From: a virus
Strand: one strand, 5' to 3'
DNA length: 41,825 bases
UHGV virus genome: UHGV-0474209
In this document: piece by piece, positions 1 to 41,825 of the stretch
Layout of the letters: each line of letters begins with the position of its first letter
How positions within the stretch are numbered: position 1 is the stretch's first letter
Notes under the pieces: generated by a model
Database searches by the model: none
The model's input: the letters and a program-made list of their open reading frames with translations, nothing else
What the model was told of the DNA's origin: nothing
Program-made: the position numbers and the translations under genes

Positions 1-1
1 T

Positions 2-268
2 CCAGTCGGAGCAGAGTCACCAAAAGATCTGCCGCCTGGAGTTAATCCTGTTTATTCTACTGAACGGTGGTTTATTCCTGTACACAAAACACCTGTTGAC
101 CTTGAGATGGTATACGGTATTCCAAGAGTGACTATCAAGGGACAAGATTTCTTTATGACTCGTGGGCAGCCGGCAAGACCTTGGCTATATCCGTCAATGA
201 AAGAAGTGGTTGAAATGGCCGAAGACATTTATAAAGATCGTGTGAAGGAAGGACTGAGGAAACTATGA
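2..268 (+). CDS. tail component protein, HK97 gp10-family-like (C-terminal part; gene appears to wrap from window end 41554..41825)
   Basis: Open frame from nt 2 to TGA 266-268 (ATGA overlap with next start); translation ...FFMTRGQPARPWLYPSMKEV resembles the conserved PARPFL region of HK97 gp10-family proteins; in-frame continuation of 41554..41825. Confidence 0.5.
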   Translation, partial: PVGAESPKDLPPGVNPVYSTERWFIPVHKTPVDLEMVYGIPRVTIKGQDFFMTRGQPARPWLYPSMKEVVEMAEDIYKDRVKEGLRKL

Positions 269-630
269 CAGAGCGTTATAACATAAAGTCTGATATTGTT
301 ACTCAGTTGAAAAAAGTCGCTGAGCTGAAGCTCGTATCTGCGGAGTATCCTAACACATGGTCGAATATGCCCGCTGCAATTTATTCGACAAAGGCAAAGC
401 CGCACAAGAAAGATATATCCGACAAAGAAGCACTAACTGAATGGACAGTAAAAATCGATTTATACGGAAACAAATCTCTATCTACAATACAGAGTGAAAT
501 AATTAAAGTATTGAAAGAGATTGGATTTAAGAATACAGCCAGTGATGATGGCAATCAAGATGCATTGAAGCGTTCGATTCTAACATTCCGAGGAGTGGTA
601 GATAATCGAACGCTTTTTGTATACCAATAA
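265..630 (+). CDS. head-tail joining / tail completion protein (hypothetical, 121 aa)
   Basis: ORF with GAGGAA RBS, position between gp10-like gene and major tail protein. Confidence 0.45.
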   Translation: MTERYNIKSDIVTQLKKVAELKLVSAEYPNTWSNMPAAIYSTKAKPHKKDISDKEALTEWTVKIDLYGNKSLSTIQSEIIKVLKEIGFKNTASDDGNQDALKRSILTFRGVVDNRTLFVYQ

Positions 631-645
631 CAAGGAGGAAATACC

Positions 646-1083
646 ATGAAGAAAACAAAAATTTTACCGATGAACTTACAATTATTTGCCGGTTTACTAA
701 CTAAGGGCACGGCGTTATCAATGAAATCAGGCTCCGAGTCTGGCTTTACTGAAATTGAAGGATTACAAGCTGTTCCTGAAATCGGTGGAGATCCAGAACA
801 AGTTGATGTTACGACGCTAAAAGACGCAAATAAAAAATATATTTCGGGTATTCAAGATATGGATTCATTAGAGTTCACTTTCTTATATGACAAAGCTGTA
901 TTTACAAAGTTAAAGGCAGTGCAAACGTCAGGAAAAGAAGCAAAATTTGAATTGTCTTATCCTGACGGTGCGAAATGCACATTTACTGGCGGCGTGACTG
1001 TGAAAATGGGTTCTGGTGAAGTAAACGGAGCCTATCAATTTACGCTGTCTGTAACTGTTTCAGATGGACCGGATTGGGCATAA
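646..1083 (+). CDS. major tail protein (145 aa) with N-terminal MNLQLFAG Prp-cleavage-type motif
   Basis: AGGAGG RBS; position immediately upstream of G/GT chaperones and tape measure; N-terminal LQLFA motif. Confidence 0.55.
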   Translation: MKKTKILPMNLQLFAGLLTKGTALSMKSGSESGFTEIEGLQAVPEIGGDPEQVDVTTLKDANKKYISGIQDMDSLEFTFLYDKAVFTKLKAVQTSGKEAKFELSYPDGAKCTFTGGVTVKMGSGEVNGAYQFTLSVTVSDGPDWA

Positions 1084-1154
1084 ACGTTTAACGAAAACTA
1101 TATGGGCTAGAGATAACCCTCTGGCCCTATTTAAATCTTAGGAGGAAAAACAAT

Positions 1155-1526
1155 ATGAAACCAATGAAAGTAGAATTTGGAACTAAAACTCTATCCCTTG
1201 TATTAGATGGAAGTGCAACGGTAGACATTGAGAAGAAATTAGGTAAATCGTTATTTGGAATTATGATGACTGGCAACGGTGGAATGAAAATGCCGCGATT
1301 AGGTGAAATGCTAACTATCTTGCATTCTGCGAACCAAACAGCAAACATCAAGTCTGCCGATATGACGAAACTTTATGATGAATATATTTCTAAAGGCGGA
1401 TCGATGATGAAGCTTTTCGAAGTCATTCAAGAATTGATGGAGAAGGCAGGTTTTTTCGAGTCGGAAACGACGGACGAAGAAGACCTAGTTGGGGAAGAGA
1501 AAAACGAGGAAGAGAGTCTAGTGTAG
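1155..1526 (+). CDS. tail assembly chaperone, gpG-like (123 aa, acidic C-terminus)
   Basis: Position between major tail and tape measure; acidic tail ETTDEEDLVGEEKNEEE; slippery site near 3' end. Confidence 0.6.
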   Translation: MKPMKVEFGTKTLSLVLDGSATVDIEKKLGKSLFGIMMTGNGGMKMPRLGEMLTILHSANQTANIKSADMTKLYDEYISKGGSMMKLFEVIQELMEKAGFFESETTDEEDLVGEEKNEEESLV

Positions 1527-1906
1527 GCTTCTCTTCCTTTTCTGATTTGCTGCAGGAGATGTATCCAAAAGCAGTAGAAGCAGGAATACCCGCAGAAAAA
1601 TACTGGTCAATGACCTATGAAGAAATAGTCATACAAGCTGAAGCAAATGTTGCGATTAGAAAACAACAGCTAGAAGAAAAAGCCATGATGGATTACAAAG
1701 CTGCACAATTAAATGCTTATGGTTTTAATGATCCGAAGAAAATGCCTAAACCAGATCAACACTATCCATTCTTGAAAACGGAAGATAAGCAGGAACAATC
1801 AAATCGGCCGCAAGATTGGGAAATTATGAAGGCTCGGATGATTGAACGAACGGAATTGATTAAAGCTACACGAGAGCGGAAAAATAAACAGGAAAAGGAG
1901 GGATAG
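1454..1906 (+). CDS. gpT-like extension of tail assembly chaperone; probably expressed as G-T fusion by -1 programmed frameshift
   Basis: Heptamer T_TTT_TTC at 1451-1457 in zero frame of 1155..1526; the -1 frame is open from 1454 through 1906 with no stop; canonical arrangement upstream of tape measure gene. Confidence 0.5.
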   Translation, partial: FRVGNDGRRRPSWGREKRGRESSVGFSSFSDLLQEMYPKAVEAGIPAEKYWSMTYEEIVIQAEANVAIRKQQLEEKAMMDYKAAQLNAYGFNDPKKMPKPDQHYPFLKTEDKQEQSNRPQDWEIMKARMIERTELIKATRERKNKQEKEG

Positions 1907-1909
1907 ATC

Positions 1910-2791
1910 ATGGAGCTGGATAGACTTGAAGTCGTTTTTGATGGTGACTTGAACCCCATTGAGGAAAAGGTCGCACGATTTGAACAAAAGATGGATTCTA
2001 TGATGAGCCGAGTCAAGAGTTCATCTGGTCAAGGGATGGACGCTGTGGAAAAAAACTTATCTGATTCAAAAGGGTTCGATAAATTTACCAAACAATTCGA
2101 GAAAATGAATTCAAATTTTGATTCTATGCTGAAGAGAATGAATCAATCGGCGGCAAAAAATGGCGAAGAAGTTGGGAAGTCACTTTCTGCTGGAGTATCC
2201 AAAGGCGCTGTTAAAATGACAAAAGATGTTCAAACCGCAGTTGATAAAGTGAACACGCAAATGCAGCAAGCCAAAGCAGCACAACAACGAATTGCCAACT
2301 TGCAGGCTAATAAAAATGGTGCGCGGTTGTCTGGGGATACTAAAAGTGAATCGAGAATAGGCGAACAAATTTCAAAAGCTCAAATTCAGATGAACAAGTC
2401 GCAACAACAAGCACAAGCGATTGTGCGCGGATTAAAATCCGAATATGAGGCTATCCCTAATTCTCTGTCTAACATTTCAGCTAAGATGGAAGGCAATGAG
2501 CGGCAGATTGAAGCTATGAGAGCTAAAGTTAAGGCTCTGAAAAATGAAATGAAGATGCAGCAAACAGAAACAGGAAGTTTCGCATCTGGAAAGTGGAAAT
2601 CTACAGGGATACAAGATACACCACAATCAACCAAAACCGCTGAAGCTATTTCTAAACAATCAGCAAAAATGGAAAAATTGATTGCAGACAATGATGCTTT
2701 GCAACGTTCATATGCTCAGTTGGAAGATCGTTCTGGTGTTCTAAAGACAGCGTTGTCTAGTGTAAATACGAACTTGGCGAGCAACCTGTAA
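1910..2791 (+). CDS. tape measure protein, N-terminal coiled-coil segment (293 aa)
   Basis: Long Q/K/E-rich coiled-coil typical of TMP N-termini; strong RBS AAGGAGGG; ends 9 nt before next ORF in a different frame. Confidence 0.5.
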   Translation: MELDRLEVVFDGDLNPIEEKVARFEQKMDSMMSRVKSSSGQGMDAVEKNLSDSKGFDKFTKQFEKMNSNFDSMLKRMNQSAAKNGEEVGKSLSAGVSKGAVKMTKDVQTAVDKVNTQMQQAKAAQQRIANLQANKNGARLSGDTKSESRIGEQISKAQIQMNKSQQQAQAIVRGLKSEYEAIPNSLSNISAKMEGNERQIEAMRAKVKALKNEMKMQQTETGSFASGKWKSTGIQDTPQSTKTAEAISKQSAKMEKLIADNDALQRSYAQLEDRSGVLKTALSSVNTNLASNL

Positions 2792-2799
2792 AAGCTCGT

Positions 2800-5700
2800 A
2801 TGGCAGCAAATGGAATGAGGAATCTGTCGGGTTCCACGAAACAATCAGAAGGACTCTTTTCACGTTTCAAAAATATGATGAGTAATTCTATTGGTAGATT
2901 TGGAAGTTTATTTGACAGACAATCGAAACAAGTCACTAGCGGAACATCTAGAATGGCTCAAGGCATGGGTGGTTTTGGACGCTCCATGAAGATGCTATGG
3001 TCGCAGTTATTCTTGTTCACGTTCTTATACCAAGGAATCATGACTCTAGCTGGCGGGCTTTTTAAAGCGTTACAGACTAACGCACAGTTTTCAGCTAGTT
3101 TAAATCAAATTAAGGTCAATTTACTAACTGCATTTTATCCAATTTACCAAGCAGCTTTGCCAGCGATAAATGCTTTGATGTCGGCCTTAGCTAAAGTTAC
3201 TGGCTATATTGCTGGATTTATATCCACACTTTTCGGAATGAACATCGGTGATGCATTCAACGGTGCTCAGGGACTAATGAACAATGTCCAAGCTTTAGAT
3301 GATACTGGAAGTGCTGCATCTGATGCATCAGATGGATACGATGAGATGGCTCAATCCATTAAGGATTCAAATAAACAACTTAAAGATCAGCATGATAGAA
3401 CGGAAGCAGCTCGAAAAAAAGCAAAAGAATATAAACGTCTTTTAGCTGGATTTGATGAATTAAACATTTTAGATTTCAGTGATGACTCTGATGACGAATC
3501 TAATGAGTTCATTCCTCAGGAAATTCCAACAAGACCCAAGACTCCGAATGGATCTGGCTCTGACCCATGGGCTGACTTTGGATCAGCAGCAGTTCCAGAA
3601 ACTCCGAAATGGTTAACGGATTTTGCCAAGAAGTTTAAAGACATCATGTCAAAACTCTTTGATCCAATAAAGAAAGCTTGGGACGCTCAGGGAAAACGTG
3701 TTATGGATGCGTTCAAATATTCATTATCCGAAATTGGAAAATTGATTAAGGCAATTGGTAAATCCTTTTTAGAGGTATGGACTAACGGAACCGGACAAAA
3801 GTTTGTAGAAAATCTTTTAGTGTTATTAGGTGATGTTCTTTATATAATTGGTGATATTGCAAGGGCGTTTAGAATTGCTTGGGAAGAAAACGGTCGAGGC
3901 ACTAAATTGATTCAGCAAATTTTTGATGCCTTAAATCAGTGGCTAGAAGTCTTGCATGATATCGCGGAGTCGTTCCGAGAAGTTTGGAATAATGGCACTG
4001 GAGTAGAACTCGCAAGGCAATTAATAGAATTCTATACTAAGCTATTTCATTTAATTGAAACCATAGGTAAAGCATTTCAAAATGCTTGGAATGATAACGA
4101 TCGAGGGACCGCGATCATTCAAGCCATCTTTAACGCGTTAACAGAAGTTCTTAAGCTAATCAACTCAATCATGACAGCATTTGACAAGGCTTTTGCTTCG
4201 GGAATTGGCGAAAGTATTCTAGCTAATATCATGGAGATCATTACGAATATTTTCAATACTGTTGGAAATCTGGCAAAAAGCTTTCGAGAGGCATGGGATG
4301 AAAATAACCGAGGTCAAACAATCTTTGAAGGGATTATGAAGATAATTGACACAGTCCTTGGGACGATCAAACGAATGACAGGAGCGACTGCAGAATGGGC
4401 TAAGATTCTTGACTTCCGTCCACTTCTTAATTCAATTAACGGATTACTTAAATCAATACAACCATTGACAAAAAACATTGGAGATGGCTTGGAATGGTTT
4501 TATAAGAATGTTTTACTTCCTTTAGCCAAATACACAATTCAAGATTTAATTCCAGCATTCCTTAAAGCATTAAGTGGTGCTCTAGATGCGCTTAACGGAA
4601 TAATCAATGGATGTAAACCCGCTTTTGATTTCTTTTGGAATTCCATGCTCAAACCAATTGCTGAATGGACTGGAGGAGTAATCGTTGATGTATTGAAAAA
4701 ACTAGGTGACGCTCTTTCGGGTATTGGGAATTGGATAACTGAACATCAAGAAGGGTTTTCAGCTTTTGTAACGGTTTTCGGAACATTTGTTGCCGCTCTG
4801 AAGGTAATTAGTGCTCTTTCAACTGTAATAGAAATAGTTGGAGGACTTTTCGCTGGATTGAGTGCTATTGGTGGTTTATCGGGAGTTCTTTCAGCAGTAG
4901 GAACTGCGATTGGCGGATTAATTGCCTTTTTAGGTGGACCATTAACCGTTGCAGCTGCTGCAGCCATAGCAGTAGGCGTAGCTCTTTGGCAAAATTGGGA
5001 TACCATCAAAGAGAAAGCTAGCCAGTTGAAAGACTGGATCGGTGAAAAATGGGAAGGTATAAAGACGGCAACATCTAATGCTTGGAATAATGTCAAAAAT
5101 TGGACTTCGGAAAAATGGAATGCAGCGAAAGATGCTGTGACTAGTAAAGCAGGTGAAATTTATACCGCCGCTAAAGATAAATTTACGAATACTGCAAATA
5201 CAGTTCGCGATAAAGCAGGTCAAGCAAAAGATTGGGTTTCTAGCAAATGGTCTGATTTAAAGAATTCCACTTCAACTAAATTTGAAGAAATACGTTCAAC
5301 TGCTGGTTCGAAAATGAACAGCGCAGCTGAAGCGGTTAGGTCTGGTGCAGAGACAGCTAAAAGTAAAGCTGTTTCTGCATTTTCAAGTTTGAAGGATGGA
5401 GTCGGAGGACATTTAAATTCAATAAAAACTACAGCTTCAGAAGTCTTTAAGAAAGTAGGGGGATGGGCGTCCGATTTACCTGGTGATATTGCAAAAGGCC
5501 TGTCTAGCGGTCTTAATACGATTAAACAAGCCATGAACAATATTGCCAATGGATTAGCCTCTGGAATAGGAAAAGGTGTTAATGGCATTATCTCTGGAGT
5601 TAACTGGGTTATGAGTAGTTTAGGTGCAGGTTGGCGATTATCTTCTTGGCACGTACCATATTTCAGTTATGCAACTGGGACGAGTTTTCATCCAGGCGGA

Positions 5701-6567
5701 TTAGCTATGGTAAATGACGGAGATGGCAGCAATTGGCGTGAGATGTATAAGTTGCCAAGTGGTCAGATTGGCATGTTCCCTAAACAAAAGGATTACATGG
5801 TTAACCTTCCCAAAGGTACCCAAGTCCTAAATGGTAGGGACACCAATAACTTTATGAATAATATTCCTCACTATAAAGGTGGATTAATCGACAGTGTTAA
5901 GAATTTCTTTGGTTCGATAAGTCCGAGTGCTTTATTAGATCGAGCATTCGAAAAATTCGTTGATGTAGCAGGTATACCTGAACCAGGAGCTTCGATGGCT
6001 CTAGGCGCGGCTAAGAGAATTAAATCAAGTGCTTTTCGTGTCGTGAGTGATCGTATTTCTGAACTATTCAGACTCGATCGAGAAAACGAAAGTAAGAAAA
6101 AGGGATTTGCTAACGGAGGTAGAGTAGATCAGTTTGGCTGGTACAAAATGTCTGAAGGCAATAACACTGAATGGGTTGTTCCAGTAACTAAGCCAGAACT
6201 AGCCTTTCAAAGAATCAACGAAGCGCTTGATTTCATGGGGTATGATGGTATCCCTGATTTAACAATGCCAGAAGTATTTAGAGATTCATCTGATAGTTAT
6301 ACTGGTTCAAGTTCATCTGGTAAAAAGAATAAAGGTTTTTCTATTACTGGTAATGGGATGGAAAACTTATCAGATAATCTACTTTCAAGTCTTGGTAATA
6401 CAATCGCGAATGCCATTATTAACGCGCTCTCTAATTTGGATCTGAAGGGGAACGACGGGCCCTTGGAAGTTGTTCTAGAGGTAGATTCAACTAGATTAGG
6501 ACAAGTAACTGTACGAGGCATTAATCAGTATCATGAACAGATAGGAAATGTAGAACTAAACTTATAA
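2800..6567 (+). CDS. tail tape measure protein (1255 aa) with hydrophobic segments and C-terminal domain
   Basis: Size, repetitive helical W/F-x-x-x-W-x-N motifs (KAWDAQGKRV, EVWTNGTGQKF, AWEENGRGTKL, EVWNNGTGVEL, NAWNDNDRGTA, EAWDENNRGQT), Gly/Ala-rich TM stretch; no obvious SD at its ATG. Confidence 0.8.
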   Translation: MAANGMRNLSGSTKQSEGLFSRFKNMMSNSIGRFGSLFDRQSKQVTSGTSRMAQGMGGFGRSMKMLWSQLFLFTFLYQGIMTLAGGLFKALQTNAQFSASLNQIKVNLLTAFYPIYQAALPAINALMSALAKVTGYIAGFISTLFGMNIGDAFNGAQGLMNNVQALDDTGSAASDASDGYDEMAQSIKDSNKQLKDQHDRTEAARKKAKEYKRLLAGFDELNILDFSDDSDDESNEFIPQEIPTRPKTPNGSGSDPWADFGSAAVPETPKWLTDFAKKFKDIMSKLFDPIKKAWDAQGKRVMDAFKYSLSEIGKLIKAIGKSFLEVWTNGTGQKFVENLLVLLGDVLYIIGDIARAFRIAWEENGRGTKLIQQIFDALNQWLEVLHDIAESFREVWNNGTGVELARQLIEFYTKLFHLIETIGKAFQNAWNDNDRGTAIIQAIFNALTEVLKLINSIMTAFDKAFASGIGESILANIMEIITNIFNTVGNLAKSFREAWDENNRGQTIFEGIMKIIDTVLGTIKRMTGATAEWAKILDFRPLLNSINGLLKSIQPLTKNIGDGLEWFYKNVLLPLAKYTIQDLIPAFLKALSGALDALNGIINGCKPAFDFFWNSMLKPIAEWTGGVIVDVLKKLGDALSGIGNWITEHQEGFSAFVTVFGTFVAALKVISALSTVIEIVGGLFAGLSAIGGLSGVLSAVGTAIGGLIAFLGGPLTVAAAAAIAVGVALWQNWDTIKEKASQLKDWIGEKWEGIKTATSNAWNNVKNWTSEKWNAAKDAVTSKAGEIYTAAKDKFTNTANTVRDKAGQAKDWVSSKWSDLKNSTSTKFEEIRSTAGSKMNSAAEAVRSGAETAKSKAVSAFSSLKDGVGGHLNSIKTTASEVFKKVGGWASDLPGDIAKGLSSGLNTIKQAMNNIANGLASGIGKGVNGIISGVNWVMSSLGAGWRLSSWHVPYFSYATGTSFHPGGLAMVNDGDGSNWREMYKLPSGQIGMFPKQKDYMVNLPKGTQVLNGRDTNNFMNNIPHYKGGLIDSVKNFFGSISPSALLDRAFEKFVDVAGIPEPGASMALGAAKRIKSSAFRVVSDRISELFRLDRENESKKKGFANGGRVDQFGWYKMSEGNNTEWVVPVTKPELAFQRINEALDFMGYDGIPDLTMPEVFRDSSDSYTGSSSSGKKNKGFSITGNGMENLSDNLLSSLGNTIANAIINALSNLDLKGNDGPLEVVLEVDSTRLGQVTVRGINQYHEQIGNVELNL

Positions 6568-6579
6568 GGAGATGAGCTA

Positions 6580-6939
6580 ATGGATTTCTTGATATCAGGG
6601 TCAAATGTAGTAACACCAAAAGAATTATCTGTCAGCATACAAACCTTAGACAGTGGTTCTAGCGGAAGAAATGCTAATGGAGATATGGTTCGCGATATTC
6701 TCGGAAGAAAAACTAAATTAGATGTAAAATGGGGACCTTTGGAAATTTCAGAGGTCTCTTTAATTTTGCGTTTAATTGATTCTGCCTTTTTTACAGTAAG
6801 GTATTTTGACCCACAGGAGGCAGGATTGATTACAAAAACATTTTACTGTGGTGATAGAGTAGTACCTGTTTACTCTTGGAATGAAAAATTCTCGAAGATG
6901 ATGTGGCAAGGCTTGTCCGTATCGTTAATTGAAAAGTAG
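6580..6939 (+). CDS. minor tail protein (119 aa; possible small distal-tail/gpM-like component)
   Basis: Position between TMP and Tal; RBS AAGGAG. Confidence 0.35.
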   Translation: MDFLISGSNVVTPKELSVSIQTLDSGSSGRNANGDMVRDILGRKTKLDVKWGPLEISEVSLILRLIDSAFFTVRYFDPQEAGLITKTFYCGDRVVPVYSWNEKFSKMMWQGLSVSLIEK

Positions 6940-6950
6940 GTGAATACTGA

Positions 6951-8762
6951 ATGCTGATAGTTTCAAATGAATTCTTTGAAGCCTGTAAAGATAAAGAAAG
7001 GGAAGCTTTTGCACGCATCATTGCTAATGATAAAGTCATATATCTTAAAGATAAAATAAAGAAAATTGATTATTCAATGGGGGCCTTGGGAGGAGAAAGT
7101 TTCCAGATTGGGTCAACGCAATCAGCCACAGTTAAAATTGTTTTTTCTGAAATTATTGAAGGGTTAAAAGAACTAGACGAGATCAAGGTAGAAGTAGGAT
7201 TTAAAATAAGAGGAAACGGCTTGCCATCAAATATCAATCATGTTTCAAAAGTTGATCGAGCAAAAGTTGGAAGAGCAAGATTGGTGAGCTATGTTCCCGA
7301 TAGATATGAATTTGTTCCTCTAGGAACGTTTTACATTAGTGGTCGAGTTGATCCCGACAGGAATGAAAAGACTACAACTGTTGAAGCTAGAGACGGATTT
7401 ATTTTTTTGGAAGACAAATATGAGTCCGAGTTGAAATATCCAACAAAATTAGCAGACATTGCTTTAGAAATAGCAAACAAAAGTGGAAGTATTATCGATC
7501 CTGTTTCGTTTAACCATTTGAGTAATTACACGATAAATAAGTTTGAGGGATACACATATCGGCAAGCAATAGGTTTAGTCGGACAATTTGAAGGTGGGTT
7601 TGTTTGTTTTGATAGAGAAGGTAGACTGTCAATTCGAAAACTAGCAGACCCGAACTTTAAGATTGAACCAAATGAATACTTTTTAAAAGGCCTTGTAAAA
7701 AGTGAATTACTTTATCAACCTAGAGGGATTACATGTAAAGTTGTTAACCAAACTAATGAATCTAGTAATGAAACAGTTATTCTTCAATCAGGGTCAACAA
7801 ATGGTGCGCAGATTTCTCTGGAAAATAATGCGATGACTCAGATTTTATTAGATGATGTTTTCCAGAAAATAAGATACATCAATTTTTACCCAATCAGTTT
7901 GAAGTGGCGAGGGAATCCAGCTTTAGAGGTTGGAGACTGGGTAACTATGACAGATAGAGAGGGAAATAAATTTAAATCTCCTGTTCTAAATTATACGATG
8001 TCTTTCGACGGTGGTTTCAGTTCAACTATTAGTGCTGACACTAAAGCTTATTCAGCTAACGTCTCATCATTCAAAGGACCGTTGCAACAAAAGCTTGATG
8101 ACATCGATTATAGAATCGATGCAGCTGGCAAGAACAATGTTTATGAAGGAACAGAGGAACCGACAAATCCAAAAGAAGGCGACATCTGGTTTAAAAAGAA
8201 TGGACCAGATGATGAGATATGGGTTTATAAGCAAACGGCACCTGGAGTATTCGAGTGGGTAATGACGACATCCACCGCTTTAGAGGAAAGTATCAAAGAG
8301 CAAATTGAAAACTCGACTCCTAAAGATGAAATAGTTAAAACCATTAATCTGAGTGATGAGATGGATGGTAAAGAGTGGCTGAAAATTAAAGGCGCAAAAT
8401 TATGGCTAACTAACGAGACGAAGATTGACAAAGCTATAATCACATCGGCAATGATTGGATCAGTTGATGCTGGAACAATTAGTGTTGGTACTCTAGATGC
8501 TTCTAAAATAAGAGTCGTCAATCTTGACGCTTCATCTATATCCACTGGAACGTTGAATGCTATAACGATTAAAGGGGCGACTATAACAGGATCTAAAATC
8601 ACGTCAACTGGTACGGATTATAATATGACCTTAGATAACGGAGCAATTCGGTGGAACAGAAAGTCTGATGGAAAAAAGTATTCGAAATATATAGTGCGAT
8701 CAGAAATCAAAATGAAGGTGTCATGTATTTTGCAGTTGAAGACGGCGGAACCTTCAATTTGA
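6951..8762 (+). CDS. tail-associated lysin / tail tip protein (prophage tail endopeptidase family-like, 603 aa)
   Basis: Position after TMP; N-terminal region resembles Siphovirus Tal (prophage endopeptidase tail) proteins of Firmicutes phages. Confidence 0.6.
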   Translation: MLIVSNEFFEACKDKEREAFARIIANDKVIYLKDKIKKIDYSMGALGGESFQIGSTQSATVKIVFSEIIEGLKELDEIKVEVGFKIRGNGLPSNINHVSKVDRAKVGRARLVSYVPDRYEFVPLGTFYISGRVDPDRNEKTTTVEARDGFIFLEDKYESELKYPTKLADIALEIANKSGSIIDPVSFNHLSNYTINKFEGYTYRQAIGLVGQFEGGFVCFDREGRLSIRKLADPNFKIEPNEYFLKGLVKSELLYQPRGITCKVVNQTNESSNETVILQSGSTNGAQISLENNAMTQILLDDVFQKIRYINFYPISLKWRGNPALEVGDWVTMTDREGNKFKSPVLNYTMSFDGGFSSTISADTKAYSANVSSFKGPLQQKLDDIDYRIDAAGKNNVYEGTEEPTNPKEGDIWFKKNGPDDEIWVYKQTAPGVFEWVMTTSTALEESIKEQIENSTPKDEIVKTINLSDEMDGKEWLKIKGAKLWLTNETKIDKAIITSAMIGSVDAGTISVGTLDASKIRVVNLDASSISTGTLNAITIKGATITGSKITSTGTDYNMTLDNGAIRWNRKSDGKKYSKYIVRSEIKMKVSCILQLKTAEPSI

Positions 8763-9571
8763 AAAGCAATAAACTGAATAGGAATTTTATCACTGCATAT
8801 GGTTCAACCAGCAATATGCAATTAAACCTTGATTTAGATAGATTAAGTCTTTATTCATCAACTGGGAATACTTTAAGTTTTAGTGTTGAACGAACTGGTT
8901 TTTCTTATAGTACGAACGACAATGGGACATATAGAAATTTGTATTTACGTAACAATTCGTTCAGAGCAGATATTGGAGGTAACAAATATCTGAACTTAAC
9001 GAATACTGGTTTTTCAATAAATACTGAAGGCATAATGAGCTTTATGACAAACAACTCAATCCAATTGAGAGGAACATCGGCAAGAATCATGAGCGATGCT
9101 TCAGTTGATAAATCATTTTATGTGTATGGGACAAAAAGCTCCATTGTAAGGACTGAAAATTTTGGTGAGCGTTTGCTATATGCTTATGAAACACCAGAAT
9201 ATTTATTTGCGACATATGGTAAGGCAATTACTGATGAAAATGGGTTTATAGAGATTGAAATTGAACCAATATTTTTAGAAACAATCAATACTGATTCAAA
9301 AAACTATCATGTTTTTGTTACACCATATGAGAATGCAAATGTTCATGCGTGCCATTTAGAGCGTGATCGTTTCATGGTTAAGTCTGACAAACCTAACATA
9401 GAATTTAGTTGGCAAATAGTAGCTTATAGAAAAGGATACGAAGAATTTTATTTGGAAACTCTATCCAGCAATAACGATAAAGCGCCAAATTTGCTTCAAT
9501 ATCCAATAAGTATTTCTGACATGACAGAGAAAAACTCTAATCAAATATTAAATTACGAGAAGGTGAATTAA
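8723..9571 (+). CDS. tail tip / putative receptor-binding protein (282 aa); overlaps previous ORF by 40 nt in another frame
   Basis: ORF following Tal; weak RBS; may be C-terminal continuation of Tal via frameshift. Confidence 0.4.
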   Translation: MYFAVEDGGTFNLKSNKLNRNFITAYGSTSNMQLNLDLDRLSLYSSTGNTLSFSVERTGFSYSTNDNGTYRNLYLRNNSFRADIGGNKYLNLTNTGFSINTEGIMSFMTNNSIQLRGTSARIMSDASVDKSFYVYGTKSSIVRTENFGERLLYAYETPEYLFATYGKAITDENGFIEIEIEPIFLETINTDSKNYHVFVTPYENANVHACHLERDRFMVKSDKPNIEFSWQIVAYRKGYEEFYLETLSSNNDKAPNLLQYPISISDMTEKNSNQILNYEKVN

Positions 9572-9724
9572 ATGAATAAGGATGGTTTTGAAGTAAATGC
9601 GGAAAGCGTTATTGATCAATTATTAAAAAGACTGTCTCAAGTAGAGTTGGAAAATGCTTCACTAAAAGTAGCTCTTGATCAGGTTTCGGTTAATAAACAA
9701 AACGTTACAAAAGAAGGTGAGTAA
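9572..9724 (+). CDS. small coiled-coil protein (50 aa), XkdX-like position
   Basis: ATG overlapping stop of upstream gene, stop abuts next ATG; MNKDGFEVNAESVIDQLLKRLSQVELENASLKVALDQ... ; small proteins of this type sit between tail fibre genes in Firmicutes phages. Confidence 0.35.
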   Translation: MNKDGFEVNAESVIDQLLKRLSQVELENASLKVALDQVSVNKQNVTKEGE

Positions 9725-10759
9725 ATGGCTTATGAAAAGCAAAATTGGATTTCGTATGATGACAATAAAACAGAAGAGCAAAATATTCAGGACGGTGCGG
9801 TTGTTACTGCCGAAAGAATGAATCATTTGGAGACAGGGTTAGACGAACACGATAAAAATACTACTAATCCGCACAAGGTAAATAAAGATCAGGTTGGCTT
9901 AGGTAATGTAACAAATGTGGAGCAAGCTAGTAAAACGGAGTTTAATTCTCACACATCGAATAAAACTAATCCACATGGCGTTACTAAAACACAAGTGGGG
10001 CTAGGAAACGTATCAAATGTGGAGCAAGCCAGTAAAACGGAGTTCAATAGTCATGTTGCTGATAAAACGAATCCGCATTCCGTAACGAAGGCTCAAGTTA
10101 ACCTCGGTAACGTCGACAACTACGCTACTGCCAATCAGACTGATGCGGAACAGGGGCTTGCAGGAAATAAATTTATTACGCCAATGGGTGTAAAGCAGCA
10201 TGTAGATAAGCGTATAGCGACGCAGGAAGAAGTAAACGCAGGGGAAGCAAGGGATAAAATTGTTAGTCCTAAGACGCTTGATAAAAAGTTAGATGATTTA
10301 AATGTATCAGGTGGTTTTGGTGCATTTAACATGAGTGTTTTCAATGGGGAGCAAGGACAAATAACTGGTAGTGGAATTCATGGGAAAGAGGTCAAATCAG
10401 GAACTCAAGTGCTACACATGCGGCCAGATGACCCAGTGGCAGAGAGAGCGTCCAATGGTCGGATTAAAATCCAAAAAGCTGGTACGTATTTATTTATCAT
10501 TCACACGTGGTATCAAATAGGCACACAAACAAATGGTTACCTGTATTTCAATTTGTTAAAGAATGGCTCTCGTGCCGGCAACAATGATCGAGTGACTGGT
10601 CAAGGGGTAGATGCACTCAAGAATAGATGGGACGGCACAGGGCAGTGTGTAAACACAGCGAATGCAGGAGATGAGTTTTCTGTAGGTATTGAAACCAATA
10701 TTACCGGCAGTTTCACGAATGTTGGCACAAAAACTATTACAGTTATCAAATTAGCATAG
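9725..10759 (+). CDS. tail fiber protein with phage-tail-fibre repeats (NPHxVTKxQVGLGNVxN x3)
   Basis: Three tandem 39-aa repeats matching the phage tail fibre repeat motif; distal C-terminal domain. Confidence 0.6.
   Translation: MAYEKQNWISYDDNKTEEQNIQDGAVVTAERMNHLETGLDEHDKNTTNPHKVNKDQVGLGNVTNVEQASKTEFNSHTSNKTNPHGVTKTQVGLGNVSNVEQASKTEFNSHVADKTNPHSVTKAQVNLGNVDNYATANQTDAEQGLAGNKFITPMGVKQHVDKRIATQEEVNAGEARDKIVSPKTLDKKLDDLNVSGGFGAFNMSVFNGEQGQITGSGIHGKEVKSGTQVLHMRPDDPVAERASNGRIKIQKAGTYLFIIHTWYQIGTQTNGYLYFNLLKNGSRAGNNDRVTGQGVDALKNRWDGTGQCVNTANAGDEFSVGIETNITGSFTNVGTKTITVIKLA
9866..10160 (+). repeat. tandem direct repeats, 117 nt x2 plus partial third copy, inside tail fiber gene
   Basis: Near-identical DNA copies ...aatgtggagcaagc(t/c)agtaaaacggagtt(t/c)aat... 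Confidence 0.7.
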
Positions 10760-10776
10760 ATAAATAAGCAACGATT

Positions 10777-10802
10777 TAGCACACTTTCGAGTGTGCTTTT
10801 TC
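10777..10802 (+). terminator. rho-independent terminator after tail fiber gene
   Basis: AGCACAC-TTTCG-AGTGTGCT stem followed by TTTTTC. Confidence 0.5.
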
Positions 10803-10829
10803 AATTATTGAAAAGAAGGCGGAAGGCAT

Positions 10830-11168
10830 GTGTTAGAAAAATTTCTGGAAATTAACAGTTTCTTGATGGCAATTGGATTAGGGGGATTCTTAAAGATTTT
10901 CCACAATATTTATAAAGCGGTCAAGGGAAATAAGGATCAAACGGAAAATAGATTCAAACGTTTGGAATATGCGAATGTAGCCATTCTGCATGACAAAATT
11001 TATAAGCAATGCTCCGAATTTTTGGAGCAGGGTTGGATTTCTATAGATGATCTCGAAAACTTAGAGTATTTATGGCGTGGTTATCGGGAACTTGGCGGTA
11101 ACGGAACTGGCGAAACACTGTATAAAAAAGTGTTGGATTTGCCGAATAAACTAAAGGAGGAAAACTAA
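10830..11168 (+). CDS. membrane protein upstream of holin (112 aa, N-terminal TM; GTG start)
   Basis: ORF with one N-terminal hydrophobic helix; position in lysis cassette. Confidence 0.4.
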   Translation: MLEKFLEINSFLMAIGLGGFLKIFHNIYKAVKGNKDQTENRFKRLEYANVAILHDKIYKQCSEFLEQGWISIDDLENLEYLWRGYRELGGNGTGETLYKKVLDLPNKLKEEN

Positions 11169-11170
11169 TT

Positions 11171-11440
11171 ATGGATTTATCATTTATCACAGAAAATTTC
11201 GTACCAGTGATTGTGGTGGCGTGTTTAATTGTGGGGCATGTAATTAAGGTGACGCCACTATTCAATAAAGTAGCGAATGCTTATATCCCTTTGATTGTAG
11301 CAGCGTTAGGAGCGATTCTGGGCGGTGTCATGACCGGCGTAGGCGTTGAGTCAATCGTTTATGGAGCGGTGAGTGGTCTAGCTTCTACAGGCTTGCATCA
11401 AATGTTTTCGAAATTATTGAATTTAGGAGGAAATGAATAG
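11171..11440 (+). CDS. holin (89 aa, phage_holin_1-like, two-three TM helices)
   Basis: Small hydrophobic protein MDLSFITENFVPVIVVACLIVG..., charged C-terminus, immediately upstream of endolysin. Confidence 0.7.
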   Translation: MDLSFITENFVPVIVVACLIVGHVIKVTPLFNKVANAYIPLIVAALGAILGGVMTGVGVESIVYGAVSGLASTGLHQMFSKLLNLGGNE

Positions 11441-11557
11441 CATGGATATGAAAAAAGCGAAAGAAGCATATGAAAAGTCGAATGATAAAAATGTTGGTTT
11501 GCAACCTCAACCAAAAGAAATTGAAAATATCAAAGAAGAAAAAGAGGAGAAAAAATA

Positions 11558-12571
11558 ATGGCTATTAATATCGAAACTGGTTTAGCTGTCGTTCAAAAAT
11601 TTGTAAATAATTGCTACTACAGCATGTATGGTTCTCGTTATTACACAGATGGTACATGTGACTGTTCAGGCTCTGTTTATCGTATTTTACGTGAATCTGG
11701 TGGTTTTAACTATGGATATATTCCTAACACTGAAACGCTACATGACTATCTTCTAAAGCTAGGGTATGAAAAGATCGCAGAAAATACAGACTTTCCAATG
11801 CAACGCGGCGATGTAATTATTTGGGGGAAAAAGGGTTACTCTGCAGGGGCAGGCGGTCATACAGGCGTAGCACTAGATAATCAAAACTGGATTGAATGCA
11901 CTGGTTGGAAAATGACTACGATCATTGCTAATCACGATCAACGATGGGTGATGGCCGGATGTCCTTATTTTTATGCGTACCGTTTAAAAACTGGAGCATC
12001 TAGCTCAACATCGTCGAATACAGCGACAACAACACCTGCAACTGGAAATAAAAACGGTATCGCGATTGACAACGTGTCGAAAGATCAAGCGGTTAAAATG
12101 GTGCAACGCATTCAAACACGATATGCATGGACTTTATTGCGCGATCAAGTAAAACGAGTGTTGCAGCCGAATAAAGTATATACACTAATTATTGCATGTG
12201 ATAGCAAATGGAAATATGAACATGCCATCAACCGCTTGAAACAAGAGCTAAAGACATATTTACCTGGTTACATTCAAGATAATATCGCTGTTCCTGATGG
12301 TGACAAGCCAATCATTCATATTGAAGCTCGCAATTTGACGGATGCGCAAAGCAAAAAGATGGAAGATCATATGCGCAACTTCCTGAAAGATGTATTGTTG
12401 GATAAACAAACGTATGCAGAAGCTAATAGTTATGGTACTTGGGATGTGCGCGTAAGAGGTGAAGGCTTTAACGATCATGACGCGCCAATTGTGTTGAAGG
12501 AGATTCAAGAAATGGGTAAAGCAAATGACGTGAAGATTGACCCGAGCCATATTAAAGGATTCAAGTATTAA
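11558..12571 (+). CDS. endolysin, Amidase_5 (Pal-like N-acetylmuramoyl-L-alanine amidase) catalytic domain plus C-terminal cell-wall-binding domain
   Basis: N-terminal 150 aa resembles pneumococcal phage Dp-1 Pal amidase (DCSGSVY, SAGAGGHTG, ERWVMAGCPYFYAYRL). Confidence 0.8.
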   Translation: MAINIETGLAVVQKFVNNCYYSMYGSRYYTDGTCDCSGSVYRILRESGGFNYGYIPNTETLHDYLLKLGYEKIAENTDFPMQRGDVIIWGKKGYSAGAGGHTGVALDNQNWIECTGWKMTTIIANHDQRWVMAGCPYFYAYRLKTGASSSTSSNTATTTPATGNKNGIAIDNVSKDQAVKMVQRIQTRYAWTLLRDQVKRVLQPNKVYTLIIACDSKWKYEHAINRLKQELKTYLPGYIQDNIAVPDGDKPIIHIEARNLTDAQSKKMEDHMRNFLKDVLLDKQTYAEANSYGTWDVRVRGEGFNDHDAPIVLKEIQEMGKANDVKIDPSHIKGFKY

Positions 12572-12643
12572 AAAATATTGACCCCGATGGAGTGTGTATG
12601 ATAGTTTTATAGTATCGAAGGTAGCACCTCGATATACCGTAAT

Positions 12644-12685
12644 GACTGACCGATACTAGCTTCTCGGTCAGTCTTTTCATTTTTG
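12644..12685 (+). terminator. strong rho-independent terminator after lysis cassette
   Basis: Perfect 10-bp stem GACTGACCGA/TCGGTCAGTC, 10-nt loop, then TTTTCATTTTT. Confidence 0.65.
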
Positions 12686-12725
12686 AAGCTAAATAGTTGC
12701 TCTAAAACTAGTATACGAATACTAT

Positions 12726-12793
12726 CTAAATAGGGATTCCTGATACAGTATCATTGATAGTAATTTAAGAGACTGTGGGGAAGTTCAGGAATC
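12726..12793. repeat. perfect 13-bp inverted repeat TAGGGATTCCTGA ... TCAGGAATCCCTA with 42-nt spacer
   Basis: Seen directly; lies between lysis terminator and tRNA. Confidence 0.5.
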
Positions 12794-12842
12794 CCTAGTT
12801 TATATTCTAACGCTTTGTATGCGTTTGCACAAATAATTCCTT

Positions 12843-12916
12843 GTACCTTTAGCTCAGTTGGTCAGAGCAGACGGCTCATAACCGTCCGGTCGTAGGTTCG
12901 AGTCCTATGGGGTACA
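12843..12916 (+). tRNA. tRNA with CAU anticodon (Met or, more likely, lysidine-type Ile2-like)
   Basis: Cloverleaf: acceptor GTACCTT/GGGGTAC, D-arm GCTC AGTTGGTCA GAGC, anticodon stem GACGG/CCGTC with loop CTCATAA, T-arm GTAGG TTCGAGT CCTAT; G1-C72 pair argues against initiator; no encoded CCA. Confidence 0.8.
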
Positions 12917-13039
12917 TAATATTGTCAATTTATAAAAAACGAAAACGTTTTTTTGTATGCGATGTGCTTTTCTTTTGATATACGAAATTATTAGGAGTAA
13001 TATGGGGTTAAATGAACTATTATTTAGGGGGAATAACTT

Positions 13040-14014
13040 ATGTGTACGTCCATCACTTATGTTACAAATGATCATTATTTTGGAAGGAATTTTGATTATG
13101 AAATATCTTACAATGAAGTAGTCACTGTTACTCCAAGAAATTATAAATTAGTTTTTCGAAAGGTAAATAATTTGGATAAGCATTATGCAATGATTGGTAT
13201 TGCCGCAGGTATAAGTGACTATCCTCTTTATTATGATGGTACCAATGAAAAGGGTTTGAGTATGGCTGGATTAAATTTTTCTGGGTATGCTGATTATAAA
13301 GAAATACAAGAAGGAAAAGATAATGTATCTCCTTTTGAATTTATTCCTTGGATTTTAGGACAATGTGCAACAGTAGATGAAGCTAAAGATTTATTAATGA
13401 ATATCAATTTAGCAAACATCAATTATAGTGAAGAACTTCCACTATCTCCTTTACACTGGCTATTAGCTGATAAAGAAAAGTCTATTGTGATAGAAAGTAT
13501 GAAAGATGGGCTTCATATATATGATAATCCTGTAGGAGTCCTTACAAATAACCCTTCATTTGATTATCAATTATTTAATTTAAACAATTATCGTGTATTG
13601 TCGAGTGAAACACCTAATAATAATTTTTCAGATCAAATTAGTTTGAACGCTTATAGTCGTGGGATGGGAGGAATAGGTTTGCCTGGAGATTTATCTTCTG
13701 TTTCTCGTTTTGTTAAAGCGACATTTACTAAACTAAACTCATTATCAGGAGATTCAGAATCAGAAAGTATTAGCCAGTTTTTCCATATCTTAGGTTCAGT
13801 AGAACAACAAAAAGGTTTATGTGATGTTGGTGACGGAAAATACGAATATACTATTTATTCTTCTTGTTGTAATGTAGATAAAGGAATTTATTATTATCGT
13901 ACGTATGAAGATAGTCAAATCACAGCCATAGATATGAATAAAGAAGATTTAAATGGTGAGGAATTAATTAGATATCCGATAATGAAAAAACAACAAATAA
14001 AATATGCTAATTAA
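13040..14014 (+). CDS. bsh: choloylglycine hydrolase / bile salt hydrolase (Ntn-hydrolase, N-terminal Cys2 nucleophile)
   Basis: MCTSITY... start; strong resemblance along whole length to Lactobacillus/Enterococcus BSH (YEISYNEVVTVTPRNY, NPVGVLTNNPSFDYQLFNLNNYR, YSRGMGGIGLPGDLSS, QFFHILGSVEQQKGLCDVGDGKYEYTIYSSCCN). Confidence 0.85.
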   Translation: MCTSITYVTNDHYFGRNFDYEISYNEVVTVTPRNYKLVFRKVNNLDKHYAMIGIAAGISDYPLYYDGTNEKGLSMAGLNFSGYADYKEIQEGKDNVSPFEFIPWILGQCATVDEAKDLLMNINLANINYSEELPLSPLHWLLADKEKSIVIESMKDGLHIYDNPVGVLTNNPSFDYQLFNLNNYRVLSSETPNNNFSDQISLNAYSRGMGGIGLPGDLSSVSRFVKATFTKLNSLSGDSESESISQFFHILGSVEQQKGLCDVGDGKYEYTIYSSCCNVDKGIYYYRTYEDSQITAIDMNKEDLNGEELIRYPIMKKQQIKYAN

Positions 14015-14148
14015 TTATTTGGGTATTTTTATTAAAAAGCCGAGAATACTTGTGACTTCAGTCTTGAGAGGTTCAATAAAATGTACTATTAACTAATTAA
14101 TTGTAAAAGCTGATGAATCATTTCCTCAATATTTTTACACCCTTAAAC

Positions 14149-14178
14149 AACGGAGCTCCTCTGGGAGCTTCTTTTTTA
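14149..14178 (+). terminator. rho-independent terminator after bsh
   Basis: GGAGCTCC-TCTG-GGAGCT(TC) hairpin followed by TTTTTT. Confidence 0.5.
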
Positions 14179-14180
14179 CA

Positions 14181-14465
14181 CTATGATTTTCCCGCGATTA
14201 ACACGGTAGCTATATATTGCGATCTTTCGATTATTCCAGCAGAATTTCTGCTTATTCTTATGAAGAAGCAAAATAGAGAATAGGTTTTAATGCTCATTGG
14301 AGCCTTTCTGTTCTGGCGAAAAAATATTAGGTTTCCTTCGTCATCAGGCTTAGCAGTAGTCAGTGGAATAAGGGTACTGCCCATTTGTGTATATATTTCC
14401 TTTGTATTCCTCATGAAAAGGATTCGCAGTTAATCGTTGCAGTAATTCGTCTGCTTTCATTTCAT
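14181..14465 (-). pseudogene. possible decayed gene remnant on minus strand (34-aa N-terminal frame MKADELLQRLTANPFHEEYKGN... then 77-aa ORF in another frame)
   Basis: Two short overlapping minus-strand frames, no convincing RBS; sits between two terminators. Confidence 0.25.
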
Positions 14466-14625
14466 ACCTTCTTCCGTTAAAATCTACTTGATTCAAATTC
14501 TAGCATGATACTTGTCTTGCCGACAACTGAATATCTTCTTACAATATCAGTTCCTGATTTTTAAACACGATTTAATTATAGTATGCAGGCTTATATTAAA
14601 ATTTAATTATAAATAAACAATGTTA

Positions 14626-14654
14626 TTGAGAAACAATAGATAAAACGTTAATAT
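14626..14654 (+). promoter_or_regulatory. sigma-A-type promoter TTGAGA-17-TAATAT for coiled-coil protein gene
   Basis: Hexamers at 14626-14631 and 14649-14654 with 17-nt spacer in AT-rich leader; AAAGGAG RBS before ATG 14703. Confidence 0.45.
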
Positions 14655-14702
14655 ATAAAAGTTGCAATGTCGCTTTTATATATGAAAGGAGAAAATTGAA
14701 TA

Positions 14703-15389
14703 ATGAAAAGGAAAAAATATGTAGTCGTAACACTCATCATTGTAATAGCTTTTATTGGTTTAGCCGGTAAAAATTATGCAGACAGTATTTTAAACTGGGG
14801 TGGGGAACAGAATATTTCTACCATCAATGATAACTTAGATAAGTTGAATGATTCATTATCAGATAAAGAACAGAAAATCATACAATTATCCAATAAATCA
14901 GCAAGTACAGAGGGCCAATTAACTCAATTTCAAAAAGATATTGATAGTTACAAGCAACAGTTAGAAGCTTTGAAAAATGAAAAAAATCAATTAGCTGGAG
15001 AAAAAACTAGTTTAGAATCTCAATTAAATAGTAAAAATGGAGAACTTCAATCTAAACAGCAAGAAATCGCAGATAAATTAAAGGAAATTGAGCAGAAAAA
15101 CCAAGAGATCAATCAGAAAAACCAAGAATTTAATACTAAATTGCAGGATGCACAAAATAAAGCTAATGATTTACAAAATACCATTAATTCACTAAATAAC
15201 CAGATTAACACTTTAAACAGTGAAAAAAATTCTTTGCAAGCAGAACTGGATTCTACTAAACAACAATTAGCAAGTGCAAACAAAGAAAATTCTAATTTAA
15301 AAGCTTATATTGATAAATTAAACAAGGCTAAACAAGATGTAAAAGATACAGCTAACAAGTCTCAACAAATAGTTGATCAACATCAATAA
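14703..15389 (+). CDS. membrane-anchored (N-terminal signal/anchor) extracellular coiled-coil protein, 228 aa, Q/N/K-rich heptads; lysogenic-conversion/exclusion candidate
   Basis: KRKK + hydrophobic helix then ~190 aa of coiled-coil with repeated NQKNQE/LQ motifs; own promoter and terminators. Confidence 0.6.
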   Translation: MKRKKYVVVTLIIVIAFIGLAGKNYADSILNWGGEQNISTINDNLDKLNDSLSDKEQKIIQLSNKSASTEGQLTQFQKDIDSYKQQLEALKNEKNQLAGEKTSLESQLNSKNGELQSKQQEIADKLKEIEQKNQEINQKNQEFNTKLQDAQNKANDLQNTINSLNNQINTLNSEKNSLQAELDSTKQQLASANKENSNLKAYIDKLNKAKQDVKDTANKSQQIVDQHQ

Positions 15390-15496
15390 AAGAGAAAAGA
15401 TTTCTAGCCCACGATAAGTTATTTTCCCATTGCACATGAAACCGTTTCATTGTATACTATTCATATCCTAAAAACATTTTTTTCATTACTTCAGAA

Positions 15497-15530
15497 CGCT
15501 CGAACGACCGGGCGTTCTATTTTTTTGAGT
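15497..15530 (+). terminator. terminator-like hairpin GAACGC...GCGTTC + T-run (first of two similar modules)
   Basis: Hairpin followed by TATTTTTTT. Confidence 0.4.
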
Positions 15531-15610
15531 AAATCTATCTTGTCAAATGTAACCGCTCGCTGTATACTTTAGTCACCAACAACCCTAAAACACTTTTTCA
15601 TAATCCTTGG

Positions 15611-15650
15611 AGCCCTGGAATAATCGGGAGCTCCTTTTTTTTATTGTTTT
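15611..15650 (+). terminator. terminator-like hairpin GGAGCCC...GGGAGCTCC + T9 (second module)
   Basis: Hairpin followed by TTTTTTTTT. Confidence 0.5.
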
Positions 15651-15678
15651 ATGTTGGTAAATTAAAAAGCCCGAAAAA

Positions 15679-15933
15679 TCAGGCTTTTACCATATCAAAT
15701 TCCATCATAATTTTTGTTTTTCCGATCACAGCGTACTTTTTTACAATGAATTGTTTTCTCTTATTATAATCGCCAGCCACTACAACATTCATGCCATCTT
15801 CTACGTCAGCTAGAAAATTCAAAGAGTGACCAGCAATCAAGCAACTAACATCATCTAACTTAAAGAAGACAAGGGGACATTCCGACATCTTTAAAATTTT
15901 AATTTTGATAACTGTTCCTGTTATTGACTGCAT
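15679..15933 (-). CDS. hypothetical protein (84 aa) adjacent to attP region
   Basis: Minus-strand ORF ending at a hairpin AAAGCC-N10-GGCTTT (15664-15690). Confidence 0.4.
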   Translation of the reverse strand: MQSITGTVIKIKILKMSECPLVFFKLDDVSCLIAGHSLNFLADVEDGMNVVVAGDYNKRKQFIVKKYAVIGKTKIMMEFDMVKA

Positions 15934-16044
15934 GCGATCACTCTATTCTAAATTGATAAACTTATTATACGAATGTACGTTCGTATTTTCGAGCGAACAA
16001 AAGATTAAGAATGAAAGGGGCAGAAAAGGGGCAAAAAATCCTAA

Positions 16045-16068
16045 CTAGTTCGTTCTAGCTCGTTTTTT
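16045..16068. repeat. direct repeat copy 1, AAAGGGGCAGAAAAGGGGCAAAAA (2x AAAGGGGCA), putative integrase arm-type site / attP region
   Basis: Identical 24-mer recurs at 16229-16252; immediately 3' of int gene. Confidence 0.5.
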
Positions 16069-16228
16069 ATCGTAATTTAATCGTTGTTAAACGTTGATTT
16101 CAAGCGTTTTTTGACCAGTTTGAACAAGCGGTAAAACAGCCATAATAAAAGATGCTGTAAAATAGTATCGACATTAAACCTGTTGGGGCTGTAAGGCTCT
16201 AGCAGGTTTTTGTTTTGATGCAAGGTTA

Positions 16229-16252
16229 AAAGGGGCAGAAAAGGGGCAAAAA
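16229..16252. repeat. direct repeat copy 2, AAAGGGGCAGAAAAGGGGCAAAAA
   Basis: Identical to 16045-16068. Confidence 0.5.
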
Positions 16253-16264
16253 TAAAAAGAATGG

Positions 16265-17413
16265 CTATAAACCATTCTCTTCTAATTGACTGATTAAATC
16301 AGTTTTCATTTTATCAGTAATGTGAGTATAGATTTTATTTGTAACGTCGGCATCCTCATGGCCTACTCGATCCATAATAGCCTTCAAAGGAGTATTTTGT
16401 TCGGCTAGTAATGACACGTGGGTATGTCTTAGTATGTGAGAGGTTAAACGCTTGTTAATTCCACTTTTTTTACCTGCAGCAGCAAAAGAACGATTGAATG
16501 AACTATTTTGCATAGGCGTACCTGTTCGGGTCACAAAAACGAATCCATCATTATTAAAATCAGATTCGGATAACAGGTCTAGTTTATTTTCCTCAAAAGT
16601 ACGTTTTACTAGCTCAACCGTCCGTTGGGTCAATTGAACATCTCTATTTGATTTCTGGGTCTTAGTTGGTCCTATCGCTTTTTGTTTGTAACCTTTGCTG
16701 TAGTCGATTGTACCTCTAATGTGAACGATATTATTATCCAAGTCAAAATTTCCTTCTCTTAATGCGACTGCTTCGCCAAAGCGAACTCCTGTTAAATACA
16801 TAAATTCAGCTAATCGACCGACACGAAAGGTTGACCGACTTTTATAAAGTTGATCTAGGATCAATTTTACTTCATTTTTTTCAAGGTACTTATCCTCAAT
16901 ACGTTCTATATCTTCTAGGGTTTTCGCTTTAGGGATAATCTCTACGTTTTCAACAGGGTTTTTATAAGCGTAGCCGAGTTTAATCGCATATTTAAATACT
17001 AAGTTAAGATTCGACTTGATATGGGCGATATAAGTCTGAGAATAGTCGAGAGAGGCAAAGAAGTTTTGCAACAATCTTGTATCAATATTTGAAATCAGAA
17101 TGTCTTCGTTTATATTCTTGAAAATAATTTTTCGAATGGCTACATACGTGTTCTTTGAGTTAGGTCTCAAAGATTTAAAATAATTATTTTCCCATTCAGT
17201 ATAAACTTGCTGGAAGGGGACTTTCTCGATTTTCTTTTTAGCCAGTTCATTTTCTATTTTATCATTCAGGATACTTAGCGCTTTATTCCATGCTTGTTTT
17301 GATTGGCTATTTAGTACCACTGATTTTTTCCGAGTCTTTTCAGTATACGGGTCTTTGTAGCGTTCAATAAACTTGAAACGCCCATCTTTCAATGGTTCTA
17401 CCCACATTGTCAT
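16265..17413 (-). CDS. int: tyrosine integrase (phage integrase family)
   Basis: C-terminal catalytic region ...LTSHILRHTHVSLLAEQNTPLKAIMDRVGHEDADVTNKIYTHIT (R..H..R..Y), N-terminal SAM-like domain. Confidence 0.9.
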   Translation of the reverse strand: MTMWVEPLKDGRFKFIERYKDPYTEKTRKKSVVLNSQSKQAWNKALSILNDKIENELAKKKIEKVPFQQVYTEWENNYFKSLRPNSKNTYVAIRKIIFKNINEDILISNIDTRLLQNFFASLDYSQTYIAHIKSNLNLVFKYAIKLGYAYKNPVENVEIIPKAKTLEDIERIEDKYLEKNEVKLILDQLYKSRSTFRVGRLAEFMYLTGVRFGEAVALREGNFDLDNNIVHIRGTIDYSKGYKQKAIGPTKTQKSNRDVQLTQRTVELVKRTFEENKLDLLSESDFNNDGFVFVTRTGTPMQNSSFNRSFAAAGKKSGINKRLTSHILRHTHVSLLAEQNTPLKAIMDRVGHEDADVTNKIYTHITDKMKTDLISQLEENGL

Positions 17414-17517
17414 TTCCTCCTATCATTTGGTATAATAGGCACAACAAAAGAAGCCTATGCCTATAGGCGCTTTATTTTTGCACGATCATACTCTTGCCGG
17501 GGCGGGATCGTGTTTTT

Positions 17518-18324
17518 TTAATCCTTCTTTATTTCATCTTCTAACGACTCTATTTTTTTCATCAATAAATCCATTTTTTTGTGTAAACTTTCGATTTCAT
17601 CGTCTTTAGTATCCTTGCCTGCATTGAAATATTCAGTGATTGTGGAAGTGAGCATACCTATAAAACCAATCCCTAGAAACATTAATAGAATAGCAGCTAT
17701 ACGTCCTAATGGTGTATTTGGAGATATATCGCCATACCCAACAGTTGTAGTTGTAACTACGGCCCACCAAATTGAGTCGACAAAAGCGACACTTTCTGCT
17801 ATAGAATACATAGTGGCTGAAATCAGTATCAGAACCACACTGACATACAAAGCATTTCTAAAATTATTAGTTTTAAGAAAACCATCTATCCTATTAGTCA
17901 ATTTTCCGGTAATCCCAACTAGTCTACTAAGTTTAAATAGTCTTGTTACCCTTGCTATCCGAAAAACTCGTGCAAGCCTGAAGAATGAAAAAATAGAGTT
18001 GAAGGGAATAATTGCAATAAGATCAAACATGTTTTTCAAGAAAAACTGTTTTTTATTTTCAGCCTTAATTAGTCTCGAAAAATAATCATAAGCAAATACT
18101 ATTAATATAGCGGAGTCTATTGTTTTAAATGGATTTTTCGAAATGCTGATGATGTTAGAAAAATCCAGTACTACTAAGACAATCGAAAAAACAGCTAACA
18201 CAATGATAGTAAAATCATAGATATTCTTTTTTGTAAATCTCAAATAGATCACCCTATTCTGATATAATATCAATATTTCATCAATCTTAGTAATAGGGTT
18301 GAGTTGAAGTCCGTGTGCCAGCAC
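17518..18324 (-). CDS. voltage-gated K+ channel homolog (6TM Kv-type: S1-S4 voltage sensor, pore TTVGYGD, S6, C-terminal coiled-coil)
   Basis: S4 RLARVFRIARVTRLFKLSRL with basic residue every third position; selectivity filter TVGYGD; six hydrophobic helices; true start probably internal (GTG ~18252 or TTG ~18243 with AGGGTGA RBS) since the 18324 codon is CTG. Confidence 0.8.
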   Translation of the reverse strand: MLAHGLQLNPITKIDEILILYQNRVIYLRFTKKNIYDFTIIVLAVFSIVLVVLDFSNIISISKNPFKTIDSAILIVFAYDYFSRLIKAENKKQFFLKNMFDLIAIIPFNSIFSFFRLARVFRIARVTRLFKLSRLVGITGKLTNRIDGFLKTNNFRNALYVSVVLILISATMYSIAESVAFVDSIWWAVVTTTTVGYGDISPNTPLGRIAAILLMFLGIGFIGMLTSTITEYFNAGKDTKDDEIESLHKKMDLLMKKIESLEDEIKKD

Positions 18325-18332
18325 GGGCTTTT

Positions 18333-18737
18333 TTATCCTAAATTTCTCATTGATTCACGTACATATCTTTCTAAACTCCAAGGAATTTTATAATACTCCA
18401 TGAATTTAACAGCATTTAGTTGTTCTTTATCAAAATCGTATTCGTTAGACCAAATAAATAATAGTATCTCTATAGCAATTCGATTGGCTTCAAATTCTAA
18501 CTTTCGCCGACTATATCCAGTAGCATTATAATATGCAGATAATTCTTCATGTTTTTTGATACAGTGAGCTAGTTCGTGAGATACTTCAAAGTCAGAATTT
18601 TCATTAAGGAGCTCATTGTTTAAAAAAATCGTTTTCTCCTCAGCAAAATAAAAACCACTTCTTTTCATATCTACAAAGCACAGTTCTAAACCCAAATTCT
18701 CTACGAGGTTCAATAAGTGATTATTAATTTCATGCAT
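18333..18737 (-). CDS. ImmA/IrrE-family zinc metallopeptidase (anti-repressor protease)
   Basis: HEXXH motif SHELAHCIKKHE; immediately downstream of XRE repressor as in ImmR-ImmA pairs. Confidence 0.8.
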   Translation of the reverse strand: MHEINNHLLNLVENLGLELCFVDMKRSGFYFAEEKTIFLNNELLNENSDFEVSHELAHCIKKHEELSAYYNATGYSRRKLEFEANRIAIEILLFIWSNEYDFDKEQLNAVKFMEYYKIPWSLERYVRESMRNLG

Positions 18738-18757
18738 AAATTATTAATCACTTCACT

Positions 18758-19069
18758 TTATTTGTTTTCCGCAGCCCGCTTTGCAGCTAATACAGATTTT
18801 AAAAACTCTACTTCTTCATCCGAAACAGGTTCGCCATCGAATGCAAATACACCATGCTTTTCTGCTAAAGAAGTCTTTTCTTCGCGTCCTAACAAATAGT
18901 CGACGGAGACTCCAAAATAGTCAGCTAGACGGGGCAATTCATCAGCGTTAGGAGTGTTTGTTTTCCATTTGGCTAAATATCCATTTGAATAGCCGAATCT
19001 CATTTCTAACTGCCTTATAGAAATCTTCTTTTTCTTGGCAAGCTCTTTTATGATTTCATAAGTATTCAT
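18758..19069 (-). CDS. XRE-family HTH repressor (CI/ImmR-like)
   Basis: N-terminal HTH ISIRQLEMRFGYSNGYLAKWK; divergent from cro-like gene. Confidence 0.8.
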   Translation of the reverse strand: MNTYEIIKELAKKKKISIRQLEMRFGYSNGYLAKWKTNTPNADELPRLADYFGVSVDYLLGREEKTSLAEKHGVFAFDGEPVSDEEVEFLKSVLAAKRAAENK

Positions 19070-19164
19070 TGATTTTGCAACCTTTCTGAATGCTCACAAA
19101 AAAAGTTTAGAAAAATACGCAGAATAAACTTGAAAAATTCTGAATGATAGTCTATACTTATTTT

Positions 19165-19178
19165 TGTAAACAAGTTCG
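19165..19178. promoter_or_regulatory. candidate operator site TGTAAACAAGTTCG (copy A) in cI-cro intergenic region
   Basis: Exact reverse-complement copy at 19327-19340; overlaps putative -35 of repressor promoter. Confidence 0.4.
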
Positions 19179-19326
19179 TTAATAAAAAAGACAACAAAAA
19201 ATAAAACTGATTAAAGTAAGCTGACCGGCAAGAAAGCTATAAATCAATATTTTATGTCTTATTTAACTATGCCTCTAGTATAGAGTAATACTCAGCACAA
19301 GTCAATATAGTTTAAAAAATAGTTTT

Positions 19327-19340
19327 CGAACTTGTTTACA
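19327..19340. promoter_or_regulatory. candidate operator site CGAACTTGTTTACA (copy B, inverted)
   Basis: Reverse complement of 19165-19178, 27 nt upstream of cro-like ATG. Confidence 0.4.
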
Positions 19341-19366
19341 TTTCAACATAGAAAGGAGCAGCGTAG

Positions 19367-19549
19367 ATGGCTAATGCACAGGAGACAAGACAAAAAATAT
19401 TGGATCATTTCAAAGCGAATGGTTGGAGCATACCAGATGTTGCTAGCGCTTTGAATATTACTGAGCAGTACCTACGAAAAATATTGAACAATCCAGAAGA
19501 CCATTGGAAGCAGATCACGGATATCATATCACGATACAAAATCAGATAG
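19367..19549 (+). CDS. Cro-like small HTH regulator (60 aa)
   Basis: HTH WSIPDVASALNITEQYLRKIL; first gene of rightward early operon; AAAGGAG RBS. Confidence 0.6.
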   Translation: MANAQETRQKILDHFKANGWSIPDVASALNITEQYLRKILNNPEDHWKQITDIISRYKIR

Positions 19550-19561
19550 GAGGTTGAAATC

Positions 19562-19864
19562 ATGAAGAAGCCGACGTTAGCAGAGTTAATCGAATCCGCA
19601 GAAAAGAATATGAAACCAGACGACTGGTATCGTCAGGGCTTAATCCTAAAAATGTTTCACGGGATGTCGAAGACAACTCTCGTTGAGTACTGCAAAGAGA
19701 TGGAAGCCATCGACGAATTCAAAGAAGGAATTCTCAGGCCAGGACATTCAACAACTTTCATTCATGTCCATACGTTCATTTGGTTTTTACGATGGAAAGA
19801 TGAGAACAAATACAGAACTAAAAAAGTAACGCCTAAAGAAATTTTGAAGGAGGCGACAGCATGA
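19562..19864 (+). CDS. hypothetical early protein (100 aa), possible DNA-binding/excisionase-like
   Basis: ORF with AGGAGG RBS. Confidence 0.4.
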   Translation: MKKPTLAELIESAEKNMKPDDWYRQGLILKMFHGMSKTTLVEYCKEMEAIDEFKEGILRPGHSTTFIHVHTFIWFLRWKDENKYRTKKVTPKEILKEATA

Positions 19865-20139
19865 ATGATGATAAATCAAAAGAGACCGGAAATATATTCG
19901 AAGGTTTGAGCTTCAAATATCCGCCAGTCTCAAAAGAAGAATATGAACAAGCTTATGAAGAATATGTTAAGCGTTGTTCAGATCAACAAATCAAAATTCA
20001 TAAAGGAAATTCAAAATGCGGAAGCAATGTTGAGGTGAAAAACACAATCGAGGCAAAAAGAATCGTGACAGAACTGATTGATAAAGAAACAGTTTCAATC
20101 ACGATTAATCAAAAAAATGGGATAAAGTGCAACCTGTGA
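19861..20139 (+). CDS. hypothetical protein (92 aa)
   Basis: ORF, overlapping start/stop ATGA with upstream gene. Confidence 0.35.
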   Translation: MNDDKSKETGNIFEGLSFKYPPVSKEEYEQAYEEYVKRCSDQQIKIHKGNSKCGSNVEVKNTIEAKRIVTELIDKETVSITINQKNGIKCNL

Positions 20140-20278
20140 CAGCTAACGGCGATAAATTTTCTGACGTAAATAATTGCTATCACTAGCATCAAATAGGCCT
20201 TCGTAGTTCGAGGTCAAACCGCCGATAAACAGTCGATCTTGCCTAGTAATTACTTGGAAAATCAGAGGAGGTTAAAAA

Positions 20279-21196
20279 TTGAATGAAGTAAAAAATTTGT
20301 TCGACTATTCAATAGTGGATGATCGGACTGCTAGCTTTCTCAAAGTTAAAGAGCAGGAAATGAGGACAATCGTTTTGAATGGTTCGATTCAACTTGGTGA
20401 CAAACTGATCGAGGCGCAAGAAAAATTAGCAAAATACAATTCTGGCACATTCGAGAAGTGGTTTTCGTCAATCGGGTTAAAAAAACAAACAGTTTACAAC
20501 TACATTAATCAAGCGAAATTCGTCCATCAAATGGACGAATCAGAACAAATCAATATATTCCAAGAACTTCCGATGACCTTGAGAACAGAAGTTTCTAAAC
20601 CTTCAGCTCAACCTGAAGCAGTCGAGTTAGTTCTATCTGGCGATATAAAAACCACAAAGGAATATCGTGAATTAGAAAAGCAACTAAAAAAGAAAGATGA
20701 ACAAATCGATAACCTTTCAGAAGTGATCAATGACATGAGTGTTCAACAACCAAGAGTCATTGAAAAGGAAGTGGTTGTTGAAAAAGTTCCGGATGATTAC
20801 GAAAATTTGAAACAATCCTATTCACAATTAGAAGAACGAAGTTCGCAACTAGAATCAAACTATAGAGATTTGTTAGCCGAACGAAAAGAAGTGGATGAGA
20901 AATCGTCTAAGTATGAACAACTATCAAAGGCGATCAACCAAGCCGAAGACAAACTGAGTGAAACCCAGCGACTTATTTCCAACTACAAGAATCTATCAGA
21001 TGTATTAGAAAAATCGAATGAGTTATTGTCAGAGGCGAGCGCTCTAATCTATCAGGATTTGTCAGAAGTAATCAGTCGGGATGGACTTGCAAAAAGAGAG
21101 CTAGACTTTCTAACCGAAAGGTTGGAGAAATTTTTATCAGACTTAAAATTAATCAGCAAAAACAACATATTGGAAGGAGAGGTTATCAATGAGTAA
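20279..21196 (+). CDS. hypothetical early protein with N-terminal globular domain and long acidic coiled-coil (305 aa, TTG start)
   Basis: ORF with AGAGGAGG RBS. Confidence 0.45.
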   Translation: MNEVKNLFDYSIVDDRTASFLKVKEQEMRTIVLNGSIQLGDKLIEAQEKLAKYNSGTFEKWFSSIGLKKQTVYNYINQAKFVHQMDESEQINIFQELPMTLRTEVSKPSAQPEAVELVLSGDIKTTKEYRELEKQLKKKDEQIDNLSEVINDMSVQQPRVIEKEVVVEKVPDDYENLKQSYSQLEERSSQLESNYRDLLAERKEVDEKSSKYEQLSKAINQAEDKLSETQRLISNYKNLSDVLEKSNELLSEASALIYQDLSEVISRDGLAKRELDFLTERLEKFLSDLKLISKNNILEGEVINE

Positions 21197-21662
21197 TCAG
21201 CTATTAGAACTAGAGAAAACCCTAGAAAATCAATTAGTTTTGGTGAAAGAAATGCGCCTAATCAAGAGCGACGTTTCTAAGATGAAGGAGGAAATTACGA
21301 AGGATGTTCAAGAATTGCGAGATAGTATCACATTGAACCGTCACGAAGGAGCAGAAATTCAGTCAGCAGTTGGGAAGAAAGCATGGGATTTAGCAAAAGA
21401 ATACTTCGATCATAAAGTGTCAGATGATTTGTTTTTGGATAAAGTTGGGCACTTCCGCGGAATCATCTACAAGCGATTAAAAGAAACTTTTAATGTACCG
21501 AGATACTATGATATTCGCCGCATTGATTTTACTAGGTCAAAACAAGTTATAGAAATCGTGTCATTAAGCAACTTAAAAGACTACCAATTGCGATTAACAG
21601 CACGGCAAAAAGAAATAGCTTACTTGAATGCTGATAATGTTGATGGATTAGAGATTGTTTAA
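21189..21662 (+). CDS. hypothetical protein (157 aa), ORF6C/antirepressor-C-terminal-like
   Basis: ORF overlapping upstream stop; weak family resemblance. Confidence 0.4.
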   Translation: MSNQLLELEKTLENQLVLVKEMRLIKSDVSKMKEEITKDVQELRDSITLNRHEGAEIQSAVGKKAWDLAKEYFDHKVSDDLFLDKVGHFRGIIYKRLKETFNVPRYYDIRRIDFTRSKQVIEIVSLSNLKDYQLRLTARQKEIAYLNADNVDGLEIV

Positions 21663-21676
21663 GTGGAGGGGAGAAA

Positions 21677-21829
21677 ATGAAACAAATCAACCTAGCTACA
21701 ACAATCATGTGCATGTTAGCTATCCCAGTTTTTTCAAAATTTAGTATGCTGGCAGCTTATGGATACATCGGAATCTTTCTCCTAGCGATCGGATGGGAAA
21801 AGAAAAAGCCAGCCGAGGGGGCTGACTAG
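21677..21829 (+). CDS. small membrane protein (50 aa, two hydrophobic helices)
   Basis: GGAGGGGAG RBS; MKQINLATTIMCMLAIPVFSKFSMLAAYGYIGIFLLAIGWEKKK. Confidence 0.3.
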   Translation: MKQINLATTIMCMLAIPVFSKFSMLAAYGYIGIFLLAIGWEKKKPAEGAD

Positions 21830-21831
21830 AG

Positions 21832-21987
21832 ATGGAAAATAAATATGTGGAAGAACTTAGGCAAGAAATAAAAAGATTAAAACTAGAAAATAAACAGTTA
21901 ATTTTGCTAAATCAAATACTTAATGATGCTACTAAAAAATATAGTGAGGCATTAAGAAACTTACTTAACTACTTATCTGAAGATTGA
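21832..21987 (+). CDS. small coiled-coil protein (51 aa)
   Basis: ORF; 3' end overlaps convergent minus-strand gene. Confidence 0.3.
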   Translation: MENKYVEELRQEIKRLKLENKQLILLNQILNDATKKYSEALRNLLNYLSED

Positions 21988-22685
21988 TTGAATTCAAGTG
22001 ATTCATCTACATCGAGATCTGCATCAATGATTTTGATAGAGGAATTTAGAAAACGTTTAAGATCTTGTAAATCGCGGTCTGTGTTTCTCCGCTCGTAATG
22101 AGTTTCATCGTTACCGAGATACGCAACTGACAAAGCTAAATTTTGTATTTTTGGATATTCATTCATATATTTTTGAATTACTTGCTTTAAAAACATTTTC
22201 TTAATTTTATCCTCATCGTTAGGATGTCTTTTGATAGCGTAATCCTTGTACAAAAATTCGGCAGCTTTTCGATAAGCGACTCCATCGATCTTATCTAATC
22301 CATGGTTTTCTGCAATAACTGATTGTTCATATATATTTGCGAATTCAGGAGACAGCTCAACAATATTTTGTGGGATATCAATATCTATTGGTGGATTATA
22401 AGAAAAACTCACTCGAGTCCATTTGTCTCCAATGTTTGTGTATTGGGAAACGAAATATTTTCTACAGTCAACAGCCATACATTTTAGAAGTACTCCTACA
22501 TTGGCCATATTCACATTTGAATCGGTAGTTATCGCGTTCAGAACTAAGGGAGCAGAGGTTTTTCCGCAATGTGGGCATCTATCAGGAATATCAACAGTAA
22601 TCTCTCCTGTGTATGCGTTAGAAGAACGGCCAGCAGGTCTAGCTTGAAAAGTAACTTTTATTGATTCTAACAATTTTTTCACCAT
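21969..22685 (-). CDS. counter-oriented protein with N-terminal CxxC...CxxC zinc ribbon and C-terminal DUF4145/HEPN-like domain (238 aa); defence/Abi candidate
   Basis: Minus-strand gene embedded in plus-strand early operon; CPHCG ... CMAVDC motifs; C-terminal helical domain. Confidence 0.55.
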   Translation of the reverse strand: MVKKLLESIKVTFQARPAGRSSNAYTGEITVDIPDRCPHCGKTSAPLVLNAITTDSNVNMANVGVLLKCMAVDCRKYFVSQYTNIGDKWTRVSFSYNPPIDIDIPQNIVELSPEFANIYEQSVIAENHGLDKIDGVAYRKAAEFLYKDYAIKRHPNDEDKIKKMFLKQVIQKYMNEYPKIQNLALSVAYLGNDETHYERRNTDRDLQDLKRFLNSSIKIIDADLDVDESLEFNQSSDK

Positions 22686-22727
22686 CCAGTTTTTAAACCA
22701 TTATATCAAATTGAAAGGGGTGAGTGG

Positions 22728-22871
22728 ATGAGTTATGAGGAACACATAAAGCTAATGGAAAAAGCAAATAGAGAATATTATAACTATCATGAGTCAATTT
22801 TGTTAGCAAAGCAAATTATCGAAAAACAAAAAAAAGCTCACTACGCCGGCAAGCAATTAGTGAGCAAATGA
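22728..22871 (+). CDS. small hypothetical protein (47 aa)
   Basis: ORF with GAAAGGGGTGAG RBS. Confidence 0.25.
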   Translation: MSYEEHIKLMEKANREYYNYHESILLAKQIIEKQKKAHYAGKQLVSK

Positions 22872-22899
22872 AAAAATATATTTCTAAGGAGAGAATAAC

Positions 22900-23229
22900 A
22901 TGATTAACGAAAAAATTCAAAATTTATTGAAAGAACTACAACGGGAATGTGAAAAGGAAGGTGTATCAGCACTTTGTACACTCCATAAAGAAGCGAATGC
23001 CTTACAACTGCTTGTTGGTGGATTACCCGATGTAGCTGCACTCTTAGCGATTCAAGAAAGTGAATTAGACAACAAGTTACTGGTTCCCGTGAAACTATTA
23101 AGGAATGCAGGATTAGAGGCATTGGGGATGGAAACGGGGAAAACTATGCCCGATCATACCTTTGTTCTTAATAATGTAAACGATATTCCAGATGTCCTTG
23201 AACGTATTAGGAAAGGTGAATTCGAATGA
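22900..23229 (+). CDS. hypothetical protein (109 aa)
   Basis: ORF with AAGGAGAG RBS. Confidence 0.4.
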   Translation: MINEKIQNLLKELQRECEKEGVSALCTLHKEANALQLLVGGLPDVAALLAIQESELDNKLLVPVKLLRNAGLEALGMETGKTMPDHTFVLNNVNDIPDVLERIRKGEFE

Positions 23230-23334
23230 GTTTCGATTATGACACTGCAATGGCTGATCCTGATAACCACGTTTTCATAAATGTTACTCAATCAGGGGCA
23301 GAAGATAAGCCAGAGAACATGGAGGGATGGGCTG

Positions 23335-24276
23335 ATGATTAGTTCAATAATGAAAATGGCTCGTATAGATTGGTTGTTAGACCGCAGAAAAGGAATAGGC
23401 GGTTCAGATGTAGCAGCCATTATGGGATTAAATAAATGGAAATCTGCCTATCAAATTTGGTTAGAAAAAACAGGACAGGTTGGATTATCTGAATCAGACA
23501 GCGAGCCAGCTTATTGGGGAACGGTTTTGGAAGAGGTTGTAGCAAAAGAATTCGCCGTGCGGACTGGAAAAAAAGTCCGTCGGCGTAATCAAGTATTTGA
23601 ACATCCAGAATATCCATTTCTTAGAGCGAATATTGATCGTGATGTAGTAGGAGAAAAAGCGATATTGGAGTGCAAAACAGCGAATCAATTTCTTAGCAAA
23701 GAATGGGATGGTGAGGAAGTCCCGCTTAGTTATCTGTGTCAAGTACAACATTATATGAATGTTCTTGATAGAGATTATTGCTATTTTGCTGTATTGATCG
23801 GTGGTCAAAAATTCATCTGGAAACGCATTGAACGAGATCAAGAATTGATTGACTCAATCACCAAACGCTTAATTGAATTTTGGGAAGAAAATGTAATTAA
23901 AGGCATAGAACCATCTATTGATGGCAGTGATGCCACTAAAAAATTCTTGAATGCTCATTATAACGAAGAAGGATTGAACGAAATTACTCTTTCAAATCAT
24001 TTTGATGAATTAATTGAAAGTAAAAAGCAACTAAAAGAAACTGAAAAATCAATCAAGATCCAAATACAAGAAATTGATAATCAAATTAAATCAGAGCTAG
24101 GGAAAAGGAATGCAGTAATAGGGATTTCTCCTAAACATGTCATCTCTTGGAAACAACAAAATAGAATGACATTAGACAAGAAACTATTGACTGAGAAATA
24201 CCCTGAAGTTGCAAATGATTCCAGCATATACAAAACATCAAGTTATAAAAAATTAGTTGAAAAGGAGATTGGCTAA
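23335..24276 (+). CDS. YqaJ-like viral recombinase-domain exonuclease (lambda Exo-like PD-(D/E)XK)
   Basis: GGSDVAAIMGLNKW...ECKT motif region; paired with downstream RecT; RBS GGAGGG before ATG 23335 (longer ORF from 23281 possible). Confidence 0.7.
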   Translation: MISSIMKMARIDWLLDRRKGIGGSDVAAIMGLNKWKSAYQIWLEKTGQVGLSESDSEPAYWGTVLEEVVAKEFAVRTGKKVRRRNQVFEHPEYPFLRANIDRDVVGEKAILECKTANQFLSKEWDGEEVPLSYLCQVQHYMNVLDRDYCYFAVLIGGQKFIWKRIERDQELIDSITKRLIEFWEENVIKGIEPSIDGSDATKKFLNAHYNEEGLNEITLSNHFDELIESKKQLKETEKSIKIQIQEIDNQIKSELGKRNAVIGISPKHVISWKQQNRMTLDKKLLTEKYPEVANDSSIYKTSSYKKLVEKEIG

Positions 24277-25126
24277 TATGGCAACGAACAGTTCGTTAAA
24301 AAATCAGCTTGCAGAAAATAGTCAGAAGCAAGTTAATCCAAGCAAATTGGGTCTGAAAGCATTAATGAATACGCCGACGATGCGAAAAAAATTTGAAGAT
24401 GTATTAAAAGATAAGTCAGATGGTTTTATGGCCAGTGTTCTTAATTTAGTAAGCAATGATTCCTATTTATCTTCAGTAGAACCTATGAGCATTATAACTA
24501 GTGCAATGGTAGCAGCATCATTAGATTTACCTGTAGATAAAAATTTAGGTTATGCATGGATCGTTCCTTATCGTGGAAAAGCTCAATTTCAGCTCGGATA
24601 CAAAGGATACATTCAATTAGCCCAACGATCAGGACAGTATAAAGCACTTAATGTGATTGAAGTCTATGAAGGTGAATTGAAAGGTTGGAATCGTCTAACA
24701 GAAGAATTTGAGTTTGATCAAAGCGGACGACAGTCAAATCAGGTAATCGGTTATGTAGGATATTTTGAGTTACTAAACGGATTCAAAAAGACTGTTTATT
24801 GGACGAAGCAAGAAATCGATCGGCACAAACAGAAGTTTAGCAAATCAGATTTTGGATGGAAAAACGATTACGATGCTATGGCCAAGAAGACAGTATTACG
24901 AAATATGCTTTCTAAATGGGGAATATTATCTATTGAGATGCAGAAAGCGACGATTACTGACGAAACGATTGTTAATGATGTTACAGAAGATGGCAGCATC
25001 ATTTCTGAGACAGAAATAGAAGATGGCTCTGAAAGAAAAGAAGCGGAGCCTATTATTGATCAATCAAATGATCAAACAGAAGAACAGACGGCTTTATTTG
25101 ATGATACAAAGCCACCACTTAAATAA
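24257..25126 (+). CDS. recT: RecT-family single-strand annealing protein
   Basis: NLGYAWIVPYRGKAQFQLGYKGYIQLAQRSGQYKAL... characteristic RecT core. Confidence 0.8.
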   Translation: MKRRLANMATNSSLKNQLAENSQKQVNPSKLGLKALMNTPTMRKKFEDVLKDKSDGFMASVLNLVSNDSYLSSVEPMSIITSAMVAASLDLPVDKNLGYAWIVPYRGKAQFQLGYKGYIQLAQRSGQYKALNVIEVYEGELKGWNRLTEEFEFDQSGRQSNQVIGYVGYFELLNGFKKTVYWTKQEIDRHKQKFSKSDFGWKNDYDAMAKKTVLRNMLSKWGILSIEMQKATITDETIVNDVTEDGSIISETEIEDGSERKEAEPIIDQSNDQTEEQTALFDDTKPPLK

Positions 25127-25165
25127 CGAGGGAGATAATTCTCCCTCTGAATTGGAGGTGAAGCT

Positions 25166-26104
25166 GTGGCAAGACCAACAAAGAACGGTCTTGATTATTT
25201 TCCTCTTGATGTTCACATTTTTGAAGATGAAAAAATAGAAGCCATTGCTGGTGAATTTGGTATCAAAGGTGAGCTTGCAGTAATCAAACTGTTATGCGCG
25301 GTATATGAAAAAGGATACTTCGTTGTATGGAATGACCTGACCAAAGCTAAACTTTTGAAAAGACTACCGGGCACCAGCAAGGATTTGTTAGAGCAAGTTG
25401 TCAACCGCTTAGTTACATGGGAATTTTTTAATAAAGACCTGTTTAACTCGGCTAAGGTATTGACCAGCAAAAAAATCCAAGACAACTATTTTGAAGCAAC
25501 GAAAAGAAGGAAAATGCCAAAACCATCACAATACGTTATTAATGCTGACAATAACTCACAAGTAAAGGGAGTTAATGTAGACATTAATCCACAAAGTAAA
25601 GTAAATAAAACTAAAGTAAATAAAACTAAAGCTTCTGAAACTAGTATTACTAAAAATTCAGAAGATAGTGCTGTGCGTTATTGGCTCAATCAAGTCAACC
25701 CAGCAGAAGCACCATTCATTACTCAATCCATTCAGCATTGGGTAAATGACTTTGGAGGTCAGGACGAAATTATCATTTTAGCGATTGATGACATGTTGAA
25801 GCATGGCGCTAGAAGCTATAAATATCTTGACGCTGTGCTAAGAAGCTGGGAAAACAAGCAATTAGATACCGTTGAGAAAGTGAAGCGCCAGCTTGAAAGT
25901 CATTATGCTAAGCCAAGCAATAAGACTAAGAGCCGCAACTCGTTCAAGCAAGTAACAAACTACGGCGAGACATTGTACACGTATTACGAGCAGGAACTCC
26001 GCTTTTCGCCAAATATGACGTTCGATGAGTATGTCGCTAAGAAGCGCCTAAATGAGCGTGACCGACAAGCATTAGAACAATACGTTCACAGTCTGGGGGA
26101 GTGA
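25166..26104 (+). CDS. replication initiation/replisome organizer protein, Lin1244-like N-terminal domain + DnaD-like C-terminal domain
   Basis: N-term MARPTKNGLDYFPLDV...; C-term DnaD-domain-like (YKYLDAVLRSWENKQLDTVEKV); internal iterons. Confidence 0.7.
   Translation: MARPTKNGLDYFPLDVHIFEDEKIEAIAGEFGIKGELAVIKLLCAVYEKGYFVVWNDLTKAKLLKRLPGTSKDLLEQVVNRLVTWEFFNKDLFNSAKVLTSKKIQDNYFEATKRRKMPKPSQYVINADNNSQVKGVNVDINPQSKVNKTKVNKTKASETSITKNSEDSAVRYWLNQVNPAEAPFITQSIQHWVNDFGGQDEIIILAIDDMLKHGARSYKYLDAVLRSWENKQLDTVEKVKRQLESHYAKPSNKTKSRNSFKQVTNYGETLYTYYEQELRFSPNMTFDEYVAKKRLNERDRQALEQYVHSLGE
25595..25630. repeat. tandem 15-nt direct repeats AAAGTAAATAAAACT (x2+) inside replication initiator gene; candidate ori iterons
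   Basis: Seen directly; encodes SKVNKTKVNKTKA linker. Confidence 0.4.
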
Positions 26105-26108
26105 TAGA

Positions 26109-26393
26109 ATGACTGATTTAGAATTGGCAGACGCAATCACTTCGTTGTTACCCGATGACTATCGAGAAAAGTTGAGGGGAACACAAGAACGCTTTGAAAA
26201 GACCATGGAGCAAACGAAACTAGACACCAAAGAATCGAACGAATGTTTTTGTCGATACATGGAGATTTATTGGCTAGCGGTTTATAACGGGCGATACGAA
26301 TACAGTGCGTTGCAAAAGCTAGAGTATTCCGAATGGCGCAAACGTGCAAAAGAGATGCTACAAAGATTGCAACGTAAGGCGGTGACCGCATGA
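26109..26393 (+). CDS. hypothetical protein (94 aa)
   Basis: ORF. Confidence 0.35.
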   Translation: MTDLELADAITSLLPDDYREKLRGTQERFEKTMEQTKLDTKESNECFCRYMEIYWLAVYNGRYEYSALQKLEYSEWRKRAKEMLQRLQRKAVTA

Positions 26394-26746
26394 GGCGTAA
26401 GAAAACACCAGAACAACGACAGGCTAGACGTGAACTTTTTATGCTAACTGACGAGGAACTAAATCCAGAGTGGTTCAATGATCCAGAAAAAGTAAAACGT
26501 CGGGATGAATTGCTGGGAATTATCGAATATCGTGAACCGGTTGTAATGAGCGACGATGAAAAGTATCAACGCTATTTAGACAAACGCCCAGGTTTAGAGG
26601 CTGCTGTCGTAAAGATGTTGCTTGAAAAGAAGTTAAGCAAAGAAATTCGAGACGAATTAAAAATGGATTTTAAAGTGATCGCATTTTGTCGGAGAAAATA
26701 CAATTTGAATCCGAAAATACGTACGAAAAGAGTTAGGAGAACATGA
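26390..26746 (+). CDS. hypothetical protein with basic C-terminus (118 aa)
   Basis: ORF overlapping neighbours by 4 nt (ATGA). Confidence 0.4.
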   Translation: MRRKKTPEQRQARRELFMLTDEELNPEWFNDPEKVKRRDELLGIIEYREPVVMSDDEKYQRYLDKRPGLEAAVVKMLLEKKLSKEIRDELKMDFKVIAFCRRKYNLNPKIRTKRVRRT

Positions 26747-27056
26747 TGGACGAACTAATACAAATGATCGAAGAGTGGTCGAAAGAACGCGGAATCAATA
26801 AAGCAGATCCTCAAAAACAGATGCTTAAACTGTACGAGGAGATCGGTGAAACGTCAGCGGCTGTCGTCAGGGACGATAAAGAAGCCCTCAGAGACGCGAT
26901 AGGTGATTCGGTCATAACATTTTACTCAATCTAGCTTTGCAGAACGATATGAGCCTGTATGAGTGCGTGATGCACGCTTATGGAGAAATCAAAGGGCGAG
27001 ACGGCAAAATGATCAACGGCATGTTCGTTAAATCTGACGATATGAGGATCGGTTAG
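26743..27056 (+). pseudogene. MazG-like nucleotide pyrophosphohydrolase interrupted by a frameshift (N-term 26743..26934, C-term in other frame 26907..27056)
   Basis: N-term KLYEEIGETSAAVVRDDKEALRDAIGDSVI then stop; downstream frame reads ILLNLALQNDMSLYECVMHAYGEIKGRDGKMINGMFVKSDD, typical MazG C-terminus. Confidence 0.55.
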
Positions 27057-27102
27057 CAGTAAGCCTTGTATTTTTTTGGACAAAAATTAGGAGGAATACG
27101 AA

Positions 27103-27381
27103 TTGAACAAAGTAAAAATTACAGCAGTATTAATTATTACCGCTTTGGCTTTATCAGGATGTGCTAGTTGGAATCGTTTGAAAAAGAGTTGGTCCAGTGA
27201 ATTAGGCAACGGTCTTGAAAGAGAGGTCGTCATTACAGACCAAACAGGCAAAGTGGTTTATGAAGACTCAGGTAAGTTCGATGTTGAAGTAAACGATTAT
27301 CGCGTGAAGTACATTGATGAAAAGGGTAAGCTTCACATTATTTATCTCGGTGCTAGTACAGCCGTTGTTAATGAGAAATAA
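27103..27381 (+). CDS. small secreted lipoprotein (92 aa; lipobox LSGC; TTG start)
   Basis: Signal peptide MNKVKITAVLIITALALSGC; AGGAGG RBS. Confidence 0.55.
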   Translation: MNKVKITAVLIITALALSGCASWNRLKKSWSSELGNGLEREVVITDQTGKVVYEDSGKFDVEVNDYRVKYIDEKGKLHIIYLGASTAVVNEK

Positions 27382-27427
27382 AAGTTCTGCTAACTGGGGC
27401 TATTACAGAGAAAAGGGAGGGAAGGCT

Positions 27428-28348
27428 TTGCTTCAAATATTAGAACTTTTTGGAGGGATAGGAAGCCCTCGAATCGCTCTTAGAAATATGGGAGTACCAA
27501 CTAAATCAATTGATTATGTTGAAATCGATCAAAAGGCAGTCGATAGTTACAATGCTATTTTTGCAAATGATCTTGAGAATAGAGTTCAATCAGTAGTTAA
27601 TTGGAATTTAAAGCCTGATATCCTCATACATGGCAGTCCGTGTCAAGATATTTCTATTGCAGGGCATCAAAAAGGAGCTGACGAAGGGTCTGAAACCAGA
27701 TCAAGTCTAATGTGGGAAACCCTACGAATCATTCGAGACATGGGGATGTGGCGTCCACGAGTAGTGATCTGGGAAAACGTTAAGGCAGTAACTGAAAAGC
27801 GCATGAGAAAAAATTTCAACCGATACCTGGATGAAATGGAAAAGCTGGGATATTCCAACTCCTTTGAATTACTGGATGCAAGAGATTTCGGAATACCTCA
27901 AGCAAGGCAAAGAGTTTTCACAATTTCGATGTTAGATCAGCCAATATTCAATTTTAGTATTTTAAATCGGACACCAATGCGAGATATACGAGAGTTCCTT
28001 GTAGAGAATGATGAAGTGAGTTGTGTTTACGATGTCACACAACCTAGTGTCTTATCAGTGATAGGGAAGACTGGAATAAAACGAGCAACGGTGATCAAAG
28101 ATTTTGCATACACTATTACTACGCGACAAGATCGAACACCAGCACAAATAATTGATTGCGGGGCTGGGCGCTTCCGTTATCTAACTGAATTAGAGTGCTG
28201 GAGGCTTCAAGGTTATTCAGACGCTGACTATTTTGCGGCAGCATCAACAGTCGAAAGAAATGGGCGTTTTAGAATGCCAATGTACAAACAAGCTGGTAAT
28301 AGCATACCGGTAAATATTTTTGAAAGTATTTTTGAAATACTACTTTAA
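27428..28348 (+). CDS. orphan DNA (cytosine-5) methyltransferase
   Basis: Motifs I FGGIGS, IV GSPCQDIS, VI ENVK, VIII QARQRVF, X GNSIPV; probable TTG start 27428 after AAGGGAGGG (longer ORF from 27314 overlaps lipoprotein gene). Confidence 0.8.
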   Translation: MLQILELFGGIGSPRIALRNMGVPTKSIDYVEIDQKAVDSYNAIFANDLENRVQSVVNWNLKPDILIHGSPCQDISIAGHQKGADEGSETRSSLMWETLRIIRDMGMWRPRVVIWENVKAVTEKRMRKNFNRYLDEMEKLGYSNSFELLDARDFGIPQARQRVFTISMLDQPIFNFSILNRTPMRDIREFLVENDEVSCVYDVTQPSVLSVIGKTGIKRATVIKDFAYTITTRQDRTPAQIIDCGAGRFRYLTELECWRLQGYSDADYFAAASTVERNGRFRMPMYKQAGNSIPVNIFESIFEILL

Positions 28349-28373
28349 CGGAGGATATCAAGGAGGTAGGATT

Positions 28374-28913
28374 TTGAAAAAATATCCTAGATTAGACAAA
28401 TACTACGATGAATTAATCAAAATGGAAGATGAAGAACCAGAACGATTCTATGATCAGCGTTCGTATTCTTTGATGTGCACGTTGGAATGTATTTCTAACT
28501 ACGAGTTTATTAAGGACTTTTGTTTAAAGAATAATTTCAAAAGCGTGTTTGATATTGGTTGCTGTTTCGGTTATCAATCAGAGGTTTTTTATGAATCGGG
28601 TATTCAATATCGAGGATTGGACGACACCATATCTAAATACCTTTGGAATAGCGAACTATATGAGTATCAAGTAGGACGTTTTCCTTGTGACGTTAAATCG
28701 AGAAAAGGCGAGTTAGGCATTTCCGTTTTATGTTTAGGTTGGAATTGCTATTTGTATGAAGGTGCAAAAACTTTGGATGAACAATTTGAATCCTTGGTTA
28801 ATCAATTTGAGTATTCGTTGATTTATATGCAGCAGAATTTGGTCCCTTTGATCTCAAGACATTTCTCAAAAGTCGAACACTTGGAAGACAATTTTTATTT
28901 TTTTAAAAGGTAA
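28374..28913 (+). CDS. hypothetical protein (about 179 aa, Cys-rich)
   Basis: AGGAGG RBS before TTG 28374; in-frame ORF extends from 28320. Confidence 0.4.
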   Translation: MKKYPRLDKYYDELIKMEDEEPERFYDQRSYSLMCTLECISNYEFIKDFCLKNNFKSVFDIGCCFGYQSEVFYESGIQYRGLDDTISKYLWNSELYEYQVGRFPCDVKSRKGELGISVLCLGWNCYLYEGAKTLDEQFESLVNQFEYSLIYMQQNLVPLISRHFSKVEHLEDNFYFFKR

Positions 28914-28934
28914 GATAACCACACCTATCATATA

Positions 28935-28960
28935 AAAATAGAGGCAGAAGCCTCTATTTT
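28935..28960. terminator. bidirectional terminator AATAGAGGC-AGAA-GCCTCTATT flanked by A and T runs
   Basis: Perfect 9-bp stem between convergent genes. Confidence 0.55.
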
Positions 28961-29486
28961 AAAACGCATATGCGATAAGAGAAATTCCAATCATCATTAA
29001 ATAAAAACCAACTAAGAATGCTAATGTAAATGCTGAAACAATTGGATTAAATAAGAGCATAATTCCTACAATTATCCCAATAATATTTACTATCAGAATA
29101 AACCAATAGTAACTTGATCCATTGACCTTGTAAATATCTGCTCCTACAAGCCCCATAATTGAATCTACAATAAACCAAATAGCAAAAATATAAGGTAGGG
29201 CTAGTAAACCTGCATTAGTATTGAAGAGTAAAAATACACCAATTAGCAGGTCAAATATACCGAGAATCATTAGTAGGGTTGATTTTTGATTAGTGAATTC
29301 ATGAAGTTTACGTCTAAAAAACAGTTCAAAAATTCCCTTTAAAACTGCAGCAATGGCAAAAACGTAGACAACTGCTTTTAAACTACTATCTGGATTATTA
29401 AATGATACTAAAGAAGCTATAACAAAAAGTAATCCAATTAAAAAATATTCCCAACTAAATCCAATTTTTCTTACCATGCTTATCAC
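28959..29486 (-). CDS. HdeD/DUF308-like multi-pass membrane protein (175 aa), counter-oriented moron
   Basis: Six hydrophobic helices, pattern resembling acid-resistance membrane protein HdeD family; convergent with upstream operon. Confidence 0.55.
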   Translation of the reverse strand: MISMVRKIGFSWEYFLIGLLFVIASLVSFNNPDSSLKAVVYVFAIAAVLKGIFELFFRRKLHEFTNQKSTLLMILGIFDLLIGVFLLFNTNAGLLALPYIFAIWFIVDSIMGLVGADIYKVNGSSYYWFILIVNIIGIIVGIMLLFNPIVSAFTLAFLVGFYLMMIGISLIAYAF

Positions 29487-29588
29487 CTCCTTATGATAAA
29501 TAATAGTATAACCTTATGAATAAAATAATGAAAATAAAACGTAAATAATACGCTAATTCAGCCTATCAAGTAAGAAAAGAGGTATGAA

Positions 29589-30095
29589 ATGGAAATACGA
29601 GAAGTTATAGAGAAAATAAAGCAAGAAAAATATGATTTTTCAAAACCGTGGACGTCACTGGACAGATCGGATTATAAGGAAGGATACAATGATGCCTCCG
29701 ATGACATTATCGGAATTGTTAATCAACTAGACGAACCGACGAAAGTGATTGCTCATTTGGCCGAAAAATGGCACGAAGACATTGGTCCTGTTCTCTGGTG
29801 GGATTTCCCAGTCGAAGAACCACCATATTGCGGCACACCACTAGATGACGATTTTCCAAAGTATAAGAGACATTTTACTGAACTTCATATTCCAGACGAG
29901 GTCGAGGAAGAGCCGAAGTGGGTTGTGAAACGAAAGGACAACGGAAAATACGTAGAGTCGCTTGCCTTGGGAAAAGGAATTGGTTTGATTGCTGAAACAA
30001 CGGCTTCGCTTCAAGAAAATGCTTATAAGTTAAACAGCAAGGATCAAGCTGATGCTGTAGCAGTGCTAATTGATGGCACAGTTGAGAAAGTGTAG
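29589..30095 (+). CDS. hypothetical acidic protein (168 aa)
   Basis: ORF with AGAGG RBS. Confidence 0.4.
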   Translation: MEIREVIEKIKQEKYDFSKPWTSLDRSDYKEGYNDASDDIIGIVNQLDEPTKVIAHLAEKWHEDIGPVLWWDFPVEEPPYCGTPLDDDFPKYKRHFTELHIPDEVEEEPKWVVKRKDNGKYVESLALGKGIGLIAETTASLQENAYKLNSKDQADAVAVLIDGTVEKV

Positions 30096-30097
30096 GT

Positions 30098-30490
30098 GTG
30101 AGAATGAGTGAAGTAGTGATTGATCCACAGGAGTATTACGTGTGGCTTGCATGTGAAAACGGATGGAATCGAGCAGTTGGCTTCAAAGCAAAAATAGCTG
30201 GTATAGATTGTTCCGTCGTCATGGTGCCGTTTGATCCTATCGAGATAGTTTTTAGTGATCTCAACTCGGGATCAAGGATATTATCATTACCAATTTCGAT
30301 ACTTGATATGATCATGTGTGATACAAAAGAAAAAATGCTCGTATTGATGAAGGAGAATGCAGGTTTAGCAGCGAAAAAGATTGGGTATAGCGGAATAGAC
30401 TTAGTACGTGAAGAATCAAGAAAAGCCAAAGGTTCGTTTGAAAAGAAGTTTGGTCCAATGCCGGACTTTGAGAAAACTTCTGTTTACTAA
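30098..30490 (+). CDS. hypothetical protein (130 aa)
   Basis: ORF. Confidence 0.4.
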   Translation: MRMSEVVIDPQEYYVWLACENGWNRAVGFKAKIAGIDCSVVMVPFDPIEIVFSDLNSGSRILSLPISILDMIMCDTKEKMLVLMKENAGLAAKKIGYSGIDLVREESRKAKGSFEKKFGPMPDFEKTSVY

Positions 30491-30510
30491 GATTCGGTAA
30501 CTGAAGCCAT

Positions 30511-31535
30511 AGTAAAAAAGACTGCCGCGGTATGAAACGGCAGTCAATGAACTATGGGTAGCTGATTAGAATAGTTCAAAGGTATTTTACACCTAAAACA
30601 AAAATAAAAAAAGACAGCCGACCACTGGCTGCCTTGGAAAAGAACTCTCGTCTAGTTTCCGCTAGACAAAATAATTTTACCACAAAAACAGACCGCTGGG
30701 GATTGGTCAGCGGCCATGAGCTGATTGAAATATGCTTTTAACCCGATTAAAAAGGAGGGGCCAGCTCATCACTATTGTACACCTAGTAGTGCAAGAAAAA
30801 AAGACCGCTAGGCAGTCAGTTAGCGGTCAATGAGCCGATTGCGAAAGTTGTTTGTAGTCAACAAAAGAAAATATCAGCTCTTCATAATTGTATCATAAAA
30901 AGGACCGCTTTTTCATATGGCAGTCCCTAAGCTAGTGTAGTATTCTTGGATTATTTATGGATTTTTCTAGCTCAAATATATTGTACACCTATGTGAATCA
31001 AAGTGAAATAACAAAAAAATAAATTAAGAAGCCTAGGTTTTATGAATTTGAAAGGTATAATGCCTGGTTTTCGTTAGACAAAATAGTTTTATCACAAAAA
31101 TAGACCACTAAAAAAGCGGTCTACGAGCTAGATGAAATAGGTTTTGACGTTAACGAAAATTAGAAAGGAAAGAACTAGCTCATTTAGATGATACCATAGA
31201 AAAAGACCGCTGAACAGTTATATCAGCGGTCCCTGAGTTAGGTCGTTGTGCTTATAATAAGTGGGTTGTATTTTTATTTAACCTAACTCATTGGGCTAGT
31301 GCAGTGTCAAAATTGTCGGTCTCAAACTTCAAGAAAATTACTAGCCCTAGTCTTATTTTACACGGAGATAAGTAAGAAAAAAAGACCGCTGAGCAAAAAA
31401 ACAGCGGCTTGTGAACTAGAAAAATTCGGGTAGTATGGAAAAATTAGAAACCAGCTCACACTAAAAGTTTATCAAATTCATTTTTCCGTTTCAAGATCGT
31501 ACAAAAAAACGCTGGGAAAGTTCCCAACGCCTCTT
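30511..31535. repeat. ORF-free array of about 9 imperfect repeat units: conserved box (TTTTAYCACAAAAAYAGACCRCT) + GC-rich stem-loop GACCGCT-N6-10-AGCGGTC + second variable long-range stem
   Basis: Hairpins at 30520-30545, 30613-30631, 30691-30715, 30803-30828, ~30901-30926, ~31102-31122, 31205-31231, 31384-31407, ~31510-31530; no ORF >=60 aa on either strand over 1.08 kb. Confidence 0.7.
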
Positions 31536-31583
31536 TATGTATAAAAATTTGACAAGATAATTATACCATAAGGAGTGACTAAT

Positions 31584-32006
31584 TTGATGGCTTTATTACC
31601 AGAAGTAGACGCAAATAATACGAAAATGAGTGCACGAAAAATTTTATCTCAGTATCGCAAATGGGAACGTATCGCAGGCAAAGCAGCTATAGATATCAAA
31701 TCACCACTTCTAAGTGATATGCCCCGAACATTGGGTGTATCGATAAATAAGCCAGAAGATGGTCTATTGGAGCGTGTGTATGCTGAGAACGAACGAGATG
31801 CCATTCTAAGAGCTTTAGCCTCACTTTCCTGGAGAAGTCGGAAAATACTAGCCATGACTTATTGCGAGCCTGAAAAGGCTTCTGTGTATGAAATAAGTTT
31901 AGAATTGCACTTCAGTGAAGTTCACGTGAAACGATTACGACACATTGCATTGTTGGAATTTGCGGAAGCTTATAAGCATGGGCAATGTCTGATTTACAAA
32001 AAATGA
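31584..32006 (+). CDS. arpU: ArpU-family late transcriptional activator (sigma-70 region-4-like)
   Basis: Resemblance to ArpU/phage late regulator family (…SWRSRKILAMTYCEPEKASVYEISLELHFSEVHVKRLRHIALLEFA); AAGGAG RBS; GTG 31575 alternative start. Confidence 0.7.
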   Translation: MMALLPEVDANNTKMSARKILSQYRKWERIAGKAAIDIKSPLLSDMPRTLGVSINKPEDGLLERVYAENERDAILRALASLSWRSRKILAMTYCEPEKASVYEISLELHFSEVHVKRLRHIALLEFAEAYKHGQCLIYKK

Positions 32007-32175
32007 TACTTTTTTGATACTTTTTGTTCGAAAAAAGGTGATAGAATAGTAGTGTAAAAATAGTGTACAAGACGGCACACAAAAAAATAAATGATGAATG
32101 GAGTTGACAAACTTCATTTCCGTTTAAAGTTCGCTGTGCTGTCTATTGTTATCAAATATTTTTATTAAAACTTAT

Positions 32176-32232
32176 AGATTTCGAATATGTTCTTTTGTAT
32201 AATATTTAGTGTAGAGAAGTTAAGATGAGTAG
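32176..32232 (+). promoter_or_regulatory. extended -10 promoter-like element TTTTGTATAATATTT + conserved leader (copy 1)
   Basis: TGTATAAT at 32196-32203; ~45-nt near-identical to copy 2. Confidence 0.4.
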
Positions 32233-32384
32233 CTCCATTTTTATGACTCTGCGCAAGTTAAAAAAATGATATACCTTGAGAATGATTTTTTAAACAATTC
32301 AAAAAACGATCTTACTCATCTTAACAACTCTACAGGATGTGAGTACATCACGTTCTTTTTTGCTGTTAAATTAAAACATACTAG

Positions 32385-32440
32385 CATGATTATTAGTCTT
32401 TTTGTATAATATTTGCGTAGAAAAGTGAAAAGATGGTGGC
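32385..32440 (+). promoter_or_regulatory. extended -10 promoter TTTTTGTATAATATTT + leader (copy 2) upstream of toxin-like ORF
   Basis: TGTATAAT at 32403-32410. Confidence 0.45.
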
Positions 32441-32493
32441 TAATCTCTTGAATAAAGGGGTGATGCCTATGGTTCATAGCTTTATCCCTAGAA

Positions 32494-32577
32494 GGGAGTA
32501 GGCATGTCTGTTTATCAAGCGTTGTCGCTGATGATCGCATTTGCGACGTTAGTGTTGCTGATTACAGATCACAAGAA
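32494..32577 (+). CDS. candidate type I toxin, Fst-like 27-aa hydrophobic peptide MSVYQALSLMIAFATLVLLITDHKNKK
   Basis: GGGAG RBS 6 nt upstream; single TM helix + lysine tail; convergent antisense transcription unit overlaps its 3' end. Confidence 0.45.
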
Positions 32578-32690
32578 CAAAAAATAACCATCTAACACTT
32601 TAGCAGAGAGTAGATGGTTAAACCATTGAAATTAAGCCACCGTCTTTTTAACGGTTCTACATGGGGCGTGTTACCAGCACGTCCTTTTTC
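32572..32690 (-). ncRNA. candidate antisense antitoxin sRNA (~110 nt) convergent to toxin mRNA
   Basis: Minus-strand promoter TTGATT-16-TATAAT (TGaTATAAT) at 32698-32725 and minus-strand terminator (CCATCTA...TAGATGG + TTATTTTTTG) at 32570-32617. Confidence 0.4.
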
Positions 32691-32729
32691 TATGTCCATT
32701 ATATCATGTGAATAAAGAAAATCAATCAA

Positions 32730-32755
32730 GATCGCTTCGGCGGTCTTTTTATTTT
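32730..32755 (+). terminator. rho-independent terminator (GATCGC-TTCG-GCGGTC + TTTTTATTTT) for toxin transcript
   Basis: UUCG tetraloop hairpin then T-run. Confidence 0.5.
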
Positions 32756-32985
32756 GGATACAAAAATAGACCACTACCGGGTAGTAGTGGTCAGGAATTA
32801 AATGAAAAAGATGTTAAAGGGTTGTTAGACAAGTATAACATCATAGCGTTTACATAGCAATACAAAAAAGAGCCACTGTTTCCGCAGCAACCCTTTAGTG
32901 TAACAAGTAACTATAAATATATCATCCTTGGCCATGTATTTCAACACACAAAAATAGACCGCTGTTTCCGCAGCAATCTATCTGT
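32755..32985. repeat. three further units of the AAAAATAGACCRCT box/hairpin repeat family downstream of ArpU
   Basis: 32761-32791 (9-bp stem GACCACTAC/GTAGTGGTC), 32858-32890 and 32942-32978 (…AGACCGCTGTTTCCGCAGCAA…). Confidence 0.5.
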
Positions 32986-33037
32986 GAAACGTAAACAATT
33001 TATACATTAAGTATACAATAATAACGCTTACAGAGCA

Positions 33038-33262
33038 ATGAGAACTCACTGGCATGTGTCGTTAAACAATAGGTACCCACTGCCAATGAAAGGACAACAT
33101 AAACGTGTTGTGATGTCTGTTCAAATGAAGGCGAAGTATTCGATTGTAGAAATGATCAGAGAGGCAACGCCAGTAGAGGTTGATCATTGCAAGCTAGTCT
33201 ATTGTGGGTGCGGCCGTTGGAAAGATGCTCATATACAAGAAAACATCAGAAAATACGTTTAG
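33038..33262 (+). CDS. hypothetical protein (74 aa, His/Cys-containing)
   Basis: ORF upstream of terS. Confidence 0.3.
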   Translation: MRTHWHVSLNNRYPLPMKGQHKRVVMSVQMKAKYSIVEMIREATPVEVDHCKLVYCGCGRWKDAHIQENIRKYV

Positions 33263-33287
33263 TTTGTTTTAGTTTGGAGGTGATTTT

Positions 33288-33644
33288 ATGAAACTTACTA
33301 ATAGGCATAATAAGGCTATAGAATTGCTGTTCGAAGGCTCTTTAAAGCGGATTGAAATCGCTGAAGAACTAAAGATAAGCGAACAGACACTTTACAATTG
33401 GTTAAAAGACGAAGATTTCACTCATGCTTATGATGAATATGTAAAAACTATTATGGGTAAGTCATCAGGTAAAGCGTTGAATACAATGTTGAAGCTTTTA
33501 GCAGCCAGATCAGAAATGGTTCGTTTTAACGCAGCTAAAGATATTCTTGATCGTGGAGGATTCGCTCCTGTTGATAAGAAGGAGATTACTTCAATTGAGC
33601 CTCCTGTATTTAAGGATGACATCAGTGGTGAGCCAGATGGTTAA
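33288..33644 (+). CDS. terS: terminase small subunit (HTH-containing, 118 aa)
   Basis: HTH IEIAEELKISEQTLYNWLK; overlaps terL start by 8 nt. Confidence 0.6.
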   Translation: MKLTNRHNKAIELLFEGSLKRIEIAEELKISEQTLYNWLKDEDFTHAYDEYVKTIMGKSSGKALNTMLKLLAARSEMVRFNAAKDILDRGGFAPVDKKEITSIEPPVFKDDISGEPDG

Positions 33645-34920
33645 ACTATCTGAGTATTTGCCAAAAGCTTTTCATAGTACGTGGAGAGCAGCAATTGATC
33701 CAGAAATTCTTCATATTGTTGAAAAAGGCGGTCGTGGTTCAGGTAAATCTTCTGATATTGCGCATGTAATCATACAATTAATCATGAGGTATCCAGTCAA
33801 CGCGGTTGCTATTAGATTCATCGATAACACGATTGAATTATCAGTTTTTGAACAGTTGAAGTGGGCAATCGAAGAACAAGGGGTAACGAGCTATTTCAAG
33901 ATCAATAAAAGTCCAATGAGAATTACCTATCTGCCCAGAGGGAACTATATTACCTTTCGGGGTGCACAGAATCCAGAACGGATAAAATCTTTGAAAGATA
34001 GCAGATTTCCATTCGCAATAGCTTGGATAGAAGAATTAGCAGAGTTTAAAACAGAAGAAGATGTAACGACCATTACAAACTCCCTTTTACGTGGAGAGCT
34101 TGCAGATGGTCTTTTTTATAAGTTCTTTTACAGCTACAACCCTCCGAAGAGAAAACAAAGTTGGGTAAATAAAAAATACGAGACTAGTTTTCAGCCCAAA
34201 AATACATATGTTCACCATACAACATATAAAGACAATCCCTTTATAGCTAAAGCCTTTATAGAAGAGGCAGAAGCAACAAAAAAACGTAATTCAAGGCGTT
34301 ATGATTGGGAGTATTTAGGCAAAGCCATCGGTTCAGGTGTTGTTCCGTTCGATAATCTTCAAGTAGAACCGGGCAGTATTACGGATGAGATGGTTGCGAA
34401 CTTTGACAACATTAGAAATGGTCTCGATTTCGGATATGCTACTGATCCGCTAGCATTCGTTCGTTGGCATTATGACAAAAAGAAAAATGGGATTTACGCT
34501 ATAGATGAAATCTATGGTTTAAAAATGAGCAATCGAGAGTTCTCAAATCAAGCAAAAGCAAAAGGGTATCAATCGGATGAAATATTTGCCGATTCTGCTG
34601 AGCCTAAATCAATTGCTGAACTTCAAAGTGAGCATGAGATTCGGAGAATTAGAGGAGTTAAGAAAGGCCCCGATTCAGTCGAATATGGTGAAGAGTGGCT
34701 TGATGATCTAAATTTTATTTGTATTGACCCGTTGCGAACACCCAATATTGCAAGAGAATTTGAAAATATAGATTACCAAGTAGATAAGGATGGAAATCCA
34801 AAACCAAGACTTGAAGATAAAGACAACCATACAATTGATGCGACTCGATATGCCTTCAGCGAAGACATGAGAAATGTGAAAGTAATTATTTCTCCGAAAG
34901 TACAATTCGGGTTTAACTAG
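33637..34920 (+). CDS. terL: terminase large subunit (PBSX/Terminase_3-like)
   Basis: Walker A GGRGSGKSS; nuclease C-terminal region; ATG 33637 overlapping terS stop (ORF open from 33547). Confidence 0.85.
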   Translation: MVKLSEYLPKAFHSTWRAAIDPEILHIVEKGGRGSGKSSDIAHVIIQLIMRYPVNAVAIRFIDNTIELSVFEQLKWAIEEQGVTSYFKINKSPMRITYLPRGNYITFRGAQNPERIKSLKDSRFPFAIAWIEELAEFKTEEDVTTITNSLLRGELADGLFYKFFYSYNPPKRKQSWVNKKYETSFQPKNTYVHHTTYKDNPFIAKAFIEEAEATKKRNSRRYDWEYLGKAIGSGVVPFDNLQVEPGSITDEMVANFDNIRNGLDFGYATDPLAFVRWHYDKKKNGIYAIDEIYGLKMSNREFSNQAKAKGYQSDEIFADSAEPKSIAELQSEHEIRRIRGVKKGPDSVEYGEEWLDDLNFICIDPLRTPNIAREFENIDYQVDKDGNPKPRLEDKDNHTIDATRYAFSEDMRNVKVIISPKVQFGFN

Positions 34921-34932
34921 AGGAGTGAGAAA

Positions 34933-36366
34933 ATGGCAATTGTTATAAACAGAGAAATAGCTGGAGATCTAAACAATCCAACTGCTGAATTGCTTAATTA
35001 TTGTATACAAGAGCATATGAAAATGTTGAGACGTTTAGAAAAACTATCGGACTATTATGATGGCAAGCATGATATCACAAAACGTAAGAAAGAAAATGAA
35101 GCTGCACCAAATAATAAGATACTTGTCAATCACGCGAAGTATGTAGTTGATATGAACGTTGGTTTCATGGTTGGTAATCCTATCTCCTATGTTTCGGATG
35201 CAACTAAAAATATCCAACCTGTATTGGACGTATATAACGAATTGGATATCGTTTCACATGATACAGAGCTTGAAAAAGACTTATCTACATTCGGCATTGC
35301 TTATGAACTGCTTTATCTCGCAAGAGGGAAAGAAGTGAACTCAACTGAAATACGAATTAAATGTATTGATCCAAGAGGAATATTTTTAGTTACAGATGAT
35401 ACCGTGGACAAAAATTCTCTATTTGCTGTACATTACCAACCTGTATTCGACTTACAAGGTGGAATTGACCATTACATCGTAAAATATTATAACGATAACC
35501 GTGTTATCACTTATAAAACACAATCGAGAGGGTTCGGAGAGTATTTACTAATTGATGCGAAACAACATTTCTTCAAAAAAGTTCCAGTGATTGAATATCG
35601 AAATAACGAGGAAAAACAAGGTGATTTTGAACAGGCCATTTCATTAATTGATGCATATAATCTGCTTGAATCAGATCGTCTGAATGACAAAGAAGCATTT
35701 GTGGACGCGATTCTATTTATCCGAGGGTTTACATTACAAGATGGTGACGGTGCGAAGTTAGCGAGCGAAAAAATGCTTCAAACAAGTGCTAAACCATCCG
35801 AAGTTGCCGCAGATTATTTAACAAAGGAACTAAATGAAGATGGGGTAAACCTTCTCAGAGAAGCAATCTTGGACGATATTCACAAGGTAACGTATGTCCC
35901 TAACATGAACGATGAAAAATTTGCAGGAAATATTAGCGGGGAAGCAATGAAATATAAGTTATTTGGTTTATTACAACTGATGTCCGTTAAGTCACGTTAT
36001 ATGATCAAGGGATTACGTCAACGCCTGCAACTATTCGAAAACATCCTTAAAATTAAAGATTCATCATTAGATACAACAGGTACGAAGATTAAGTTAAAAC
36101 CTAATTTACCGGTGAACACCAGCGATATCATCAATCAGATTGTAACTGCATACAATGCAGGTATCCTACCGCTAAAAGTATTATTAAGTTGGTTACCAGA
36201 TATTGATGATGTAGACGAGGTTATTGAGCAACTGAACCTTGAAAAAGAAGAAAAGATTGAACTCCAGAGGAAAGTAATGGGTGTTCAATCTGAGGATAGC
36301 CTCTCAGATTTAGATGATCTGCCAGAGGAGGAAGTCGATGATCAAAGCAACGTTCAAAAAGAGTAA
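34933..36366 (+). CDS. portal protein (SPP1 gp6-like, 477 aa)
   Basis: Size, position after terL, acidic C-terminus. Confidence 0.8.
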   Translation: MAIVINREIAGDLNNPTAELLNYCIQEHMKMLRRLEKLSDYYDGKHDITKRKKENEAAPNNKILVNHAKYVVDMNVGFMVGNPISYVSDATKNIQPVLDVYNELDIVSHDTELEKDLSTFGIAYELLYLARGKEVNSTEIRIKCIDPRGIFLVTDDTVDKNSLFAVHYQPVFDLQGGIDHYIVKYYNDNRVITYKTQSRGFGEYLLIDAKQHFFKKVPVIEYRNNEEKQGDFEQAISLIDAYNLLESDRLNDKEAFVDAILFIRGFTLQDGDGAKLASEKMLQTSAKPSEVAADYLTKELNEDGVNLLREAILDDIHKVTYVPNMNDEKFAGNISGEAMKYKLFGLLQLMSVKSRYMIKGLRQRLQLFENILKIKDSSLDTTGTKIKLKPNLPVNTSDIINQIVTAYNAGILPLKVLLSWLPDIDDVDEVIEQLNLEKEEKIELQRKVMGVQSEDSLSDLDDLPEEEVDDQSNVQKE

Positions 36367-36787
36367 TGGCTCATTTATTGAGTATGAAGTTACTGGTCAT
36401 GCCTATTTCGCTGATCCCGGAGAAGATATTGTTTGTGCTGGTGTCTCAACTCTCTTTATTACGATCACCAATCAATTGATCTGTAAGTCATATGTGAAAG
36501 TGCATGACAAGAGAGTATCTATTCTAAATACAAATGAGATTGATAATGCTCTAGTCGAAGCGCTGTTTTGCGGCTTGTATGATATTCAGCAGAAATATCC
36601 AGATCACGTTTCAGTTGAAGTCATAGAAAAAAAGACAGCAAAATACGCTGTCCATGGATTTTCAGAAATATTTAAAACAAAAGAAGAGGCAGTTAATTTT
36701 GCAGATCGCGTTTCAGTTTCTCATAATCGGGTTTTGACGATTGTTCCACCGGAACTACAGCGGAGTAGCTCTGATACGGGGAATTAA
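36338..36787 (+). CDS. Prp-family cysteine protease (DUF464; phage prohead/ribosomal-processing protease)
   Basis: MIKATFKKSNGSFIEYEVTGHAYFADPGEDIVCAGVSTL (conserved His and Cys dyad of Prp); position between portal and head morphogenesis gene. Confidence 0.7.
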   Translation: MIKATFKKSNGSFIEYEVTGHAYFADPGEDIVCAGVSTLFITITNQLICKSYVKVHDKRVSILNTNEIDNALVEALFCGLYDIQQKYPDHVSVEVIEKKTAKYAVHGFSEIFKTKEEAVNFADRVSVSHNRVLTIVPPELQRSSSDTGN

Positions 36788-37340
36788 CATACCCCATTTT
36801 TGGTCTTCTAAAGATACTTCTTTTTTTGGTTATTTTTAGAATTATAAAAATACTATCTATTGGATTTTCTGGGGAAACAACAATATCAATTGATGTTAGT
36901 GAATGAGCCTTTAAAATTCCTAAATTACCTTCTGGTAGGTTAATACTATGATTTTCATCCTCGAAATCAAAGTATGTTATAGCCTGTCTGTCTTGCAATC
37001 CGCTGATAACATTGAAGCTTTTTGCGTGATAGTAAAAAAGTTCCTTTGGATTTTTTCCGTCAGTCACCCTTAAGTCGAAATAGGCTATATCAAAGTTTGA
37101 TTGATTTATAATCCTAATATTTGTATGAAGAAGTCCAAAATCATTAACAATAGATTGACCATCATCAAGAATGATTGCTTTAATCCACCTACTCTCTTGT
37201 TCAGGATCGAAATCGATTGAGATTGATCCACGTTTAAGCGCAATCAGTGAAGTCGTGAGAGCGGCGATAGAAATCCAGTTGCTGATAAAATAATCTAAGA
37301 TGGTTCTAATTAATTTTGCAAAGGTCCTTAGTAACTCCAT
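36693..37340 (-). CDS. counter-oriented membrane-anchored moron protein (215 aa) inside head module
   Basis: Fills the only gap in late operon; perfect RBS GGAGGTGA-5-ATG; own extended -10 promoter; N-terminal TM helix. Confidence 0.55.
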   Translation of the reverse strand: MELLRTFAKLIRTILDYFISNWISIAALTTSLIALKRGSISIDFDPEQESRWIKAIILDDGQSIVNDFGLLHTNIRIINQSNFDIAYFDLRVTDGKNPKELFYYHAKSFNVISGLQDRQAITYFDFEDENHSINLPEGNLGILKAHSLTSIDIVVSPENPIDSIFIILKITKKRSIFRRPKMGYVNSPYQSYSAVVPVEQSSKPDYEKLKRDLQN

Positions 37341-37350
37341 TGAGTCACCT

Positions 37351-37399
37351 CCTTATCAATCTTTTCAACGGACCACTCGTTGATAAGGAAATTATACCA
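37351..37399 (-). promoter_or_regulatory. extended -10 promoter TGGTATAAT (minus strand) plus 9-bp inverted repeat CCTTATCAA...TTGATAAGG upstream of moron gene
   Basis: Reverse complement of 37391-37399 is TGGTATAAT; IR at 37351-37359 / 37380-37388. Confidence 0.45.
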
Positions 37400-37417
37400 A
37401 AACAAGGAGCTGATTAA

Positions 37418-38812
37418 ATGGCTCAAAAGAAACAAAAACAAGATTACTCTTATTGGATTAATCGTGGCATAAAACAAGAAAAAAGGATCAACGATGGCGC
37501 TCAACAAGTAGAACAGAAAGTCATTGTCGCTTATCGTAAAGCTCAAAGCTATCTCACTCGACATGCAAAAAAACTATTTAATCGCGCCCAGAACCGTTCT
37601 GGTATGGATGAGGATGAAGTTAAACAACTTCTGAATGAACCAGTGAAGACTGAAGATCTAGTCGAGCTCAGAAAATTGGCAGCTGATGTTGAGAACCCTG
37701 ATTTACAGGAATCAGCTAAGAAACGTTTGAATGCACTAGCGTTCAAAGAACGAATAACTCGAGCAGAAGACTTGAAAGCCAAGTCTTTTTTAGTTTCTAA
37801 ACAGATCGCTGATGTACAGCTGGATAAGTCGACTGAGTTTTATGTTGATGTCATTCATGATTCATACAATGAAGCTACTGCAGAAGCTGTGATTCAGCAA
37901 ATTGAACAAGTAAAGAACGATTCGATTATCAATGTTTGGGATGGCCAACAGTATGATTCTAAGATAGAGACGTTCAAGCAAGCTCAAAAACGTGGTGTAC
38001 CGATCGAGGTTTGGAATGATCCAAAGAACCGATCGAATGATTACGAGTTCAAGGAGCTTTCCACAAAATATACGAAAAATATTCTGGATTCACATTGGCA
38101 TGGATCAAACTATTCAAAGCGAATTTGGAAAGATACTGAAGCCTTAGCCAAACGTCTTGAAGAACTGTTCACTGTCGAATCAATGACAGGAATATCCGAG
38201 TTTGAAATGGCTAAAGCGATAGCTGCCGAATTTGACCGCTCAATTGGTGTTGCTCAACGTTTAATTCGCACAGAGGCTAATTATATGGCGAATCAAGCAA
38301 AGCTCAAAGCGTGGCGCGACAGAGGTGTAAAAGAGTATCGACTTTTAGTGGTTTTAGATTTACGAACATCAGATATCTGTCAAAAGAAAAGTCGCGAAAA
38401 TAAAATCTATAAGATTTCTGAGGCGGTCGTTAACGGAGCGCTAGGAAACTATCCACCATTTCACCCATGGTGTCGCACGATAGCAGTTGCTATTATTGGT
38501 AAACGATCGTTGACAGGCAAACGAACTGCTAATGATCCTATCAGCGGTAAAACAATGACAATTGAACAGCGTGATACCTATGATGATTGGATGAACAAGC
38601 TTAAGGAGAAATATTCTGATAGAGAAATACAGATCCAAAAGAAAAAGATCCAGAACCGAAAGAAAGACTTACTTGAATTCAAGCAACTCAAAAGTGTTCT
38701 TGGAAAAAAAGAAAGCCCTCTATCATTTAATCAGTTTCAATCCATCAAGTATGGAGATAAAAAAGGTTGGAATGAATTAAAAAGTAGTTATCGAAATATG
38801 AGGAGGAGTTGA
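37418..38812 (+). CDS. head morphogenesis / minor head protein (SPP1 gp7 / Mu F-like)
   Basis: Size, position after portal/Prp, conserved C-terminal region. Confidence 0.7.
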   Translation: MAQKKQKQDYSYWINRGIKQEKRINDGAQQVEQKVIVAYRKAQSYLTRHAKKLFNRAQNRSGMDEDEVKQLLNEPVKTEDLVELRKLAADVENPDLQESAKKRLNALAFKERITRAEDLKAKSFLVSKQIADVQLDKSTEFYVDVIHDSYNEATAEAVIQQIEQVKNDSIINVWDGQQYDSKIETFKQAQKRGVPIEVWNDPKNRSNDYEFKELSTKYTKNILDSHWHGSNYSKRIWKDTEALAKRLEELFTVESMTGISEFEMAKAIAAEFDRSIGVAQRLIRTEANYMANQAKLKAWRDRGVKEYRLLVVLDLRTSDICQKKSRENKIYKISEAVVNGALGNYPPFHPWCRTIAVAIIGKRSLTGKRTANDPISGKTMTIEQRDTYDDWMNKLKEKYSDREIQIQKKKIQNRKKDLLEFKQLKSVLGKKESPLSFNQFQSIKYGDKKGWNELKSSYRNMRRS

Positions 38813-38835
38813 CATACAAAAGTGGAGGTTGTCGA

Positions 38836-39057
38836 ATGGACTTTTTAGAATTAAAGCAAAAGAAAGAGCGCGGAGTGACTAACGCTGAGTTCATGGATGG
38901 ATCGAAGGATTTTTTCGAGAAGGCCGACAGCATTGTAGTAGTCGGAATTAATCCAGATGGAGTCATTAGTACGTTTTATACTCAATCCACATCAACTAAT
39001 GCTATCGGGATGATGGAAATAGCCAACCAACAATTAATATCGGAACTGCAAGTTTAG
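38836..39057 (+). CDS. hypothetical protein (73 aa)
   Basis: GGAGG RBS before ATG 38836 (ORF open from 38809). Confidence 0.35.
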   Translation: MDFLELKQKKERGVTNAEFMDGSKDFFEKADSIVVVGINPDGVISTFYTQSTSTNAIGMMEIANQQLISELQV

Positions 39058-39175
39058 CAATTGCTAGGCTTTTTATTTTGCCCTCTACTGCTCAGGGCGT
39101 TATAAATTGTAGCTGTTTCGGTGCCGACCGTAAAACGAGATTCGATTGGTCACGTAATGACTGGAGGAAAAATAT

Positions 39176-39814
39176 ATGAAAAATAGTCAACTTATTTCTT
39201 GGGATCTTCAACTCTTCGCAGAGGATGAACTGGCGGCCGACGAAACAACCTCGGAGGACGAAATTAATGAAGAAACGAAGGAAAAAACTTTTACGCGTTC
39301 AGATATTGCAAAAATGATCGCAGCTGAAAAAGCTAAGTGGGTAAAAGAATCAAAGACTGAAATCGAACAACGTATCGAAGAAGAAAAGAACGAAGCTGCT
39401 CGACTTGCGAAGCTTTCTGAAGAAGAACGGCAACAAGCGCTTATCCAAAAAGAAAAGGAAGAGTTTGAAAAGGAAAAAGCGGCTTTCCGTCAAGAACAAT
39501 TGTTAGTAGAAAAAGGCAAACAGCTTCAAGAAATTGGTATTCCAAGTATTCTGGCATCTCGTATTCATGGGAACACTGCAGAAGAAGCCATTGAAGATGT
39601 GAAGTCATTTAAAGCCGAATGGGATAAAGCATTGAAAGTAGCCGTTGACAAAGCGTTGTTGGACTCTGTAGACAATCCGCTGGGGTCTGGTGCGAACAAT
39701 TCAGAAGTGAATCCTTTTGCTAAAGACACCTTAAACTTAACAGAGCAAGGGCGCCTATTTAAAGAAGACCCCGAACGTGCGAAAGCGTTACAAGCATTAG
39801 CAAACAAAAAATAG
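39176..39814 (+). CDS. scaffolding protein (acidic, coiled-coil) with N-terminal DLQLFA Prp-cleavage motif
   Basis: Position before major capsid; E/K-rich helical; LQLFAEDE near N-terminus. Confidence 0.65.
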   Translation: MKNSQLISWDLQLFAEDELAADETTSEDEINEETKEKTFTRSDIAKMIAAEKAKWVKESKTEIEQRIEEEKNEAARLAKLSEEERQQALIQKEKEEFEKEKAAFRQEQLLVEKGKQLQEIGIPSILASRIHGNTAEEAIEDVKSFKAEWDKALKVAVDKALLDSVDNPLGSGANNSEVNPFAKDTLNLTEQGRLFKEDPERAKALQALANKK

Positions 39815-39829
39815 AAATGAGGAACTAAA

Positions 39830-40870
39830 ATGGAAAAATCATCACTAAAAATAAATCTTCAATTATTCGCCGCAAAGACAAAAATTGAAGATGTTATCGT
39901 ACCTGAAGTATTTAACAAATATGTTATAGAGCGTACAGCAGAACTATCTGCTTTATATCAATCTGGAATCGTTACTAAAAATCCTGAGTTAGACGCACTT
40001 GCTGCATCTGGAGGTAAGTTAATCAATATGCCATTCTGGCAAGATTTGTCTGGCGATGACGAAGTGCTATCTGATACTGACCCACTAGATACAGATAAGA
40101 TCGTTGCCAGCCAAGACGTTGCTGTTCTTTTAATGCGTGGTAAAGCTTGGAAAGCAAATGATTTAGCAAAAGCACTTTCTGGGGATGATCCAATGCGCGC
40201 TATTGGAGATTTGGTCGCTGCTTACTGGGCACGTCGTCAGCAAGTCACTTTATTATCTGTGTTGAAGGGAATTTATGCCGCTTCAGGAACTAAAATGACT
40301 GGAAATGCATTGGATATTTCCACGTTAACAGGGAATGCAGCTGCATTTACTGGGGAAACATTTTTAGATGCTTCTTACAAATTAGGCGACGCCGAAGAAA
40401 AGCTAACAGCTATTGGGGTTCATTCTTCAGTTTATGCGAATCTTCGGAAACAGAACTTAATTGAATTTTCGTTGGATTCTGAGAATAAACCTATTCCAAC
40501 TTACATGGGTAAACGAGTAATCGTAGATGATGGCATGCCTGTGGACGGAGATGTATTCACATCCTATATCTTTGGACAAGGTGCCATTGGCTTAGGAAAT
40601 GGCGCTGCACCAGTTCCAACTGAAACTGATCGTGACGCATTAGCAGGAGATGATATTCTAATCAACCGTCAACATTTCATTCTTCACCCTCGCGGAGTGA
40701 AATTCAAAAATACTTCTGTTGCTGGTTCTTCGCCAACAAATGCTGAATTAGGAACAGGTGCAAACTGGGAACGCGTTTACGAACCTAAAAATGTTCGTAT
40801 TGTTCAATTTAAACATAAACTTTATGTTCCTAATGTTACTGTACCTGGCGGAGGCGGGAAAGGCGAATAA
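39830..40870 (+). CDS. major capsid protein with N-terminal INLQLFAA Prp-cleavage motif
   Basis: Size 346 aa, position, N-terminal propeptide motif. Confidence 0.75.
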   Translation: MEKSSLKINLQLFAAKTKIEDVIVPEVFNKYVIERTAELSALYQSGIVTKNPELDALAASGGKLINMPFWQDLSGDDEVLSDTDPLDTDKIVASQDVAVLLMRGKAWKANDLAKALSGDDPMRAIGDLVAAYWARRQQVTLLSVLKGIYAASGTKMTGNALDISTLTGNAAAFTGETFLDASYKLGDAEEKLTAIGVHSSVYANLRKQNLIEFSLDSENKPIPTYMGKRVIVDDGMPVDGDVFTSYIFGQGAIGLGNGAAPVPTETDRDALAGDDILINRQHFILHPRGVKFKNTSVAGSSPTNAELGTGANWERVYEPKNVRIVQFKHKLYVPNVTVPGGGGKGE

Positions 40871-40882
40871 GAGGTGAATAAA

Positions 40883-41230
40883 ATGAATGAGGAGTTGCTG
40901 AAACAACACACAGATGTATTGATGGATAGACTTGACGGTGTTCAAGAACAAGAGAGAACTAAAATCAAAGCATTGCTAGAAGATGCGATTATCCTCATTC
41001 TTGATTACACTGATCGGACTACTGAACAGATGAATGACCAGCTTTATTACTATGCCCGCCAACTAGTTGTGATTGCTTGGAATCAAGAAGGAAATGAAGG
41101 TGATGCTGCTCGTTCTGAGGGTGGTGTCTCTCACACATTCATTACTGATATTCCTGATAAATTGAAATCGGGGCTGAACAATCATCGGTTGGGAAAGGTC
41201 GTGAGTTTCTATGCGTCTAAGGAAACGTGA
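40883..41230 (+). CDS. head-tail connector protein (gp6-like)
   Basis: Small ORF after capsid gene; GAGGTGA RBS. Confidence 0.5.
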   Translation: MNEELLKQHTDVLMDRLDGVQEQERTKIKALLEDAIILILDYTDRTTEQMNDQLYYYARQLVVIAWNQEGNEGDAARSEGGVSHTFITDIPDKLKSGLNNHRLGKVVSFYASKET

Positions 41231-41564
41231 TCTTTCAACTGTTTATTTAAAAGAGAGATTAACTGGTCAAGACGATGAAGGGAACTTTCAAGAAGGATTC
41301 TCGACTGAATCAACCGAACTTCAAATGAGTGTGCAGTCAGCTGGCGGACAAGTCATGGCTTCTGTATATGGACAGAGCCTTCCTTATATCAAGTCATGTA
41401 AATATCAGGGAGATCAAATCAAAGAAGGGAAAAATGAAAAAGATGGTATTTGTCTTTATGTGAGTGAAGATAAAGAACCAGACTATGAAATTGTAGCCAT
41501 TCAAACATTTTCTACGCATTGTAATGTGACCTTGAAGAAACTAGGTGATAAAGATGGGCGTTGA
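41211..41564 (+). CDS. head-tail adaptor / head closure protein
   Basis: Small ORF in connector region. Confidence 0.45.
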   Translation: MRLRKRDLSTVYLKERLTGQDDEGNFQEGFSTESTELQMSVQSAGGQVMASVYGQSLPYIKSCKYQGDQIKEGKNEKDGICLYVSEDKEPDYEIVAIQTFSTHCNVTLKKLGDKDGR

Positions 41565-41825
41565 GTTCAGAGGTGCTGACCGACTGATGTCAAAAATACG
41601 AGCGATTCCTAAAGTGATGGAAGACGCTGTTTTTGAAGCGACATTCGATATTGTAGATGAAACTGTGGCAAGAGCAACAAGTCACCTGCAATCGTCAATT
41701 AAGTATGGATCAGGTGAATTAAGTGGTTCTCCAAAGCAGGAAGTCGTAATCGATGGTAAAGGTAAAATAATAGGGCGTGTGTGGTCAGACAAGATGGAAG
41801 CATTGTTTCGAGAGTTTGGTACAGG
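41554..41825 (+). CDS. HK97 gp10-family-like tail component, N-terminal part (runs off window end; continues at nt 2)
   Basis: AGGTGA RBS; open to end of window; frame continuous with 2..268. Confidence 0.5.
   Translation, partial: MGVEFRGADRLMSKIRAIPKVMEDAVFEATFDIVDETVARATSHLQSSIKYGSGELSGSPKQEVVIDGKGKIIGRVWSDKMEALFREFGT

Follow-up and report, generated by a model that had tools for sequence, protein, structure and literature searches.

The window, i. e. the whole stretch of 41,825 nucleotides of the virus genome UHGV-0474209 that was analysed, belongs to a temperate Enterococcus phage and contains a repressor operon on the minus strand. The first gene of this lysogeny operon encodes an ImmR-like XRE/HTH repressor (18758..19069, minus strand; Pfam HTH_19, 1.5e-9, and HTH_3, 2.3e-8). 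A cro-like HTH gene is oriented divergently from immR (19367..19549, plus strand), and a promoter-like sequence upstream of immR (TTGACT-17-TATACT at 19277..19305, minus strand; 10 of 12 matches in a consensus scan) is a candidate maintenance promoter. The repressor gene is followed by the genes for an ImmA-like metalloprotease (18333..18737, minus strand; Pfam Peptidase_M78, PF06114, 9.7e-9), for a voltage-gated potassium channel, the subject of this work, and for a tyrosine integrase (16265..17413, minus strand; Pfam Phage_integrase, 8.3e-31).

The attP core TAAAAGATGCTGTAAAATA is located at 16146..16164: homology to integrated copies ends at position 16146 when approached from the int-side arm, and at 16164 from the lysis-side arm. 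We can conclude that the window represents the circular form of the phage, with the channel gene in the left-end lysogeny module. The idea that positions 1-16000 are host DNA or a second prophage was discarded: the ends of the window are contiguous in an integrated copy, and 1-16164 is the right arm of the phage. The phage genome also includes a bile salt hydrolase gene (13040..14014; CBAH, 7.5e-113), and it thus demonstrably carries gut-adaptive cargo.

The coding sequence of the channel, as assigned by profiles, alignments and AlphaFold/Foldseek, most likely extends over 17518..18243 on the minus strand. In the first-pass annotation, a product of 268 amino acids had been read from the open reading frame 17518..18324. 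This frame is present, but its GTG start at 18324 merely defines the longest possible reading. The homologues have about 240 amino acids, and their alignment begins at a TTG (18243) with the ribosome-binding site AGGGTGA in front of it. Based on the length of the homologues and the start of the alignment, the GTG start was dropped in favour of the TTG, and a product of 241 amino acids is more likely. An antisense open reading frame (17579..18085, plus strand) was rejected as a real gene: it has no Pfam match and lies opposite to a strongly conserved coding sequence.

A complete voltage-gated potassium channel

The gene encodes a complete six-transmembrane Kv channel of the KvAP/KvLm type in which all residues of the voltage sensor and of the selectivity filter are intact. 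The Pfam profile Ion_trans (PF00520) matches residues 34-239 of the 268-codon reading frame with 60.9 bits (cut-off 25), and Ion_trans_2 matches with 71.1 bits (cut-off 22.5). The best sequence match in the PDB is the pore of KvLm (4h33, 1.8e-23), and the full-length KvAP structures 6uwm, 2a0l and 1orq are matched at about 1e-17. The identity to KvLm, the closest characterised relative of the channel, is about 34-37%. An AlphaFold model based on an alignment of 104 sequences has a pLDDT of 77; it replaced an earlier model from 14 sequences (pLDDT 70) in which S4 was unresolved. The top 50 Foldseek matches in the PDB are all voltage-gated potassium channels, either Kv (Kv1, Kv2, Kv4, Shaker) or KCNQ, with a probability of 1.0; the TM-scores are just 0.33-0.42 since the monomer model leaves the geometry between sensor and pore unfixed.

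The S4 voltage-sensor helix (17923..17979, minus strand) reads RLARVFRIARVTRLFKLSRL and has seven basic residues, one at every third position (R89, R92, R95, R98, R101, K104 and R107). The filter region reads TTTTVGYGD, of which TTVGYGD corresponds to residues 166-172 (17728..17748, minus strand); this motif is invariant in 104 homologues and kept in essentially all of 69 distinct prophage copies. All seven basic positions of S4 are retained in 59 of these 69 copies and six of the seven in the other 10, and the counter-charges in S2 and S3 are kept in 67-69 of them. The charge-transfer residues, i. e. the acidic counter-charges D43, D53 and D74 and the aromatic 'gap' residue F50 (motif F50-x-x-D53), show little or no variation among the homologues, and in a HMMER alignment D43, D53, R57 and D74 pair with D62, D72, R76 and E93 of KvAP. 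We take the S2/S3 residues to be the equivalents of E226, F233, E236 and D259 of Kv1.2. In the C-terminal heptad-repeat helix (residues 214-241; 17521..17604, minus strand), the hydrophobic residues I217, L220, M224, L227, I231, L234 and I238 follow each other with a spacing of 3,4,3,4,3,4. AlphaFold predicts a single long helix from residue 178 to 240 that makes the C-terminus continuous with S6, and residues 214-241 probably represent a tetramerisation coiled coil. The hallmarks of a full Kv channel that had initially been read from the DNA, S4 and filter among them, are confirmed by this analysis, and the profile search, the PDB matches and the structure prediction agree with them.

Arrangement of the repressor operon

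The channel gene is co-directional with immR-immA, just downstream of both genes and upstream of int; this placement, which had been recognised at the outset, is common among the phage-encoded relatives. The spacer between immA and the channel gene (18244..18332, minus strand) had been described as having about 80 nucleotides and no terminator in this orientation: it spans 89 nucleotides from the immA stop at 18333 to the TTG at 18243, and a canonical terminator on the strand of the channel gene was indeed not found in it. A consensus scan detected no promoter-like site in this spacer of the window. A canonical intrinsic terminator, consisting of a hairpin with an 11-bp stem and a T-run, is present on the plus strand only (18306..18331; z = -4.1). 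In the predicted fold of the sense RNA of the spacer, the ribosome-binding site of the channel gene is paired with ACCCUAUU (z = -2.4). As a point against expression of the channel gene from the operon, a hairpin in this spacer could dampen transcription even if no U-tract follows it. Between the channel gene and int, the gene strand has a weak hairpin that resembles a terminator (17453..17468, minus strand), in which a 6-bp stem is followed by TTCTTTTGTT. A strong terminator for the opposite strand, with an 8-bp outer stem and U7, lies directly 3' of the stop codon of the channel gene (17480..17519, plus strand). A search of Rfam with positions 15400-19600 yielded only two chance-level matches at E <= 1; the hairpins and a possible antisense sRNA of this region appear to belong to no described Rfam family.

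In the relatives, the median distance between the upstream gene on the same strand and the channel gene is 47 nucleotides, it is 40 nucleotides or less in 30 of 65 distinct spacers, and in some cases the channel gene overlaps by four nucleotides with the upstream gene. A sense-strand terminator is present in one of the 65 distinct spacers. When 31 distinct spacers from relatives were compared, 13 had an antisense terminator like the one at 18306..18331, and two had one in the sense orientation. The location of the channel gene on the strand of the repressor gene, the short spacers and the lack of sense terminators and promoters favour co-transcription. From this architecture, we infer that the immR-immA transcript would include the channel gene in last place and lead to its expression in lysogens.

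Distribution among phages, chromosomes and plasmids

A megablast search of a phage collection with positions 14000-24000 of the window gave no match, and the relatives had to be identified at the protein level. The first-pass annotation had raised the question of homologues next to cI-like genes, and such a layout is recurrent: the order repressor-(ImmA)-channel-(0-5 genes)-integrase is present in about 75 of 80 IMG/VR contigs encoding a relative, and in 9 of 80 species-representative genomes. The same gene order is found in the Lactobacillus phages PLE2 (gp27) and JNU_P5, in Dulem virus 33 and in prophages that occupy several att sites of E. faecalis, and the placement of the channel is shared by phages of Enterococcus, Lactobacillaceae, Lachnospiraceae and other Clostridia.

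Many Lactobacillales also carry related channel genes on the chromosome, in a conserved neighbourhood (63 of 75 scored GTDB loci). The protein thus has a cellular role that is independent of phages, which counts against the defence function proposed below. Homologues are also present on plasmids of Lactobacillaceae, Planococcus and Staphylococcus. In a phylogenetic tree, the core chromosomal channels of the Lactobacillaceae form a separate clade with a reduced S4, and the phage-associated channels are thus not simply spare copies of a host gene. The phage-associated clade is mixed, with phage copies interleaved among chromosomal ones, and this pattern implies that genes have been exchanged between phages and their hosts. 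The assumption that prophage copies have more S4 charges than chromosomal ones was abandoned: the difference goes with the clade rather than with the context, and the chromosomal members of the phage-associated clade also carry 7-9 charges in S4.

Such an interleaving would be compatible with a host gene that has been captured by illegitimate recombination and that persists as a neutral or nearly neutral hitch-hiker without a selected function. However, the conservation of filter, S4 and counter-charges in the 69 prophage copies already indicates purifying selection, the same placement recurs in the phages of all the host groups named above, and phage genomes are under a strong size constraint. 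We therefore regard an unselected passenger as very improbable.

The chromosomal and plasmid-borne relatives also bear on a second explanation, a gene for lysogenic conversion or host fitness. The potassium conductance would steady the membrane potential and the potassium balance under depolarising stress as exerted by bile acids, organic acids or bacteriocins, to the benefit of both host and prophage and without any action on phages. This is a serious rival because the phage also carries the gut-adaptive bile salt hydrolase. It is in good agreement with the conserved synteny of the chromosomal homologues across Lactobacillales and with their occurrence on plasmids, with the basic electrophysiological principle that a depolarisation-activated potassium channel repolarises the membrane, and with the strong conservation of all sensor residues, as for a finely tuned physiological channel. 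The position of the gene argues against this explanation: cargo of this kind is typically found at the other end of the prophage, between lysis genes and attR, where the bile salt hydrolase gene of this phage is located and where a lysogenic-conversion module has been described (PMC3952083), whereas the channel gene occupies the ltp/sie slot with defence genes around it. Moreover, the core chromosomal lineage of the Lactobacillaceae belongs to the separate clade with a reduced S4. Taking both sides into account, we consider a host-fitness gene rather unlikely, though well worth attention.

Gene content of the immA-int interval

In prophages encoding an ImmA protein with 72-80% identity, the place of the channel is taken by a Lipoprotein_Ltp protein (1.3e-35), by other lipoproteins or by nothing. 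In phage TP-J34, the order is int-ltp-metalloprotease-repressor, and transcription of ltp takes place in the prophage (PMC3952083). We screened 41 non-redundant proteins encoded between the channel gene and int in the relatives for defence functions using PADLOC and Pfam. PADLOC identified AbiD in two of them and the candidate families PDC-S25, PDC-S19, PDC-S57 and PDC-S02 as well as ThsB-TIR in one protein each; the PDC-S25 protein has weaker ThsA-like SIR2 matches in addition, and Pfam adds SLATT and a PemK toxin. The slot between immA and int has an exclusion/defence character. The analogy drawn initially, to the position in which lysogens express exclusion or abortive-infection genes, is supported by this position and by the presence of the Ltp lipoprotein, AbiD, ThsB-TIR, SIR2 and PADLOC candidate families in relatives. 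Since the slot behaves in this way, a Rex-like function of the channel is plausible by position. The channel itself matched none of the PADLOC models. It is constantly the first gene after the regulators in the relatives, and the recognisable defence genes downstream vary; such a pattern is compatible with a core accessory function just as much as with a defence gene.

The fixed position might also mean that the channel serves the cycle of the resident phage, either by coupling the energy state of the cell to maintenance or induction of the prophage, or by conditioning the membrane: potassium and turgor would be released upon holin-induced depolarisation, thereby tuning the timing of lysis or excluding secondary infection during the lytic burst. 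Indeed, it is the switch genes and not int to which the channel gene is invariably linked, even in very distant phages, a translational overlap with the repressor gene exists in some of them, and the potassium channels of chloroviruses are known in infection and exclusion, with Kcv acting at entry. Against this, the gene belongs to the lysogeny strand and is remote from the operons for early and late lytic functions, and the channel lacks any domain through which it might signal to ImmA or ImmR. Close relatives of ImmA occur without the channel or with a lipoprotein instead, and the channel is thus dispensable for the switch. A role in the phage's own cycle seems improbable to us.

Proposed function in superinfection exclusion

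Our preferred reading, which we put forward tentatively and at somewhat less than an even chance, is that the gene encodes a tetrameric potassium-selective channel that is expressed in lysogens from the immR-immA transcript as superinfection-exclusion or abortive-infection cargo, with voltage as the infection sensor. As a protein of the KvAP/KvLm type, the channel most likely opens in response to depolarisation. As long as the membrane potential is normal and thus strongly negative, it would be shut and harmless. A superinfecting phage that punctures the membrane to inject its DNA would cause a depolarising leak, S4 would move, the pore would open, and potassium would leave the cell while the leak supplies the counter-current. 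The resulting loss of potassium and turgor might then block DNA entry or phage development. The polarity of gating, the voltage range and the anti-phage effect are what we infer for this channel. That it acts as a stand-alone anti-phage system, i. e. that a closed Kv channel is opened by the injection leak and aborts superinfection by potassium and turgor loss, is possible, but we rather doubt it.

An open potassium-selective pore drives the membrane to the potassium equilibrium potential, and a sustained loss of potassium needs a parallel depolarising leak. The suggestion that the channel dumps the proton motive force does not follow from its properties: a potassium-selective pore alone cannot collapse the proton motive force. 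If such a pore opens upon depolarisation, it will tend to bring the cell back to its polarised state and not to kill it, which speaks against a defence function. Furthermore, KvLm has a V1/2 of +154 mV in vitro and opens at very positive voltages only, so that the opening of the channel in vivo is not assured, and the polarity of gating cannot be read from the sequence (PMC2151562).

Comparison with known systems

Like KvLm of Listeria monocytogenes (Lmo2059) and KvAP of Aeropyrum pernix, the channel has an S1-S4 sensor, an S4-S5 linker and an S5-P-S6 pore with TVGYGD; in contrast to both, it is phage-borne and encoded in a repressor operon. KvLm is potassium-selective and activated by depolarisation (PMC2151562) and retains only three of eight conserved charges (PMC2585861), whereas the channel of the window has seven basic residues in S4 and all counter-charges in S2 and S3.

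With respect to exclusion systems, Ltp/Sie2009-type genes of temperate phages from lactic acid bacteria occupy the identical slot on the identical strand, and their membrane-located products are, like the channel, presumed to be expressed from the prophage. Ltp itself is a lipoprotein of small size at the cell surface, and its target is the tape-measure protein of the incoming phage. The corresponding order in TP-J34 is int - X - metalloprotease - repressor (PMC3952083). There is no relation in sequence or fold: the channel is a six-transmembrane protein with Pfam matches to Ion_trans and Ion_trans_2 only and none to PF07553, and a role in exclusion would be shared by analogy. As predicted for the channel, RexA and RexB of phage lambda are encoded on the maintenance transcript behind the repressor, and RexB is regarded as an ion channel through which the membrane potential changes upon superinfection. 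The lambda system consists of two proteins, the cytoplasmic sensor RexA and the non-selective RexB with four transmembrane segments, whereas here a single gene combines a potassium-selective pore with a built-in voltage sensor. A conserved RexA-like partner gene was not found in the relatives, in which the channel gene follows immA or immR and precedes int or variable cargo.

A potassium channel domain is also present in a Hailong-type defence system: its IRK K-channel-domain protein, for which membrane depolarisation has been suggested, is encoded in a defence hotspot of mobile elements and is paired with a nucleotidyltransferase-like/HEPN-like protein (PMC13586616). By Pfam, no nucleotidyltransferase is encoded in the operon of the window, where the neighbours are HTH, M78 and integrase proteins. 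Hailong and RexB of lambda provide precedents for channels as effectors in defence. Unlike in Hailong, the six-transmembrane Kv architecture of the Ion_trans type implies voltage gating. Finally, Kcv of chloroviruses is, like the channel studied here, a virus-encoded potassium-selective channel with a canonical filter, and it has been linked to membrane depolarisation and the exclusion of secondary infection. Kcv is a minimal pore with two transmembrane segments and without a voltage sensor, which a eukaryotic virus carries in the membrane of its virions, whereas the channel of the window is a full six-transmembrane Kv channel from a prophage.

Implications

An entry for this family exists in the databases as phrog_7872 ("unknown function"), and GenBank records of the phages PLE2 (gp27), JNU_P5 and Dulem virus 33 list homologues as "ion transporter". 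Our search of the literature for Kv or other ion channels in prophages, lysogeny modules and superinfection exclusion retrieved no paper on the family, and the channel gene is unmentioned in the PLE2/BL23 paper. The initial claim that such channels had not been described as immunity-operon cargo needs to be qualified with respect to these database entries.

KvAP and KvLm have been central to our understanding of voltage sensing. To our knowledge, the role that voltage-gated potassium channels play in vivo in prokaryotes is still essentially obscure. The clade with a full S4 is almost exclusively found as the first cargo gene in the repressor operons of temperate phages of Enterococcus, Lactobacillaceae and Clostridia, and this prophage setting offers a concrete and genetically tractable way to ask what a bacterial Kv channel does. 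If the gene serves host fitness, phages would spread components of electrical excitability among gut and food bacteria. If it is a defence gene, it would add voltage as a sensor principle that is absent from the catalogued systems; a bacterial Kv channel would then be assigned a physiological role for the first time, and voltage-sensing defence would form a widespread class in temperate phages of Firmicutes.

A complete voltage-gated channel in the lysogeny module

The minus strand of the window carries, in this order, genes for an XRE/HTH repressor (immR, 19069..18758; Pfam HTH_19, 1.5e-9), an ImmA-like protease (immA, 18737..18333; Peptidase_M78, 9.7e-9), the channel and a tyrosine integrase (int, 17413..16265; Phage_integrase, 8.3e-31); a cro-like HTH gene at 19367 is divergent from the repressor gene. 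The first-pass annotation had placed the channel gene correctly, on the same strand as the repressor and ImmA genes and between them and int, and its open reading frame (18324..17518; Ion_trans and Ion_trans_2 in Pfam) stands, but the 268-aa product read from GTG 18324 is simply that of the longest frame. The homologues are about 240 aa long and their alignment begins at TTG 18243, which is preceded by an AGGGTGA ribosome-binding site. On this basis we set the length of the product at 241 aa and that of the spacer behind immA at 89 nt, rather than the roughly 80 nt assumed before.

The protein is a bona fide, complete Kv channel with an intact sensor and filter, as had been proposed from its sequence. 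In the Pfam profile search, Ion_trans covers S1-S6 with 60.9 bits (cut-off 25) and Ion_trans_2 reaches 71.1 bits, and the best PDB sequence matches are the pore of KvLm (Lmo2059, 4h33; 1.8e-23) and full-length KvAP (6uwm, 2a0l, 1orq; about 1e-17), followed by Kv1.2, Shaker and Kv2.1. S4 carries the basic residues R89, R92, R95, R98, R101, K104 and R107, the selectivity filter reads TTVGYGD, and the last 28 residues have hydrophobics at a clean 3,4 spacing. In S2 and S3, the residues D43, F50-x-x-D53 and D74 are invariant or nearly so among 104 aligned homologues, a pattern that matches the charge-transfer centre of Kv1.2; D43, D53, R57 and D74 align with D62, D72, R76 and E93 of KvAP. An AlphaFold model built from 104 sequences (pLDDT 77) resolves the end of S4 poorly and continues S6 as one long C-terminal helix, and all top Foldseek matches in the PDB are Kv channels (probability 1.0). 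Experiments on KvLm have established K+ selectivity and activation by depolarisation (V1/2 in spheroplast patches, +154 mV), and the same study emphasises that sequence does not reveal the polarity of gating (PMC2151562).

In a neighbour-joining tree, one clade is purely chromosomal and confined to Lactobacillaceae (18/18 'C' loci, among them L034, L037, L067 and L030). Its members have conserved synteny, and their S4, with the motif 'YYxLFW' and 4-6 basic residues, is shortened, which recalls KvLm. Most Lactobacillales prophage copies, including that of the window, fall with some chromosomal ones into a mixed, phage-associated clade (L095-L167) with a longer S4 of 5-9, mostly at least 7, basic residues; the remaining prophage copies, mainly from Clostridia, are placed in further mixed clades. 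The filter and the counter-charges hardly vary across 69 distinct prophage copies, 59 of which have a basic residue at every one of the seven S4 register positions. This conservation indicates that voltage sensing is under purifying selection in the prophages. Together with the recurrence of the gene, it makes it very improbable that the channel is a neutral hitch-hiker.

A recurrent gene order and the uses of its slot

Among phage records searched with tblastn, full-length homologues occur in temperate phages only. The order in PLE2 is gp29 (HTH), gp28 (metalloprotease), gp27 ('ion transporter') and, further on, gp24 (integrase); JNU_P5 and Dulem virus 33 have the order of the window, with 4-nt overlaps between the channel gene and its upstream neighbour, in the latter an XRE gene. 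The Enterococcus faecalis allele P0028, with 456 member sequences and 60% identity, lies in prophages with the order HTH_3 - Peptidase_M78 - Ion_trans - Phage_integrase that are integrated at several chromosomal sites. For a broader sample, the open reading frames of all retrieved loci were identified and labelled by iterated HMMs that started from the ImmR, ImmA, Int and channel proteins of the window. Among the best 80 of 157 IMG/VR relatives, a repressor and/or ImmA gene lies immediately upstream on the same strand in 75, and int usually follows 0-5 genes downstream. Of the best 80 of 553 GTDB species-representative loci, 75 could be scored: 9 have the repressor-channel-int layout, 3 more lie near an integrase, and 63 have other contexts. 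Some of these non-phage contexts are conserved across genera, such as that of Lentilactobacillus and Apilactobacillus, in which a 710-aa gene precedes the channel and a 330-aa gene follows on the opposite strand. In many temperate phages of Firmicutes, the channel has a fixed place at the head of the cargo in the repressor operon.

The slot between the repressor genes and int is one in which exclusion or defence genes are otherwise found. Streptococcus thermophilus phage TP-J34 has the order int, ltp, metalloprotease, repressor, and its ltp holds exactly the position of the channel. In IMG/VR prophages with an ImmA 72-80% identical to the window's, the cargo between immA and int varies: a lipoprotein with two Lipoprotein_Ltp domains (1.3e-35), DUF4352 or LysM lipoproteins, a bPH_3-SHOCT protein, a small zinc-ribbon protein or nothing at all. 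Such close relatives do without the channel, which makes it improbable that the gene serves the switch or the lysis of the resident phage itself. Where int does not adjoin the channel, the relatives encode 41 non-redundant proteins in between, and here PADLOC found AbiD in two and, once each, PDC-S25 (with weaker ThsA-like SIR2 matches), PDC-S19, PDC-S57, PDC-S02 and a ThsB-like TIR protein; Pfam added a SLATT protein, a PemK toxin and an NS_2 endonuclease. The channel itself matched no PADLOC model.

Transcription signals around the channel gene

Over 65 distinct prophage spacers, the estimated channel start lies a median of 47 nt behind the preceding gene on the same strand; 30 spacers are no longer than 40 nt, and a sense-strand terminator is present in one. 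In the window, no promoter-like site was found between immA and the channel. Co-transcription with the repressor genes is the simplest reading of these distances and signals. The sense RNA of 18244..18300 (minus) is predicted to fold (z = -2.4) such that the channel's ribosome-binding site AAUAGGGUGAU pairs with the upstream ACCCUAUU, which would hold translation low.

The spacer also contains a plus-strand terminator hairpin (18306..18331; 11-bp stem, U-run, z = -4.1) that forms only a weak, mismatched hairpin on the channel's strand. Among 31 distinct spacers of at least 70 nt, 13 have an antisense and 2 a sense terminator; the hairpin sequences vary between clades (antisense cases include the compared loci L099, L114-L126, L015, L028, L076, L161 and L162). 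The 3' end of the channel gene is closely followed by a second, strong plus-strand terminator (17480..17519). This terminator comes within about 80 nt of a promoter-like plus-strand site at 17407..17436 (TTGTCA-18-TGgTATAAT, extended -10, 11/12 match), which overlaps the start codon of the oppositely directed int gene. The segment 17407..17519, which has no Rfam match, may yield a small RNA antisense to the channel's 3' UTR and the int leader. The plus-strand terminators could shield the maintenance operon from opposing transcription, be it from the host HU gene at attL, from late read-through over attP or from an antisense promoter such as that at 17407..17436. Alternatively, an antisense RNA could end at the spacer hairpin, or the hairpin could be an element of RNA processing or stability.

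The phage and its other cargo

The closest DNA relatives are prophages on Enterococcus raffinosus megaplasmids of about 1 Mb, with a 99.6% identical channel. The integrated copy on pHG51 runs from window position 16146 to 41825 and straight on from 1 to 16164; the window is thus the whole phage, about 41.8 kb long, in circularly permuted form, with the int-channel-immA-immR block as its left-end lysogeny module. The limits of this copy define the attP core (16146..16164, TAAAAGATGCTGTAAAATA). It is flanked by 23-nt exact direct repeats (AAAGGGGCAGAAAAGGGGCAAAA; 16014..16036 and 16229..16251), candidate arm-type integrase sites. According to metagenome contigs and the E. raffinosus megaplasmid, the insertion point is the 3' end of the HU gene, which the plus-strand terminator at 16176..16209 would terminate.

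At the right end, between the endolysin gene (11558..12571) and attP, the phage carries a plus-strand bile salt hydrolase gene (13040..14014; CBAH, 7.5e-113). It has no PHROG match and is lysogenic-conversion cargo; copies about 80% identical in DNA are annotated bsh on E. faecalis plasmids. Between this gene and attP lie genes for a 228-aa coiled-coil protein (14703..15389, plus) and an 84-aa protein (15679..15933, minus). The former has a hydrophobic stretch at its N-terminus, likely a signal peptide or membrane anchor; the PADLOC and Pfam matches of the two were dismissed as coiled-coil noise. A similar pair (230 and 108 aa) occupies the same end of two prophages with unrelated cargo, L190 and L191. 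One gene of the lysogeny strand, coding for 238 aa (21969..22685, minus), is set within the rightward early region; its product matches phrog_1305 'DNA binding protein' (2.6e-46) and nothing in Pfam or PADLOC, and it is possibly another lysogen-expressed moron.

What the channel may do

A role in host fitness is conceivable, if rather unlikely: the same phage carries the bile salt hydrolase, chromosomal and plasmid homologues of the channel exist, and a depolarisation-activated K+ channel by nature repolarises. We tentatively favour voltage-triggered exclusion or abortive infection, with a channel that would be made in lysogens and act on superinfecting phages. The first-pass annotation had suggested a Rex-like dumping of K+ or the proton motive force. 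A K+-selective pore moves the membrane toward the equilibrium potential for K+; alone, it is unable to run down the proton motive force, and the proposal has to be corrected on this point. Given a small depolarising leak, for instance through a phage injection channel, such a pore can however bring about a sustained loss of K+ and turgor, since the counter-current flows through the leak.

Other channel-type anti-phage effectors differ from the window's channel: RexB, the channel-like, IRK-domain protein of a Hailong-type system (PMC13586616) and, reportedly, a membrane protein of Gordonia phage CarolAnn. Rex and Hailong act with partner proteins, and neither is known to have a voltage sensor.

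Both the protein family and the logic of the slot are already known, and the presumed novelty has to be narrowed accordingly: homologues are annotated 'ion transporter' in GenBank phage records, and the family is catalogued as phrog_7872 ('unknown function', 2.9e-105), but in the open-access literature searched we found no paper in which a lysogeny-module Kv channel is pointed out or tested. With this channel, what Kv channels do for bacteria becomes a tractable question.

Follow-up and report, generated by a model that had tools for sequence, protein, structure and literature searches.

The gene-free stretch of 1.1 kb just upstream of arpU, the late-gene activator gene of an Enterococcus prophage, very probably holds eight or nine small non-coding RNA genes, each independently transcribed from the minus strand. 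The window, that is the whole stretch of DNA analyzed, comprises 41,825 nucleotides of the viral genome UHGV-0474209. Seven of the predicted RNAs (R1, R2b, R3, R4, R5, R6 and R8) form one previously uncurated RNA family, which is absent from Rfam 15. With regard to function, we favor the overall explanation that these are sibling minus-strand antisense genes gating early read-through into arpU, which we regard as plausible though not quite probable.

The sequence-only reading had described positions 30511–31535 as free of open reading frames (ORFs) and filled with about nine units of one hairpin family, each ending on the minus strand in an intrinsic terminator. The longest ORF on either strand of this region is indeed only 44 aa, and no minus-strand ORF of at least 60 aa lies in or adjoins the array. 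Nine minus-strand intrinsic terminators (hairpin plus T-run) were predicted inside it, with hairpins of −9 to −17 kcal/mol and runs of T5–T7 between 30514 and 31531, and these end at 31503, 31377, 31200, 31096, 30897, 30796, 30684, 30606 and 30514 (plus coordinates). A scan of 3.4 kb (30000–33400) returned 17 terminator-like sites on both strands together, versus 2.1 ± 1.3 in shuffles. T-runs stand 3′ of the array hairpins on the minus strand only, and the scan listed a single weak terminator-like site on the plus strand inside the array (30703–30728) and no sigma-70-like plus-strand promoter there. The nine terminators belong to the seven family units, to R7, a different sRNA, and to R0, a tiny cassette that abuts arpU; a degenerate copy of the R7 cassette is also present, and R2 is a two-hairpin RNA. 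The cassettes are arranged head to tail, so each terminator T-run is followed by the predicted promoter of the next cassette. The conserved GTGrTAAAA box does lie after the terminators, as had been reported, but it corresponds to the predicted extended −10 (TGnTAAAAT) of the next unit and is not part of the preceding one. Spacing is irregular (78–199 nt; start-to-start 112, 300, 102 and 179 nt) and unit-to-unit identity is ~60% on average. Both the A-rich/GACCRCT box (repeat family D1) and the long segment common to two units were recovered, the latter as repeat D8 (30652–30697 and 31064–31109; 46 nt, 85% identical).

The features are given below from high to low coordinates; the promoters and terminators of the array RNAs are sequence predictions, and CM denotes the covariance-model score.

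32762..33018, minus strand: S1–S3, promoter-plus-terminator cassettes on the other side of arpU; −10 boxes at 33010–33018, 32916–32924 and 32832–32840; terminators ending at 32950, 32862 and 32762.
31575..32006, plus strand: arpU, late-gene transcriptional activator (Ltr family I); the ATG at 31587 is the probable start.
31503..31568, minus strand: R0, tiny antisense cassette abutting arpU, with predicted promoter and terminator; extended −10 TGGTATAAT (31560–31568) just upstream of the opposite-strand arpU Shine–Dalgarno sequence (SD); predicted transcript of ~50 nt, ~31553 down to 31503, with terminator hairpin 31510–31531 plus T7.
31377..31494, minus strand: R1, candidate sRNA gene; −35 TTGAAA (31489–31494), −10 TGATAAACT (31466–31474); RNA 31377–31459 (83 nt), closing stem plus terminator; CM 71.3 bits; fold −23 kcal/mol, z = −4.2.
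31198..31363, minus strand: R2, candidate sRNA gene; −10 GTGTAAAAT (31355–31363); RNA of ~150 nt with two long hairpins; fold −44.9 kcal/mol, z = −5.2.
~31293–31347, minus strand: R2a, hairpin GGGCUAGU/ACUAGCCC.
31198–31291, minus strand: R2b, hairpin UGAGUUAGGU/ACCUAACUCA plus terminator; CM 60.9 bits.
31096..31196, minus strand: R3, candidate sRNA gene; extended −10 TGGTATCAT (31188–31196); RNA 31096–31183 (88 nt), its loop beginning UUCUUUCCUUUCUAA; CM 67.9 bits.
31020..31094, minus strand: degenerate copy of the R7 cassette; box TGATAAAAC (31086–31094) plus GTCTAACGAAAAC; no clear terminator.
30896..30988, minus strand: R4, candidate sRNA gene; −10 GTGTACAAT (30980–30988); RNA 30896–30975 (80 nt); CM 57.1 bits.
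30796..30895, minus strand: R5, candidate sRNA gene; extended −10 TGATACAAT (30887–30895); RNA 30796–30882 (87 nt); CM 75.1 bits.
30684..30782, minus strand: R6, candidate sRNA gene; −10 GTGTACAAT (30774–30782); RNA 30684–30769 (86 nt), its loop including CCCCUCCUUUUU and GCAUAUUUCAA; CM 70.3 bits.
30606..30682, minus strand: R7, candidate gene for an sRNA of another type; extended −10 TGGTAAAAT (30674–30682); RNA of ~62 nt (30606–30667), a GUCUAGCGGAAACUAGAC hairpin plus terminator.
30513..30592, minus strand: R8, candidate sRNA gene and last cassette; −10 GTGTAAAAT (30584–30592); RNA 30513–30579 (67 nt); terminator end 24 nt past the stop codon of the upstream plus-strand gene; 39.3 bits with the model built without R8 and 51.3 bits with the covariance model named R2; fold z = −6.1.

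Each family unit has three parts: a predicted sigma-A −10 box with an adjacent TG, usually without a good −35; an RNA that starts (A/G/U)YGAGCU, the first 7–11 nt of which pair with the sequence just before the terminator in a 'paired-termini' stem enclosing a variable loop of 15–45 nt; and a GC-rich intrinsic terminator. In 33 of 40 distinct contexts a TAnnnT −10 box ends 4–6 nt upstream of the unit, with an adjacent TG in 31, compared to a background of ~1 in 40 at other offsets, which points to stand-alone sRNA genes with their own promoter at a fixed upstream distance. Fold z-scores of the units range from −2.6 to −6.1. The covariance model was built from six array units, with R8 left out, and fits all seven at 39–75 bits, including the untrained R8. 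Its use on other phage genomes, a check that had been proposed at the outset, revealed 116 further structured copies in 45 IMG/VR viral contigs, giving 123 matches (50 distinct sequences, 23 clusters) in 46 loci with the window included. Across the 50 distinct homologues, compensatory changes occur in 16 of 17 base pairs and 93.7% of cells are paired, versus 20–46% in slid controls, and none of 500 shuffles reached the observed values. The structure is conserved with covariation on the transcribed strand, and the second, long-range stem for which covariation had been suggested is real: all seven units fit one model.

Among the non-Watson–Crick pairs in the core helices, read on the minus strand, 45 are G-U and 8 are A-C, which indicates an RNA read from the minus strand rather than a DNA cruciform or a plus-strand RNA. 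Together with the one-directional terminators, the −10 boxes and the covarying helices, this favors the earlier suggestion of tandem minus-strand small RNA genes. Between clusters, identity is 0.74 for the closing stem and 0.57 for the loop (0.52 in shuffles); loops are kept inside orthologous groups even where terminators are swapped. YUCCUU occurs at loop offset 2–4 in 8–9 of the 23 clusters and GCAUAUUUCAA is common to four.

The gene immediately downstream of the array in the phage reading direction, arpU, encodes a Sigma70_r4 domain protein that matches the PHROG 248 transcriptional activator (E = 1.7e-34) and is 90% identical to ArpU of an E. canintestini prophage. On the far side of arpU, the three additional units that had been described (32762–33018) proved to be cassettes of a predicted promoter and terminator. 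They have the ACAAAAATAGACCRCT terminator box in common with the array but fall outside its RNA family because they have no GAGCU closing stem and score only 20–25 bits (E 0.01–0.1). A type I module (rli28/BsrG-like toxin mRNA plus RatA-like RNA) is located separately at 32395–32701.

Loci carry 1–7 family units, typically directly upstream of arpU, another late regulator or yopX. A late regulator lies directly downstream of the units in 26 of the 46 loci: arpU in 21 and a different Ltr-type gene (sigma70_r4) in the other five, where the same seven-unit array precedes it. Units within a locus are all on one strand, and 74 of 79 flanking ORFs of at least 90 aa are on the opposite strand. Close homologues of R6 are found upstream of yopX in other phages, and single units also occur upstream of yopX, so the role of the family is not specific to arpU. 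The seven-unit array is nearly unchanged (96–99% identity) in ~10 viral contigs and three E. raffinosus megaplasmids. From phage to phage the composition of arrays is shuffled, with units in differing combinations and positions and with terminators exchanged between otherwise identical units. All 16 Enterococcus arpU/ltr loci examined (phages and prophages including phiFL2A, phiFL3A and phiEf11) have the R0-type cassette, a backward TGnTATAAT promoter with a short terminated RNA, abutting the arpU SD, which suggests that backward cassettes are a conserved part of the arpU leader and that the array extends this theme. The array is missing from the E. canintestini prophage with the 90% identical ArpU, a close relative, and would therefore be dispensable for the basic lytic program. 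With the broader covariance model (R2), no family members were found near arpU in E. faecalis phiFL2A, phiFL3A or prophages of five other Enterococcus species, and in other phages the slot upstream of arpU carries minus-strand protein-coding morons, for example phiFL2A gp32. Megablast and blastn of the array, and blastn of one divergent unit, gave no match among 50,697 sequenced phage records, and no account of such arrays was found in the literature examined (PMC3074167, PMC4408782, PMC7724050, PMC3753634, PMC12197685).

Comparison of 30480–31620 with Rfam 15 yielded no match at gathering thresholds and, at E up to 10, weak chance-level matches plus a 35.1-bit match to Ref1C, with no family matched. 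Several other identities were considered and rejected. The opinion that the array is neither a CRISPR nor toxI was upheld: Tandem Repeats Finder reported no repeat, spacing is irregular between units of ~60% identity, and no defense protein adjoins. A type III toxin–antitoxin system (ToxIN-like) is contradicted by the same lack of a tandem repeat, by the lack of an adjoining minus-strand ORF of at least 60 aa and by the lack of a PADLOC or Pfam toxin match in the neighbors, among which PADLOC matched nothing except a phage orphan cytosine methylase. No conserved small ORF lies opposite or adjoining the units, as a type I antitoxin RNA would require. A conserved leaderless peptide is contradicted by a stop at the third codon of R3 (ATG AGC TAG) and of R6 homologues (GTG AGC TGA). 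The 160-aa ORF that appears to start inside R6-like units of four loci (L009, L010, L015 and L023) is an in-frame artifact, because yopX truly starts downstream of the unit, at MIPKFKAWDK, where it has its own SD. Lastly, a sense-strand promoter inside the units, with TTGAAA as −35, has no consistent −10 at 17 nt.

The position of the cassettes suggests how they might act. The stack fills an untranslated interval that separates arpU from the last early gene, and in related phages arpU-type (ltr) genes form the distal end of the repressor-controlled early operon (PMC3753634), so transcription from every cassette would run head-on into early read-through. Each RNA has perfect complementarity to the arpU leader, and the orientation and position of the cassettes fit a cis-antisense placement relative to the arpU-carrying transcript. 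Judged from this arrangement, the cassettes may gate early read-through into arpU in cis, a proposal that is reasonable but on balance somewhat doubtful. They would serve as a gate or timer on the late activator by two routes: transcriptional interference from the convergent promoters, and pairing of stable hairpin RNAs with the sense leader, followed by degradation or processing of that leader. Leaky expression of arpU would thereby be quenched in a lysogen; once induction had occurred, late genes would be delayed until strong early transcription had overcome or titrated the cassettes. Several observations run against gating in cis. Pure pairing or interference needs no strongly conserved GAGCU stem, and the loop motifs YUCCUU and GCAUAUUUCAA, shared by four clusters, are unneeded for cis action. 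The array is dispensable, as its absence from the E. canintestini relative implies, and single units occur at yopX; the minus-strand protein morons in the same slot fit cargo acting in trans.

Action in trans is the substance of the main rival explanation, which we consider possible but rather unlikely, namely that the units are 'moron' sRNAs, lysogeny-expressed accessory genes whose loops are held open by the paired-termini stem. Their targets would be host mRNAs or the transcripts of superinfecting phages with the same intergenic modules, and ribosome-binding sites would be blocked by a subfamily with a CUCCUU anti-SD-like motif. The units, each a promoter–gene–terminator module complete in itself, are directed against the lytic operons, as would suit accessory cargo in a slot used by protein morons elsewhere, and the same can be said of the shuffled composition, of the conserved scaffold with loops that are unrelated between clusters but retained within orthologous groups despite terminator swaps, and of the recurring YUCCUU and GCAUAUUUCAA motifs. 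Targets, however, did not emerge in the DNA covered, which took in at most 16 kb of host genome: the RNAs have no complementarity of at least 14 nt to the rest of the window, the loops have no significant match in ~0.7 Mb of related phage DNA outside the units (best 16 nt, E 0.004 before multiple-test correction), and across 48 translation-initiation regions of the window their strongest duplexes do not surpass those of shuffled loops. Nor is the window enriched in TTGAAATATG, the complement of the conserved loop motif. A further proposal, which we judge quite unlikely, is that the units represent a natural, protein-independent 'programmable antisense' platform, in which a conserved scaffold of promoter, paired-termini stem and terminator displays hypervariable loops and phages collect and shuffle cassettes into arrays whose RNAs would silence host genes or, as an RNA-based form of superinfection exclusion, the mRNAs or matching intergenic modules of competing phages.

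Absence of the array from a close relative, the varied combinations and positions of units with exchanged terminators, and the decay and rearrangement evident in the degenerate R7 copy and the fused two-hairpin R2 would also be expected of structurally constrained but functionally neutral or selfish cassettes, promoter–hairpin–terminator modules that spread by recombination between phage intergenic 'linker' sequences, pile up where a slot tolerates them and at most insulate against antisense transcription. We find this unlikely, as compensatory changes keep both helices intact across 23 clusters, promoters stand at a fixed distance in 33 of 40 contexts, the seven-unit array persists nearly unchanged in ~10 viral contigs and three E. 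raffinosus megaplasmids, and plain insulators need no promoters of their own. Least probable is an element acting on the plus strand or as DNA, with hairpins in the sense early mRNA as processing or stabilizer structures or as Rho protection, or with cruciforms or protein-binding sites for replication, packaging or ArpU. Mirror images of the hairpins are necessarily present in the sense transcript, protection might be needed where 1.1 kb of an operon is untranslated, and the array lies between the replication and packaging modules. Nevertheless, each minus-strand G-U pair is an A-C mismatch on the plus strand (45, versus 8 of the converse), T-runs occur only on the minus strand, the conserved −10 boxes face the minus direction and the array holds no Tandem Repeats Finder repeat. 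Ltr binding repeats in related phages are located elsewhere, downstream of the ltr gene and just before terS (PMC3753634). The idea of protein-binding structured sites, raised when the region was first read, gained no support, and neither did an ori/pac element.

Silencing of the late activator (ArpU/RinA/Ltr) in lysogens, and its timing after induction, are poorly understood in temperate Gram-positive phages beyond repressor control of the early operon. If the favored explanation of antisense gating holds, the stack of antisense RNAs in the arpU leader, and likewise R0, would provide a concrete, testable RNA layer for the late-gene decision. Independently of mechanism, Rfam 15 lacks this family, of which 50 distinct members were found; covariation supports its structure, and its organization, multi-copy and shuffled, is unusual. 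Were the RNAs to act in trans, enterococci, among which are hospital pathogens, would provide an example of a large sRNA repertoire borne by a prophage; under the programmable-antisense proposal the array would be a heritable repertoire of antisense specificities.

Among the closest known parallels are convergent-promoter and antisense-RNA switches: prgQ/prgX (Anti-Q) of the Enterococcus plasmid pCF10, and lambda OOP (against cII) and paQ (against the late regulator Q). In these systems, as predicted for the array, a constitutive promoter and an intrinsic terminator of its own delimit each short antisense RNA, which opposes a regulated operon head-on at a developmental decision gene; transcriptional interference and RNA pairing act together, as we propose for the array. 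They differ in using one antisense RNA over a coding region or defined leader, whereas the array stacks up to nine cassettes of a multi-member family, also present at yopX, in a gene-free leader; no sequence or Rfam relationship between them was found. Clusters of sibling sRNAs are known from Listeria (LhrC1-4, in tandem) and streptococci (csRNAs), where they are chromosomal, controlled by two-component systems and carry conserved seed motifs in every copy. The resemblance lies in neighboring paralogous sRNA genes with individual promoters and terminators, and in some CU-rich anti-SD-like motifs; the array, in contrast, is phage-borne and antisense to an operon, with a paired-termini scaffold and loops unrelated between clusters, and had no Rfam match to the LhrC or csRNA families at E up to 10.

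Ref1C (RF02845, Enterococcus faecalis sRNA 1C) was detected by 5′tagRACE and Northern blot and is found in all sequenced E. faecalis isolates (PMC3074167). Its match to R7 (35.1 bits, E = 0.0036, 30601–30717, minus strand) does not reach the gathering score of 90 and also takes in the neighboring unit's terminator and the R7 promoter. A GCGGAAA hairpin loop in both RNAs and an identical terminator loop, CCAGUGGUCGG, suggest that R7 may be distantly related to Ref1C; the likeness extends to R7 and its degenerate copy and not to the seven main units. ToxI-type repeats and CRISPR arrays are likewise repeated structured RNA elements with variable parts on mobile elements, but the array has no tandem repeat, no adjoining toxN-like or cas gene, and a predicted promoter and terminator for each unit. 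Nakashima et al. (2006) reportedly engineered paired-termini antisense RNAs, in which the 5′ and 3′ ends pair around an insert ahead of a terminator, so that the RNA is stabilized and the loop exposed. This design is synthetic and the resemblance is one of form only, the natural loops having no target found in the window or in ~0.7 Mb of phage DNA. Under the programmable-antisense proposal, the logic of the array would be analogous to that of CRISPR, with every 'spacer' constituting a gene in itself.

About 16 kb of the window is Enterococcus chromosome, with a tRNA-Met at 12842 and a bile-salt hydrolase that has identical counterparts in GCA_005347505.1 and other assemblies. Beyond the integrase gene follows a prophage of siphovirus type whose reading direction is the plus strand. 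Its terminase, portal and cytosine methylase genes can be recognised, and the portal protein shares 80% identity with the one from Enterococcus phage phiFL3A. Within the early genes, which read on the plus strand, lies a minus-strand gene for a DUF308 (HdeD-like) membrane protein (28959-29486, PHROG 38735); it is apparently a protein-coding moron and has the orientation of the RNA cassettes described here. The array (30511-31535) and its surroundings comprise the following features:

16265-17413, minus: integrase gene, next after the host chromosome and ahead of the prophage
30098-30490, plus: last early gene (PHROG 5780, no assigned function), upstream border of the array
30606-30667, minus: R7, a small RNA of another type; a degenerate duplicate of it lies at ~31020-31094
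31503-31568, minus: R0, a predicted RNA of ~50 nt; its extended -10 is perfect (TGGTATAAT, 31560-31568) and directly adjoins the ribosome-binding site of arpU
31575-32006, plus: arpU, late-gene activator, downstream border of the array
32395-32701 (module), plus: toxin mRNA (Rfam rli28, 133 bits; weak BsrG similarity) encoding MSVYQALSLMIAFATLVLLITDHKNKK (ORF 32504-32587)
32615-32701, minus: RatA-like RNA convergent with the toxin mRNA (48.9 bits versus a gathering score of 49), with a TTGATT-16-TATAAT promoter
32762-33018, minus: S1-S3, three promoter-plus-terminator mini-genes between the toxin-antitoxin module and terS

The array is real, and its statistical support is solid. A sequence-only reading had described it as free of ORFs, with an A-rich box common to its units and a long segment shared by two of them, and all of this was borne out: no ORF in 30511-31535 exceeds 44 aa, the units share an A-rich/GACCRCT box and the segment spans 46 nt. 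Minus-strand hairpin-plus-T-run terminators occur nine times within ~1 kb, and a 3.4-kb scan returned 17 terminator-like sites versus 2.1 ± 1.3 in shuffles. That reading had also closed each unit with a terminator followed by a conserved box; the terminators stand, but the box is the promoter of the next gene and not the end of its own unit.

On the minus strand, one layout is repeated in every inter-terminator interval. Each begins with a -10 box (TACAAT, TAAAAT, TATCAT or TAAACT) preceded by TGn or an adjacent TG, and four to six nucleotides later (A/G/U)YGAGCUrG opens a variable stretch of 15-45 nt, 3' of which lie the complement CyAGCUCa and, one to three nucleotides on, a GC-rich terminator hairpin with T5-7. 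The predicted RNAs are 62-150 nt long, with fold z-scores of -2.6 to -6.1; in R2 a single promoter precedes two long hairpins (R2a and R2b). Unit promoters here (for example, 30774-30782 and 30980-30988) and at many other loci often read (T)TGTACAAT, a sequence that includes the TGTACA palindrome and in which TG directly adjoins the hexamer rather than standing one base apart as in a canonical extended -10; TTGTACAA is found in several loci.

Six units served to build a covariance model in which the closing stem and the terminator form the two helices; it retrieved the seventh unit, R8, which was not in the model, at 39 bits. The search of other phage genomes proposed in the sequence-only reading was carried out on loci drawn from IMG/VR by two exact-pattern scans and yielded 116 further copies; with the seven window units, these make 123 hits, representing 50 distinct sequences in 46 loci (window counted) and 23 clusters at 80% identity. 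Many pattern-only loci had no model match, and the model is therefore discriminating. Across the 50 distinct sequences, pairing is intact in 93.7% of cells and compensatory change is seen at 16 of 17 pairs, values reached by none of 500 shuffles, which upholds the compensated long-range stem noted earlier. Sliding the partner by 1-3 columns lowers pairing to 20-46%. Fitting the alignment to the model biases it toward the structure, yet the helices are ungapped and the first 38 sequences give an equal result.

Three independent observations indicate that the RNA is read from the minus strand, in support of the earlier suggestion of a tandem array of minus-strand small RNA genes. T-runs lie 3' of the hairpins on this strand only, and non-Watson-Crick cells at core pairs read there as G-U in 45 cases versus A-C in 8. 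In 33 of 40 distinct contexts, a -10 box ends 4-6 nt ahead of the unit's first nucleotide, and 31 of these boxes have a TG beside them, compared with ~1 in 40 on average at other offsets. Among the seven exceptions, four are R2b hairpins, which are internal and have their promoter upstream of R2a, and two have the box one nucleotide more upstream. A coding role was rejected: in several members the frame from the 5' AUG/GUG meets a stop at codon 3, so the units are non-coding.

Loci carry one to seven family units, all on one strand within any locus, and 74 of 79 flanking ORFs (≥90 aa) lie on the opposite strand. The seven-unit array lies upstream of arpU in some contigs and of a different sigma70_r4 Ltr-type regulator in others. 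In five loci (L013, L014, L020, L024 and L027; for example, L024 8638-9126), it stands with R0 ahead of a 162-aa sigma70_r4 protein unrelated to ArpU, indicating that the array-plus-R0 module is exchanged independently of late-regulator family. Elsewhere one unit sits between R0 and arpU, or single units have their promoter ~20 nt from a yopX ribosome-binding site. Array composition varies among phages, and otherwise identical units have swapped terminators. A close relative, an E. canintestini prophage (ArpU 90% identical), has R0 and lacks the array; a broader covariance model (model R2, distinct from unit R2) found no member near arpU in phiFL2A or phiFL3A, nor in prophages from five other Enterococcus species. 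A collection of 50,697 phage records gave no blastn match to the array or to one divergent unit. Three E. raffinosus megaplasmids of about 1 Mb carry the whole 1.06-kb array at 96-99% identity (NZ_CP104763.1 991038-992096, NZ_CP104393.1 98052-99093 and NZ_CP104765.1 876917-877958), and thus prophages of this type also reside on these secondary replicons.

R0 is the conserved neighbour of arpU. Each of the 16 Enterococcus arpU/ltr loci examined, which include phiFL2A, phiFL3A, phiEf11, one E. faecium phage and prophages of seven species, has a TGnTATAAT box opposite arpU that starts 2-4 nt after the Shine-Dalgarno complement; downstream of it comes an RNA of 30-55 nt, for which a terminator was flagged in 15 loci. 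A backward-facing cassette is thus a constant element of the arpU leader, of which the array looks like an expansion. Compared loci with R0-type cassettes include L001 (2655-2710), L083 (2425-2490), L002-L007 (~3900-4000), L009 (550-640), L085 and L086. In the locus without a flagged terminator (L084; OR846730.1, labelled Listeria phage LM 4-11-1, UNVERIFIED_ORG), the RNA runs into a hairpin with an R7/Ref1C-type loop (CAGTGGTCGG) and then an interrupted T-run. The arpU leader of this locus is near-identical to E. faecium/durans-type prophage leaders (L005-L007, L086), and its Listeria host label may be wrong. A description of the R0 promoter was not found in the Ltr paper (PMC3753634).

Just 3' of arpU lies the type I toxin-antitoxin module (32395-32701). 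A second candidate plus-strand transcript (32180-32366) has a promoter and leader like those of the toxin mRNA (TTGTATAATATTT), an inverted repeat with 33-nt arms (32210-32242/32302-32334, 79% complementary) and, at 32334-32356, a terminator; duplication and decay of the toxin leader may have produced this candidate. The terminator loops of S1 and S2 are GCGGAAAC, a motif common to the R7 hairpin and the Rfam Ref1C consensus.

The sequence-level evidence is of a minus-strand promoter-RNA-terminator stack in the late-activator leader, antisense to early transcription. In related phages, ltr/arpU genes are transcribed with repressor-controlled early genes (PMC3753634). We tentatively propose that the cassettes gate read-through into arpU, in that head-on transcriptional interference would limit it and stable cassette RNAs would pair with the sense leader. 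The main rival, that the units are moron-type sRNAs acting in trans, is a less probable but serious candidate: minus-strand protein morons occupy the equivalent slot in other phages, the GAGCU stem sequence is kept far beyond the need of pairing alone, and loop motifs YUCCUU and GCAUAUUUCAA are common to a subfamily. However, no target was found in the window, its translation-initiation regions or ~0.7 Mb of related phage DNA. Neutral or selfish cassettes fit the data poorly and are unlikely, and plus-strand or DNA-level roles, also a poor fit, are very improbable.

The array is best described as a putative new family of phage-borne antisense small-RNA genes, stackable at the early-to-late junction. 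The units belong to no Rfam family, and only R7 bears a distant likeness to Ref1C (35 bits versus a threshold of 90). Membership of CRISPR, ToxI-type and type I antitoxin systems was ruled out in each case, a defining feature being absent. Phage antisense or sibling sRNAs are already known as a kind of element; new here are the stacking of several genes, the scaffold and the link to the late activator. The units look like engineered paired-termini antisense RNAs in form. Their closest parallels in working logic would be the convergent-promoter/antisense switches pCF10 prgQ/prgX and lambda OOP and paQ, together with the sibling sRNA clusters LhrC and csRNAs.

Follow-up and report, generated by a model that had tools for sequence, protein, structure and literature searches.

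Organization of the locus

The window analyzed here, a stretch of 41,825 nucleotides from the virus genome UHGV-0474209, consists of host DNA followed by a prophage, in which arpU (31575-32006; TIGR01637) precedes a gene of the phrog_1202 family (ORF 33038-33262), terS at 33288 and then terL. Between arpU and these genes, at 32385-32755, lies a compact arrangement of a plus-strand promoter, a 27-codon ORF, a convergent minus-strand promoter and terminators on both strands, preceded by an incomplete second copy of the plus-strand unit (Table 1). An earlier note on this DNA, made from its letters only, had interpreted the arrangement as a candidate Fst-like type I toxin–antitoxin module. For the present analysis, alignment and consensus folding were carried out on 34 distinct homologues, and retention of the ORF was counted on 42 full-length loci; the promoters, the ORF, the terminators and the RNA helices are conserved in the 34 homologues.

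Table 1. Elements of the module and of the copy upstream of it, with positions in the window; the ends of the transcripts are predicted
Feature	Position	Strand	Evidence and remarks
Paralogue of the whole toxin mRNA, with internal deletion	32193-32362	+	TATAAT at 32198-32203; repeat D10 and inverted repeat I1; alignment
Toxin promoter	32382-32410	+	Weak -35 TAGCAT (32382-32387); perfect -10 TATAAT (32405-32410); TG abutting it (32403-32404)
Toxin mRNA, about 275 nt	32417-32692	+	Ends predicted; matches Rfam rli28 and BsrG
5' arm of the 5'–3' long-distance clamp	32417-32441	+	Pairs with 32635-32660
Local hairpin predicted to sequester the Shine-Dalgarno sequence	32484-32498	+	Anti-SD UCCCU (32485-32489) and Shine-Dalgarno AGGGAG (32493-32498)
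Toxin ORF, 27 aa	32504-32587	+	MSVYQALSLMIAFATLVLLITDHKNKK; single hydrophobic helix at residues 6-21, tail charged
Antitoxin terminator	32579-32619	-	10-bp stem at 32586-32619 (AACCATCTA...TAGATGGTT); U-run at 32579-32585
Antitoxin RNA, about 110 nt, RatA-like	32580-32692	-	Full complement of the toxin 3' UTR and last codons; ends predicted
3' arm of the clamp and core antitoxin target	32635-32660	+	ACCGUCUUUUUAACGGU; nearly invariant in 34 homologues
Intrinsic terminator of the toxin mRNA	32663-32692 (hairpin 32663-32685)	+	GGGGCGTGTTACCAGCACGTCCT and T-run; stem GGGGCGTG...CACGTCC; terminator scan
Antitoxin promoter	32725-32698	-	TTGATT-16-TATAAT with canonical TGn extension (TGaTATAAT); 10/12 positions and TG, promoter scan
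Second plus-strand hairpin, UUCG loop and T-run	32728-32755 (hairpin 32728-32747)	+	Upstream of the antitoxin -35; terminator scan

The earlier note had credited the ORF with a strong extended -10 promoter. The motif TGTATAAT does stand at 32403-32410, but its TG directly abuts TATAAT, without the one-base gap of the canonical TGnTATAAT, and it stands behind a weak -35, so that the word "strong" overstates it; this promoter is also absent from the output of a generic promoter scan. Its -10, TATAAT or TATACT, has been retained in place by almost every one of the 34 homologues, with a poor -35 throughout. Other elements agree with their first description, namely the ribosome-binding site GGGAG (32494-32498, 5 nt ahead of the ATG at 32504), the 27-codon ORF for a small single-helix peptide with a charged tail, the near-consensus minus-strand promoter with its TG extension, and the minus-strand terminator that overlaps the stop codon of the ORF. 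The U-run of this terminator lies over codons 26-27 and the stop, where it is the complement of AAA AAA T from the Lys-Lys-stop codons; the hairpin is conserved, with changes of C-G to U-A and of A-U to U-A. The arrangement of the antitoxin promoter is common to most homologues, and it is usually stronger, or closer to the consensus, than the promoter of the toxin.

The sense transcript had been expected to read through to the UUCG hairpin and to measure about 340 nt. The module's own conserved terminator (32663-32685) comes first, however, and the UUCG hairpin is the second of two, so the sense RNA would be about 275 nt long; the UUCG hairpin, which is limited to the closer relatives and replaced by a different hairpin at that place in others, is probably a backup terminator or an insulator. 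Terminator-like hairpins are strongly enriched in the region (12 against 1.5 expected), whereas promoter-like matches occur at chance level (8 observed against 10.1 expected), and the case for the module is therefore built on homology and conservation and not on matches to consensus sequences.

Upstream of the module, the earlier note had seen an ORF-less copy of the promoter and leader. An identical 15-nt copy of the promoter is indeed present 207 nt upstream (32193-32207), but what has been copied is the whole toxin mRNA, from which the leader hairpins and most of the ORF have since been deleted. Fourteen codons are left (MSSSIFMTLRKLKK), and when the copy is aligned to the module, traces of both terminators, that of the antitoxin and that of the toxin, can still be recognized in it, as can those of the 3' arm and of the C-terminal codons. 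Its 5' arm (32210-32242) and its 3' arm (32302-32334), which has diverged, pair with each other as the inverted repeat I1, a terminator was detected at 32334-32356 by the terminator scan, and the predicted fold has an energy of -44.8 kcal/mol; a transcript of the copy would measure about 150 nt. The copy is 93-98% conserved in 11 related prophage loci. We read it as a decayed tandem paralogue; the likeness of its 3' half to the target of RatA makes it a possible decoy for the RatA-like RNA.

Family assignment

The 27-aa peptide matches the Pfam family Hol_Tox (PF16935, "putative holin-like toxin") with 33.1 bits over residues 1-26, above the cut-off of 23.3 (E 5e-8), and also matches phrog_9488. 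The Fst_toxin profile, with which the earlier note had proposed to verify its assignment, gave no match to the peptide in a Pfam scan at E ≤ 10. Exactly the same 27 residues are already deposited in NCBI and UniRef as "putative holin-like toxin" of Enterococcus avium and occur on 176 contigs, and homologous ORFs on E. faecalis plasmids bear the RefSeq name "putative holin-like toxin".

Both RNAs lead to the same group of systems. The toxin mRNA matches the Rfam model rli28 (RF01492) over its full length (133 bits, threshold 45; 32395-32574, model positions 1-186), and the 3' half of the sense strand matches BsrG (RF01412; 32468-32685, E 3e-7) with 39.6 bits, below the gathering score of 55. 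On the antisense strand, the full RatA model (RF01776) is matched at 32615-32701 with 48.9 bits, 0.1 bit short of the gathering score of 49 (E 3.7e-5). Of 15 related loci scanned, all contain rli28, and in 12 RatA exceeds its threshold (49.7-67.9 bits) at the corresponding place, convergent and downstream. The match in the window itself is borderline; with these relatives, the homology of the antisense RNA to RatA is not in real doubt. PADLOC returned no match for the module, and a weak match to the NCBIfam model ComI (16 bits against a cut-off of 55) was rejected as sub-threshold.

The geometry of the two transcripts points the same way. In the T1TAdb classification, the antisense RNA of TxpA/RatA systems overlaps the end of the toxin ORF, while that of Fst/RNA II systems does not and pairs with its target outside the overlap (PMC8594479). 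Here the antisense gene is placed 3' of the toxin gene, and its RNA overlaps the 3' UTR of the mRNA together with the end of the ORF, the overlap itself being the predicted region of interaction, which is the TxpA/RatA arrangement (PMC8594479).

Folding of the toxin mRNA and of the antisense RNA

The toxin mRNA has a predicted minimum free energy of -104.8 kcal/mol (z = -8.7 against shuffles), and its 5' end is paired with the segment just ahead of its terminator. This long-distance clamp is seen both in the fold of the single sequence and in the consensus fold of the 34 distinct homologues, with 22 pairs kept; among these homologues, many G-C pairs have become G-U by changes on the 3' side, and one A-U pair is replaced by C-G, U-A or U-G. 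Because the search pattern fixed the 5' arm of the clamp and not the 3' arm, the invariance of the 5' arm is uninformative, and it is the conservation of the 3' arm that counts. The 5' arm of the mRNA resembles the core of the antitoxin, since both pair with the same 3' segment.

Closer to the translation start, the Shine-Dalgarno sequence is sequestered in the single-sequence fold and unpaired in the consensus fold; the local hairpin that would hold it is paired in 91% of cells, with covariation counts blurred by register shifts in the alignment. The anti-SD also has an alternative partner upstream, AGGGGUGAUGCC (AGGGG) at 32456-32467, and the hairpin so formed is that of the Rfam rli28 consensus. 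In the consensus fold of the 34 homologues, the start codon and the bases that follow it lie in a covarying helix, and a hairpin within the ORF displays many compensatory changes. The toxin terminator corresponds to the hairpin with which the Rfam BsrG model ends, and the sequence of its stem varies among homologues with the pairing retained, as judged by eye in the alignment, the MAFFT register being too poor for clean counts.

The antitoxin RNA is predicted to fold into two 5' hairpins and the terminator. Pairing of this RNA with the 5' region of the toxin mRNA (32417-32530), of the kind used by par, was equaled in 31 of 100 shuffles, and the longest exact complementarity between them is 7 nt.

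Distribution and genomic setting

The pattern used for scanning the collections had 21 specified bases, since a 14-base version returned almost exclusively chance matches, with only 3 of its listed loci real. These scans recovered 25 genomic loci, along with 16 viral contigs, the genera represented being Enterococcus, Vagococcus and Listeria; at one of the loci (L153), E. avium ATCC 14025 carries an identical module. Among plasmids, a DNA search gave 342 records with the module (248 from Enterococcus, 39 from Staphylococcus and 32 from Listeria), the best-matching copies, 92-93% identical, being on megaplasmids of E. raffinosus; at the DNA level, related copies on E. faecalis plasmids are 84-87% identical to the module, and staphylococcal plasmids and phage contigs share part of it. 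A megablast search with 32000-33300 found no near-identical module in deposited phage genomes, and more distant searches with blastn and tblastn recovered few and fragmentary phage records; as far as these searches reach, the module is rare in curated phage genomes.

In 15 of the 16 viral contigs, the module directly follows an ArpU homologue, directly precedes a phrog_1202 gene, or does both. Some of these lineages have diverged considerably, with ArpU only about 46% and ORF74 about 55-59% identical, yet the module itself is about 83% identical at the DNA level. Such neighbors are absent from 22 of the 25 genomic loci. Since the module is found at the same site in diverged phages and occurs without these neighbors elsewhere, the site between arpU and terS behaves as a hotspot for cargo.

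Discussion

Our results indicate that 32385-32755 is very probably an intact type I toxin–antitoxin module of the TxpA/RatA (Hol_Tox/rli28) family, carried as cargo by an Enterococcus prophage of the E. avium/raffinosus group, in which it lies between the late regulator gene arpU and the packaging genes. Homology and conservation support the general part of the earlier proposal, that of a type I module whose convergent antisense RNA of about 110 nt would overlap the 3' end of the mRNA, and they correct the family assignment from Fst to TxpA/RatA. The module is a genuine and well-formed member of a family already described, not a new one, and nothing in it should surprise a specialist.

By analogy with its better studied relatives, the module may be expected to work as follows. 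The weak promoter would give a toxin mRNA of about 275 nt whose 5' end is clamped to its 3' UTR by about 22 bp and whose ribosome-binding region is held within local helices, so that the full-length mRNA would probably be stable and poorly translated. From the stronger convergent promoter, the RatA-like RNA of about 110 nt would be made in abundance and would pair over its whole length with the toxin 3' UTR, its perfect complementarity taking in the last codons as well as the toxin terminator and the 3' arm of the clamp. RNase III would then cut the duplex and the mRNA would decay, as proposed by analogy with TxpA/RatA and BsrG/SR4 of B. subtilis (PMC8167048). Should the antitoxin gene be lost, for instance together with the prophage, the stable mRNA would be translated, and the 27-aa peptide would insert into the membrane and cause growth to stop or the cell to die, with post-segregational stabilization of the prophage as the outcome. 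The toxicity of the peptide, the antisense repression, the RNase III-dependent decay and the prophage-stabilizing role are all expected from these analogies. The 5'–3' clamp, together with the likeness of the antitoxin core to the 5' arm of the mRNA, provides a concrete model of toxin silencing in the family that can be tested by mutation.

The closest described counterpart is EF3263 of E. faecalis, which encodes a 27-aa peptide of the TxpA family that is toxic on overexpression and has an antisense transcript of about 110 nt directed at its 3' UTR (PMC2887945); the locus corresponds to the ref40/ref46 module (PMC3074167), and its txpA/RatA transcripts have been detected (PMC7724050). The present module shares with it the genus, a hydrophobic peptide of the same length and family and a convergent antisense RNA of this size over the 3' UTR, and the 167-nt repeat (drm1/drm2) by which strain V583 duplicates part of its module recalls the truncated copy found here (PMC2887945, PMC3074167, PMC7724050). 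They differ in that EF3263 is chromosomal and lies beside mazEF, whereas the module described here is borne by a prophage of the E. avium/raffinosus group between arpU and terS. Plasmids of Listeria, such as pLM80 and its relatives, carry an rli28 RNA that includes a small ORF and, about 50 nt further downstream, a ratA gene pointing towards it (PMC9484302). The three parts recognizable by Rfam and Pfam are thus the same, in the same order and orientation; the replicon and the genus are different, and the authors of that work matched the ORF to BsrH (PMC9484302).

The B. subtilis systems TxpA/RatA, BsrG/SR4 and BsrH/as-BsrH, found on the skin element and the SPbeta prophage, also have convergent antisense RNAs overlapping at the 3' end and also reside on prophage-like elements, and their cleavage of the duplex by RNase III is the mechanism to be expected here (PMC8167048, PMC3834814). 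In BsrG/SR4, the antisense RNA SR4 additionally blocks translation. In the Rfam consensus of BsrG, the 5' end of the mRNA pairs with the region just before the terminator, as in the clamp described above. On the other hand, TxpA has 59 aa, RatA is much longer than the present antisense RNA, and the BsrG model is matched here below its threshold. SprG/SprF of S. aureus, regarded as a homologue of TxpA/RatA, has one copy on a phage-derived island and the same convergent 3' overlap (PMC8167048), but SprG1 gives two peptides from alternative starts, while a single start is found here.

The constancy of the position beside a late regulator invites a different reading, in which the peptide would serve the lytic programme instead of, or beside, addiction, as an accessory holin-like or abortive effector acting once lytic transcription by way of arpU overrides the antisense RNA. 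Placement between arpU and the phrog_1202 gene or terS in 15 of the 16 viral contigs, including those with so divergent an ArpU, is in line with it, as is the family name "holin-like", and hokW-sokW is reported to help the release of phage Sp5 (PMC8621323). However, "holin-like" is an annotation label for a putative function, the way from arpU to the region beyond the module is interrupted by three plus-strand terminators, and the module is far commoner on plasmids (342 records) and in chromosomal settings unrelated to phages (22 of 25 genomic loci), so that a lytic role appears unlikely to us. Decidedly unlikely is a conserved RNA-based "gate" around arpU in this group of Enterococcus prophages, in which the module, the truncated paralogue as a possible decoy and the antisense arrays mentioned below would keep transcription in the lysogen from reading through into the packaging genes, and induction would free a 5'-extended toxin transcript without the clamp, its peptide acting as a late lysis or abortive effector.

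A module in decay that no longer has any function, like the truncated paralogue 207 nt upstream, would be in keeping with the clearly degenerate state of two related loci (L141 and L147); this reading is nevertheless very improbable, because both promoters, the Shine-Dalgarno sequence, the ORF, both terminators and the clamp are all intact here, the same peptide recurs unchanged in more than 10 independent loci, and the RNA elements flanking it are conserved.

Still less plausible is that the plus-strand transcript is a noncoding sRNA, as rli28, first catalogued in Listeria, is filed by Rfam and has long been treated in the Listeria literature (PMC9484302), and that the 27-codon ORF is incidental. 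Of the 42 full-length homologous loci, 40 retain the ORF from start to stop, the start often being GTG or TTG; codons 13, 14, 16 and 17 (F, A, L and V) are invariant as residues with two to four synonymous codons each; and the peptide, besides matching a Pfam family, has a homologue that is toxic when overexpressed (PMC2887945). On this evidence, rli28, an "sRNA" in Rfam, is the mRNA of a type I toxin.

We give next to no credence to a par-like system, with an Fst peptide, an RNA II-like antisense RNA, 5' direct repeats at the translation start and a shared bidirectional terminator, since its likeness to the module (in Enterococcus, transcripts that converge and overlap at their 3' ends, and a short peptide made of one helix and a charged tail) is superficial, the Pfam and Rfam matches belong to Hol_Tox, rli28, RatA and BsrG, and par of pAD1 itself combines another peptide family with a direct-repeat interaction outside the overlap, a common terminator and an ORF left free by the antisense RNA (PMC8594479), none of which is found here, where the toxin terminator (32663-32685) and that of the antitoxin (32586-32619) are separate and the antisense RNA covers the end of the ORF.

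The reading we prefer, that of a TxpA/RatA module that would act in the maintenance of its carrier, makes this locus a clear prophage-borne example of the family, and the conservation of the arpU–terS position across diverged Enterococcus prophages fits the view that type I modules stabilize mobile elements.

One relative has two tRNA genes at the site of the module. Minus-strand mini-units of the region were considered as extra antitoxins and rejected, their complementarity to the toxin mRNA or to the truncated paralogue being no better than that of shuffles, and a few z values near -3 for mini-units against the antitoxin reflect shared GC-rich terminator hairpins. Arrays of small antisense transcription units, with 12 units predicted on the minus strand, lie on both sides of arpU and are a more unusual feature of this neighborhood than the module itself.

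Mini transcription units around arpU and the module

Two stretches on either side of the late regulator gene arpU and the TxpA/RatA-type toxin-antitoxin module carry predicted small transcription units on the minus strand (see the table). The larger is a 1.08-kb region upstream of arpU, devoid of genes, in which about nine mini-units are arranged in tandem, opposite to the phage genes, each running from an extended -10 promoter to a GC hairpin followed by a T-run. This array is 95-99% conserved among related prophages, and one of its units (30601-30717) gave a weak match to the Rfam model Ref1C ('Enterococcus sRNA 1C'; 35 bits, E 0.01, threshold 90). Three further mini-units occupy 32760-33037, bounded by the module on one side and by the 74-aa ORF on the other; their complementarity to the toxin mRNA and to its truncated paralogue, the internally deleted copy upstream of the module, was no greater than that of shuffled sequences.

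Predicted features of the mini-units and other genes of the window
Feature	Position	Strand	Details
tRNA-Met (CAT) gene	12842-12917	+	host part of the window
382-aa ORF	16265-17413	-	
Array promoters	30491-31574	-	extended -10: TGTACAAT, TGTAAAAT or TGGTAAAAT
Array unit bodies	30491-31574	-	45-130 nt between extended -10 and GC hairpin
Array unit ends	30491-31574	-	GC hairpin of GACCGCT...AGCGGTC type, then T-run
Array T-runs	~31509, 31383, 31204, 31100, 30901, 30802, 30688, 30612, 30519	-	
Mini-unit promoter	~33036-33008	-	TTGCTC-17-TATACT
Mini-unit promoter	32944-32916	-	TTGAAA-17-TATATT
Mini-unit promoter	32860-32832	-	TTGCTA-17-TATACT
Mini-unit terminators (32760-33037)	32983-32952, 32896-32867, 32792-32769	-	15-60 nt past each promoter
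74-aa ORF	33038-33262	+	phrog_1202; between module and terS

Small units also lie at the equivalent sites (1260-1620 and 3400-3830) of a diverged prophage, L128, whose ArpU is 46% identical, and there too they run counter to the phage genes, with sequences that differ from those of the window. L128 has a tandem pair of RNAs, each about 130 nt long, that begin with GGGUAGC.(.)CUCCUUA and end with GCUACCC and a terminator, so that the two ends would pair in a closing 5'-3' stem; both carry a CUCCU motif resembling an anti-Shine-Dalgarno sequence. It appears that the arrangement of small units, and not their sequence, has been kept between the two lineages.

The module site in related prophages

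The order module, phrog_1202, packaging gene terS was found in nearly all related prophages, including those in which the 74-aa ORF is as little as 55% identical, and a Pfam search with the 74-aa phrog_1202 product returned no match. In Vagococcus acidifermentans (L144:4379-5133), two complete modules, each with its own rli28 (toxin mRNA) and RatA (antisense RNA) matches, follow each other in the same orientation, with 460 nt separating them. This pair shows that the module does get duplicated in tandem, which fits the origin by tandem duplication proposed for the truncated paralogue of the window. One related prophage has two tRNA genes between arpU and the module (L131:3616-4211), which supports the view of this intergenic site as a cargo hotspot.

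The tRNA-Met gene, which belongs to the window's host DNA, lies about 3.3 kb before the 382-aa ORF, which may encode the prophage integrase.
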